From positions 62,001 to 126,000 of the forward strand of contig NIVC01000381.1 in NCBI GenBank assembly GCA_002269645.1: a DNA stretch of 64,000 nucleotides, read 5' to 3'. The notes under the pieces were generated by a model that made no database searches, was not told where the DNA came from, and worked only from the letters and a program-made list of their open reading frames with translations. This DNA is from Macrostomum lignano (lineage: Eukaryota). Positions 1 to 64,000 of the stretch are shown piece by piece. Numbering within the stretch: the first letter of the stretch is position 1; every line of letters begins with the position of its first letter. A program made the translations under genes and the position numbers.

Positions 1-259
1 GACTACTGTCCATGATCTTGCTAGTAGACGGCGGCGAGTTGGAATTAGAGGCGTCGGTTGAGCACAGGTAGCACACTCGATATTTCCGATCAGCCAAAAT
101 GCCCTGTGGCAAATTGAGTCGGTCTTCTAGAGCAGCCTGCTCGTAGCTGGGCAGCGGCGGCGGATGCTGGCACCGACGCTGCTGCTGTCTCTGATAAGAG
201 TCGAATATTTGTCGAAGCAAGCCGAACCTGCCTTTGTTGTCTGAGTTCTTCGTAATCAT
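1..259 (-). CDS. Possible 5' coding exon running off the window edge (unknown protein with PPxY and CxxC motifs)
   Basis: Manual translation from ATG at 259 is open to base 1: MITKNSDNKGRF...HPPPLPSYEQAALEDRL...RVCYLCSTD...; GC-rich relative to the flank; no family recognised. Confidence 0.3.
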   Translation of the reverse strand, partial: MITKNSDNKGRFGLLRQIFDSYQRQQQRRCQHPPPLPSYEQAALEDRLNLPQGILADRKYRVCYLCSTDASNSNSPPSTSKIMDSS

Positions 260-1149
260 CTCAAGTGGAGCGGTTGAATGATCTCATAGCAATTCTCCTT
301 CAAGTTCTGTCGATACATGGCAGCGTATATTTATACAATTGAGATTTTATATCGTGATTCGATTTCGACTAAACAACTTTTGGTATATTTTTAGCGATTG
401 TTTCATGCTACCTACACATGTTTTCGTTGGCCGAGTAGGCTATACTGCAGTGGGGGGTCAATGGCGGATGCTGGTAGAGCCAATGGAATGATTGGAGCCA
501 AATTTAGAAAAATACAGACTACGGGGGTTGCAGGTCACGCAGTTTGATATTGAAAGAGGCGCACGACGTGGTGCAGTCAATATCGCTTTACTATAGCTTA
601 CATGTAAACTTCTTTATCTTTAGTACCTTCTGTTAGTGCTGCTCTGAGTGAATCAACTTGAGTCATGACAGATTTAAATTATTAAGCCTGTATTTGTTAT
701 CAATTATAGATTATTGCTGTCCAATTCCAGAAGCCTATCCGGCTACTTGAATAATAAGTAAATCTTATCTTCGGCCTGTTTGAACTCGTTTGACCGTTAA
801 AAATTTACAGCATTGGGACGGCCGGCCGGCACGCGTTCAAAAGCAAGTTTGGTGCGTATTTTGCCTTGAGATTTGCACCTCTGCTCATCAACTAGCACTC
901 AGCTTGTACATTCAAGGATTAGCATTTCAAGATATTTTTAGAACACACGCATTTGTGCCGTGTGATTGCGCCAAACTTGTGCAACTACCGGGTATGTTGA
1001 CTACGTCATTCTGCGGCTGATAACAGTGTTGTTTTTACCGCATGAACTGCTGTATTAGAACTTCATGCGTGACTCTACATGTATGACTCTACATATGTGC
1101 TTTCTGGCAAAATAAAGTTCCACTTCTTGGATCTTCGGATAAGTCAGCG

Positions 1150-1512
1150 CCACATGGTTGTCTGAGCGTCACTATGGATGTCGGGACACCACTAGGGGTG
1201 TCTGGGCGCCACTAATGGGTGTCTGGGCGCCAATATGGGTGTCTGGGCGCCAATATGGGTGCCTGGGCGCCAATATGGGTGTCTGGGCGCCAATATGGGT
1301 GTCTGGGCGCCACACGGTTGTCTGGGCGCCACTATGGGTGTCGGGGCGCCACTATGGGTGTCGAGATGTCACAATGGGTGTCGAGATGCCACTATGGGGG
1401 TCGAGATGCCACTATGGGTGTCGGGGTGTCACTATGGTGGTCGAGATGTCACTATGGGGGTCCAGATGCCACTATGGGTGTCGAGATGTCACTATGGGTG
1501 TCGGGGCGCATA
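1150..1512. repeat. 20-bp minisatellite (TCTGGGCGCCAATATGGGTG / TCGAGATGCCACTATGGGTG variants)
   Basis: Direct tandem periodicity; explains the repetitive ORFs at 1158-1544. Confidence 0.9.
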
Positions 1513-1600
1513 GGGATTTAAGCGGACAAAGGGATCCTGATTGAAGTGAAATCATTGAATCCAAAGCCTCTATCCAGTTTATTGCATAGCATGTAAACGG

Positions 1601-1872
1601 CCCAGCATTACACAGAGGAGATGAAGCTGACCTGGTTGCTACGCAAAATTCTTAATCTCGTACTCAAATCCCTTACCAGGTGTTTTTTCATACTGCTGCT
1701 GGTAGAATTTTCTTTCCAAAAGCGTGCGGCTGTCCCCAACACCTGCATTATTTCTCCCTATCCTCAATGCCTTCACTTCCAAGCCCCAAACTCGGGCTGT
1801 ACTTGCTGTACACCCGGCTCACTCTTGCCGGTGTACATTTATTGCCTTCCCCATGGCATAGCCCCTCATCCC
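1601..1872 (+). repeat. Dispersed repeat, copy A (homologous to 13340-14045)
   Basis: CCCAGC..TACAC..GATGAAGCTGACCTGGTTGCTACGCAAA...GCTCACTCTTGCC.GTGTAC is shared with 13340-13591; TGCCT.CCCC.TGGCATAGCCC is shared with 14016-14044. Confidence 0.9.
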
Positions 1873-2038
1873 CTAACTCTCTACCCTACGCTGTTGCTAG
1901 GGAGTGGTAGCTAAGGCAGCAATCAGCTCTAGCCCCCAAGCAGTTATTTAGCTCTTTACATTTCAATCTAGACTCTATAGCTAAAGGCATAACAGAACAA
2001 TTCTCTCTGCTTCATTTGGCTCCATCCGACAACACAAA

Positions 2039-3860
2039 ATGGCCAGCTCAGAAATCGAAATCGATCCTAGCCAGGTGACGCCGGCCAACTCCGACGTGCA
2101 CAACATGTTCCTCCGAGCTCCTAAGCCCAAATCCTTCGTCATTGACGAGCAGCAGCATCCGGACTCAGTCTACGCTCGTGAAACTGTTGGCAGCGCGCTC
2201 GCCCTCGCATTATCCGAAGCGGCCGCCTGCCGTCCGGACGATCCGATCGAGTTCGTGGCCCAGCGTCTGATGAACTATCGTCGAACCGTCGATTATTGTC
2301 GAGAACGCGACGAAGAGATTGAAGAGATTCGCCAGGCGCGCATTGGCCAGCTGCAGGAGGAGGCGCGACAACGGGCCATAGCCGAGGAGCAACGGCTGCA
2401 ACGTGAGCGCGAAGAGCAGCGTCGTCGCGAGGAGCTGGAGCAGCTGCGCCAGTCTGTACCGGTTGAGACGCTCGCTCTGCCGTCGAAGCGAGGCGAGACG
2501 CGAAACAAAACCGGCGCGACGCCGTTGCACGCGGCGGTGCGATCCAGCTGCGATGTCGAGACTCTGCTGCGAATGCTGCACGATGGGCACAACTTCTGCG
2601 CTCGCGACGCACAGGTGAGGGCGTCGATGAATGCTGGATTGAGCTGGTGCGCTTTTTGTGGATGCTTTCACAACTCTATTTTCACCCAAGGTATTCTACA
2701 AATTGGGACTTCTGAAGTAGCAGAATTAACATTGAACAAGGTGAAATTCGGTCAACAAGAATTTTGAAGCATAGTTCCGCTATTTCCGCGATGTTTCTCA
2801 CATCTACCCAAAGTCGTTGGTGTATGAACACTTTTAGGTGCTTGTAACACCGACGTTTGGCCGACATTCGTCGGTTTCAGGGTGTTGCACGGCATCAGAA
2901 TGAAGTTTTGGGAGAGGGAAGTCGGTTGTGATTGGAGGGTTGTGGAGTTCTAGAAACGTAAAATGCCCTTTTCCTAACGAATGCATAGCCTACAGGGGCT
3001 GACAGTTCTGAAAATTAAACAGATCGAAAAGTGTCTAATGGAAAATCTCTAACATATTCCAGGGAATGAACGTTCGCGACGCAGCTCAAGCCACTAAAAA
3101 CGACGCCGTTGTCAAGGAGCTTGACAGTTTGGTGATCCGTTGGATGCGCGAAGAGAAAGTCGAACACCTCCGCTGGCTGCTGGCCAACGACTATGGGAGC
3201 AGTTTGCCAAGCCTGAAAAAGTCGTTCGGTCCCAAGCTCAAAGGTCTGCCGGAGGCCAGCAAGCTAATTGTGGACTCCGTGTCCAAGTGGGAGGCTCGCT
3301 ACAGGGAGCTGTGGAAGCTCAGCGCCAAAGGAACTCGAGAGCATCTGGAGCAGCACTGCAAGCAACAGCAAGATCAGCAGCAAATTGAAGATGTGTTCTC
3401 TCGCACTAGAGAGAGCCTCTCGGCGCTGCACATTGCCCTGCTTTGCAAAAACCAAGACACTGCTCGTTACCTAGCCAACGAGCACCCAGACCTGCTTCGA
3501 CTCGCTGACAGCTTTGGCCGCCTACCGCTGCACTATGCCTACGGAGCCGGCCAGAACTTTGTTGAAATTCTTCGCGAGGCGGCCGCCGCCAAGTCTGTCG
3601 AACAGAGCGACACCGCTCTCGATGCGTTCGGCTTCGCTCCGAGCGTCTACGCCAAGCGATACGAGCTGCTGCCGGAGCCGCCAAACTACGGCAGTCCCGA
3701 GCCGCTTCCCGGATCGACGGACGACGGAAACGGCGCCGAGAATGGCACTAGCGCCGATGGCACCCCAGACGCACGCGGTGAAGGGGAAGGCGGCGCGGAG
3801 GCTGGAGAAGTCAAGGACGAAAAATTGACTCCGATCAATGAGGACGAAGGTGAAGATTGA
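2039..3860 (+). CDS. Dpy-30 motif + coiled-coil + ankyrin-repeat protein, ~457 aa; join(2039..2614,3063..3860)
   Basis: VGSALALALSEAAACRPDDPIEFVAQRLMNY is a Dpy-30/DYDC-type dimerisation motif; E/R/Q-rich coil; ankyrin signatures GATPLHAAV, SALHIALL, FGRLPLHYAY. Phase-0 intron CAG|GTGAGG (2615) to TTCCAG (3062) joins the exons in frame. Confidence 0.85.
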
Positions 3861-4130
3861 TATTAAAATTGCGCTGACCACAAACGGAATTGCAAACTGA
3901 TTAAAATATGTGAACTATGTATTTGCACGTATTTCTACTGCAAGTATATGTGCAATAATTTACTTTATTTTTTCGCATGCAAAACTCATTTTTTGTGTAA
4001 AATTGGTAGTGAAGATAGAATACAGTAGATACATGAACAGTACAGGTACTGTAACAATAAAAAATACTCTTAACTAAGTATAGATTAAAGATAAGTCTGT
4101 GCCATAGACAACACGCAATTTCTGTGAGAC

Positions 4131-4945
4131 AACAACAACAAAAGCAAACTACAGCAGCCCTAGACAAGCCTAGCTGGGCTGGTGTCAAAATGCGCGCGCA
4201 AGCGCAGAGTTGCGCAGAACAGCGAGTCCACGAGGGTTAGAAATCTCAGCGTCTCTTAGAATTAAGCAGGTCAATGAAACGCAGACTTTTTGTCTGACCA
4301 AGCCGCCGCGGTCCTTGACGGGAGAGCAGCAGCGCGTCCTGCAGTGGCTCAGGGCAGTAATGCTCTTCTCGGATGACATGACCGGCCAGCTGTAAACGTC
4401 GCATGCGCAGCAGTTGGTGTTGGTGGTGGCGGTCGGCGAGTAGTAGACACCGAAGGCGGCTCGCGGAAGTCCAGCATGAACGGTGTCGAGTTGCCGCTCT
4501 TGTGGGCCGGTCAGTGTCCACCTTTTGGTATTGTAAAGGAGGACCGTTTCTATGACTGCCTGGAACAGCCGCCCTTCTCAGCCGATCCGGCAGCGCGAGG
4601 CACTGCAGGACAGTCCGCACCGTGCGGAATGCGCTCCAGGAAAGCGCCCTGCGCCGTGCCATGTCGTCCATGATGCTTAGCACTAGACCGCTGATCACTG
4701 CACAGCGGCCGCCGCCGTCAGCTGGTCTAGCAGGCGTTGAGCTCCTTCAGCTGAGCTAGACAGCAGCGCTAGGATGGAGAGTCTAGGACGTCCGCTAGGA
4801 CGGATAGTCGCTTCTCCTGGGGTGTCGCCTGCTTGTTCTGCGACAGAGCAAGAATCCGTTGGAGTCGTCAGGGAGGCCTGTGCGCAGTACCCAAGAACGA
4901 CGTCATCCGATGTCACAACTGCCGCCCTAGTCTCACAGACAAAGA
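4131..4945 (-). mobile_element. Degenerate 5'-truncated non-LTR retrotransposon (RTE-like RT C-terminal region)
   Basis: Frameshifted minus-strand pieces: ALLSSSAEGAQRLLDQL, RRRALSWSAFRTVRTVL, RLFQAVIETVLLYNTKRWTLT, RMRRLQLAGHVIREEHYCPEPLQDALLL; short (TTG)n at the putative 3' end. Confidence 0.8.
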
Positions 4946-5429
4946 AATATGGATCTGGCCTAACAAGCAGAACTAAATATTGAATTCTTAGTACAAACTG
5001 ACCTAGAAAAGCAAAGCAATAAATGCCAAACACACAAATTTAGTAATAGTGAGAAGTTAAAAAAAAACTTGTAGCCTACTGCCAGTAGTGCATATTGTAT
5101 GCATCCAATTTGCAAATGTAGAATTGGAAAAAGTTCGTCCTCATCAATATACAATTGTACGAGGCTATTATGTATAAATGAATGTACTTGTCGTCTCCGG
5201 TAAATCAATTGAATGGATTTACTACCAATGTTTAGGTAAAATTTCGGTAGTAACGATGTAGAGAAAAATAAGATAAACGATTGAATATTTTTTTTATACG
5301 CTCGTATCTCAAGTAATTTATACTCGGTAAAAACTAATGCATTAATACGAATCGATTAACGAGGCGCAAAACTATATATAAGGTATTAAATTATGGGATG
5401 GGGATTGAGTCCAGATTAGAAAAGGCAGG

Positions 5430-5720
5430 AGTGCGTGACTGAGGAAAGAGGCAATGCAGATTGAAGAGCCGATCAGAAAGCAGCGATTGGAGAGACAAGA
5501 ATAACAAGACTGAACTGGACAAACGGGAGAGAAAACAGAGTAAACAGAGGTAAGGGGGTTAGAATGCGCGACTGAGGAAAGAGGCCAGATTGAAGAACCA
5601 ATCAGAAGGCCACGAGGGAGAGAGATAAGAATAACAAGACTTTACTAGACAAAGAGGGGAGGGAGAGAGAGACAACAAGTCTGAACTGGAAAGTTGGAGA
5701 GAAAATAGAGTAAACAGAGG
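5430..5720. repeat. Imperfect local duplication (~140-bp purine-rich unit x2)
   Basis: GACTGAGGAAAGAGG..CAGATTGAAGA..ATCAGAA..AGAATAACAAGACT..GAGAGAAAA.AGAGTAAACAGAGG occurs twice. Confidence 0.75.
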
Positions 5721-5867
5721 GGAGTGCAGATGAACTAAAGAGATGCATTAAAAATTGCGACAAACGACAAGGTTTTAATACAAGTACGAGTACTCGGAGA
5801 AATGTCATATGCATGTACAATGTCACTCAGTAAAATTTTTACTTTATTGGATACGATCTCATTTCTG

Positions 5868-6956
5868 TCACTTGCCAGCGTCTGTTCTCATCGCGTCCCA
5901 AAGCTTGACGAGGTTGACGGAGTCTGGCGGCTCCCCCATGGTGAACAGGCTCACCGTGACCTGCACAGTCAGCGTGAAGCCGTAGCAATCCTGAACCTCC
6001 AGCTGATTTGGCTCCACATCAATTCTGTCAACTTTCCACTCAGACTCGTCCAGGATCTGCCAGCCGTCGCAGTCTGTCCAGTCAGGAAAGATGAGGAAGA
6101 ACCAGAAAGCTCCCCGCTCCGACTCGTCAAGGATGTCCACAACTCGCCTCGCTGTGGCTCTGAGCAGGATCTCTTAAAATGGGGGACTGAGCACCCAGCC
6201 GCCTGGATGCTGCATCAGGTCTATGTGAAAAAAGTCGCCCAGACTGCCGAATGCGCTGTCAGTGTCAGGGAACAGGCTGCAGAACTTTGCTCCTTGCCGA
6301 CCCAGCAGCTGACAATTGAGGGGCGAAGCGAAGCCCTCGTGAGCGGCTTTGCCCAGCTCGAACAGGGCATCGAAAGCTTTGGGGCAGAGGCTGGACTCTC
6401 CGCTCTTGAACATGTTCAGGCTGTGGTAGCGAAGGCACACCAGCGCGGCCCGCTGCTCACCACACAGCTTGACCAGCTGCTTGACTCGCTTGCTCCTAGG
6501 CGTCAGGAACTCCCCAAATGTGATGCGGCCTCGGCTGCCGGCCTCCTCGTATCGCAGCTTCGCGGTTTTCTTCACCTTAGCGATATTAATCTTTCTTCGT
6601 AGAAACTGATCGATCATGGACAGCAGCGACTCTACCAGACGCGTCGCTTCGTCGCTCGACATGTCGCTGAAGCTCCGGCAGAGCGATTTCACGAACTCAA
6701 CTTTGCTTCTGTTATCGCTCAACTTCTGTGGCAGCAGACGGAATGTCTCGGACATTTGCTGACCATCGGTGGTCTGCATGGTGATGAGCCAACGACCGAA
6801 TTGAATTTTCGTCCTTTTCTGCTGATTTCTATGCTCAGCTGGCTGAAACCGTTGAGTGCGTTTCTCGAGCCAACTCGCGAGTCGGTCTATTTCCCTAAAC
6901 TGGGAATACTCGAGCAGCAGTTTGACGTGAAGGCTGTTGTATTCTCCTTTTGCCAT
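5868..6956 (-). pseudogene. PCIF1-like: PCIF1/CAPAM-like adenine N6-methyltransferase, copy 1 (disrupted)
   Basis: Same 1089-nt span as copy 2. Catalytic NPPF reads SPPF and is immediately followed by GAA>TAA (6174-6176); the downstream ORF 5868..6140 is in the same frame. Confidence 0.85.
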
Positions 6957-7561
6957 CGTAAACTCTTACCGTCGCTTTCTCACCTTAGGTTCTCGCTTTA
7001 TGCTTTCAGTTTTTTCGCTTTTCGCTTTCCATTTTGTTTATTATTTGGCTTTGAGATTGGCCTTGCTTGGTCAGTGTCTAAAAAAGCCTATCGATAAACT
7101 GAAGTGTACGTTGCATGTATGTTAATTGAAACTCACCTTGCACTATACAAATGACCACTCAGCAATTCTTCAATTTTGCTGAGTATTGCAGTTGTACTTG
7201 CAGTTGCAGTACATTTAGAAAAGTTAGTGAGCTTACATGCTAATACCGCTCCGGTATATTTATTTTTATACTGTATGTACTTGGCTGGCTCGTAAGAAAA
7301 TTTGAAAAATAGATTAAAATTTGTCATAAATATGAAGTGCAGTCGACTGACTTAACTTTTGTCAGCATAAGAAAAAGCGCTCTAGCCTTGACCAGGCAAG
7401 GCCGGGCTCCAGCTTGTATATATAACGATAGGCGTTAGAGTTACGCTTATATACGCCAGCTAGGTTGAGGCATATATGTAGACGATAAGCAGCAATACTT
7501 TTGACTAGCAATACATGGACCAAACCACCAGAGTACGCGATGAGCGTTGAACGGAAAATTT

Positions 7562-7969
7562 ATGAAAGAAATAACCAATATGAACTGTATTAGGTTTTTC
7601 AATGCCGATGCTTTTAGTCCATAATGGACATCGTCAGGGCTCACTAAATTTATCAAACGAAGTAAGAAATTGTTCTTATATATTGTCTTGAGAAGTTGTA
7701 ACATTTGACAGAGCAGTAAAAATTAAGAAAAAAACTGGGTACAGTACAAGTTTGGATGGAAAGGCGTGCTACATATCAAATCAGTGTCCAGTCCGGTTTT
7801 TGAGCGAGCTAAAAAAATTTACGAAGTTGACGGCTAGCATCCCTTATGGCAAGCTGACTGCTCAGAGTAGGTTGTGGGGCCTTTTATGTACATAGCGATG
7901 TCCATTGTGGACGAAATGCATCGACATTGAAAAACCTAATACAGTTCATATTGGTTACTTCTCTTTCAT
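7562..7969. mobile_element. MITE-like element with ~72-bp terminal inverted repeats
   Basis: 7562-7633 (ATGAAAGAAATAACCAATATGAACTGTATTAGGTTTTTCAATG...) is the near-perfect reverse complement of 7895-7969; non-coding interior. Confidence 0.75.
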
Positions 7970-8299
7970 CTAGCTACTTACTTTTCATCAAGGAGCTACA
8001 TTACCCGAAAATTTAGTAGATTCTTAAGACTCTATTTACAGTAGAAATATATAAGCAAAATTCGCAAATAAGCAAATAAGCAAAAAGCCCAATAAGCACG
8101 GAGAAAAAATTATTCATGCAGATCCATTAAAAAAGCACATTTTTTAAAGAACAAATTCCTTCTTCAGTTTTATAAATCACCTTATTCTAGTAAAATTGTC
8201 ACGGACAAAGATGTTTGCTATGAATATTTTAAGTCTGAAAGTAACAAAAAGACAAAAAATAAAGCCTTCACAAAGATAACAAGCATTGCCACTAAATAG

Positions 8300-8435
8300 A
8301 AAACATCCCCAAGACAGCAAGCATCCCCCAGATAGCAAGCATCCCCCAGATAGTAAGCACCCCCAAATACAATAGCAAGCGCCCCCCTCCCCCAAATACA
8401 ATAACAAGCACCCCCAGATAGCAAGCAAAAGCAAG
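8300..8435. repeat. Short ~18-bp tandem repeat (AGCAAGCATCCCCCAGAT)
   Basis: Several imperfect adjacent copies. Confidence 0.7.
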
Positions 8436-8487
8436 CAAGATAGAAAGCGTATATATGCTTTCTAAATTTGAATATACTTTAAGCTAC

Positions 8488-8975
8488 ACTAGTGCAACTA
8501 TTTCCTTGGCTGATGCAATAATCACTTTCTCAGGTAGTGCAATAATCCATGTCTCAGCTAGTGCAATCGTTATTTTTTTCAGCCAGTGGAATATTTCTTT
8601 TCTCATCTAGTGCAATAATCTTTTTCTCATCAAGTGCAATAATCGTTTACTCATCAAGTGCAATACACCTTTCCTAATGGATTTTAATAATCACTTTCTA
8701 AGCTAGTGCAATAATCCTTTGATCATCTAGTGCAATAATCATTTACTCATCAATTGCAATAATCTTTTACTCATCAAGTGCAATAATCTTTTACTCATCA
8801 AGTTCAATAATCCTTTACGCAGCAAGTGCAATAATCTATGCCTCATCTAGTGCAATAATCGTTTTCTCATCTAGTGCAATAATTAATGTCTCAGGAAGTT
8901 CAATAATTAATCCTTTACTCATTAAGTGGAATAATCCTTCACTCATCAAGTGCGAAAACCGTTTTCTTATCTAGT
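8488..8975. repeat. Degenerate 24-bp minisatellite (GTGCAATAATCTTTTACTCATCAA)
   Basis: Direct tandem periodicity. Confidence 0.85.
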
Positions 8976-9827
8976 CTGAACTAGAAATTATAGATGCAAA
9001 ATTAAATTTTTGTCGAATCGAAAACTCAATTCTTGAATTTTAAAATTGGGAAGGAGGATAGAATTGAATACGCTGCATTTCTCTTCTTCGGCGCGAAAAA
9101 CGTACGTTGTACACGTAGATCGCTGCGCGTAAAACACGCGTACGTAAAATACATAATTTTGTCACTTTTTAAATGATTAACACACGCACATGTAAGCAAA
9201 ATACATGTACAGGTACACGCGTTTGACGCAATTATTATACACACGTTAAACACCTCGCTTTACGCAAGTTTTACTTATTGTTTTCCATGTATTAAATGTA
9301 CAGGTAGCGCCAGGTACATGTACCTATTTTAAAGTGGCGTCCTGTACGAGCTTTATAGAATCCAACAAACAAATATCTGATTTAAATCCTCCAAAATTTC
9401 TAGAGTTCAGAATTTAGGAATATGGAATTTAGTTGTTTTGCCAAAAGACTTAAAAGTCACAATGTCGCAACAGAAATAGCAATGACATTCCGCTTGGTGA
9501 ATTTGAATGCAAAACCGGTTTCTAAAATAGTAATGCCGGTATCCGCGGTGTTTTAATTGGAAAAATCGAGTACATTCAAATCATAAATAAAAATTACAGA
9601 GCAATGCAGCATTGGGGGACCATCGGAAAAGCGAGAAAAAAGAAAATTGTATTATGGAAATTGTACTATGGACATGTGCTATTTTATATTAATTGTACTT
9701 TTATGTATTATGGCTCAGAATCTGCACTGCGCCTTATGCAATCCGGACTGACAACGAAATGGCTGGATAGTGGCATGCAGTAACAAAGTGCTGAAAACAG
9801 CACAGACGCTTCATCGTTTGCCGCCGG

Positions 9828-10380
9828 TTACAGTGCAGTACAATACGACGGATGTATGCGGGCTACGTCATCAGGCGCGTCAGCGAATACTCCATCAGGC
9901 GGTTCCGACGATCGTAAGGCTTTAATTGCAGTAACTGCACCAAAGTCAGACTCGTTTTCTAATAGCGTCTTGACTGCGGAAAAGATACACTGTAGTTGAC
10001 AAGCCTTAACGCCGACGGTACCTGCACGCCAAACACCGAGTGACAAATTAATCTGCAATTAATCCTTTTCACAGTTCTCGTATATCCTTCACGAATAACT
10101 TCACTGAAATAACGCCTGAAAATAGATGGCATATCAAAAACGATTGACATTAGCACTTTGATTTCATAGAAATCAATTAAACAGGCAAAGGCAAAACCAT
10201 AGCATACAGTATAAGCCGAGAACAATCGTACACGTCTTCTCAAAACAGTATTGGACAGATTGAAATCAAACCCGATCAATGCAGGATTCTGCTCATCCAC
10301 TGCATCTTTTTGGGCTGTAGCTGTAGCTGTAGCAAAACTTTCATCACTGCTCTGCTCGCTATAAATTCTTCGTCTGCCAT
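9828..10380 (-). pseudogene. Possible intronless orphan ORF split by two frameshifts (~180 aa)
   Basis: ATG at 10380 (MADEE...), then frame of 9959..10300 (YSEQSSDESFATATATAQKDAVDEQNPALIG...), then frame of 9828..10058 (QINLSLGVWRAG...CTAL*). No family recognised. Confidence 0.3.
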
Positions 10381-10579
10381 ATCTAAGTTTGTTTAATGAA
10401 AACTGTCATTTCTATGGTCTAAGGCTTGCAAACTATGGAAAGATTAATAGCGCGACCAAATTCTCTAATTGGTTGCTCTATAGACCATTTTTGGGCCATA
10501 GACAATCAAAAGCAAGTCTTAAATAGCTTTATTTCCCCCTAAGGATTAAATTGCTCGCTAAAACGGTGCTATAGAAATG

Positions 10580-11468
10580 ACAGTAGTATTAAAACGCTAC
10601 TATTAAAACGTTAATATTAAAATGACAGTATAGTATTAAAACGCTACTATTAAAGCGCTGCTATTAATTAAACGCTACTATTAAATAGCTACTATTAAAA
10701 CGCTACTATTAAAATACTACTATTAAAATGATAGTATTAAAACGCTACTATTAAAACGCTACTAATAAAACGCTGCTATTAAAACACTACTAATAAAACA
10801 CTAATATTAAAATGATAGTATTAAAACGCTACTATTAAAACGCTGCTATTAAAACGCTACTATTAAAACGCTACTATTAAAACGCTACTATATTAAAACG
10901 CTAATATTAAAATGACAGTAGTATTAAAAAACTACTAATAAAACACTAATAAAACACTGATATTAAAATGATAGTATTAAAACGCTACTATTAAAACGCT
11001 GCTATTAAAACGCTACTATTAAAACGCTACTATTAAAACGCTACTATATTAAAACGCTAATATTAAAATGACAGTAGTATTAAAAAACTACTAATAAAAC
11101 GCTGCTATTAAAACACTACTAATAAAACACTGATATTAAAATGATAGTATTAAAACGCTACTATTAAAACGCTGCTATTAAAACGCTACTATATTAAAAC
11201 GCTAATATTAAAATGACAGTAGTATTAAAAAACTACTAATAAAACGCTGCTATTAAAACACTACTAATAAAACACTGATATTAAAATGATAGTATTAAAA
11301 CGCTACTATTAAAACGCTGCTATTAAAACGCTACTATATTAAAACGCTAATATTAAAATGACAGTAGTATTAAAAAACTACTAATAAAACGCTACTATTA
11401 AAACGGTACTATTAAAACGCCAATATTAAAATGACAGTATATAGTATTAAAACGCTACTATTAAAACG
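10580..11468. repeat. 14-bp AT-rich minisatellite (ATTAAAACGCTACT / ATTAAAATGATAGT) with ~145-bp higher-order repeat
   Basis: Tandem monomers; the same order of variants recurs near 11090, 11230 and 11375. Confidence 0.9.
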
Positions 11469-12140
11469 ACATGATTCGTTTTCTTCAATTGATTTCTCCG
11501 GCTGATTACTCCAGGCATTTACCCAAAGGCTATCATTGGTTTGTCTATGTGCATAGGTAGAATCCATCACGACTTAGATGCGTGATCAAAGTCATGTAAT
11601 CTATGGTCTATAGGCTAGGGAAATCCATTTGAGCCATGGAAATCCCAGGCCAGTCCTAGTAAGTGCTTGGGGTAGCTAAATGCTTTATGGCTGGAGTAAA
11701 TGTGTACGATGTTTTTGTACAAATAAGACGAATTTACATGCATAACGAGCGCATAAAACCATAAATACGAGCGTACTAGAAGAATAAAGCATTTGAAATA
11801 TATTATAGAAAGAAAAACTGGAAAACGGATGAAAACCAAAAATAGACGACGACGACGTATAGCTGTTTTGAAATTCGGCAAAAAAAGTTGGTCAGAATCA
11901 ACAAAAATACGTAAAAAGGGCGGTCACGGTTGCCCTGAAAACAACCGTAACGGATTGCAAAAAAACGTCAGTTTGTTAATAGTCTGCATCAACATCGCGG
12001 AGGAGCCGGGGGAGCGGAGGTTGAACACCTCATTCAAACCACAAACGACTAGGTTTAGATGCCGTGCTCAAAGAATTTCATATGCATGTACAATGTCACT
12101 CAGTAAAATTTATTTTTTATTGGAGGGGATTTCGTTTCCG

Positions 12141-13229
12141 TCACTCTTCAGCGTCTGTTCTCATCGCGTCCCAAAGCTTGGCGAGGTTGATGGAGTCTGG
12201 CGGCTTCCCCATGGTGAACAGGCTCACCGTGACCTGCACAGTCAGCGTGAAGCCGTAGCAATCCTGAACCTCCAGCTGATTTGGCTTCACATCAATTCTA
12301 TCAACTTTCCACTCGGACTCGTCCAGGATCTGCCAGCCGTCGCAGTCTCTCCAGTCAGGAAAGATGAGGAAGAACCAGAAAGCTCCCCGCTCCGACTCGT
12401 CAAGGATGTCCACAACTCGCCTCGCTGTGGCTTTGAGCAGGATCTCTTCAAATGGGGGGTTAAGCACCCAGCCGCCTGGATTCTGCATCAGGTCTATGCG
12501 AAAAAAGTCGCCCAGACTGCCGAATACGCTTTCAGTGTCAGGGAACAGGCTGCAGAACTTTGCTCCTTGCCGACCCAGCAGCTGACAGTTGAGCGGCGAA
12601 GCGAAGCCCTCGTGAGCGGCTTTGCCCAGCTCGAACAGGGCATCGAAAGCTTTGGGGCAGAGGCTGGACTCGCCGCCTCTGAACATACTCAGGCTGTAGT
12701 AGCGAAGGCAAACCAGCGCGGCCCGCTGCTCACCGCACTGCTCGACCAGCTGCTTGACTCGCTTGCTCAAAGGCGTCCAGAATTCCCCAAATGTGATGCG
12801 GCCTCGGCTGCCGGCCTCCTCGTATCGCAGCTTCGCGGTTTTCTTCACCTTAGCGATATTAATCTTTCTTCGTAGAAACTGATCGATCATGGACAGCAGC
12901 GACTCTACCAGACGCGTCGCTTCGTCGCTCGACATGTCGCTGAAGCTCAGGCAGAGCGATTTCACGAACTCAACTTTGCTTCTGTTATCGCTCAACTTCT
13001 GTGGTAGCAGACGGAATGTCTCGGACATTTGCTGACCATCGGTGGTCTGCATGGTGATGAGCCAACGACCGAATTGAATTTTCGTCCTTTTCTGCTGATT
13101 TCTATGCTCAGCTGGCTGAAACCGTTGAGTGCGTTTCTCGAGCCAACTCGCGAGTCGGTCTATTTCCCTAAACTGGGAATACTCGAGCAGCAGTTTGACG
13201 TGAAGGCTGTCGTATTCTCCTTTTGCCAT
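12141..13229 (-). CDS. PCIF1-like: PCIF1/CAPAM-like adenine N6-methyltransferase, copy 2 (intact, 362 aa, no WW domain, intronless)
   Basis: Ordered motifs CLRY, EGFASPLNC, FCSLFPDTE..FGSLGDFF, NPPF and FLIFPDW match the PCIF1 catalytic domain (human ECFASPLNC, YCSAFPDTDGYFGSRG, ANPPF, FIVFIPEW, recalled from memory). Confidence 0.85.
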   Translation of the reverse strand: MAKGEYDSLHVKLLLEYSQFREIDRLASWLEKRTQRFQPAEHRNQQKRTKIQFGRWLITMQTTDGQQMSETFRLLPQKLSDNRSKVEFVKSLCLSFSDMSSDEATRLVESLLSMIDQFLRRKINIAKVKKTAKLRYEEAGSRGRITFGEFWTPLSKRVKQLVEQCGEQRAALVCLRYYSLSMFRGGESSLCPKAFDALFELGKAAHEGFASPLNCQLLGRQGAKFCSLFPDTESVFGSLGDFFRIDLMQNPGGWVLNPPFEEILLKATARRVVDILDESERGAFWFFLIFPDWRDCDGWQILDESEWKVDRIDVKPNQLEVQDCYGFTLTVQVTVSLFTMGKPPDSINLAKLWDAMRTDAEE

Positions 13230-13339
13230 CGTAAACTCTTACCGTCGCTTTCTCACCTTAGGTTCTCGTTTCATGCTTTCAGTTTTTTCGCTTTTCGCTT
13301 TCCATTTTGTTTATTTTTGCTTTGAGATCTTTTACACGA

Positions 13340-14045
13340 CCCAGCTTTACACGGAAGATGAAGCTGACCTGGTTGCTACGCAAAGTTCTTAATCCACCTC
13401 ACAAAATCTCAGATGCCTCACTAAGTTGTTTTTTCATACGAGTACTGCTGCTGGTAGAATTTGCTTTTCAAAAACGTGCGGCTGTTGCCCAACATCCCTG
13501 CAGTATTTCTCCCTATCCTTAATGCCTTCACTTCCAAGCCTCAAACTCAGGCTGTACTTGCTGTACAGCCAAGCTCACTCTTGCCAGTGTACTCAGAGAA
13601 AACGTACGCCAGTATATTTACGCTCGTACTGCCTCTGCTCTGCCTGTCGCGAAATTCTGTTATTTTGCCCTTAGAATAATTCACTCGATCGCCCTCAGGT
13701 TTGCCTAGCCTTGTTTAATTTTCCTCTCTCTCTTCTGTTTGTACATTGTTAGCGTTTTCTCTCTTCCACTATTTATCGATCGGCTAGCCCCCCCCCCCAA
13801 TTTGGTTTCTTATCTATTCCACCCCTCCCTTTATTATTCTCGACTCAACCCCCCTGCGTTAGTTTTATAAATAATATACGCTGCATGAAGGGCTGGCTCT
13901 CAAGCCTGGTCTTTTCCTTTTTTCTATGCAGTTCAAAATCAGCAGTAATTCAATCGTTAGTTTTCTACAACGCTCCCTTTTTTACTGCCTACGACACTAC
14001 GAGCTATATATTTACTGCCTCCCCCGTGGCATAGCCCTTCCTCCC
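13340..14045 (+). repeat. Dispersed repeat, copy B (homologous to 1601-1872, with internal insertion)
   Basis: See copy A; replaces the 5' flank that copies 1 and 3 of the PCIF1-like gene share. Confidence 0.85.
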
Positions 14046-14179
14046 GAACTAAATCCCCGGGCTTTTGCCGCAATTTTATTATACAAACTTTAGACACACA
14101 CTTTACGCAAATTTTACACTATCGTTTTCTATGTAATGAATGTACATGTAGCGCTAAGTACATGTACCGGAAGTACGAG

Positions 14180-14775
14180 ATTTGCTAGCAGGAAATCTGC
14201 TAGCCGAAATCTGCCAGCCGAAATCTGCTAGCTGAAGTCTGCTAGCCGCGAAGATTGCTTGTTTTCAGGCAAAGGTAATTTTGAAACCCCTTTCAAACAT
14301 CTGGCCAGATAAGGGAGGGAGAGAGGCGGAGGTTGGGGAGGCTGTCTCGCTGAAAAAAGCAGAATAACTTTAAAAGTGCACAGCGCCGTTCAGGATTAAC
14401 TTTAAAACTCGAAATTTTACACGAGCGTGTCAAAATAGTTAAAAAAATTTTTGTTTAATTTAAAGAGGATTCGTAAAAGTGGAGCGACGCTATAAAGAAT
14501 TTAGTAAAAAATCACGCTTTTAGCCGTTTTTTGCACTTTTAGGTAGGAAGACTTAGATTTAGGAAATTTTATTTAGGGTAGCCTAAGACATTCTCTGTAG
14601 TGAGTTTAGGGTGAGTGCAAAAGTTGGTTTAATTTGGTTGAGTGATTTGGGATCATAGCCATGCTTGGGCGCAACCTTGGGAATCACTCGGCCGTTTCTA
14701 TTGGCAACACACACATGTATGTCGCTATTGGACAGAATAGTAGTCACGATTCATAGCGAACAAATTTGTACACAG

Positions 14776-14807
<32 letters not shown>

Positions 14808-16035
14808 AGAGTTTTCATTTTTATAGTTACATATTTGCGTCCCTGCTAATCAACACGACAAAAGGAGAGTCAATAAAGAGCGATTAAGCGCAAATCGAAT
14901 CGTCCTGTTCAGTTTCTCGCGAAATCGGACAAGCAAATTTGTCTCTGACGACTTAAAACTTCGTGAGTTCGGCTGAATCCTTGTTAGCAAAATTCCTGCT
15001 GGCAAGCTTCGCGGCTAGCAGACTTCAGCTCGCAGACTTCAGCTAGCAGACTTCAGCTAGCAGACTTCAGCTTGCAGACTTCAGCTAGCAGACTTCGGCT
15101 TGCAGACTTCAGCTAGCAGACTTCAGCTAGCAGACTTCAGCTAGCAGACTTCAGCTAGCAGACTTCAGCTAGCAGACTTCAGCTAGCAGACTTCAGCTAG
15201 CAGACTTCAGCTAGCAGACTTCAGCTAGCAGACTTCAGCTAGCAGACTTCAGCTAGCAGACTTCGGCTTGCAGACTTCAGCTAGCAGACTTCAGCTAGCA
15301 GACTTCGGCTTGCAGACTTCAGCTAGCAGACTTCGGCTTGCAGACTTCAGCTAGCAGACTTCAGCTTGCAGACTTCAGCTAGCAGACTTCAGCTAGCAGA
15401 CTTCAGCTTGCAGACTTCAGCTAGCAGACTTCGGCTTGCAGACTTCAGCTAGCAGACTTCAGCTAGCAGACTTCAGCTAGCAGACTTCAGCTAGCAGACT
15501 TCAGCTAGCAGACTTCAGCTAGCAGACTTCAGCTAGCAGACTTCGGCTTGCAGACTTCAGCTAGCAGACTTCAGCTAGCAGACTTCAGCTAGCAGACTTC
15601 AGCTAGCAGACTTCGGCTTGCAGACTTCAGCTAGCAGACTTCGGCTTGCAGACTTCAGCTAGCAGACTTCAGCTAGCAGACTTCAGCTAGCAGACTTCAG
15701 CTAGCAGACTTCGGCTTGCAGACTTCAGCTAGCAGACTTCAGCTAGCAGACTTCAGCTAGCAGACTTCAGCTAGCAGACTTCAGCTAGCAAACTTCGGCT
15801 TGCAGACTTCAGCTAGCAGACTTCAGCTAGCAGACTTCAGCTAGCAGACTTCAGCTAGCAGACTTCGGCTTGCAGACTTCAGCTAGCAGACTTCGGCTTG
15901 CAGACTTCAGCTAGCAGACTTCAGCTAGCAGACTTCAGCTAGCAGACTTCAGCTAGCAGACTTCGGCTTGCAGACTTCAGCTAGCAGACTTCAGCTAGCA
16001 GACTTCGGCTTGCAGACTTCAGCTAGCAGATTTCA
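14180..16035. mobile_element. Foldback/MITE-like element with inverted arms built from a 14-bp unit
   Basis: Reverse complement of 14183-14258 (GCAATCTTCGCGGCTAGCAGACTTCAGCTAGCAG...) matches 15002 onward (GCAAGCTTCGCGGCTAGCAGACTTCAGCT...). Confidence 0.6.
15015..16030. repeat. 14-bp minisatellite (AGCTAGCAGACTTC, variant GGCTTGCAGACTTC), ~70 copies
   Basis: Highly homogeneous tandem array. Confidence 0.95.
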
Positions 16036-16710
16036 TAGACCCACATGTGGGTGCCTACACACATGCAACAATTAAATGTCTAACTTAAATCCTCCAAAAT
16101 TCTAGAGAGTTCAGAATTTAGTAATCGGGAATTTAGGGACCGGGCACTGCAACATCTGCAATCCGGACTGATAACGAGACACACTGGATAGTACATATGA
16201 AAAGTCTTGCTTTTCCAACACGTCTATCCGATCAGAATCTGCAACTTGAATTTTCGAACCGAGCAATTTTGAAACCGTTTAATGAATTTAAATGGCTTGA
16301 AATGAAAATCCCGATGGTATGGGGTGTTTGTACATATAAGACGAGTATACATGCGTAACGTAAAACCATAATTACCAGCAAAAGAAAGCCTTTAAAACAT
16401 TATAAAAAGAAAAAGAAAGAAAACTGATTAAACAAAAAATAGACGACGTACATGTATAGCTGTTTTGAAATTCAGCAAAATACAGATGGCCAGAATCAAC
16501 AAAAGCTTGTGGCAACAGCCTGCATCAACATCGCGGAGGATGCCACGGAGGAGCGGAGGTTGAACACCTCATTCAAACCACAAACGACAAGGTTTTGATA
16601 CAGTGCTCGGAGAAATTTCATATACATGTAAAATTTCACTCAGTAAACTTTAGTCTTTCTTGGATAGGATCCCATTTCCGTTACTCTCCAGCGTCTGTCC
16701 TCATCGCGTT

Positions 16711-17769
16711 TCAAAGCTTGGCGAGGTTGACGGAGTCTGGCGGCTTCCCCATGGTAAACAGGCTCACCGTGACCTGCACAGTCAGCGTGGAGCCGAAGCA
16801 GTCCTGAACCTCCAGCTGATTTGGCTTCACATCAATTCTATCAACTTTCCACTCGGACTCGTCCAGGATCTGCCAGCCGTCGCAGTCTGTCCAGTACGGA
16901 AAGATGAGGAAGAACCAGAAAGCTCCCCGCTCCGACTCGTCAAGGATGTCCACAACTCGCCTCGCTGTGGCTTTGAGCAGGATCTCTTCAAATGGGGGGT
17001 TGAGCACCCAGCCGCCTGGATGCTGCATCAGGTCTATGTGAAAAAAGTCGCCCAGACTGCCGAATGCGCTGTCAGTGTCAGGGAACAGGCTGCAGAATTT
17101 TGCTCCTTGCCGACCCAGCAGCTGACAATTGAGGGGCGAAGCGAAGCCCTCGTGAGCGGCTTTGCCCAGCTCGAACAGGGCATCGAAAGCTTTGGGGCAG
17201 AGGCTGGACTCGCCGCCTCTGAACATGTTCAGGCTGTGGTAGCGAAGGCAAACCAGCGCGGCCCGCTGCTCACCGCACAGCTCGACCAGCTGCTTGACTC
17301 GCTTGCTCCTAGGCGTCCGGAACTCCCCAAATGTGATGCGGCCTCGGCTGCCGGCCTCCTCGTATCGCAGCTTCGCGGTTTTCTTCACCTTAGCGATATT
17401 AATCTTTCTTCGTAGAAACTGATCGATCATGGACAGCAGCGACTCTACCAGATGCGTCGCTTCGTCGCTCGACATGTCGCTGAAGCTCAGGCAGAGCGAT
17501 TTCACAAACTCAACTTTGCTTCTGTTGTCGTTCAAATTCTGTGGCAGCAGACGGAATGTCTCTGACATTTGCTGACCATCGGTGGTCTGCATGGTGATGA
17601 GCCAACGACCGAATTGAATTTTCGTCCTTTTCTGCTGATTTCTATGCTCAGCTGGCTGAAACCGTTGAGTGCTCTTCTTGAGCCAACTCGCGAGTCGGTC
17701 TATTTCCCTAAACTGGGAATACTCGAGCAGCAGTTTGACGTGAAGGCTGTCGGATTCTTCTTTTGCCAT
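16711..17769 (-). CDS. PCIF1-like: PCIF1/CAPAM-like adenine N6-methyltransferase, copy 3 (352 aa; last 10 residues lost by TGG>TGA)
   Basis: NPPF intact; about 21 substitutions versus copy 2 over 352 aa by manual count; the frame continues after the TGA as NAMRTDAGE*, matching DAMRTDAEE* of copy 2. Confidence 0.8.
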   Translation of the reverse strand: MAKEESDSLHVKLLLEYSQFREIDRLASWLKKSTQRFQPAEHRNQQKRTKIQFGRWLITMQTTDGQQMSETFRLLPQNLNDNRSKVEFVKSLCLSFSDMSSDEATHLVESLLSMIDQFLRRKINIAKVKKTAKLRYEEAGSRGRITFGEFRTPRSKRVKQLVELCGEQRAALVCLRYHSLNMFRGGESSLCPKAFDALFELGKAAHEGFASPLNCQLLGRQGAKFCSLFPDTDSAFGSLGDFFHIDLMQHPGGWVLNPPFEEILLKATARRVVDILDESERGAFWFFLIFPYWTDCDGWQILDESEWKVDRIDVKPNQLEVQDCFGSTLTVQVTVSLFTMGKPPDSVNLAKL

Positions 17770-18859
17770 CGTAAACTCTTACCGTCGCTTTCTCACCTTA
17801 GGTTCTCGTTTCATGCTTTCAGTTTTTTCGCGTTTCGATTTCCATTTCGTTACTTTTTTGCTTTGAGATTGGCCTTGGTTTTTTCAGTGTCCGAAAAGGC
17901 TAATCGATAACTGAAGTGTACGTTGCAATGTATTATTAATTGAAACCCGCCTGCACTATACAATATTGTGCATGTATAAAGATCGAAATGACCACTCACC
18001 AAATCTTATATTTTGTTGAGTATTGCAGTTGTACTTGCAGTTGCAGCTAGTAGAAAAGTTAGTAATCTCACATGTAATATATACCGCTCCAGTATATTTA
18101 TATTGCGTGTATATGTACTTGGCTGGACTGAAACAAAATAACGTATATAAAATCTAAAAAATCGATAAATTTGTCATGAATACGCTCGTATGAAGTGCCG
18201 CCAACGACTTAACTTTTGTCAGACTAAGAAAAAGCGCTCTAGATCTTGACCAGGCAAAGCCGGGTTGCAGCTTATATTCTAAGCAGCTTAAGGTAACTAA
18301 AGAATTCTTATGGAACGATCTAGGCGTTAGGTTTAAAGGGATACGCCAGGTTGGAGCCTACATATATACATGTAATTGATAAGCAGCAATGCTTTGGCTA
18401 CTACAAGTAGCAATAACGAAACCTACTAGTACTCGATGAACGGAGAACGGAAAATCTAGTTGGTTTTCTAGACTCTAACTTATAGATATAAGAAAAATAC
18501 GCAAAAATATGTCAAATACATGTACAAAAAATATAATATAACGCGTTGTAATCTTATTGATCACTACATAACAATTTTTTAACGAAACGACCTAAACCAG
18601 ATTCACAGTTAAGCCGCTAGATTGTGTCCAGATAGACTTGTAAAGTCGATTTTCGAACAACATAGTACAGATCAGTCATCATATAATTGCTTCTTGTAAT
18701 TAATTCAAAATGATTTAATCTAAACCTCGATCCATCTCTGTAATTTTTTTTCGAAAAAGCATATGCCTCCTAAAATTTTCCCAGCGACGTAGCTTCTTCG
18801 TCCTTGTACAATTGCTGAGTCTTGAGTAGTGAAAGCGCCCCGTTATCCGAGGATGCGGG

Positions 18860-19130
18860 CGGCCGAAATTTCACTTCGCCGGAAAGTACTCTCTTTCTCT
18901 TGGCCAAAACTTCACTAGGCTGAAACTTCACATTGCCAAAGTAGCTAGCACACTCTAATGGGGCCGAAATTTCACAACGCCGAAAAAGCAGTCTTTTTCA
19001 CTAGGCCGAAACAGGCGAAACTTATTAAATAGCTTGCTAGCCATTTCGGCAATGTGAAGTATCGGCCTAGTGAAAGAAGCTGCTAAAATGATTTTTTGGC
19101 AATGTGAAATTTCGGCCTAGTGAAGAGAAG
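18860..19130. mobile_element. Small foldback element with repeated ~25-bp motif in both orientations
   Basis: CACTAGGC(C/T)GAAA(C/T)TTCACATTGCC-like motifs at ~18860, 18911, 18961, 18997; reverse complements at ~19046 and 19096. Confidence 0.6.
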
Positions 19131-19353
19131 TACCCGTTGGTACAAATTTTAGAATTTTAATTAATTAAAGCAAGCAAGCAAGCTTTTCATTTTTAGTATA
19201 TAGGATTAATTATTAGCAAAACTACATAAGATTATATTAACGCTGTTTATGGTTTGATACCGTCTTGTGTTTGTAATACATTTTAATACCTTGTTTTAGT
19301 TTATTATAGCTAATAAACATGTGGTTTTAACTGGGTCTCCCTAAAACGCACGC

Positions 19354-19711
19354 AAACACGCACCGCACCGCCCCGAACCGCTACACATTATAACATTTTT
19401 TGTCAATGCAGTATTTGATTGCAAAGAAAACTATTCGTTGTAAGAGTAATGGAATAAATATCTTTAATTATTATTTCAAATATTATTTTATTTTTTGTAT
19501 TCTCGTTTTCATTATTAAATTATATTATTATTATTTTATTAATATAATTATTAATATCACTTATTACTTACCGAATTTTATATTTTAAAGTAAAAAAAAC
19601 TAAATTTAATAAAAACTTTGAAGCTTAACAAAAAACGCATTTTGAACTGTCTTCAGTTATAGTCCAATTTGTTTTAATGTGTAGCGCTGCAGGGCGGTGC
19701 GGGGCGTGTTT
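19354..19711. mobile_element. MITE-like element, GC-rich ~37-bp inverted termini around a very AT-rich core
   Basis: AAACACGCACCGCACCGCCCCGAACCGCTACACATTA (19354-19390) versus TAATGTGTAGCGCTGCAGGGCGGTGCGGGGCGTGTTT (19675-19711). Confidence 0.65.
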
Positions 19712-20439
19712 TAACTTACTTAATGAAGAAATTGATTCCTTGAACAGCTTGAAGTCGGCCGCTGGATTTTAATATTATTCTGAATCTGAGGACAGCCTGC
19801 AAGGATTTGATAGGGCCTATGGGTAGCTCGTAGTTGAAGCATGCTAAGTAAGTACAAACAAGGGCGCAAACAGGAGGCGAGGGTTAGCCGCCGCTTTGTC
19901 AGAAACCTAAAGGGAAAGGCTAAATCAGAGGGGGCCAAGCACATTTTTGCTAATAAAATACAGGCCACTCAGGCCATCCTCAACAAATTTCTGGTTACAC
20001 CACTAAGTACAAATACGACTAGGCCCCACTATTTGCTTTTTACTTCAGTTTTAATCTTTATATGGTTTTACGCTGTAGCAAGAGTATGACTATGAGAATA
20101 TGAGATGTAGTAGGCCCCTACCCTAGGCCTAGCTCTATGACTATGACTCTGTAAAAATGAACGAGTGTTTTATTTACTTTATTTATTGTGCTTTTTTAAT
20201 AGGCCCTAGAATTTTTTCTATCCTGCTAAAAAAATATGAGCATCTTTAAAACTTGCTAGGCTATTTTTAATTGCATAGGCCTAGCTTGCTGACGTCTTAG
20301 ACTTAAGTTAAGAGTTTAGACTTCTCACTTATATTAGTTTAGTTTTTAGCTTTTACAACAATTTAATTTTAGAAGAACAAAAATATAAAAAGCTTTTAAA
20401 ATACTTATTAATTTCTATTTTTTAATAATCATTTAATAT

Positions 20440-21235
20440 TTCATAAATATTAACGAAATGCTTATCCTTACCTCATAGTCCCTGCTGATAATTCCAATTT
20501 TATATACACAGATCCATGTCAATAATTTCCAGCTTATTCCCACGGCAGCTTATTGAAATAGTTGTCACCATTCAAGTCTATAGGCCATGTCAATAATTCC
20601 AATTTTATCCACATGGATCCATGTCAATAATTCCAATTTTATCCACATGGATCCATGTCAATAATTTTCAGCTTATCCCCATGGCTAAGATTGTGCAGTT
20701 GCTTGTGTTTAGTTTTGTGTACTGACATTAAATTGATATTGTTATTATTATTAGTAATATTATCATTATTATTAAATATATTTTGAATTTTGAATTTTGC
20801 AAGTCTCATTTGCCTCAATCTTTGGGTTGTTTGGTTGTTCTAAGCAAAGCCGGCAGCTAAGCAAATATTTAAAATTAACCCTTTTAATGACGAAAAGTTT
20901 TAACAAAGTACTTGATATTATTCAGTATTCAGTACATGTAGTTTATTTGGAAGATGTATAAAACAGTGAAAACAAAAAGGTTTTTAAACAGATTCATTTT
21001 AAGGTTCTTTATTCCAATAAGCTGCCATAAGGATAAGCAGGAAATTATTGACATGGATCCATATGGATAAAATTAGAATTATTGACACAGCCTATAGACT
21101 TAAATGGTGATAGCTATTTTAATAAGCTGCTATGGGGATAAGCTATGAAATTATTGACACGGATCCGTGTGGATAAAATTGGAATTATTGGCATGGGACC
21201 ATAGGGATAAGCACTTCTAAATATTAATATGAAAG
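20440..21235. mobile_element. Foldback element with ~230-bp imperfect inverted arms
   Basis: 20440-20690 aligns to the reverse complement of 21015-21235; arms contain internal ATAATTCCAATTTTATCCACATGGATCCATGTCA subrepeats. Confidence 0.75.
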
Positions 21236-22009
21236 ATACTGCAAAAGGCTAAAAATCTATTTATAGCCAACCTGGCCATAGTCAAAATGTTTCTTTAAAT
21301 TTTGTGTGAACAAGTGTAAAACAACCTATGTGGAATATAAAGTTCAATCTTAAGGAGCCCTATTAGAAAAAGCTATTATATGATAAATAGCCATCCAACA
21401 CATTTTTAAAATGACCTTGCAATATGGCATGCTTTCAAAATGACCCTGTGGTGTGGCACATTTTCTATGAGATGGTGCTTGATGTGGTGCAATGCATAGC
21501 CTCACTTGGCATGATGCTTAGAATCCAATAAAAATAGCCACACATAAAAATAGACATATGATAAAATTACCAAACAGTAAAATATAATGTAAAACAAACT
21601 TGTATGACAATAACAGATTGACATAAAGTAGTTTTATGAAATATATATTTATGATAAGAGGATTAAATATAGAAGTGGTTTTTCTAGACATATATAGTTG
21701 AATATATCTACAAGTTATTGAAAATCTAAACTTTTTCAGTAGCTATAAATAGGTATCATTAGTTTAGTTTTAATCAAAGCTTACATTTTTAATATTCAAA
21801 CTGCAAAAAAGTTGTGACTGCAAAAAGGTTCTTTATTGTTGCAACTACAAAAGGGTCTTTTATTGTTGCAACTATAGTCCCTTGATATGGCCCATGTATC
21901 TTGGAGAGTGACCCCTTGGCACATTTTTGCTAGACCCTTGATGCATGTCCCTGCATTTTCAAAATTTATTACAATAAGGTTAAGGACCTGCAGACACTAT
22001 TTGAAATTC

Positions 22010-22462
22010 ATTAGAGGCTAATAAAGGAAAAAGTGGATTGCTAATCAGGGCACATAAGATTGGTAGTTGCTAATAAACACTCTTTGATAAAGTCTCCATT
22101 GGTAAATGGCTTTATCTTTTTAGCAATGAAAAGTGACACCTCAAAAAATGCATGGGTGGCTTTTTCTATGAAAGTTGTACCAAGCTTTTGATAGACAAAG
22201 CTGTTGGTCTGCTAGATATGCTATATAGTCAGCCTAATAATAACACTGTTAAGAAGCATTGTCTATCTTTACATACTTGGATATCTTGTGTACAGACTCC
22301 CAGTGGCAGTGTACCTTGGCTTCTTTGAAGACTGCAACAGTTGCCATTCAGATAAAGCACTATGCCTTCCTATTGAAGTTGACAAAAAAGTATTGTTGAG
22401 TCCATGCAGGGTTGAACACTCAATGCTCTATATCTACTATGTGCTTTTGCTATGGAAACCAT
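22010..22462 (-). mobile_element. Decayed hAT transposase N-terminus (SPIN/Charlie/GTF2IRD2-like)
   Basis: Minus strand reads VDIEH*VFNPAWTQQYFFVNFNRKA*CFI*MATVAVFKEAKVHCHWESVH and HAFFEVSLFIAKKIKPFTNGDFIKECLLATTNLMCPD, matching the family patterns RVF..W...YFF....K..CLIC...VAVFKE and KPFTDGEF.KECL; multiple stops. Confidence 0.75.
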
Positions 22463-22977
22463 AGTCTACAAATAAGAGGAATAATATAGATTTACTATAA
22501 TAAGCAAATGAAAGTCAGTGTATTGCTATTCATTGCTATGAGTATTACATATTTAAGTCTGGTGATTTTCAAATTTTTTCTAGTCTTCCAAACATTCTAT
22601 GAATAAGACTTATTACAAAAATGCAGTGCTGGCAGATATATTATATGATGTATTGTAGAAAGGAGGTGAAATGAAGAAATAAAGAAATATGAAGGGTTGT
22701 TTTGTTTTATTTAAAATCTTTGGCTGGACTAGAAGCTTTTTGGCAAGACTAGAGTTTAGAAATAAAGCTAGCTAGAGCTAGAGTGAAGAAGAGAAGGGTG
22801 ATCTACCAATGTACATTGGCACTTTGTATGTGTCCAACTTTCTTTATATCCACTTTTATTGGACAAGCCATTTCTCTCCCTCTTAACCAAACCCCATGAA
22901 TCAAGCCACACCAACAACCCCACAGTTAAACTGATATAGGAATGATGGGGTGAAAGCAAATTTTACTTGTAAATGTA

Positions 22978-23535
22978 AAGTTGAATGAATTTTGAAAATA
23001 TCACAAACTTATCAAAAGTTATGCATCCTAACTGCAGTGGGGTACTGCATCTCAATACATAAACAGGAACTAGGATGCTGCATATGAAGCACCAGAAAAC
23101 AGTAAGTCAGTTCTATTTCAAAAAAGTTTAAATGTCTTCCTCAGTGGCAACTGAGACCTTCTCAATATAGTCACCCTTTAGTTGGATGCATTTCTTCCAC
23201 CATGTAAGCATGTTGTCAATGACGTCTGTGTAGACAAGAACCTGCTGCACTTCCTGCTCAAGGCAGTCACAATTGGCATGAACTCTGCCCCTCAGTTTCA
23301 GAGTGCCACACAAGCAGAAGCAAATGAAACTTGTACCATAGATATAGAAAGTGATGACACTTTGATGACACAATATCATGCTAGAGATTTTTCAAACAAT
23401 TTCGAATTTGGTTAATTTCTGTGAGATTTCAAAATTGTAGTCTAGTTCCAGTTCCTGTTGAGATGCAGTACCCCACTGCAGTTAAGGAGACATAACTTTT
23501 GATAAGTTTGTGATATTTTCAAAATTCTTTCACTG
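22978..23535 (-). mobile_element. Non-autonomous Tc1/mariner derivative
   Basis: ~75-bp TIRs (22987-23055 vs 23455-23527), right end CACTG+TA, and internal transposase C-terminus LKLRGR...DVIDNMLTWWKKCIQLKGDYIEK. Confidence 0.8.
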
Positions 23536-24082
23536 TATCATTAGTAAGTAAAGTTGCTATGATATAAATCAATTGCTGTTACTCTTGCTGACAGTTGAAA
23601 ATAGTTTCACACCTTGTAGCAAAGAGAAATATGGGCTTTTTGCACTTTTTTAATATAAAAAGAAATGATACTACTTTTTCAAGACAGTAATAAACAAAAA
23701 TTAATGTTAATTTGATGGTTGATAAATAGTGAAAAGGTAAAAAATTGTCAAAAACAACAAAGGACAAGTTGAATTGCATATAAACTCTGATAATTCCAAG
23801 ATTAGACTTATAACTTAGTCAATTGCTAATTGATTTAATTCTAGCCATGCTACAATCAGTTTTGATTTTTTTCATTTCATCATTAGTCTAATCTTTAGAT
23901 TCGGCTATGATTTTTCTAGGTGATGTGTGCTAAGTTCATTGCTATTTTGTTATAGAATTTAAATGCGCATTTACTTTTTATAGGCTTGACCTACTTAGTA
24001 AGTACTATATAAAGCAAGTTTAATAGCTTATTATAAAGTGTTAAGCATTGCCTATATTGAATTCCAGCAATCAGCAAGCAAA

Positions 24083-27000
24083 ATGTCGCACTGGGACCTG
24101 ACTGTTCACATTAGTCGAGCTCTGCAAAACAGCAGCGCTCTCTCTTATTCTCTTCTATTGGCTGCTTCTGTTGTTGGCGCATGGATTTTGTTTCAACGTC
24201 GCGGCCGTCAAGGTCACGTGATTAGCGCGTCGTCTGTCAAGGTAATCTTAATTAAAGAAGACAAAAAAAGTATTCTCACTTTTCTACTTTTAGTAGCATA
24301 ACATAAATTTTGTTGTCGTTTTTTCATCCAAACAGAAAGCGGTACTTTCAAGTAGTAGTCAAATGTCGTTGAGGAGTCCAACAACTCGCAAGGCAATGCT
24401 GCCTACTACAAGTTGCACAAGTACAGCTAATGGAAGCGTTGACGAGACCTTTAATAAAGTGCGCGTGTTCTACGCTAGCCAACTGGGCAGAGCTAAACAT
24501 TTTGCCACTCTGCTTCGAGACGAACTGGCTGGTGTGTTGAAACAACAGAAGCAGCAGCAGCAGCAGTCTCAGTGTTGCAACGGTGGCGACGGTGAGGCGT
24601 GCAAATCTACTACTGTTAGTAGTAGCGATTCTGCTGGCATTGAATTGATTGATTTGGCTAATTATGATCCAGAGGAGAGTCTGCATAAAGAGGTGGGTTT
24701 TTATTTATTTCTTTATAAGAAATATCTTCAGTGTTGAATAAGTCAGATTGAAGTATTTATCAAATCGAATATTAACATGTTAATCCAATATAAAAATCGG
24801 TTAATCCAATATCAAAATCCGTTAATCCAGTATCAAAATCCGATAATCCGATATCGAAATCCGATAATCCAATATCAAACTCCGATAATCCATTATCAAA
24901 ATCCGATAATCCAATATCAAAATCCGATGATCCAATATCGAAATCCGGTAATCCAATATCAAAATCCGGTAATCCAATATCAAAATCGGTTAATCCAATA
25001 TCAAAATCCGTTAATCCAGTATCAAAATCCGATAATCCGATATCGAAATCCGATAATCCAATATCAAACTCCGATAATCCAATATCAAAATCCGGTAATC
25101 CAATATCAAAATCCGGTAATCCAATATCAGAATCCGGTAATCCAATATCAAAATCCGGTAATCCAATATCAAAATCCGATAATCCAATATCAAAATCCGG
25201 TAATCCAATATCAAAATCCAATATCAAAATCCGTTAATCCGATATCGAAAACCGATAATCCATTATCAAAATCCGGTAATCCAATATCAAAATCCGATGA
25301 TCCAATATTGAAATCCGGTAATCCATTATCAAAATCCTGTAATCCAATATCAAAATCCGATAATCCAATATCAAAATCCGGTAATCCAATATCAAAATCC
25401 GATAATCCAATATCAAAATCCGATAATCCAATATCAAAATCCGGTAATCCAATATCAAAATCCGATAATCCAGTATCAAAATCCGGTAATCCAATATCAA
25501 AATCCGATGATCCAATATTGAAATCCGGTAATCCATTATCAAAATCCGGTAATCCAATATCAGATTCCGGTAATCCAATATCAAAATCCGTTAATCCAGT
25601 ATCAAAATCCGATAATCCGATATCGAAATCCGATAATCCAATATCAAAATCTGATAATCCAATATCAAAATCCGATAATCCAATATCAAAATCTGATAAT
25701 CCAATATCAAAATCCGGTAATCCAATATCAAAATCCGATAATCCAATATCAAAATCCGGTAATCCAATATCAAAATCCGATAATCCAATATCAAAATCCG
25801 ATAATCCAATATCAAAATCCGGTAATCCAATATCAAAATCCGATAATCCAATATCAAAATCCGATAATCCAATATCAAAATCCGATAATCAACTATAAAA
25901 AATTGGTAATCCATTATCGAAATGCACTTCTCATTCAATTTAACCCCCTGACCGTTCCCAGTCTCCCGACACCCTCTGCTACTTTCTGTTGCCAACCTAC
26001 GAAGGCGGCTCGTCTCCAAATACCGGCGCCTGGTTCTGCAAATGGCTGGCCGAAGCGGCCGAAGATTGGCGCGTTGAAAGGGGCCACCTAAGCGGATTGA
26101 GGTTCATTGTCATCGGCCTGGGCAACTCGCTCTACGCTGAGAATTACAATTTGGTGAGGCTTTTTTATTTTTCTTCTTCCCCTTCACTTTCTTTCTGTCG
26201 CTCTCCCTCCCTCCCGGCCTCCCCTCTCCATTCCCCTCTCTCGCTCTCCCTTCCTTCTCCATTCCCCTCTCTCGCTCTCCCTCCCTCCCTTCTCCATTCC
26301 CCTCTCTCGCTCTCCCTCCCTCCCCTCTCCATTCCCCTCTCTCGCTCTCCCTCCCTCCCCTCTCCATTCCCCTCTCTCGCTCTCCCTCCCTCCCCTCTAG
26401 CCCCCTTGCGTCTCTCTCTCTCTCTCTGTCCCTCTTACCCCTCTTCCTTCTCCCTTCCCCTCTCTCTCTCTCTCTCTCTTTCACCCCCTCTCCCACCCTT
26501 TTTCCGTTTCCTTCCCCTCTCTCTCACCCTCTTCCCCTCCCCCTCCCCCCCTCTCCTTTCCCTCTCTCGCCCTCTCCTCTCTCCCGCCCATCCGCCTCCC
26601 TCTCTCTCACCCCCTTTCTTTCTTTCTCTCCCTCTCTCTCGCCTTCTCTCTCTTCCCCTTTCTCGCTCTCTCCCCCTTGCTCCCTTCTCTCCGTTTTTTC
26701 TGCCTCCCCTCTCCACCTTTTCCCTTTCCTGTCTCTCTGATCAATTTTTCCATCTCCGAATGCTTGGCCTCCACCACAGCGAGCCTCCTTTGTTTCCTTC
26801 GAAAAACTGTCAGATAGCCAAGCGTGTTGACGAGCAGCTGACTCAGCTGTCCGGTACCCGTCTGCGGCCGCCAGTTCTGCTAGACGAAAATGTCGCCTCA
26901 GCAACCGGCCACGGCGGTCAAGAGGCCGACTTTCAGGCCGCGCTTCAATCTCAACTGTTGGATCCTTTGGTTAGTAAGAAGAAAAAATCAGCTTGCTGTT

Positions 27001-30000
27001 CAGAGGCTACCGGCAATTCAGCTTGTTGCCAAGGCGCGGAAGCGGCGTCAGATGTTGCCGAAGACCATTCAGACGTTGATAGTGATCATCTAGATGAGGA
27101 AGATCAAGACGGCCTAGTAGACGTTGAAGATATTGGCGGTGTATTGTCGTCTGCTACTAGAAGCAATCAGAAGCAAAAACTTCGCCAAGAAGCCACAACC
27201 AGACGAGCTATGGTTACGCCGTTAGTTCGTAAATCGTTAGAGAAGCAAGGCTACCGATTGATTGGCAGTCATTCCGGCGTCAAGCTGTGCCGATGGACCA
27301 AATCCATGCTGCGAGGCCGCGGCGGCTGCTACAAGCACGCATTCTATGGCATCGCCTCGCACCGGTGCATGGAGGCCACGCCTTCTCTGGCCTGTGCCAA
27401 TAAATGCGTGTTCTGTTGGCGGCATCACACTAATCCGGTGGGCACCGAGTGGCGCTGGTTGGAAGATCCGCCCGATGAGATTCTATCTGGCGCTTTGGAT
27501 GCTCACAGGTGAGCGATGGCGGAGGTCTATTGGGGTTTATAGGGGGTATCTTTTTTAGTATCCAAGGGAATCCCAATTACAAATCTAGGGGTATCCCTTT
27601 TTAGTATATCGGAGAAATCCCAATGAGGAATCTAGGGGAATCCTAAAAAGGAAGCTAGGAGCATCCGAATGAGGAATCTAGGACAATCCGAATAAAGAAT
27701 CTAGGGGAATGCCAATGAGGAATCAAGGAAATCCCAATTAGGAATCTAGGGGAATCCCAATAAGGAATCTAGGAGAATCCGAATAGGGAATCTGGGGAAA
27801 TCCCAATTAAGAATCTAAAGGAATCCCAATAAGGAATCTAGGAGAATCCGAAAAGAATCTAGGGGAATCCCAATGAGGAATCAAGGGAAATCCAGTTAGG
27901 AATCTAGGGGAATCCCAATAAGGAAGCTAGGAGAATCCGAATAAAGAATCTAGCGGAATCCCAATGAGGAATCAAGGGAAATCCCAATAAGGAATCTAGG
28001 AGAATCCCATGAGGAATCTAGGAGAATCCGAATAAAGGATCTAGGGGAATCCCAATGAGGAATCTAGGGAAATCCCAATAAGGACTGTAAGAGAATCCAA
28101 ATGGGGTATCTAGGGGAATCCCAATGAGGAATCTAGGGGAATCCCAATAACGAATTGTGATATGCTTAGTAAGAATCTAGGAATGAGAATCAGCTCCACT
28201 TAGAGTATCTCCGAGATCCTCACTCGAAGGCTTAGATGCTCTTAATCACAATTGCCTTACAAACTAACCCCACCCGCCGCAGGCGGATGATACGGGAATT
28301 CCGCGGAGTGCCCGGCGTCATGCCCGAGCGCATCTCCGAAGGCATGCAGCCGCGCCATTGCGCACTCAGCCTAGTGGGCGAGCCCATCATGTATCCGCGC
28401 ATCAACCAGCTGTTGCACCTGTTGCACACATCCGGCATCTCTTCGTTCCTAGTTACTAACGCTCAGTTCCCCGAAGCGATGCGTCAACTGCCGCCTGTTA
28501 CTCAACTTTACGTATCGGTTGACGCAGCCACGCCGGATAGCTTGAAACGCATCGACAGGCCTCTGTTCAAGGATTTCTGGCAGCGTTTTATCGATTGCCT
28601 GCGGGCTATGCGCGACTGCGGCCAGCGGACCGTGTACCGGCTGACTCTGGTCAAGGCTTGGAACACCGAGGAGGTTTGTTGCTCTGTGGGGGAGCTTGAG
28701 ATACTTTTTTGGTAGAGTATCATTGTCCCAAGAATTAGGAATGATTTCTATTTTAGTTAGTAATTAATGTCCTCTAGATATTTGAAGTGGAGCTAATTAC
28801 CCCCCCCCCAGATATTTTAGTGGAGGATAATTATCCCCTAAGATTTTCAGTAGGAAGGATAATTATCCACTGAGATATTTCAGTAGGAAGGATAATTATC
28901 CCCTAAGATTTTCAGTAGGAAGGATAATTATCCACTGAGATATTTCAGTAGGAAGGATAATTATCCACTGAGATATTTCAGTAGGAAGGATAATTATCCC
29001 CTGAGATATTTCAGTAGGAAGGATAATTATCCCCTGAGATATTTCAGTAGGCAGGATAATTATCCCCTGAGATATTTCAGTAAGAAGGATAATTATCCAC
29101 TGAGATATTTCAGTAGGAAGGATAATTATCCCCTGCAATAATTCAGTAGGGGGATAATTATCCCCTGAGATATTTCAGTAGGAAGGATAATTATCCACTG
29201 AGATATTTCAGTAGGAAGGATAATTATCCACTGAGATATTTCAGTAGGAAGGATAATTATCCACTGAGATATTTCAGTAGGAAGGATAATTATCCCCTGC
29301 AATAATTCAGTAGGGGGATAATTATCCCCTGAGATATTTCAGTAGGAAGGATAATTATCCACTGAGATATTTCAGTAGGAAGGATAATTATCCACTGAGA
29401 TATTTCAGTAGGAAGGATAATTATCCCCTGAGATATTTCAGTAGAAAGGATAATTATCCCCTGAGATATTTCAGTAGGAAGGATAATTATCCCCTGAGAT
29501 ATTTCAGTAGGAAGGATAATTATCCCCTGAGATATTTCAGTAGGAAGGATAATTATCCCCTGAGATATTTCAGTAGGAAGGATAATTATCCACTGAGATA
29601 TTTCAGTAGGAAGGATAATTATCCCCTGAGATATTTCAGTAGGAAGGATAATTATCCCCTGAGATATTTCAGTAGGCAGGATAATTATCCCCTGAGATAT
29701 TTCAGTAGGAAGGATAATTATCCCCTGAGATATTTCAGTAGGAAGGATAATTATCCCCTGAGATATTTCAGTAGGAAGGATAATTATCCCCTGGATATTT
29801 CAGTAGGAAGGATAATTATCCCCTGAGATATTTCAGTAGGAAGGATAATTATCCCCTGAGATATTTCAGTAGGAAGGATAATTATCCCCTGAGATATTTC
29901 AGTAGGAAGGATAATTATCCCCTGAGATATTTCAGTAGGCAGGATAATTATCCCCTGAGATATTTCAGTAGGAAGGATAATTATCCCCTGAGATATTTCA

Positions 30001-33000
30001 GTAGGAAGGATAATTACCCCTGAGATATTTCAGTAGGAAGGATAATTATCCACTGAGATATTTCAGTAGGAAGGATAATTATCCACTGAGATATTTCAGT
30101 AGGAAGGATAATTATCCCCTGAGATATTTCAGTAGGAAGGATAATTATCCCCTGAGATATTTCAGTAGGCAGGATAATTATCCCCTGAGATATTTCAGTA
30201 GGAAGGATAATTATCCCCTGAGATATTTCAGTAGGAAGGATAATTATCCACTGAGATATTTCAGTAGGAAGGATAATTATCCCCTGAGATATTTCAGTAG
30301 GAGGATAATTATCCACTGAGATATTTCAGTAGGAAGGATAATTATCCCTGAGATATTTCAGTAGGAAGGATAATTATCCCCTGAGATATTTCAGTAGGAA
30401 GGATAATTATCCACTGAGATATTTCAGTAGGAAGGATAATTATCCACTGAGATATTTCAGTAGGAAGGATAATTATCCCCTGAGATATTTCAGTAGGAAG
30501 GATAATTATCCCCTGAGATATTTCAGTAGGAAGGATAATTATCCACTGAGATATTTCAGTAGGAAGGATAATTATCCCCTGAGATATTTCAGTAGGAAGG
30601 ATAATTATCCCCTGAGATATTTCAGTAGGAAGGATAATTATCCCCTGAGATATTTCAGTAGGAAGGATAATTATCCCCTGAGATATTTCAGTAGGAAGGA
30701 TAATTATCCCCTGAGATATTTCAGTAGGAAGGATAATTATCCCCTGAGATATTTCAGTAGGAAGGATAATTATCCCCTGAGATATTTCAGTAGGAAGGAT
30801 AATTATCCACTGAGATATTTCAGTAGGAAGGATAATTATCCCCTGAGATATTTCAGTAGGAAGGATAATTATCCCTGAGATATTTCAGTAGGAAGGATAA
30901 TTATCCACTGAGATATTTCAGTAGGAAGGATAATTATCCACTGAGATATTTCAGTAGGAAGGATAATTATCCCCTGAGATATTTCAGTAGGAAGGATAAT
31001 TATCCCCTGAGATATTTCAGTAGGAAGGATAATTATCCACTGAGATATTTCAGTAGGAAGGATAATTATCCCCTGAGATATTTCAGTAGGAAGGATAATT
31101 ATCCCCTGAGATATTTCAGTAGGAAGGATAATTATCCCCTGAGATATTTCAGTAGGAAGGATAATTATCCCCTGAGATATTTCAGTAGGAAGGATAATTA
31201 TCCCCTGAGATATTTCAGTAGGAAGGATAATTATCCCCTGAGATATTTCAGTAGGAAGGATAATTATCCACTGAGATATTTCAGTAGGAAGGATAATTAT
31301 CCCCTGAGATATTTCAGTAGGAAGGATAATTATCCCCTGAGATATTTCAGTAGGAAGGATAATTATCCACTGAGATATTTCAGTAGGAAGGATAATTATC
31401 CCCTGAGATATTTCAGTAGGAAGGATAATTATCCCTGAGATATTTCAGTAGGAAGGATAATTATCCACTGAGATATTTCAGTAGGAAGGATAATTATCCA
31501 CTGAGATATTTCAGTAGGAAGGATAATTATCCCCTGAGATATTTCAGTAGGAAGGATAATTATCCCCTGAGATATTTCAGTAGGAAGGATAATTATCCCC
31601 TGAGATATTTCAGTAGGAAGGATAATTATCCCTGAGATATTTCAGTAGGAAGGATAATTATCCACTGAGATATTTCAGTAGGAAGGATAATTATCCCCTG
31701 AGATATTTCAGTAGGAAGGATAATTATCCCCTGAGATATTTCAGTAGGAAGGATAATTATCCACTGAGATATTTCAGTAGGAAGGATAATTATCCCCTGA
31801 GATATTTCAGTAGGAAGGATAATTATCCCCTGAGATATTTCAGTAGGAAGGATAATTATCCACTGAGATATTTCAGTAGGAAGGATAATTATCCCCTGAG
31901 ATATTTCAGTAGGAAGGATAATTATCCCTGAGATATTTCAGTAGGAAGGATAATTATCCACTGAGATATTTCAGTAGGAAGGATAATTATCCCTGAGATA
32001 TTTCAGTAGGAAGGATAATTATCCACTGAGATATTTCAGTAGGAAGGATAATTATCCACTGAGATATTTCAGTAGGAAGGATAATTATCCCCTGAGATAT
32101 TTCAGTAGGAAGGATAATTATCCCCTGAGATATTTCAGTAGGAAGGATAATTATCCACTGAGATATTTCAGTAGGAAGGATAATTATCCCCTGAGATATT
32201 TCAGTAGGAAGGATAATTATCCCCTGAGATATTTCAGTAGGAAGGATAATTATCCACTGAGATATTTCAGTAGGAAGGATAATTATCCCCTGAGATATTT
32301 CAGTAGGAAGGATAATTATCCCCTGAGATATTTCAGTAGGAAGGATAATTATCCCTGAGATATTTCAGTAGGAAGGATAATTATCCACTGAGATATTTCA
32401 GTAGGAAGGATAATTATCCCCTGAGATATTTCAGTAGGAAGGATAATTATCCCCTGAGATATTTCAGTAGGAAGGATAATTATCCACTGAGATATTTCAG
32501 TAGGAAGGATAATTATCCCCTGAGATATTTCAGTAGGAAGGATAATTATCCCCTGAGATATTTCAGTAGGAAGGATAATTATCCCCTGAGATATTTCAGT
32601 AGGAAGGATAATTATCCCCTGAGATATTTCAGTAGGAAGGATAATTATCCCCTGAGATATTTCAGTAGGAAGGATAATTATCCACTGAGATATTTCAGTA
32701 GGAAGGATAATTATCCCCTGAGATATTTCAGTAGGAAGGATAATTATCCCCTGAGATATTTCAGTAGGAAGGATAATTATCCACTGAGATATTTCAGTAG
32801 GAAGGATAATTATCCACTGAGATATTTCAGTAGGAAGGATAATTATCCCTGAGATATTTCAGTAGGAAGGATAATTATCCCCTGAGATATTTCAGTAGGA
32901 AGGATAATTATCCACTGAGATATTTCAGTAGGAAGGATAATTATCCACTGAGATATTTCAGTAGGAAGGATAATTATCCCTGAGATATTTCAGTAGGAAG

Positions 33001-36000
33001 GATAATTATCCCTGAGATATTTCAGTAGGAAGGATAATTATCCACTGAGATATTTCAGTAGGAAGGATAATTATCCCCTGAGATATTTCAGTAGGAAGGA
33101 TAATTATCCCCTGAGATATTTCAGTAGGAAGGATAATTATCCCCTGAGATATTTCAGTAGGAAGGATAATTATCCCCTGAGATATTTCAGTAGGAAGGAT
33201 AATTATCCCCTGAGATATTTCAGTAGGAAGGATAATTATCCCCTGAGATATTTCAGTAGGAAGGATAATTATCCCCTGAGATATTTCAGTAGGAAGGATA
33301 ATTATCCACTGAGATATTTCAGTAGGAAGGATAATTATCCCCTGAGATATTTCAGTAGGAAGGATAATTATCCCTGAGATATTTCAGTAGGAAGGATAAT
33401 TATCCACTGAGATATTTCAGTAGGAAGGATAATTATCCACTGAGATATTTCAGTAGGAAGGATAATTATCCCTGAGATATTTCAGTAGGAAGGATAATTA
33501 TCCCTGAGATATTTCAGTAGGAAGGATAATTATCCACTGAGATATTTCAGTAGGAAGGATAATTATCCACTGAGATATTTCAGTAGGAAGGATAATTATC
33601 CCTGAGATATTTCAGTAGGAAGGATAATTATCCCCTGAGATATTTCAGTAGGAAGGATAATTATCCACTGAGATATTTCAGTAGGAAGGATAATTATCCA
33701 CTGAGATATTTCAGTAGGAAGGATAATTATCCCCTGAGATATTTCAGTAGGAAGGATAATTATCCCCTGAGATATTTCAGTAGGAAGGATAATTATCCAC
33801 TGAGATATTTCAGTAGGAAGGATAATTATCCCCTGAGATATTTCAGTAGGAAGGATAATTATCCCCTGAGATATTTCAGTAGGAAGGATAATTATCCCCT
33901 GAGATATTTCAGTAGGAAGGATAATTATCCCCTGAGATATTTCAGTAGGAAGGATAATTATCCCCTGAGATATTTCAGTAGGAAGGATAATTATCCCCTG
34001 AGATATTTCAGTAGGAAGGATAATTATCCCCTGAGATATTTCAGTAGGAAGGATAATTATCCCTGAGATATTTCAGTAGGAAGGATAATTATCCCCTGAG
34101 ATATTTCAGTAGGAAGGATAATTATCCCTGAGATATTTCAGTAGGAAGGATAATTATCCACTGAGATATTTCAGTAGGAAGGATAATTATCCACTGAGAT
34201 ATTTCAGTAGGAAGGATAATTATCCCCTGAGATATTTCAGTAGGAAGGATAATTATCCCCTGAGATATTTCAGTAGGAAGGATAATTATCCACTGAGATA
34301 TTTCAGTAGGAAGGATAATTATCCCTGAGATATTTCAGTAGGAAGGATAATTATCCCCTGAGATATTTCAGTAGGAAGGATAATTATCCCCTGAGATATT
34401 TCAGTAGGAAGGATAATTATCCCCTGAGATATTTCAGTAGGAAGGATAATTATCCCCTGAGATATTTCAGTAGGAAGGATAATTATCCCCTGAGATATTT
34501 CAGTAGGAAGGATAATTATCCCTGAGATATTTCAGTAGGAAGGATAATTATCCCCTGAGATATTTCAGTAGGAAGGATAATTATCCCCTGAGATATTTCA
34601 GTAGGAAGGATAATTATCCACTGAGATATTTCAGTAGGAAGGATAATTATCCCCTGAGATATTTCAGTAGGAAGGATAATTATCCCTGAGATATTTCAGT
34701 AGGAAGGATAATTATCCACTGAGATATTTCAGTAGGAAGGATAATTATCCCTGAGATATTTCAGTAGGAAGGATAATTATCCCTGAGATATTTCAGTAGG
34801 AAGGATAATTATCCCTGAGATATTTCAGTAGGAAGGATAATTATCCCCTGAGATATTTCAGTAGGAAGGATAATTATCCCCTGAGATATTTCAGTAGGAA
34901 GGATAATTATCCCTGAGATATTTCAGTAGGAAGGATAATTATCCCCTGAGATATTTCAGTAGGAAGGATAATTATCCCTGAGATATTTCAGTAGGAAGGA
35001 TAATTATCCACTGAGATATTTCAGTAGGAAGGATAATTATCCCTGAGATATTTCAGTAGGAAGGATAATTATCCCCTGAGATATTTCAGTAGGAAGGATA
35101 ATTATCCACTGAGATATTTCAGTAGGAAGGATAATTATCCCCTGAGATATTTCAGTAGGAAGGATAATTATCCCTGAGATATTTCAGTAGGAAGGATAAT
35201 TATCCACTGAGATATTTCAGTAGGAAGGATAATTATCCCCTGAGATATTTCAGTAGGAAGGATAATTATCCACTGAGATATTTCAGTAGGAAGGATAATT
35301 ATCCACTGAGATATTTCAGTAGGAAGGATAATTATCCCCTGAGATATTTCAGTAGGAAGGATAATTATCCCCTGAGATATTTCAGTAGGAAGGATAATTA
35401 TCCACTGAGATATTTCAGTAGGAAGGATAATTATCCCTGAGATATTTCAGTAGGAAGGATAATTATCCCCTGAGATATTTCAGTAGGAAGGATAATTATC
35501 CACTGAGATATTTCAATAGGAAGGATAATTATCCCCTGAGATATTTTAATAGGAAGGATAATTATCCCCTGAGATATTTCAGTAGGAAGGATAATTATCC
35601 CCTGAGATATTTCAGTAGGAAGGATAATTATCCCTGAGATATTTCAGTAGGAAGGATAATTATCCCCTGAGATATTTCAGTAGGAAGGATAATTATCCCC
35701 TGAGATATTTCAGTAGGAAGGATAATTATCCACTGAGATATTTCAGTAGGAAGGATAATTATCCCCTGAGATATTTCAGTAGGAAGGATAATTATCCCCT
35801 GAGATATTTCAGTAGGAAGGATAATTATCCCCTGAGATATTTCAGTAGGAAGGATAATTATCCCCTGAGATATTTCAGTAGGAAGGATAATTATCCCCTG
35901 AGATATTTCAGTAGGAAGGATAATTATCCACTGAGATAATTATCCCCTGAGATATTTCAGTAGGAAGGATAATTATCCCCTGAGATATTTCAGTAGGAAG

Positions 36001-36730
36001 GATAATTATCCCCTGAAAATTTCAGTAGGGGATAATTATCCCAATATATTTTAGTAGGGGATAATTGTCCCTGAGATATTTGAGTAAGGGATAATTATCC
36101 CTCGCCTGAGATATTTGAGTAAGGGATAATTATCCCTCATGTTTCAGTATAGAAATTTAACTATTTGGGAATTGGGATATTTTTTAAAGGTTTTTAGGGA
36201 CACTTTTTGTAGATCAAAATTGGGATAATAATCCCCCAGCCACAATAAGCTCCCTCCCCCATCCGCTAATCAAGGTGCAACAATACGCTAAGCTAGTGGA
36301 TCTCGGCTGCCCAGATTTCATCGAAGTGAAAGGAGTGACATTCTGCGGCGATAGCAAGGCTAGCCAGCTGACAATGGGCAACGTGCCCTGGCACAAGGAG
36401 GTGGTGCAGTTCAGCCAGGCTTTGGCCGACTCTCTGGCCAATCAGTACGACATCGCCTGTGAGCACGAGCACTCCAACTGCGTCCTATTGGCTAATAAAC
36501 GCAAATTTCTAGTTAACAATCGTTGGCACACCTGGATTGATTACGATAGATTTGAGCAGCTCTATGGACGATTTGTGGAAACTGGCCAACGGTTCAATGC
36601 GGCCGATTATATGGCCGAGACGCCAGAGTGGGCTGTGTACGGCTCCGCTGAACAGGGATTTGATCCCAATGAGACGCGATTCCGTCGGCGGGCTGCTGCC
36701 GCTGCCGCTGCCGCTTCTGGAGATTACTGA
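24083..36730 (+). CDS. TYW1: tRNA wybutosine-synthesizing protein 1 (flavodoxin + radical SAM), 749 aa; join(24083..24241,24336..24692,25962..26153,26814..27508,28283..28673,36275..36730)
   Basis: N-terminal hydrophobic anchor; flavodoxin motifs VFYASQLGRAK and GLGNSLY; IGSHSGVKLCRWTK; radical SAM CANKCVFC; HCALSLVGEP; IEVKGVTFCG. All GT-AG junctions keep frame (2250 nt total). Confidence 0.95.
24775..25915. repeat. 21-bp minisatellite in TYW1 intron 2 (AATCCGATAATCCAATATCAA)
   Basis: Tandem periodicity; source of 7-aa repeat pseudo-ORFs. Confidence 0.95.
26175..26740. repeat. CT-rich low-complexity tract in TYW1 intron 3
   Basis: Almost pure pyrimidine on the + strand. Confidence 0.9.
27560..28185. 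repeat. Degenerate ~23-bp minisatellite in TYW1 intron 4 (AATCCCAATAAGGAATCTAGGGG)
   Basis: Tandem periodicity. Confidence 0.9.
28810..36140. repeat. 33-bp satellite, ~220 copies, in TYW1 intron 5 (GAGATATTTCAGTAGGAAGGATAATTATCCCCT)
   Basis: Near-identical head-to-tail units with no spacers; internal palindrome GGATAATTATCC. Confidence 0.98.
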
Positions 36731-36784
36731 TGCTGCTAACAGAGAATGAAGCTTGATTTATGATCAAATTATGTTGCTAACGGA

Positions 36785-37270
36785 AATCCTGTTGCTAAGG
36801 TGAATCTAGTTGCCAAGATGAACCCCGTTGCTAAGGTAAACCCTGTCGCTAAGGTGAACCCCTGTTGCTAAGGTGAATCCGGTTGTTAAGGAAAATACGG
36901 TTGCTAAGATGAATCCGGTTGCTAAAGTAAATCCGGTTGTTAAGCAAAATACGGGTGCTAAGGTGAATCCAGCTGCTAAGATAAACCAAGTTGCCAAGGT
37001 TAATCCTTTTGCTAAGGTAAATTATGTTGCCAATGTAAATCCAGTTGCAAAAGTGAACCCCAGTTGCTAAGGTAAACCCTGTTGCTAAGGTGAATTCAGT
37101 TGCTTAGGTAAATCCAGTTGTTAAAGAAAATACGGTTGCTAAGGTAAATCCGGTTGTTAAGGAAAATACGGTTGCTAGGATGAATCCAGTTGCTAAGGTT
37201 AATCCAGTTGCTAAGGTAAATCCGTTGCTAAGGCAAAACTAGTTGCTAAGATAAATCCAGTTGCTTAGGT
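36785..37270. repeat. 18-bp minisatellite 3' of TYW1 (GTTGCTAAGGTGAATCCA)
   Basis: Tandem periodicity. Confidence 0.85.
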
Positions 37271-37624
37271 AACGAGGCATCATAGTAATTCCCAGTTGTT
37301 ACCAAGAACATCTCTTATTCAAATAAAAATAAAAGTTGTCGAAAGATCTTTTTGTTATATTTAAATGTTGGCGCTGTAATCTAAAAGCTATTTGGCAAGC
37401 CGCTTCTCAAATATGATGTCATTTATTGTTTTATTCTTTTTCGATCCATCAAATAAATCAACGCATCAATGAGGAGTTTTTGGATTTCAATTGCAGCAGC
37501 AAATTCCCAGCAATAAATCTAACAACAAAATTGCCCATAGTTTTAGCAGACGTTCTCGCTTGTGATTTCTCTTGTTGGATTCTTCCAAACAGAAATCTCC
37601 TGTTGATTCTTTAAAAGAATTGAT

Positions 37625-37925
37625 TCCCCTGTGGATATCCCCAAAACGGGATTCTCTAAAATAGGATTCCCTAGTGGAATTCCAAAAATGGGATTCACTG
37701 GTGTATTCCCCAAAAGTGGATTTTAAAAATTTGATTCCCTGGTGGATTCCCCAAAAAGGGATTCCCTAGTGGATTCAAAAAAATGGATTCCTTAGTGGAT
37801 TCCCCTAAAACGGGATTCCCTAGTGGATTCTCCCAAATGGGATTCCCCAGCAGACTCCTAAAAGGGATTCCCCAGCAGACTCCCAAAAAGGATTCGCTAG
37901 CTGATTCTCCAAAGTAGGATTCCGT
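37625..37925. repeat. Degenerate GGATTCCC-based tandem repeat between TYW1 and PI3K
   Basis: Recurrent GGGATTCCCTAGTGGATTCCCCAAAA-like units. Confidence 0.8.
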
Positions 37926-38051
37926 ATGTAATAGACATACATAGATGTACAGTTTGCATTGATTTTAATGTCTCAAACCCTTCAGCTCGGCGCCACCATC
38001 CGCCGGTAGCCGATCGCTGCTACAGATCGACAGAGACAATCAGCCACAGGG

Positions 38052-41000
38052 ATGTCCGGCGCACTACTAGGCGGCAGCGTGGACGTTGACGTCCTGCTGC
38101 CCTCTGGCTTCCTGCTGGTGCTCACCTGTTCGGCCGATGTGCCGCTGTGCGATTTAAAGAAGCTGGTCTGGTCGGAGGCGCACAAGGCCGGGTATTATTC
38201 GGAATCGCTCGACCAGGATAGTTACGTATTTAGCGGCGTAATTCTGGAGGGTTCCACGGAGGATTTCCTAGAAGAGACGCAACGGTTGAGCCAATTGAGA
38301 TTGTTTATACCAATGCTCAGCCTACGTCAGAGTCACGATATGAAAAGCGACAAAACTAGGGAAGCGTTGGTGTTTCATTCGATCGGCGTGTCCGCCAAGG
38401 ATCTCGGCCGAGTCATGGACGCCGAGGCTACCAGTTTTCGTGGGGCCGCTTTTGCCACCGTGAAAGACGCCTGCCAGCAGACTAGGAATGGCGGCGCCGA
38501 CCAGGTGGGAATGATTAGCGGCGGTTGCTATTCTTGCAGTTTTGTAGGGTTTCCCTTGGGATTTCCCTACTGTGACCCCTTGTTTGGGATTTCTCTACTG
38601 TGACTCCTTGTTTGGAATTTCCCTACTGTGACTCTCCTTGCTTGGGATTTCCCCACTGTGACTCCTTGTTTGGGATTTCCCTACTGAGACTCCTTGTTTG
38701 AGATTTCCCTACTGTGACTCTCCTTGCTTGGGATTTCCCTACTGTGACTCCTTGTTTGGGATTTCCCTACTGAGACTCCTTGTTTGAGATTTCCCTACTG
38801 TGACACTCCTTGCTTGGGATTTCCCTACTGTGACTCTCCTTGCTTGGGATTTCCCTACTGTGACTCTCCTTGCTTGAGATTTCCCTACTGTAACCTTGTT
38901 TGTGGTTTCCCTGTTTTGGGATTTCCCTACTGTGACTCTCCTTATTTAGTATTTCCCTAATGTGAATCTTTTTGTTTGGGATTTCCCTACTGTGAATCCC
39001 CTTGTCGCTATATCCCTGCCGGTAGTCTGAATCTCCTTGTTTAAGATTTCCCTGTTTGGGATTTCCCTACTGTGAATCCCCTTGTTTAGGATTTTCCTAC
39101 TGTGAATCCCCTTGTTTGGGGTTTCCCTCTTGGATTTCCTTACCGGTACTCTGAATCTTCTTGTTTAGGATTTCCCTGTTTAGGATTTCCCTATTTTCAA
39201 GCTACTAAGTTAATAATTATGCTACTGTCTTTTCATTTTCGGAATTCCCGTTTCTTAGAATACGCAATGGTTTGTTTAAATTCCTGTAAATTTCTAACAC
39301 TGAATTGATTATTTATATCAACAGGTGTTCCACTTTCGCACCGGGGCCACTTGCGAGGATACTAGCCCAATTATTCGGCACAAGAGCAGCACCAGCAGTG
39401 CCAGCGCTTCGAACAATTCATCTGACAGATTGTCATTCACCGGCCCCGCCATCAGTCCAAGCAGTATTCACAAGGTGCAGGTATTTCACCGCAGTGGCAA
39501 TCAGACAATGCGATTCACTATTCAGCTGGACCTGGACCACAGCTATCCTTCAACTGTAGTAGAAGAGGTCGCCCGCAAGCCTCAGTCGCGTCAGCAGATT
39601 AATCCCAATCGCTACCTGGTCAAGGTGTGCTGCTGCAATCAGTATTTAACATCGCGGTCGCCTCTCAGTTCGTACGATTATTTCCGGCACTGCTTGGACT
39701 CCAATGTCACTCCCTGTCTCATGCTGGTTGAGAAGGACGCCAGCTTTGACAGCGTCAGCGAGCCCGGCTGCTGCAATTTCTATTCGATGCCAGAATACCT
39801 CAGCAACCTGGCCGCCTCCGATAGGACTTCTACGTCTTCATCGTATGCCATGGTGCGCGAGGATTCGCTGAGTCAGCCCGCCTTGGCCCGGCCTATGGAT
39901 CTGTGGAATTGCGTTAACGAATACTTCACTGTTCATGTGTGTCCCTCTGTTGGCTGCCGCTCTGTCTGCTACGGCTCTGTGTCCCCTCTCTCGCCCTTGC
40001 CCTCCCACTCTCCCTCTTCTTTTCTCCCCTCTCCCTCTCAGTCTCCCTGTCTCCCTCTTCTCATCTCCCTCTCCTCCTCCTCATCTCCCTCTCCTCCTCT
40101 CCCTCTCCCCATCTCCCTCTCCTCATCTCCCTCTCCCCATCTCCCTCTCCTCATCTCCCTCTCCTCTCCCCATCTCCCTCTCGCCATCTCCCTCTCCCCA
40201 TCTTCCTATCCTCCTCTCCCCATCTCTCCCTCTTCCCATCTCCCTCTCCCCATCTCCCTCTCCTCATCTCCCTCTCCTCATATCCCTATCGTCCTCTCCC
40301 CATCTCTCCCTCTCCCCATCTCCCTCTCCTCTCCCCATCTCCCTTCCCCATCTCCCTCTCCCCATCTCCCTTTCCCCATCTCCCTCTCCCTATCTCCCCT
40401 CTCCCCATCTCCCTCTCCTCATCTCCCTCTCCTCTCCCCATCTCCCTTTCTCCCTCTCCTCTCCCCATCTCCCTCTCCCCATCTCCCTCTCCTCATCTCC
40501 CTCTCCTCTCCCCATCTCCTTTCCCCATCTCCCTCTCCCTATCTCCCCTCTCTCCATCTACCTCTCCCTCTCGGTTTCTTCTGCCTCCCGTCACCCACTC
40601 ATTCCCTTATTTCCCTTATATACATGTTAAATCGCCGTATCTATGCTTCAGGTATTTCAGCTCACTGTCTGACCTTCATTTCTCCTCCCCCCAGGTAACC
40701 AGCGTCCAAGTGTCCGACCCCCCAACGGTCAGCTGTACCTGAGAGCCGGCATCTACTGCGGCAGCGCCCCGCTGTGCGGCAATCTAACCACTAGAGCTAT
40801 GCGCAGTTGCAATGCTGAGAGCATTAGCGAGCCACTGATGTTCGACGTATTAGTATCGAATTTGCCAATATACGCCAGGCTGTGCTTAGCCCTGTGCTAT
40901 GTTGTCCGGCGTCACACGACTGACGAGCACAACTGTCTAGGCTGGAGCAACGTTAACATATTTGCCTACGATGGCAAATTGCGTAGCGGACCGATTCAAA

Positions 41001-44000
41001 TGCGATTCTGGACTGAAGAGTTTCTTGGCGGAGTTGGCCAGCAATCCTCGGCTGGGGCTGTTGACTTTCTTAAACCGTTGGGCACCACGTTTGGTAGTAA
41101 TCAGAGCGACGCTCCGGTGGCTGAGGTGAGCCCGCCTCCGCTGCTGCTGCTGCTGCGTTATTGGGGCTTAGGAGGCTGCGGAGCGCCTAGGGTAGACATG
41201 GGGATAGAGCGTGGACAAGGGGAGAGAGGGTAGATAAAGGGAGAGAGGGTAGATAAATGGAGAGAGGGTAGATAAAGGGAGAGAGGGTAGATAAAGGGAG
41301 AGAGGGTAGATAAAGGGAGAGAGGGTAGATAAAGGGAGAGAGGGTAGATAAAGGGAGAGAGGGTAGATAAAGGGACAGAGGGTAGATAAAGGGAGAGAGG
41401 GTACATAAAGGGAGAGAGGGTAGATAAAGGGAGAGAGGGTAGATAAAGGGAGAGAGGGTAGATAAAGGGAGAGAGGGTAGATAAATGGAGAGAGGGTAGA
41501 TAAAGGGAGAGAGGGTAGATAAAGGGAGAGAGGGTAGATAAAGGGAGAGAGGGTAGAAAAAGGGAGAGAGGGTAGATAAAGGGAGAGAGGGTAGATAAAG
41601 GGAGAGAGGGTAGATAAAGGGACAGAGGGTACATAAAGGGAGAGAGGGTAGATAAAGGGAGAGAGGGTACATAAAGGGAGAGAGGGTAGATAAAGGGAGA
41701 GAGGGTAGATAAAGGGAGAGAGGGTAGATAAAGGGAGAGAGGGTAGATAAAGGGAGAGAGGGTAGATAAAGGGAGAGAGGGTAGATAAAGGGAGAGAGGA
41801 TAGATAAAGGAAGAGAGGGTAGATAAAGGGAGAGAGAGGGTAGATAAAGGGAGAGAGAGTAGATAAAGGGAGAGAGAGGGTAGATAAAGAGAGAGAGGGT
41901 AGATAAAGGAAGAGAGGGTAGATAAAGGGAGAGAGGGTAGATAAAGGGAGAGAGGGTAGGCAAAGGGAGAGAGGTTAGGCAAGGGGAGAGGGTAGGCAAG
42001 GGGAGAGGTAGGCAAGGGGAGAGGTAGGCAAGGGGAGAGGGTAGGCAAGGGGAGAGGGTAGGCAAGGGGAGAGGGTAGGCAAGGGGAGAGGTAGGCAAGG
42101 GGAGAGTTAGGCAAGAGCGGTTACACAGGGGAGAAGGTGGTGAATGAGGATCAGAAACCAACATTCTCAGAGTAAGCAATCCAACACTTTGCCAATTCCC
42201 AACACCCAATGCCCTACGCAGGTGATGTTCCCCGAGTCCCGGCTGTGCTTCCCCGACAAGGACAGCCTGAACTCTATGCTGCAGCAGTCGCCATTGACTC
42301 CGTCAAGCAATCGACCCGGCTGGGATGTGATCCCGCCTAATAAAGAGGAGCAGCTGCAGGACCAGCTGAAATCCATTCTCAATCGAGACTGTCTGAGCGA
42401 ACTGACAGATTCAGAGCGCGATTTAGTTTGGTATTATCGGCAGGACTGCTGCGCCAGGCACCCGGCCTCGCTGCCAGTGCTGGCTAGCGCTGTTAACTGG
42501 GCCAATCGGCATGACGTATTGAAGTTCTATTACCTGTTGGAGCAGTGGAAGCGACCGTTGCCATTGCACACTAGTCTGCAATTGTTGGGCCCGAAGTTTA
42601 TGGATCCTCGGCTGAGATCGTTGGCCGTTGAGTCTTTGGATCAGTCGCTTACTGATAAATTGTTTCGCAGGCTGTTGCTGCAGTTGGTTCAGTGCTTGAA
42701 GTTTGAACCGTTTCTTAGCAATAGATTGACTCACTTTCTGTTGAGATGGTCGCTGAGGAGCGTCCGGTGAGTTTTTTGCCACTTTGGTACCTGTCTTGGG
42801 GTATTTTTGGTGAGGGTACCTGTCTTAGGGTATTTTTGGTGGGGGTACCTGTCTTGGGGTATTTTTGATGGGGGTACCTGTCTTAGGGTATTTTTGGTGT
42901 GGGTACCTGTCTTATGTTATTTTTGGTGGGGGTACCTGTCTTAGGGTATTTTGGTTGGGGTACCTGTTTTGGGGTATTTTTGGTGTGGGTACCTGTTTTG
43001 GGGTAATTTGGTTGAGGTACCTTTCTTTGGGGTATTGTTGGTTGAGGTACCTGTCTTAGAGTTTTTTAGTTGAGGTACCTGTTTTGGGGTATTTTGGTTG
43101 AGGTACCTGTCTTGGGGTTTTTTGGTTGAGGTACCTGTCTTGGGGTTTTTTGGTTGAGGTACCTGTCTTGGGGGTATTTTGGCTGAGGTACCTGTCTTGG
43201 GGTATTTTTGGTTGCGGTACCTGTCAACTATTTCCTGACCTACTCTTACTCGTAGATCTGGAGTTCGATTTTTCTGGTACCTCTGGTCGGAGATCCATCA
43301 GCAGCAGCTGCGACTTCGGTTCACTCTGATCCTGGAGGCCTTCTGCCGCGGGTTCGGCCCCGGCCTGAACCTGCTGTCTCGCCAGCGGGACGCCATCGAC
43401 AAGCTGGTGACCATGGCCAACACGCTGCGTAGCGAGCGGGATGACCAGCAACAGAAGGTCTTCCAGGCTATGCTGCAGACTCAGGAGCTGGTCAACGATA
43501 TCAGCATGTTCACCTCGCCGCTAGAGCCTTCCGAGGAGCTGGGAATGCTCAAGGTCAGTTGCTGGGCCGGCCTCTCAGATCCTCAGATGCTGGGCCAGCC
43601 TCTCAGATCCTCAGTTGCTGGGCCGGCCTCCCAGATCCTCAGTTGCTGGGCCAGCCTCTCAGATCCTCAGTTGCTGGGCCCGCCCCCAGAGTGTCAGTTG
43701 CTGGGCCAGCCTCCCAGATCCTCAGTTGCTGGGCCAGCCTCTCAGATCCTCAGTTGCTGGGCCAGCCTCTCAGATCCTCAGTTGCTGGGCCAGCCTCTTA
43801 GATCCTCAGTTGCTGGGCCAGCTTCTCAGATCCTCAGTTGCTAGGCCAACCTCCCAGATCCTTAGTTGCTGGGCCAGCCTCTCAGATCCTCAGTTGCTGG
43901 GCCAGCCTCTCAGATCCTCAGTTTCTGGGCCAGCCTCTCAGATCCTCAGTTGCTGGGCCAGCCTCTCAGATCCTCAGTTTCTGGGCCAGCCTCTCAGATC

Positions 44001-46124
44001 CTCAGTTGCTGGGCCAGCCTCTCAAATCCTCAGTTGCTAGGCCAGCCTCCCAGATCCTCAGTTGCTGGGCCAGCCTCCCAGATGCTCAGTTGCTGGGCCA
44101 GCTTCTCAGATCCTCAGTTGCTAGGCCAGCCTCCCAGATCCTTAGTTGCTGGGCCAGCCTCTCAGATCCTCAGTTGCTGGGCCAGCCTCTCAGATCCTCA
44201 GTTGCTGGGCCAGCCTCTCAGATCCTCAGTTGCTGGGCCAGCCTCTCAGATCCTCAGTTGCTGGGCCAGCCTCTCAAATCCTCAGTTGCTGGGCCTGCCT
44301 CCCAGATCCTCAGTTGCTGGGCCAGCCTCTCAGATCCTCAGTTGCTGGGCCAGCCTCTCAGATCCTCAGTTGCTGGGCCAGCCTCTCAGATCCTCAGTTT
44401 CTGGGCCAGCCTCTCAGATCCTCAGTTGCTGGGCCAGCCTCTCAAATCCTCAGTTGCTAGGCCAGCCTCCCAGATCCTCAGTTGCTGGGCCAGCCTCCCA
44501 GATGCTCAGTTGCTGGGCCAGCTTCTCAGATCCTCAGTTGCTAGGCCAGCCTCCCAGATCCTTAGTTGCTGGGCCAGCCTCTCAGATCCTCAGTTGCTGG
44601 GCCAGCCTCTCAGATCCTCAGTTGCTGGGCCAGCCTCTCAAATCCTCAGTTGCTAGGCCAGCCTCCCAGATCCTCAGTTGCTGGGCCAGCCTCCCAGATT
44701 CCCTACAAACCCTAAGTTCACCTGCACCCGAACTCCCCCAGCCTGAACGCTGCAAGATCAAGAAGTCCAAGAAGCGGCCACTGTGGCTGGAGTGGGTCAA
44801 CCCGGACCCCATGGCGTCTCAGCACCTCACCGACTACAAGTTGATCTTCAAATACGGCGACGATCTTAGGCAGGACATGCTCACGCTGCAGCTCATCGCC
44901 CTGATGGAGGACGTCTGGAGGCAGGAGCTGGGCTTCAGTCTGAGAATGTCGCCATATAACTGCTTGGCTACAGGCAGGCATATGGGACTGATCGAGGTGA
45001 GACAAATTTTATGGATATTAACGTGCTTGGGGAATTTCTCAACTGAATGATTTTAGAATTTCTCGAATGGGATAATTTTGGGATTTCTCGAATGGGATAA
45101 TTTTGGGATTTCTCAAATGGGATAATTTTATGATTTCTCGAATGGGATAATTTTGGTATTTCTCGAATGGGATAATTTTATGATTTCTCGAATGAGATAA
45201 TTTTGAGATTTCTTGAATGGGATAATTTTAGGATTTCTCGAATGGGATAATTTTGGGATTTCTCAAATGGGATAATTTTATGATTTCTCGAAAGGGATAA
45301 TTTGGTATTTCTTAACTGAGTTACTTTATCTGTGTCATTGTCTGTTATCTAGATAGAAAGATATTGCGGCCGCTGTTCCTAAATTCTAATCATCAATAAG
45401 TGCAATGGTACAATTGGCGCCACCATCCCCCCCCCCGCCGCCGCCGCAGGTGGTCCGAGACGCCTACACGGTGATGGGCATACAGAAGGAGCGAACCCGT
45501 GTGGCCGCCATGCAGATGGACAGCTCGCAGCTGTACAAATGGCTGCTAGAACAGAATGCAGACTCCAGCACGCACGAGACAGTTGTTGACACGTTTACCA
45601 AGTCGTGCGCGGGCTACTGCGTGGCCACCTTTGTGCTTGGGATTAGAGATCGGCATCCGGACAATATCATGCTGTGCCGCACCGGACAGCTGCTGCACAT
45701 CGACTTCGGCCACTTTCTCAATAATAAGAAGAAGAAATTCGGCATTGCGAGGGAGAGGGTGCCGTTTGTACTGCCGCAGGTGAGGCCTTGATTGAGACGG
45801 GTGTGATTGAGACTAAGATAAATTGATGGATAGACAGATAGACAGACGACAGACAGACAGACAGACACAAACACAGAAGACAGACAGGCAGACAGACAGA
45901 CACAAACACAGAAGACAGACAGGCAGGCAGACAGACAGACACAAACACAGAAGACAGACAGGCAGGCAGACAGACAGACACAAACACAGAAGACAGACAG
46001 GCAGGCAGACAGACAGACAGACAGGCAGGCAGACAGACAGACAGACAGGCAGACAGACAGACAGACAGACACAAACACAGAAGACAGACAGGCAGGCAGA
46101 CAGACAGACAGACACAAACACAGA

Positions 46125-46177
<53 letters not shown>

Positions 46178-46255
46178 GGCAGACAGACAGACAGGCAGGC
46201 AGACAGACAGACAGACAGGCAGACAGACAGACAGACAGACAGACACAAACACAGA

Positions 46256-46288
<33 letters not shown>

Positions 46289-46802
46289 GGCAGACAGACA
46301 GACAGGCAGGCAGACAGACAGACAGACAGGCAGACAGACAGACAGACAGACACAAACACAGAAGACAGACAGGCAGACAGACAGACACAAACACAGAAGA
46401 CAGACAGACAGACAGACATAGGCGGCGATCCCATCAGCACCCCGTCATCCCGCGCAGGACTTCGTCCGCATCATCTGCCGGGACAAGGACGGCTCCATGA
46501 CGTGGCGCGAGCTGACTTCTCGGCGCGAGTTCACACAGTTCGCCACTCTGTGCAGCCGAGCCTACCAGGCGCTGCGCCAGAACGCGGCCCTGTTTCTCAC
46601 CCTATTCACCCTGATGCTGCACTCGGGCATCCCGGAGCTGCAGTCGCCTCAAGATTTGGAGTATCTGAGGTCCACTCTGGCGCTGGACCGCAGGGAGTCG
46701 GACGCACTGATCTACTTCAATAAACAGCTCACTGAGGCGTTGCAGAATGCTTGGACCACAAAAATTGACTGGGTTGGTCACTGGGTTGTAAATACAGAGT
46801 GA
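38052..46802 (+). CDS. PIK3CA-like: Class I phosphoinositide 3-kinase catalytic subunit p110, ~1089 aa; exons 38052-38504, 39325-39936, 40695-41125, 42222-42766, 43256-43553, 44742-44996, 45450-45779, 46458-46802 (one apparent -1 frameshift at ~40720)
   Basis: Adaptor-binding domain ([10 protein letters not shown]...LKKLVWSEA), RBD, C2 ([15 protein letters not shown]...LPIYARLCL), helical domain, kinase motifs [50 protein letters not shown]. The alpha/beta/delta subtype cannot be assigned. Confidence 0.93.
38545..39195. repeat. 28-30-bp minisatellite in PI3K intron 1 (CTCCTTGTTTGGGATTTCCCTACTGTGA)
   Basis: Tandem periodicity. Confidence 0.9.
39965..40620. repeat. CT-rich repeat (CTCCCTCTCCCCAT-like) in PI3K intron 2
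   Basis: Low-complexity tandem units. Confidence 0.9.
41215..42115. repeat. 19-bp (GGGAGAGAGGGTAGATAAA) then ~17-bp (GGGGAGAGGGTAGGCAA) arrays in PI3K intron 3
   Basis: Tandem periodicity, with the unit switching near 41960. Confidence 0.95.
42785..43225. repeat. ~28-29-bp minisatellite in PI3K intron 4 (GGTACCTGTCTTGGGGTATTTTTGGT core)
   Basis: Tandem periodicity. Confidence 0.9.
43555..44700. repeat. 28-bp minisatellite filling PI3K intron 5 (GCTGGGCCAGCCTCTCAGATCCTCAGTT)
   Basis: About 40 tandem copies. Confidence 0.95.
45035..45310. repeat. 25-bp minisatellite in PI3K intron 6 (TTCTCGAATGGGATAATTTTGGGAT)
   Basis: Tandem periodicity. Confidence 0.9.
45830..46420. repeat. (GACA)n-based compound microsatellite in PI3K intron 7
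   Basis: GACA/GGCA/CACAAACACAGAA units. Confidence 0.95.
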
Positions 46803-48803
46803 TTGACAGTAACTTTTCAACTTTTCACTTTTGATAAAAGTGTGTGTCATTTATTGCTGTCCTATTCAATATGACATGGATGTCTAAGAGCTCAACATAC
46901 ATATCCTATATGATGGTAAGTAGCCTAGTGCTTATGAATATATTATGAGTAAATTCTTGATCTGCTCACACTAAAATGTACGCTCATTAAAGCAAAATTG
47001 TGGTGTCTCTTGTTTTTTGTTTTGCCATATCCTCAATATTAATCTTATATAGATAGATTTATCACAGATAAATGCACATCTCTGATGTGTTTATTCGTAT
47101 ATACAATAATGTTTTTGTTGCGCAATTAAAACAAATTGTAAATAAATACGCGTATTGTTTTGTCGACTAATCAATCTGTAAAAAAATACCATCGCTCAAG
47201 TTAATTTATCAAATAAATTTTAGTCGATTTCACACACTTATTTTCTGAAACATTCAAGCAATGAAAAATTACCAGTTACTTAGTAGTAACAATATTCCTA
47301 ATATCAAAGAGTTTAATATAATAAAATTTGCACACCACTTCAAATTCGTATGAACGCAAGCAATGGCCAAAAATTGGTTTCATGAATTTCAAGCATCTTG
47401 GATTTAAAAATAAACGTACTTAAAATCAAATTTCCTATCTGGGCAGTTGACTTCATATAAGATCATCCGTATATATAGTCTGTAATTTTAGTATATGGAG
47501 ATAATCATTTCATTTTTAGTGACAGGTTCTATACAAATTGCTCTACTGTATCGATCTACTATACTCTACTGATTATATCCATATACTAAAATAAACCAGG
47601 ACTTTTGAAGCCGTAAATTACCAAAGTTAAAACAAAGTGTTTTACATAGAATTTCGCTTATTGCACTATGAAATATTTCCTTCACTTGAAAACGTGTAAA
47701 AATGTTTTTTTTTTATTTTTTATATAGTAAAACTTAAAATAAATACTATATATTTAGCTTTACATAACACTTTCAACAAGGGCCTCTTTCTTCATTTTCA
47801 AGCACGAGGCGATCGTTCATCGGTGTTATGTATGTACATTTCTGACTTGAATAAATTTGATTTATATAATGCAGGTCGAGAAGTTAAGAAGTAACCAATC
47901 ATTCGAAGACATATTTAAAGTTTGTTCAACTAAAATTTCTCTTTAAATCAATTGAGTTCTAATTTATCAAATTATTAGCTACCTATGATTTGAGTATTTG
48001 AAATTCGATTTGAAATATTTGATTCGAAAAAATGAAACACTTAATTAATTCTTTTTTTTGTTAGAATCTTTTGATTTAGCCTCTTAATCATTAAGGAAGA
48101 CTTTCTATTAATTGTTTTTCTATGCTATCCGCGAATAAAAAACTCCAGTTTCCAAATTTATAAAGCAGTTAGTACTGTTTTCTTTAGCCTGCAGGCTTTA
48201 TCAAATGTTGACAATTTAACAGTCTTTTATAATTATATATTGATATATAATGATGGTATAATGATATCTAATGATAATGATAATTATGATATATAATGAT
48301 ATTTATAATGAAAGTGTCATAGGTTTAAAGTCACTCAATTTTAATATCAGTTTCAATGGGGAGATTTAAACTTCTCTAAATTAATTCCTACTTTAGACAA
48401 AAATCTGATGTGTCAAGTTTACAGGTCAAATCTTTCAGCTTTACTTCATCAAATATAATTTAACATTAACAATGAGGGATACCATCTTATAAATAGATAA
48501 TTTTCTGTTAAAAATGCCAAATCCTTAGCATGCAAATCTGAGACTAGATGTCCTTCCAGTGTGCTAAAAAATATCCTATTGTATAAGATGTGTTCAGACA
48601 AGTAGAAGAAGGTAATTGTTTTATATATTTTAAGCCACTAAAAGTGACAAAATTATTGTATAAAACCAAATTATTTACTATATGATTTATTGCAAAATCT
48701 AATCATTTAACATTCCAAGTTACTCTGAGATTTAACAAAAATGTTACATTGCAAGCTACTCTAATAATTGAGAAGTTCCAGCGCCCGTCACCGCTAGCAG
48801 ACG

Positions 48804-49376
48804 ATGAACAACAACCGCGGGCGCAAATCGCTGAGCATCCGCGAAGGCCAATTCCACCCTCCGCCGCATTTCACTCTGCTGCCAAGCGCCAGTCTTGGCG
48901 CCAGTCTGGGCGCCGCTGGAGTCGGCGCAACATCCTCGGCGCCGCAACGTTTCGGCGGAGCAGCGACTCGACAGCAGCAGGCTGCCGCCATGATTTCGCC
49001 GGCCGATTTCGTGGCCCGTCAGGATCGCAGCCGCTCCTTCACTGGCGACTTGCAGCAGCAGCAGCAGCAGCCGTACTACCAGCAAGGCCGGGCGCCAATA
49101 CGCGGCGTCTCCTCTCGGCCGTTGTCGAATCAGACTGCCCGAAACGGCGCCGCAGCTGCGGCCGCCTCAGCCGAAGGCTCCGCTGGCGAGCGAGTGATCT
49201 ACCGCAGCCCAGAGGAAAGGGCGGCAAACCCAGACCGGCTATCACTAGACAGGTACTACTATTACTAATATTAGTATTGTTACTATTGTTTTAAAGTTTG
49301 TTGGCCAGATAGTGAGTTGGATAGTTTGTTTGTTTGTTTGTTTGTTTGCTTGTTTGATTGTTTTTTTGTTTTTTTT

Positions 49377-49425
<49 letters not shown>

Positions 49426-49467
49426 CTAGTTAGTTAGTCAGTTAGTTAGTTAGTTAGTTAGTTAGTG

Positions 49468-49506
<39 letters not shown>

Positions 49507-49507
49507 C

Positions 49508-49570
<63 letters not shown>

Positions 49571-49571
49571 C

Positions 49572-49618
<47 letters not shown>

Positions 49619-49649
49619 CAGTTAGTTAGTTAGTTAGTTAGTTAGTTAA

Positions 49650-49686
<37 letters not shown>

Positions 49687-49687
49687 C

Positions 49688-49750
<63 letters not shown>

Positions 49751-49751
49751 C

Positions 49752-49802
<51 letters not shown>

Positions 49803-49803
49803 C

Positions 49804-49854
<51 letters not shown>

Positions 49855-49855
49855 C

Positions 49856-49890
<35 letters not shown>

Positions 49891-49946
49891 CAGTTAGTTA
49901 GTTAGTTAGTTAGTCAGTTAGTTAGTTAGTTAGTTAGTCAGTTAGG

Positions 49947-49994
<48 letters not shown>

Positions 49995-49995
49995 C

Positions 49996-50034
<39 letters not shown>

Positions 50035-53000
50035 CAGTCAGTCAGTCAGTCAGTCAGTTAGTCAGTATATTTTACAACTTATTTCCTCACAGGCGCGGCC
50101 TGACCTCCTGCCCGCTGCTCGAAGGCGAGGAGAACCTTCGCCTGCTGAACTATCAGCACAACAGCATTCAGAGAATTCAGCACCTGGCCGCATTTCGCAA
50201 GCTCATCTTTCTCGACTTGTACGACAACCAAATCGACGAAATCAGCGGCCTCGACAGCCTGCGCTCGCTCCGGGTTCTGATGCTCGGCAAGAATCGGATA
50301 AGCCAAATCCGAGGTCTCGAGTCGCTGACTAAACTCGACGTGCTGGACTTGCACGGAAACGATATTGTGGAATTGGAGAATGTCAATCATTTGAGCGAGC
50401 TTAGGGTGCTCAATTTAGCTAGTAATTGTATCCAGGTAAGGACTTGATAGGATCGAAATCCCCTATTTTGAGGCCATTGTGGTGTATTCTCTATCATATA
50501 AATTCTCCATCGATGGCTGATTGACAGGTGGTCCGCAATCTGCTCGGCATGGCAGCTCTGACCGAGTTGAACCTTCGCCGCAATCAAATTCACACGGTGC
50601 ACGACGTCGACTCTCTGCCGAGTTTGCAGCGACTGTTTCTGAGCTTCAACGGCATCCAGTCGTGGGCAAACGTGGCCTGCTTGGGTGAATCGCCCTCGCT
50701 AGCCGAGCTCACCATGGACGGGACGCCGCTGTCGAAGCAGGCCAATTATCGGAATCAAGTGAGCGAGTCGAGTCTTTGCTTGATGTCTATTAGTTATATG
50801 ATATCATGGGTAATGGTAGGTTGGGGTCTAGCAGGTCATAAAATATCGTGGGGATGTGGGGTGTTAAGGGCTAGTGGGCCATAAAATATCGCAGGGATGC
50901 ATGTGTGGTGCTGGCTAGCGTGCCATAAAATATCGCTGGATGTGGGGTGTTGGGGGCTAGCGGGCCATAGAATATCGCTGGAATGTGGGGTGTTGGCCAG
51001 CGGGCCATAGAATATCGCTCGCTGGGATGTGGTGTGTTGGGGGCTAGCGGGCCATAGAATATCACTTGTATGTGGTGTGTTGGGGGCTAGAGGGCCATAG
51101 AATATCGCTGGAATGTGGGGTGTTGGGGGCTAGAGGGCCATAGAATATCGCTGGGATGTCGGGTGTTGGGGGCTAGCGGGCCATAGAATATCGCTGGGAT
51201 GTGGGGTGTTGGGGGCTAGCGGGCCATAGAATATCGCTGGGGTGTGGGGTGTTGGGGGCTAGCGGGCCATAGAATATCACTTGTATGTGGTGTGTTGGGG
51301 GCTAGAGGGCCATAGAATATCGCTGGGATGTGGGGTGTTGGCCAGCGGGCCATAGAATATCGCTAGGATGTGGTGTGTTGGGGGCTAGCGGGCCATAGAA
51401 TATCACTTGTATGTGGTGTGTTGGGGGCTAGAGGCCCATAGAATATCGCTGGGATGTGGGGTGTTTGGGACTAGCGGGCCATAAATTTTGCCTGACTACA
51501 TCTGCCCCCCCACCACAGGTGATAAGCGGAATGCCGCTACTTCGCCAGCTGGACCTTCGCCGCGTCTCCGAAGAAGAGCGCCGTCTGGTGGCCGCCCTCG
51601 TTCGCAAAGAGGCCTCCGCGTCCAGCGCCGGCGGCAACTCCGGTCGTCAGTCGCGAGTCGGCAGCGCTCGTCGAATACCTTCAGCCGGCGGCCGGTCCTC
51701 CGAGCTCAGCAGCAGTCGCTGTCCCAGTCGCAGTCCACTCAGTTGTTAAGCGCGTCGGCCGCTTCGTCGAGACCTTCGAGCGCCGCATCGACTGGACGTC
51801 AAACGGGAGCCTCTTCGTCGGCCGCCAATGTCGACCAAGCTGATGATGTCACCACTCAGAAGCAGCAGCAGCAGCAGCAGCAGCAGGCTCAAGCAGCTTC
51901 AGGCAGCAGCAGCGGCAAGGCTCGTCCAATCCTCGGCGAGCGAACCGCGGTGCCCACGGACGCCAGCAACTACGCCGAGCTTGACGGCGACACTCTCAAT
52001 CTCTATGGCAACGGCAGTCTGGACGCGCTCATTGATCCGCAGCACTCGGCCGTGAAGTCCTGGGGTCTGGCCGCGCCTGCGGCGGTGGCCGCCGCCAACA
52101 TGCGCTATGTGGAGCTGGACCTGGCCGCCAAGCACCTGCACCGGCTCAGGGCTCGCTGCCCAGGTGCGCAACTGCTGCTGTGAATACCTGAGGAAATCCT
52201 CATTTAGTTTCCTGAGGGAATCACCATTCAGTTCCTTGAGGAATCACCATTCAGTTCCCTGAGGAAATCCCCATCTGAAACCCCATTTTTAACCTAGCTG
52301 GTGCCTAGGACCCCGCTCGAACCTATAAAACATCTTAATTCCCTATTTACCCCCCCCCCACTGCAGCCCTGCAGTCCCTGACGCTCGAGGCGGCCGACAT
52401 TCGACACTTTCACCAGCTGGCCTCGCTGGTGTCCCTGCGCCGTCTGGACCGCCTGAACGTGCCGGACGGGCCGGACAACCCCGTGACCCGATTTGCCCTC
52501 TGGCGCCACTTCGCCACCTACCGACTGCGCCAGCCGCTGCAGTTGAAGTGGCTCAACGGCCAGGAGCTCGGCCCGGACGAGATCGCATCCGCTGAACGGG
52601 CGTTTCAACGCCTCGGGCTGCTGTCCAAGAAGCAGGCTTGCAATGCGGCGCTGCTGGCGAAGCAGGACGAAGCCAAGAAGTCAGCCGGTGGGGGCGGCGG
52701 TGCGACGGGAAAGTCTGCGGCCAGCGCCGCTTCTGTGGGGCGAGCGTTGCTGCCGAGCTGGCGGGAGTTGGGATGACAGGTGAGTTCGGTCGGGTCGATG
52801 GGGACCTCGAGATGTCGATTTTGCATCGTGTAGGTATCTGACATCCTCTCGATTCTTCACCGCATGGAGCTGACACCCTCTTGATTCTTCATCTTGTTGA
52901 GGGCTGACATCCTCTCGATTCTTCATCTTGTTGAGGGCTGACATCCTCTCGATTCTTCATCTTGTTGAGGGCTGACATCCTCTCGATTCTTCATCTTGTT

Positions 53001-53502
53001 GAGGGCTGACACCCTCTCGATTCTTCACCACATGGAGCTGACACCCTCTCGATTCTTCACCGCATGAAGCTGACACTCTCGATTCTTCATCTTGTTGAGG
53101 GCTGACACCCTCTCGATTCTTCACCGCATGAAGAGCTGACACCCTCTTGATTCTTCAAATCTTGGAGATGACACCCTCTCGATTCTTCAACCTGGGAGCT
53201 GACATTCGCTAAATCGCCCAGGCCTACTCGTCATTCCTCGCTTCCCTCCCATCCCGGCAGGTCCGACACAAGAGGCTGTCAGACGCTACGAGGCCAAACG
53301 TCAAACCGCGGCCGCCACAGTCTCCGACTGTCTGGCTGAAAGCCTTCAATTGGAGCGTCGACGTGCGGCCATCGGCGACGCGTGGAAGCCGGTGGTGCTC
53401 GAACTGCTGCTGTCGTGCGCCAAGGAAGTCGAAGATCGTCAGGGTTGCATGCGCAGACAGATGAACAGCTTTGTGCTGCGGCAGAAACAGGGGCCATTGT
53501 GA
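48804..53502 (+). CDS. LRRC49: Leucine-rich repeat-containing protein 49 (tubulin polyglutamylase complex-associated), ~774 aa; exons 48804-49252, 50093-50435, 50528-50758, 51519-52163, 52367-52779, 53261-53502 (two apparent -1 frameshifts)
   Basis: ERVIYRSPEERAANPDRLSLDRR, LRLLNYQHN, LDLYDNQI, LRVLMLGKNRI, LDVLDLHGN, LRQLDLRRVSEEERR, AELDGDTLNLYG, NPVTRFALWRHF, and C-terminal AWKPVVLELL...EVEDRQGCMRRQM follow the LRRC49 layout; canonical GT-AG junctions. Confidence 0.9.
49376..50065. repeat. (TTAG)n microsatellite with TCAG variants in LRRC49 intron 1
   Basis: Direct observation. Confidence 0.97.
50815..51485. repeat. ~43-bp minisatellite in LRRC49 intron 3 (GGGGCTAGCGGGCCATAGAATATCGCTGGGATGTGGGGTGTTG)
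   Basis: Tandem periodicity. Confidence 0.9.
52835..53205. repeat. ~34-bp minisatellite in LRRC49 intron 5 (CTGACATCCTCTCGATTCTTCATCTTGTTGAGGG)
   Basis: Tandem periodicity. Confidence 0.9.
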
Positions 53503-53659
53503 GACCCATTGTACAGCTGGTGTACAGAGACAGAACTGTGCTGAAGCACCTGCGTCCATTTTCAGGCCTTTTAAGGTCATCACTCCCTGCCAGACGTGTC
53601 CTTTTGAAGAAATTTCAGTGAGTTGTACCTCCATATTCGGGTCCGTTCAGATTGTCACT

Positions 53660-54085
53660 CCCTCCACATCCGGGTCCCTTTGAAGTCGCCGACACCCTCT
53701 TGGCACATCCGGGTCCCTTTGAAGTCGCCGACACCCTCTCGCCACATCCGGGTCCCTTTGAAGTCGCCGACACCCTCTCGCCACATCCGGGTCCCTTTGA
53801 AGTCGCCGACACCCTCTCGCCACATCCGGGTCCCTTTGAAGTCGCCGACACCCTCTCGCCACATCCGGGTCCCTTTGAAGTCGCCGACACCCTCTTGGCA
53901 CATCCGGGTCCCTTTGAAGTCGCCGACACCCTCTCGCCACATCCGGGTCCCTTTGAAGTCGCCGACACCCTCTCGCCACATCCGGGTCCCTTTGAAGTCG
54001 CCGACACCCTCTCGCCACATCCGGGTCCCTTTGAAGTCGCCGACACCCTCTCGCCACATCCGGGTCCCTTTGAAGTCGCCATCTC
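53660..54085. repeat. 39-bp minisatellite, ~11 copies, 3' of LRRC49
   Basis: CCACATCCGGGTCCCTTTGAAGTCGCCGACACCCTCTCG units. Confidence 0.95.
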
Positions 54086-54699
54086 TCCCTCCTCCCACAT
54101 CCTGGTCTTTAGAGTCTATCCTTTGAAGTCTGTGATGATTCGAGTAATTTACCAAGCAAAATACTGAATCTTCTTTGTAGAAGTGTTTGAACATTATTTG
54201 CAATTTTATTTGCTTATCACGCCTAACAATTGAGCTTTTGCAGAAGGCCGCCTGGAAGACTTTTGCCTAACTAATGATTGCCTATAAATAAGTTCCCAGC
54301 ATTTTCCTAATACTTAATAGTTCTCTGCACTAATAGACAATTGCAAAGATTTAATTTATTGTGGCGAACTTTCTTTGGAAAACTTATCTTATTAGTAAGT
54401 CTTCCTCTGAATTCGATTGACTTGATGAATCTAAATTAAAACTTTGTGTTTTGTTACTTCACTTCCGATTTTGGAATAAAATATTTTTGTAAGTTAAACA
54501 AATGATTTTAGATTAAAATATAACTTGAATATGATGACAAGTCGTTATTAGCTACTGCAATGCACAACGTCACAAAAAAGTGATAATGCTCTGTTTATAT
54601 GCTTCTGATTGCACAGTACACTACTAATGAGTAGTAAAAGGAGCTAAATTGTTTTGAGATTTTCTCTGTATATTCTCTTACTTTTTATAACATATCCCT

Positions 54700-55235
54700 T
54701 TGCATCTCACTCTACCATCTCTCTCTACTTCTCACTCTAATATCACTCTCTACTTCTCATTCTACTATCTATCTCTACTTCTCACTCTACTGTATCTTTC
54801 TACTCTCACTCTACTATCTCTACTTCTCACTCGACTATCTCTCTCACTCTACTATCTCCCTCACTCTACTATCTCTACAACACTCTACTATATTTCTCTA
54901 CTTCTCACTCTACTATCTATCTTTGCTTCTCACTCTGCTAACTCGACTCCTCACTCTAATATCTATCTCTACTTCTCACTCTACTATCTCTCTCTCATTC
55001 TACTATCTCTCTACTTCTCACTATATTATCTCTCTCTCACTCTACTATCTCTCTACATCTCACTCTACTATCTCTCTCACTCTACTATTTCTCTCACTCT
55101 ACTATCTCTCTCACTCTACTATCTCTCTCACTCTACTATCTCTCTCTATTTCTCACTCTTCTCTCTCTAATTTTACTCTACCATCTCTTTAACTTCTCAT
55201 TCTCCATAATTCTACTTATTGTCACTCTACTTCTA
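54700..55235. repeat. CTCTCACTCTACTAT-type low-complexity repeat
   Basis: Degenerate tandem units. Confidence 0.85.
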
Positions 55236-55754
55236 TTCCTCAGAAACTACCGGTCGATTAGATAGATTATATATCAGACGTTAGCCACCATTTATCAACA
55301 TGCAAGACTAACGCCAAAAAGGCTCCGCTCCTTCTGCCTCATGGTCCCCACTGACTGAGTCGGATCCCGTCTTGAACTAAACAAAAAAGCCTATTTCAAA
55401 AACAATTATATCCGATCTTACTACATACTCAAACGACCAGATGAAACTGCAGCTGAAAACAGAACTGCTTACCACATAGGAGAGTTGTGAGTAGTTAGCT
55501 AGACTAGAATGTGAGCTTCTGAGTCTAAGCAAGCAGTTCAGTTTTTATGTTTTTATTGGTGCGCGCTGAGCATAAAAGTCATATTCTCCACTTTTACTTG
55601 AGGCGCACAAATGCCAAACTATTTTGGGTAGGGAATTACTTTTCTATAAGAAGTTGGCCAAGGAAAGACGGAGAAAATATGAAAATGCGTATATAAGACG
55701 GACAATGGAAGAGAGATAAGCACAAGGAAGGCATTACGGAGGGATCAGGAAGGG

Positions 55755-58150
55755 TAGAGTGAGATGAGAGAAGGTAGAGTGAGATGAGAGAAGGTAGAGT
55801 GAGATGAGAGAAGGTAGAGTGAGATGAGAGAAGGTAGAGTGAGATGAGAGAAGGTAGAGTGAGATGAGAGAAGGTAGAGTGAGATCAGAGAGATCTGAGA
55901 GGGCAGAGAGAGATCAGATAGGGCAGAGAGAGATAAGAGGGCAGAGAGAGATCAGAGAGGGCAGAGAGATCAGAGAGGGTAGAGAGATCAGAGAGGGCAG
56001 AGTGAGATCAGAGAGAGCAGAGAGAGATCAGAGAGATCAGAGAGATCAGAGAAGGCAGAGAGAGATCAGAGAGATCAGGGAGGGCAGAGAGAGATCAGAG
56101 AGATCAGAGAGATCAGAGAGATCAGAAAGATCAGAGAGATCAGAAAGATCAGAGAGATCAGAGAGATCAGAGAGATCAGAAAGATCAGAGAGATCAGAGA
56201 AGGCAGAGAGAGATCAGAGAAGGCAGAGATCAGAGAGGGCAGAGAGATCAGAGAGATCAGAGAGATCAGAGAAGGCAGAGAGAGATCAGTGAGAGCAGAG
56301 ATCAGAGAAGGCAGAGAGAGATCAGAGAAGGCAGAGATCAGAGAGGGCAGAGAGAGATCAGAGAGGGCAGAGAGAGATCAGTGAGGGCAGAGAGAGAGAG
56401 ATCAGAGAGGGCAGAGATCAGAGAGGGCAGAGAGAGATCAGAGAGGGCAGAGAGAGATCAGAGAGGGCAGAGATCAGAGAGGGCAGAGAGAGATCAGAGA
56501 GGGCAGAGAGAGATCAGAGAGGGCAGAGATCAGAGAGGGCAGAGAGAGATCAGAGAGGGCAGAGAGAGATCAGTAAGAGCAGAGAGAGATCAGAGAGATC
56601 AGAGAGGGCAGAGATCAGTGAGGGCAGAGAGAGATCAGTAAGAGCAGAGAGAGATCAGAGAGATCAGTGAGGGCAGAGAGAGATCAGAGAAGGCAGAGAG
56701 AGATCAGAGAGGGCAGATATCAGTGAAGGCAGAGAGAGATCAGAGAGGGAAGAGATCAGTGAGGGCAGAGAGAGATCAGAGAGGGCAGAGATCAGTGAGG
56801 GCAAAGAGAGAGATCAGAGAGGGCAGAGAGAGATCAGTGAGGGCAGAGAGAGATCAGTGAGAGCAGAGAGAGATCAGTGAGAGCAGAGAGAGATCAGGGA
56901 GGGCAGAGAGAGATCAGAGAGGGCAGAGATCAGTGAGGGCAGAGAGAGATCAGTGAGGGCAGAGAGAGATCAGTGAGGGCAGAGAGAGATCAGTGAGAGC
57001 AGAGAGAGATCAGTGAGAGCAGAGAGAGATCAGTGAAGGCAGAGAGAGATCAGAGAGGGAAGAGATCAGTGAGGGCAGAGAGAGATCAGTGAGAGCAGAG
57101 AGAGATCAGTGAGAGCAGAGAGAGATCAGAGAGGGCAGAGAGAGATCAGAGAGGGCAGAGATCAGTGAAGGCAGAGAGAGATCAGAGAGGGCAGAGATCA
57201 GTGAGAGCAGAGAGAGATCAGTGAGAGCAGAGAGAGATCAGAGAGGGCAGAGAGAAATCAGTGAGGGCAGAGATCAGTGAAGGCAGAGAGAGATCAGAGA
57301 GGGCAGAGATCAGTGAGGGCAGAGAGAGATCAGAGAGGGCAGAGATCAGTGAAGGCAGAGATCAGAGAGGGCAGAGATCAGTGAAGGCAGAGAGAGATCA
57401 GAGAGGGCAGAGATCAGTGAGAGCAGAGAGAGATCAGTGAGGGCAGAGAGAGAGATCAGTGAGGGCAAAGAGAGATCAGTGAGAGCAGAGAGAGATCAGA
57501 GAGGGCAGAGAGAGATCAGTGAGAGCAGAGAGAGATCAGAGAGGGCAGAGAGAGATCAGTGAGAGCAGAGAGAGATCAGGGAGGGCAGAGAGAGATCAGT
57601 GAGAGCAGAGAGAGATCAGAGAGGGCAGAGAGAGATCAGTGAGAGCAGAGAGAGATCAGGGAGGGCAGAGAGAGATCAGTGAGAGCAGAGAGAGATCAGG
57701 GAGGGCAGAGAGAGATCAGTGAGAGCAGAGAGAGATCAGAGAGGGCAGAGATCAGTGAGGGCAGAGAGAGATCAGTGAGGGCAGAGAGAGATCAGTGAGA
57801 GCAGAGAGAGATCAGTGAGAGCAGAGAGAGATCAGAGAGGGCAGAGATCAGTGAGGGCAGAGAGAGATCAGTGAGGGCAGAGAGAGATCAGTGAGAGCAG
57901 AGAGAGATCAGTGAGAGCAGAGAGAGATCAGAGAGGGCAGAGATCAGTGAGGGCAGAGAGAGATCAGTGAGAGCAGAGAGAGATCAGTGAGAGCAGAGAG
58001 AGATCAGAGAGGGCAGAGATCAGTGAGGGCAGAGAGAGATCAGTGAGGGCAGAGAGAGATCAGAGAGGGCAGAGAGATCAGAGAGGGCAGAGAGATTAGA
58101 GAGGGCAGAGAGAGATCAGAGAGGGCAGAGAGAGATCAGTGAGGGCAGAC
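55755..58150. repeat. Purine-rich arrays: 20-bp GAGTGAGATGAGAGAAGGTA, then ~18-20-bp AGAGAGATCAG(A/T)GAGGGC
   Basis: Tandem periodicity over 2.4 kb. Confidence 0.95.
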
Positions 58151-58509
58151 AGATACGAACATCCACACAGACCCTGCTCAAAGTATGCCCAGTATGTTTC
58201 AGCTCAGGACACGAGACCGCAACTGTCAGTCATCGATCAACGAACTCGCTGATTTTTTCATTTAGATAAGTAAAGAGTGACTTCGTCAGTTCGCGTGCAT
58301 CGAGTTGTACTGTTCGGTCCTCGCTTGAATTGGGATTTGACCTCCCTGGCATGACCGCACTCTGTTTGATGTGGTCTGGTCTCCAACTCATCGGGAATCA
58401 ACTTCGTATGCATAATGCAGAGCTGCTTTATTTTTGTGTTGCAGGACAAGGAGAGTCATTTTTGTATCGCTCTCACTTCTATTAAACCATGCACTGCATA
58501 ATTGCGTCT

Positions 58510-59035
58510 GTATCTCCCTGTCAATCCTATCTCCCCTCTCACCCCCATCTCCCTCTCACCCCTATCTCTCTCTCACCCCTATCTCCCTCTCACCCTTATT
58601 TCCCTCTTACCCCTATCTCCCTCTTACCCCTATCTCCCTCTTACCCCTATCTCCCTCTCACCCCTATCTCCGTCTCACCCCTATCTCCGTCTCACCCCTA
58701 TCTCCGTCTCACCCCTATCTCCCCTCTCACCCCTATCTCCCTCTCACCCCTATCTCCCTCTTACCCCTATCTCCCTCTTACCCCTATCACCCTCTCACCC
58801 CTATCTCCGTCTCACCCCTATCTCCCCTCTCACCCCTATCTCCCTCTCACCCCTATCTCCCTCTTACCCCTATCACCCTCTCACCCCTATCTCCGTCTCA
58901 CCCCTATCTCCCTCTCACCCCTATCTCCCTCTCACCCCTATCTCCCTCTCACCTCTATCTCCCTCTCACCTCTATCTCCCTCTCACCTCTATCTCCCTCT
59001 CACCTCTATCTCCCTCTCACCCGTATCTCTTTCTC
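58510..59035. repeat. CCCCTATCTCCCTCTCA-type minisatellite
   Basis: Tandem periodicity. Confidence 0.9.
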
Positions 59036-59805
59036 ACTCATATTTACGAGCTATACCCATATCTCTCCCAGACTTATGTCTCCGTTACACCTGTCCTCTA
59101 TCACTCGGTCATTTGTCACCTTATGCTCCCACAAATCTTAGCTCTAAAGCTGTCAAACAGCCAGTGGGGGTGGGAATAGGGAACAGAAGCCAGCCGCCGA
59201 TGACACCGCAGCCTCAAATTCGCGCAAACACTGACAGATGTGACAGACCCCAGTGTGCACCAAGTGCCGCGTCAATCTGAGCTACACTACACAGGCTTAT
59301 TACAGTGCCAATGTGTACTTAGTGTCAATTTTCTACAATCTCAATCTTGTTATGCTGACTGGCTGAGTCAAACGACCGCATGTTCGTGCTCACAGAGCAG
59401 TCCAAAGTGTGCTCGCGAACAAGATGAACGCAAATTTCTTTACTACCGGCTCAACATCAAAGGGAGACGAAATCTCACGCGTTTACAAATATGATTATCA
59501 ATTGCAATTGAATTTCTACTGTCCGGAAATCTAGGACAGATGGCGTCGCTAATTTGATCATCTAATTTATATTCAATCTTAGAAATTAATTGTACTGATT
59601 TCTTGACAATATGATTTTTCATTGGCGGAAAATTATTTCTGCGATTAACAAGACCAGCTAGTGAAGAGTGGGCAGTGAGCTGCGCAGTTCATCAGAGTGA
59701 ATATCTAGGCCTAGAATATGGAACTGCTCGGTGAGGGTTCATTGGCAATGTTCTCCAGGGTTTTTTTCAGCCAGAGAGATGAAGGGTATTAGTAGTTTGG
59801 GTTTA

Positions 59806-60553
59806 AGTAGGGTAAGGGTCTGAGTAGTTTAGGGTCTGAGTAGCTTCGGGTCTGAGTAGCTTAGGGTCTGAGTAGCTTAGGGTCTAGGTAGCTTAGGGTC
59901 TGAGTAGCTTCGGGTCTGAGTAGCTTAGGGTCTGAGTAGCTTAGGATCTGAGTAGCTTAGGGTCTAGGTAGCTTAGGGTCTGAGTAGCTTAGGGTCTAGG
60001 TAGCTTAGGGTCTGAGTAGCTTAGGGTCTGAGTAGCTTAGGGTCTGAGTAGCTTAGGGTCTGAGTAGCTTAGGGTCTAGGTAGCTTAGGGTCTGAGTAGC
60101 TTAGGGTCTGGGTAGTTTAGAGTCTGAGTAGCTTAGGGTCTGGGTAGCTTAGGGTCTGAGTAGCTTAGAGTCTGAGTAGCTTAGGTTCTAGGTAGCTTAG
60201 GGTCTGAGTAGCTTAGGGTCTGGGTAGTTTAGGGTCTGAGTAGCTTAGGGTCTGGGTAGTTTAGAGTCTGAGAAGCTTAGAGTCTGAGTAGTTTAGGGTC
60301 TGAGAAGCTTAGAGTCTGAGTAGCTTAGAGTCTGAGTAGCTTAGGGTCTGGTAGTTTAGGGTTTGAGTAGCTTAGAGTCTGGTAGTTTAGGGTCTGAGTA
60401 GCTTAGAGTCTGAGTAGCTTAGAGTCTGAGTAGTTTAGGGTTTGTGTAGCTTAAGGTCTGAGTAGCTTAAGGTCTGAGTAGCTTAGGGTCTGAGCAGAGT
60501 AGGGTCTGAGCAGAGTAGGGTCTGAGCAGAGTAGGGTCTGAGCAGAGTAGGGT
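59806..60553. repeat. 16-bp minisatellite containing TTAGGG (AGTAGCTTAGGGTCTG)
   Basis: About 45 copies; the last four units are the variant AGCAGAGTAGGGTCTG. Confidence 0.95.
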
Positions 60554-63500
60554 CTTGACTTACTTGACTTAGCTGCAGGGGGCTCCGTGCGTCCGGAAAC
60601 AGCGAGGAGGCGTTGCCGCCCATTTTGCTAACCCCTGGCGACCACGGGCAGCTAGTGCTGCGGTGTCGCGCAGGGAGTTCCGGTGGCGCCGGCGTCCGCA
60701 GCGCGGTCCCCCTCCGGAGAGTCCAGGAGGTGGATTGTTGCTCGCCCGGTAGCCCTTAGGTAGCGGACGAGCTGGCAGAGATTCTCGGGCCTAAAAACGT
60801 CGGAGAGGTCCGGGTTTGGGCTGAGGTAGGTGAGCCTGTCCTGAGTAAAGGCGGGGCATTCACAGATGAAGTGCTCCGCATTCTCGACACCGGAGAGGCA
60901 GAAAGGGCATTCCTCACTGCGGATTTTCTCCTGGAGGTAACGATGCCTGGCAAAGCAGCCATGACCTGAGAGGGGCATGGTAACCGCCCTGATGTCCCTG
61001 CGGTTGAGTCCAAGCAGGGCCCTGCGAAGGGCGGGGGAGGGACAGGGGACAGCCGCGCGGGATTGCCGGCAGTCGGGGGCGTTAGCCCACCTCTCCCTGT
61101 GCTTAGAAGCCACCCACTGGTTGATCCGAGTGGTGACAACAGCGATGGGGGTGGGGGCCACGGGCAGGGGATCAGTAAAAGAACCGGTCGAGCCAACCTT
61201 AGCCAGGCGATCGGCCAGCTCGTTGCCGGGGTGGCCCGAATGCCCGGGGATCCACCTTAGGGACACCTTGTTGGAGGCGCCTAAGCGGTTGAGCTGCCTG
61301 ATGCAGTCGAGGACTGTACGCGAGCAGGTGGTGGTGCGCTCAAGGGCGTGAATCGCCGCTTGACTGTCCGAGTGGAGGGTAATTTCCTTCCCCCAGACGC
61401 GCTGATTGTACAGCTCCATGGCGCAGGAGCTGATGGCGAGAACTTCGTTCTGGAAGACGGTGGAGCAGGTGCCGGTGTGTTGGGAGAAGGTCGCCACAGT
61501 TCTCCCTCCAGACACGATGCAGTAGCCGTATCCAGAGGCGGAGTTGATTTGGGACCCGTCAGTGAAGCAGTGGATTTCATGGGGTTTCCAGTTGTCTCTC
61601 GCTTCATGGCGTGGTGGAATGCTGGTTTTGTATTTGAGCGGGGGCAGAGCGTGGACGGGATTCCGTCCGAGAGGGTCAGCAGGCCTCTCGCTGCTTCCAG
61701 GTCTCGCAGGCTGAGGTCGCCGTGCGGCCGGAGGTTCCGCTTTCTGAAGACAAACTGCTTCTGGATTTGGACACCCGCGTCAAGCAGACGACGGGTGGTT
61801 TTCATAGCCTCCCCTCTAACAAAGAGGTCGAGGGGGGAATGTCCAAGAAGGAGTTCATGCCAGCGAAGGGCGTTGAGGGAGCCGCGCTCATGATAGCTCG
61901 ACAAGCGCGGCCTTGCACCCTATTTAAAACCTCAAGAACCCCTTTCACCTCTAGGGCACTGTTCCAAATGAAGCCGGCGAAGGAGATGGCCGGTCTAACA
62001 ATGGCAGTGTAAATCCACCAGAGGCGGCGGGGGGTGAGGCCCCAAGTAGCACCGAAAGCTCTGCGGATCTGCGCGAGAGTCGCGAGAGCTTTGCAGGCTT
62101 TGGTTTGGATGTGCGGGGTCCAGCTCAACCTGTGGTCGAGGGTGACGCCCAGACATCTAGTTTGTTTCTCCATGGCAACAGGTTTGCCGTAGAGGGAGAG
62201 CGGTTTGATCCTCCAGTTTCGGCGGCTGGTGAACATGATAGCCACGGTTTTAGACTCAGAGAACCTGAGACTGCAGCTATGTGCCCAGCGCTCGGCACGG
62301 TGGATGAAGGCTTGAAGGAGGTCCCTGAGGACCGCGGGCGATGGTCCAGCCACAGTGGCGGTAACATCGTCCGCATAGCCGACCTTCTGAACAGGGTCCG
62401 GATGCGGGCTGCAAAGCAGCTTGTCCATGACTAAGTTCCAGAGGATCGGGCTGAGGACTCCACCTTGCGGTCCGCCTTTCTGGACTTCCACGGAGCGTGA
62501 GTGTCCCAGGAGGTGCGAGGTGGCAGTACGATGGGAGACCATGTACATGATCCAGCGGGTGAGGTGCTCGTGCGTGCCCCGGGATTCCAGGGCTCGCTTA
62601 AAGGCTTCAAAGAGCACATTGATAAAAGCACCATCAATGTCGAGGAAAAGCGATAGCGTGTATCCACTGCCAAGCACGGCGCGCTCCAGCTTGTCGACAA
62701 TGGCGTGCAGCGCACTTTCGATGGAACGTCCAGGACGAAAGGCGTGCTGATTAGGGGAGAGCGGGGAGTTCCTCAGCTCAACGAGGAGAAGGCGCCAGAG
62801 CACCAGCCATTCCATCAGTTTGAGGAAGAAGGACGTCAGACTGATAGGGCGGTAAGCTTTGGCGGAGTGATAGTCTCCCTTTCCTGGCTTGGGTATGAAG
62901 ACTACCGTAGCCTCTTGCCAGGCTTTTGGCACATACCCGAGGGTAATGCTGGCCTTGAAGAGGTTGCCTTCTTAGGGCGGGTGCCTTCTATCTCCGCGCA
63001 GTATTGGCGCCATTTGTCGGACTTGGCTTTCCTGGTTTCACGCTTAAAGTCGCGGATCGCTTCTTGATAGGCGGCCAGGTCAGCTGGGTCCTTGCTCTTG
63101 CGAGCTTTCCGTTGGAGGCACTTTGCCTTGCGCCGGAGGGATCCGAGCACCGGGTGCCACCAGGGGGCGGATTTTTTGCCTTTGTAGGCTTTAAGAGGAC
63201 AGGAAGCCTCATGGGCTGTCAGGACGGTCTTGCTGAGCAAGTCTGCAAGGTCATCCACTTCCTGACAGGTGGTTGGAGCGACGGTAGTCAGCTGATCTGT
63301 CTGGAATTTCAGGGTTTCCGTGAAAGCCGTCCAATCAGTGTTCCGGACGTTCCTTTTCCACAGAATGTGAGGCTTGGGGCAAGAGGATTGCAAACGAAAA
63401 CGAACGAAGCGATGGTCAGACAGAGACTCCTCTTCGTCCCACACCTCCCAGTCTTTGACTAAAGGAGCCAAGCCATGGGAGACGAGGGAAACGTCGAGGG

Positions 63501-64000
63501 CCTCCGTCCATCGCCCGTTGTCAAAGGTGGGGGTTCCACCAATGTTGCAAAACTCAGTGTTGGTGGTGCAGATGTAAGCAAGGAGTTCCTCGCCTCTGCT
63601 GTTGGAAGTATTACTGCCCCAGTGGGTGTGGTGAGCGTTGATGTCGCCCGCCACCAGCAGCTCGAACCTACGGTTAGAGCAGTAGTCCACGAGGGAGGTG
63701 AGGTTGGGTGGAACCGCGGGGCCATCGCCAGGGATATAGATCGAGGCGACGATGACCGTGCGGTTGGTGATAATGTGGTTGGACTGAATGACACAGAGGT
63801 CTCTGTCAGAGAGGTCCGGTCTGTGCCAAGCTTTGAGGTGGGTAGATACGAAAATGGCTGCTCTGGGGTTTTGGGGGTCTTGAAAACAGTCAAAACCAGC
63901 AGGAATATTCGGAATCTTACCTTTCTTTGTCCAGGGCTCCTGGAGTAGGATGATGCCCGGTTTCGCAAAGTTTGCCACCTGCATCAGGTTGGTCGAGGCC
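60554..64000 (-). mobile_element. Non-LTR retrotransposon ORF2 (APE endonuclease - RT - RNase H - CCHC), R1/LOA-like; 5' part lies outside the window
   Basis: APE: LLQEPW, GDINAHH, SDHRFV. RT: AYRPISL, QHAFRPGRS, FLDIDGAF, GPQGGVLSPILWN, YADD. RNase H: [36 protein letters not shown]...EHFICEC. Stop at 60652; 3' tail (TAAGTCAAG)x2 at 60554-60571. Confidence 0.93.

What the first reader, a model, noticed from the sequence alone, without database searches (positions are those of the whole stretch)
5760..18460. Cluster of three intronless, WW-less, divergent PCIF1/CAPAM-like m6A methyltransferase genes in birth-and-death evolution
Seen: three ~94%-identical minus-strand copies with the N6-adenine MTase motif NPPF. 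Copy 2 is intact, copy 3 lacks its last 10 aa, and copy 1 has NPPF>SPPF plus an adjacent stop. Established: metazoan PCIF1 is normally a single ~700-aa gene with an N-terminal WW domain that binds phospho-CTD of Pol II and methylates cap-adjacent Am. These proteins are half that size, lack WW, have an unrelated-looking N-terminus, carry a short insert (QLLGRQGAK) between FASPLNC and FCSLFPDT, and have no introns while every host gene here is spliced. Inference: a horizontally acquired (viral or protist-like) or retroposed, Pol II-uncoupled adenine methyltransferase family now amplifying. Its substrate may differ (spliced-leader or snRNA caps, other RNA, or DNA).
Basis: partly seen in the sequence, partly recalled or inferred. 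Interest (0 to 1): 0.8.

Follow-up and report, generated by a model that had tools for sequence, protein, structure and literature searches.

The report
Tandem viral-type PCIF1-like methyltransferase genes
A Macrostomum-type flatworm genome carries three tandem, intronless copies (one intact, one slightly shortened, one dead) of a short RNA-cap-type adenine methyltransferase whose closest relatives outside Macrostomum are giant-virus proteins rather than the normal animal PCIF1 enzyme. This is a tidy gene-family story, not a new kind of system.

Summary
Three collinear minus-strand copies of a 363-codon gene (96% identical in the coding sequence) encode a PCIF1/CAPAM-family methyltransferase domain with no WW domain. 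Copy 2 is intact, copy 3 has one premature stop near its end, and copy 1 has one in-frame stop plus a catalytic-motif substitution.

- The genes are not canonical animal PCIF1. They belong to a deep, separate "short" clade shared with giant-virus (Nucleocytoviricota) proteins, scoring 94-136 bits against those and 40-47 bits against fish and annelid WW-PCIF1.
- They are not a fresh acquisition. M. lignano has at least six paralog lineages, two of them with spliceosomal introns, and the window genes nest inside that animal clade. Codon composition matches the host genes.
- The "odd" N-terminus and the 5-residue insert are features of the whole clade, viral members included.
- Amplification was by DNA-level tandem duplication of gene plus spacer, probably with gene conversion. 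There is no poly(A) tail, and homology extends into the flanks, so retroposition is unlikely.
- Constraint is relaxed: dN/dS is 0.4-0.5 among the copies and 0.65-0.84 against Mlig030305.

The most likely function, by inference, is SAM-dependent N6-methylation of cap-adjacent adenosine without WW-mediated Pol II coupling. Whether Macrostomum also has a canonical WW-PCIF1 could not be determined.

The parts
12141..13229 (-). Copy 2: intact intronless 362-codon PCIF1-like gene, ATG to stop
   Evidence: ORF. PF12237 at E 4.9e-28. It keeps every column that is invariant or near-invariant across 35 family members, including the NPPF motif. AF2 model has pLDDT 89 and pTM 0.88. The only PDB matches below E 1e-3 are CAPAM/PCIF1.
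16681..17769 (-). Copy 3: same gene with one premature stop near the 3' end. The catalytic motif is intact and the ORF is 352 aa.
   Evidence: PF12237 at E 1e-28.
5868..6956 (-). Copy 1: pseudogene-like copy with one in-frame stop and one substitution in the catalytic tetrapeptide. No frameshift.
   Evidence: Only the truncated PF12237 match survives in the first ORF.
5760..7419 (-). Duplicated unit around copy 1: gene, about 110 nt downstream and about 460 nt upstream shared with copy 3
   Evidence: blastn 5760-7419 against 16580-18277, 89.5% over 1713 columns. AATAAA lies about 20 nt after the stop and no poly(A) tract is present.
11978..13328 (-). Duplicated unit around copy 2: gene, about 100 nt upstream and about 160 nt downstream shared with copy 3
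   Evidence: blastn 11978-13328 against 16514-17869 at 94.7%, and 12074-13328 against 5801-7057 at 95.6%.
16514..18277 (-). Duplicated unit around copy 3
7420..11977 (.). Spacer between copies 1 and 2. It is AT-rich and holds a 14-nt minisatellite at 10587-11468. It carries blocks collinear with the next spacer.
   Evidence: Blocks 9219-9324, 9360-9432 and 11711-11851 match 14061-14168, 16063-16136 and 16324-16448 in the same order at 74-84%. Tandem repeats.
13329..16513 (.). Spacer between copies 2 and 3, holding a 14/28-nt minisatellite at 15014-16035

Best explanation
The three genes are young tandem duplicates inside a Macrostomum-lineage expansion of short, WW-less PCIF1-like methyltransferases. 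This family forms a deep clade, separate from canonical animal and protist PCIF1, that is otherwise populated mainly by giant-virus (Nucleocytoviricota) proteins and a few unidentified eukaryotes.

The family has been resident in the flatworm genome for a long time. Some paralogs carry spliceosomal introns, and codon composition is host-like. An exchange with giant viruses is therefore ancient if it happened, and its direction is unresolved.

The local cluster arose by DNA-level tandem duplication of a 4.5-6.3 kb gene-plus-spacer unit in minisatellite-rich DNA. The gene units have probably been kept similar by gene conversion while the spacers diverged. One copy is now dead, one is slightly shortened and one is intact, under relaxed constraint.

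Inferred mechanism, not shown: the intact protein folds as a helical domain packed on a Rossmann methyltransferase domain, as in CAPAM. It binds SAM and N6-methylates an adenosine, most probably the 2'-O-methylated cap-adjacent adenosine of RNA. Lacking a WW domain, it would not be recruited through the phosphorylated Pol II CTD.
For: - Family and fold. PF12237 at 98-100 bits. PDB PCIF1 at E 1e-11. High-confidence AF2 model whose only PDB hits below E 1e-3 are CAPAM 6irv/6irw/6irx/6iry/6is0, with TMq 0.52-0.60. All invariant family columns are kept in copy 2.
- Clade. The exhaustive phmmer search found 2102 relatives, and the lowest-scoring of the 150 listed (about 75 bits) still outscores human PCIF1 at 47 bits. 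A bit-score table separates two clades. NJ bootstrap is 74% for that split, 70% for Macrostomum plus unknown eukaryotes, and 94% for the window/Mlig030305/Mlig015920 group.
- Viral relatives. Gene-dense contigs of 50-453 kb rich in ORFans carry EsV_1_7_cys, Herpes_ori_bp, dNK and glycosyltransferase domains. One hit is a 147-kb IMG/VR contig. Some relatives are fused to FtsJ, poxvirus-type poly(A) polymerase or Rpb1. BFVD structural hits include Bodo saltans virus, CroV, Pithovirus, Tetraselmis virus, Hokovirus and salmon gill poxvirus.
- Long residence. There are at least six M. lignano lineages. Mlig008908 has 3 exons and Mlig021227 about 5. GC3 is 0.68, against 0.61-0.69 for host ORFs.
- Tandem DNA duplication. 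Spacers are collinear and flank homology is extended, with no poly(A) tail. Tandem arrays also occur at two other M. lignano loci.
- Gene conversion. Gene units are 95-96% identical but spacer blocks only 74-84%. Shared-derived sites conflict, at 7, 4 and 7 for the three possible pairings.
- Constraint. dN/dS is 0.38-0.50 among the copies (p 0.003-0.04) and 0.65-0.84 against Mlig030305 (p 0.07-0.3).
Against: - No expression evidence exists for the window copies. The exact protein is absent from the 153-billion-gene index.
- dN/dS against Mlig030305 cannot be distinguished from neutrality, and two of the three copies are damaged, so the sub-lineage may be decaying.
- The trees are NJ on Kimura distances with moderate support. 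The window sub-lineage sits on a long branch.
- The taxonomic origin of the four unknown-eukaryote sequences could not be established.
- Sequence profiles align with canonical PCIF1 only over aa 171-318. Equivalence of the N-terminal helical half to the CAPAM cap-binding helical domain therefore rests on the predicted fold alone.
- Substrate and activity are untested.
Confidence: 0.7

Rival explanations
1. The window sub-lineage is a non-functional, decaying gene family. The copies persist only because they are young and are homogenised by gene conversion, and none makes an active enzyme.
For: One copy is dead and one truncated. dN/dS is 0.65-0.84 against Mlig030305 and not significantly below 1. 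The nearest deeper paralog, Mlig015920, has GPPF in place of NPPF. There is no expression evidence for the window copies.
Against: Copy 2 keeps 362 uninterrupted codons and every invariant family residue. dN/dS among the copies is below 1, with p 0.003-0.04. The M. lignano relative is intact and carries an annotated gene model. No frameshift occurs in any copy across 1089 nt.
Confidence: 0.2
2. The copies are processed retrogenes of a spliced parent such as Mlig008908 or Mlig021227, and are being amplified by the LINE machinery.
For: They are intronless while two older paralogs have introns whose first junctions may coincide. The conserved unit is roughly mRNA-sized. A LINE with endonuclease, RT and RNase H lies in the same window.
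Against: No poly(A) tract follows the AATAAA in any copy or in L001. Homology between copies 1 and 3 runs about 460 bp upstream of the ATG, and between copies 2 and 3 about 160 bp downstream. The spacers are collinear, so the duplicated unit was gene plus spacer. An ancient retroposition that founded the intronless sub-lineage is not excluded.
Confidence: 0.1
3. The cluster is a recent integration of giant-virus DNA (an endogenous viral fragment), acquired independently of the other Macrostomum paralogs.
For: The closest relatives with known context outside Macrostomum are on giant-virus-like contigs. The genes are intronless.
Against: The window genes group with Mlig015920 and the other Macrostomum paralogs rather than with any viral sequence. 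They score 167-259 bits against those paralogs and 94-136 bits against viral-type proteins. GC3 is host-like. No other viral-type gene was recognised among the neighbouring ORFs tested, which are Dpy-30/ankyrin, flavodoxin-like and PI3K.
Confidence: 0.05
4. These are ordinary flatworm PCIF1 orthologues whose WW exon lies upstream and was missed.
For: Pfam names the domain PCIF1_WW. Whether Macrostomum has a separate canonical PCIF1 could not be determined.
Against: An in-frame stop lies four codons upstream of the ATG in all copies. No WW-like motif occurs in any frame of the first 30 kb. Pfam finds no WW domain. Profile similarity to WW-PCIF1 is confined to aa 171-318, and bit scores are three times lower than to viral-type proteins. 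The M. lignano gene model is a single 1086-bp exon.
Confidence: 0.03

Closest known systems
PCIF1/CAPAM (human and zebrafish cap-specific adenosine N6-methyltransferase; PDB 6irv, 6irw, 6irx, 6is0)
   Same: It shares the Pfam PF12237 methyltransferase core, the NPPF catalytic motif and the FASPLN and FGSxG motifs. The predicted helical-plus-Rossmann fold has CAPAM as its only significant PDB match.
   Different: There is no WW domain and the protein is half the length. A 5-residue insertion follows the FASPLNC motif. Sequence-profile homology is limited to about 150 residues. Bit scores are only 40-47. The genes are intronless, tandemly duplicated and under relaxed constraint.
Short PCIF1-like proteins of Nucleocytoviricota (annotated in Bodo saltans virus, Cafeteria roenbergensis virus, Pithovirus LCPAC, Tetraselmis virus 1, Hokovirus and salmon gill poxvirus; also metagenomic giant-virus contigs)
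   Same: The roughly 320-380-aa architecture is the same, without a WW domain. The profile matches full length over positions about 15-340. The 5-residue insert is shared. Structural matches have TM up to 0.65-0.71. Bit scores are higher than to cellular PCIF1.
   Different: The window genes sit in an animal genome among host genes and minisatellites, have host-like codon usage, and form a clade with other Macrostomum paralogs, some of which have introns. No fusion to FtsJ, poly(A) polymerase or Rpb1 is present, unlike some viral members.
Trypanosome PCIF1 homologue, cited in PMC8868631 (ref. 25, Pandey et al. 2020) for m6Am and m6,6Am in cap structures
   Same: It is a PCIF1-family enzyme reported to act on the cap-adjacent adenosine of a spliced-leader-derived cap. 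By my own recollection (not checked with the tools here), Macrostomum also trans-splices mRNAs, which makes spliced-leader caps a conceivable substrate.
   Different: No sequence comparison with the trypanosome protein was made here. The protist PCIF1s that were sampled fall in the canonical clade, not the short clade. The link is only an analogy.

Membership tests
PCIF1/CAPAM methyltransferase family (Pfam PF12237) | Domain match above the curated gathering score | tested here: met
   98.3, 100.5 and 62.1 bits for copies 2, 3 and 1, against a cut-off of 31.1.
PCIF1/CAPAM methyltransferase family (Pfam PF12237) | NPPF catalytic tetrapeptide and the conserved SAM/substrate motifs | tested here: met
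   Copies 2 and 3 keep NPPF and all invariant or near-invariant columns of a 35-sequence family alignment. Copy 1 does not keep the tetrapeptide.
PCIF1/CAPAM methyltransferase family (Pfam PF12237) | CAPAM-like fold: Rossmann methyltransferase domain plus helical domain | tested here: met
   AF2 pLDDT 89 and pTM 0.88. Foldseek E 6e-14 to 5e-12 against 6irv/6irw/6irx/6is0/6iry, with the next hit at E 5e-3. Correspondence of the helical half is structural only, because hhalign covers aa 171-318.
PCIF1/CAPAM methyltransferase family (Pfam PF12237) | m7G-cap binding pocket residues and m6Am-forming activity | not tested
   No residue-level structural alignment or activity data were available from these tools.
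Canonical metazoan PCIF1 (WW-PCIF1 orthologue) | N-terminal WW domain (PF00397) | tested here: not met
   No WW hit at E<=1. No WW-like motif in six frames of 1-30000. An in-frame stop lies upstream of the ATG.
Canonical metazoan PCIF1 (WW-PCIF1 orthologue) | Groups with animal PCIF1 in similarity and trees | tested here: not met
   40-47 bits against fish and Owenia PCIF1, while those score 480-790 bits with each other. The clade is separate in the NJ tree with 74% bootstrap.
Short, giant-virus-type PCIF1-like clade | Full-length (about 340 aa) profile match, shared 5-residue insert after FASPLN, and higher similarity to viral-type than to cellular PCIF1 | tested here: met
Short, giant-virus-type PCIF1-like clade | Encoded in a viral genome context | tested here: not met
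   The window context is host-like (Dpy-30/ankyrin, flavodoxin-like, PI3K, LINE, minisatellites) and GC3 is host-like. The genes are cellular members of the clade.
Processed retrogene | Intronless copy of a spliced parent | tested here: inconclusive
   The window genes are intronless. Paralogs Mlig008908 and Mlig021227 have introns, but parentage is not established.
Processed retrogene | Poly(A) tail, with homology ending at the transcript ends | tested here: not met
   No A-tract follows the AATAAA. Homology continues about 460 bp upstream and about 160 bp downstream, and the spacers are collinear.

The most novel reading that the evidence does not exclude
A free-living flatworm lineage domesticated a giant-virus-type cap-adjacent adenosine N6-methyltransferase that works independently of the Pol II CTD, and then expanded it into a rapidly evolving multigene family. 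Its members could mark a special RNA class, for example spliced-leader-derived or germline transcripts, or could act in self/non-self RNA discrimination against viruses that carry the same enzyme. If Macrostomum has also lost canonical WW-PCIF1, this would be a replacement of the animal m6Am writer by a viral-type one.
Probability: 0.15. Interest if true: 0.7.

Novelty: new member of a known kind. Interest (0 to 1): 0.42.

Why it matters
PCIF1 is the only known writer of cap-adjacent m6Am in animals and is normally a single gene coupled to Pol II. Here an animal carries many copies of the other deep branch of the family, the branch otherwise seen in giant viruses that cap their own mRNAs in the cytoplasm. 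This gives a concrete, sequence-defined case for asking whether virus-type cap-modifying enzymes have been exchanged with animals, and whether WW-less PCIF1-like enzymes act on different RNAs. Macrostomum lignano, whose genome carries the same family, is a tractable organism for expression studies. As it stands, the result is a gene-family and distribution finding, not a new mechanism.

Tried and rejected
- Literature. No paper in the held library mentions PCIF1 together with Macrostomum. None mentions any of the five M. lignano locus tags or the SRA run of the nearest unknown-eukaryote homologue. The flatworm and giant-virus searches brought up nothing specific: the flatworm listing held no paper containing PCIF1, and the one giant-virus paper that contains it only cites the 2003 PCIF1 paper in its reference list.
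- Exact look-up of the copy-2 protein in the gene index found nothing. The source assembly and species of the window therefore remain unidentified beyond "Macrostomum-like".
- A search for a canonical WW-PCIF1 in Macrostomum, using a canonical profile, returned fish, annelid, spider and protist proteins but no Macrostomum entry. That search scores only 8000 word-sharing candidates and visibly misses most animals, so its silence is not evidence of absence.
- The IMG/VR scan gave only one confirmed locus.
- hhalign did not extend homology into the N-terminal half.
- The long antisense ORFs over every copy (251-360 aa) were considered as a possible overlapping gene and rejected. They lie in the codon-aligned antisense frame and follow from the near-absence of TTA, CTA and TCA codons, which make up 1-2 of 363.
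- Synteny between the window and the M. lignano Mlig030305 locus was sought. Only the roughly 1.26-kb gene unit aligns well, at 90-92%. One 68% flank block also aligns, but it overlaps a dispersed repeat found in L011 as well.
- UniParc identifiers of two homologues (P0005, P0043) could not be resolved to organisms.

Full report
**1. What is there**

Listing ORFs over 4-20 kb shows three minus-strand reading frames with nearly the same protein.
- Copy 2 (12141-13229) is intact at 362 aa.
- Copy 3 gives a 352-aa ORF within a homologous stretch at 16681-17769.
- Copy 1 gives a 260-aa ORF, and its frame continues after one stop, within a homologous stretch at 5868-6956.

Taken as they stand, the three 1089-nt stretches are collinear without a single indel and are 96.1-96.3% identical. 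Copies 1 and 3 each contain one internal stop and copy 2 none. Copy 1 also carries a substitution in the catalytic tetrapeptide.

**2. Family**

Pfam PF12237 is named PCIF1_WW but models the methyltransferase domain. It is hit at 98-100 bits against a cut-off of 31.1, and no WW domain appears even at E<=1. Against the PDB, the only sequence hits are human and zebrafish PCIF1/CAPAM (E about 1e-11, residues 185-296).

An AlphaFold2 model built on a 35-sequence alignment is confident, with pLDDT 89 and pTM 0.88. It shows an N-terminal helical half followed by an alpha/beta methyltransferase half. Foldseek finds CAPAM structures as the only PDB matches below E 1e-3 (E 6e-14 to 5e-12, TMq 0.52-0.60), and the next hit is at 5e-3. 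Copy 2 keeps every invariant and near-invariant column of the family alignment, NPPF included.

**3. Organism and paralogs**

The best database hit is Macrostomum lignano BOX15_Mlig030305g1, at 361 aa and 86% identity. Its called gene is 1086 bp, so it too is intronless.

M. lignano holds further lineages:
- Mlig015920, 372 aa and 40% identical, with GPPF instead of NPPF.
- Mlig008908, 392 aa.
- Mlig021227, 440 aa.
- Mlig000263, 1283 aa.
- A0A1I8J898.

The 1283-aa model is a merger of three tandem units of about 430 aa, spaced about 2.6 kb apart. The Mlig015920 locus holds two tandem copies 6.7 kb apart. Tandem arrays are therefore a habit of this family. Mlig008908 has three exons and Mlig021227 about five, and their first junctions may coincide.

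The exact copy-2 protein is not in the gene index. The window comes from M. lignano or a close relative, but I could not say which.

**4. Where the family sits**

An exhaustive phmmer search against 1.84 billion representatives gave 2102 hits at E<=1e-3. The 150 listed score 75-698 bits, whereas human PCIF1 scores 47.

Several of the nearest non-Macrostomum hits lie on long, gene-dense contigs rich in ORFans, with giant-virus signatures:
- a 453-kb contig with EsV_1_7_cys, collagen and a DEAD helicase;
- contigs with Herpes_ori_bp-type helicase, dNK and glycosyltransferases;
- a 147-kb IMG/VR contig.

Other hits are fused to FtsJ 2'-O-methyltransferase, poxvirus-type poly(A) polymerase, an Rpb1 fragment or GT8. 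BFVD structural matches name Bodo saltans virus, Cafeteria roenbergensis virus, Pithoviruses, Tetraselmis virus 1, Hokovirus and salmon gill poxvirus.

I fetched canonical comparators from the tools: WW-containing PCIF1 from fishes and the annelid Owenia, plus protist PCIF1s. Copy 2 scores as follows:

| Comparison set | Bits |
|---|---|
| Macrostomum paralogs | 167-698 |
| Four unidentified eukaryote-like sequences | 124-159 |
| Viral-context or viral-fusion proteins | 94-136 |
| WW-PCIF1 | 40-47 |
| Most protist PCIF1 (one sampled sequence gave no hit) | 38-57 |

The canonical set scores 100-800 bits within itself.

NJ trees on profile-aligned columns separate the two clades with 74% bootstrap. 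Inside the short clade, the six Macrostomum sequences join the four unidentified eukaryote sequences at 70%, and the window, Mlig030305 and Mlig015920 group at 94%. These are distance trees with moderate support. The direction of any virus-host transfer is open.

**5. The "odd" features are features of the clade**

A profile of the short clade matches viral and environmental members over positions about 15-340, which is nearly full length. It matches canonical PCIF1 only over about 179-312. The insert (LLGxxGxxFCS) is present in viral-context members too. Profile-profile comparison with canonical PCIF1 gives 99.7% probability, but only for aa 171-318. The N-terminal half is therefore conserved within the clade. 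It resembles the CAPAM helical domain only at the level of the predicted fold.

**6. How the cluster arose**

- The AATAAA signal lies about 20 nt after the stop. No A-tract follows it in any copy or in the M. lignano locus.
- Copies 1 and 3 share about 460 bp upstream, and copies 2 and 3 share about 160 bp downstream.
- The two spacers carry three further blocks in the same order at 74-84% identity. The duplicated unit was therefore gene plus spacer, with a period of 4.5-6.3 kb.
- The spacers have since been remodelled by different minisatellites.
- The gene units are 95-96% identical, synonymous sites included (dS 0.06-0.07), while the spacer blocks are much more diverged.
- Derived sites shared by pairs of copies conflict, at 7, 4 and 7.

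The last two points suggest gene conversion. This qualifies a pure birth-and-death picture. The same contrast holds for the M. lignano locus, where the unit is 90-92% identical and the only alignable flank 68%.

**7. Selection and composition**

| Comparison | Nei-Gojobori dN/dS | Binomial p against neutrality |
|---|---|---|
| Among the three copies | 0.38-0.50 | 0.003-0.04 |
| Against Mlig030305 | 0.65-0.84 | 0.07-0.3 |

Constraint is weak at best. GC3 of copy 2 is 0.68, equal to host ORFs in the window at 0.61-0.69. There is no compositional trace of a recent foreign origin.

**8. WW exon**

An in-frame stop lies four codons upstream of the ATG. A six-frame scan of the first 30 kb finds no WW-like motif. 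Its other refuting condition, no expression and dN/dS about 1, remains partly open.

**9. Function (inferred)**

Three lines of evidence bear on this: the fold, the intact motifs, and the clade's fusion partners (a 2'-O-methyltransferase that would make the Am substrate, a poly(A) polymerase and an RNA polymerase subunit). The best-supported function for the clade is N6-methylation of cap-adjacent adenosine on mRNA-type transcripts without WW/CTD coupling. For the window sub-lineage specifically, relaxed constraint and two damaged copies leave a real chance, about 0.2, that it is decaying.

**10. Verdict**

This is a real and correctly described gene cluster. It adds new members to a known family, in an unusual taxonomic place and with an interesting viral-type affinity. 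It is not a recent acquisition and not a new kind of system.

No step needed referral.

Noticed in passing
window 5802-6602, 11793-12875, 16660-17415 (+ strand); also L001 10352-11170: Long antisense ORFs (251-360 aa) overlie every copy of the gene. They lie in the codon-aligned antisense frame and are explained by the near-absence of TTA, CTA and TCA sense codons (1-2 of 363) at GC3 of about 0.68. They are a by-product, not a second gene.
   Followed up: yes
window 60652-63984 (- strand), running off the window end: A non-LTR retrotransposon (LINE) with an Exo_endo_phos endonuclease, RVT_1 reverse transcriptase and RNase H domains. The coding region is split over at least three ORFs, so there are at least two interruptions. 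It was not analysed further.
   Followed up: partly
window 28810-35938: A 7.1-kb array of a 33-bp unit (about 217 copies, 97% matches). The window as a whole is unusually rich in minisatellites, with about 25 arrays of period 14-145 nt, including some inside apparent coding ORFs. One example is the 'antifreeze beta-roll' Pfam hit at 24777-25898, which is a translated 21-bp repeat.
   Followed up: partly
window 55739-58154: A strongly strand-asymmetric purine-rich (GA) repeat array of about 20/36/56-nt units, with GC skew +0.60 and AT skew +0.65.
   Followed up: no
window 5221-5550; L001 11193-11504; L011 7520-7631: A short dispersed repeat lies just downstream of copy 1. It is also next to the M. 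lignano Mlig030305 gene (68% identity) and about 400 bp upstream of Mlig008908 (79%). It could be a common MITE/SINE-like element or a remnant of shared ancestry of the loci.
   Followed up: no
window 13333-13592 and 1594-1836: An 83%-identical segment of about 250 bp lies immediately upstream of copy 2 and recurs near the Dpy-30/ankyrin gene. It replaces the upstream sequence that copies 1 and 3 share.
   Followed up: no
L002 6001-12499 (M. lignano NIVC01002568.1): The annotated 1283-aa protein Mlig000263 is a merged gene model of three near-identical tandem PCIF1-like units rather than a genuine three-domain protein. The same locus tag occurs on three contigs (g2, g4, g6).
   Followed up: partly
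P0036 / L010 (M. lignano Mlig015920), two tandem copies at 1280-2395 and 8001-9116: This intact, intronless paralog has GPPF in place of the catalytic NPPF. Two environmental canonical-type proteins (P0020, P0024) have GPPY. Catalytically altered PCIF1-like proteins seem to recur.
   Followed up: no
window 2039-3860 (+), 25989-27512 (+), 39325-45050 (+): Host-type genes flank the cluster: a Dpy-30 motif/ankyrin protein, a flavodoxin-domain protein and a class-I-like PI3K (ras-binding and kinase domains). Each is split over several ORFs, consistent with introns.
   Followed up: partly
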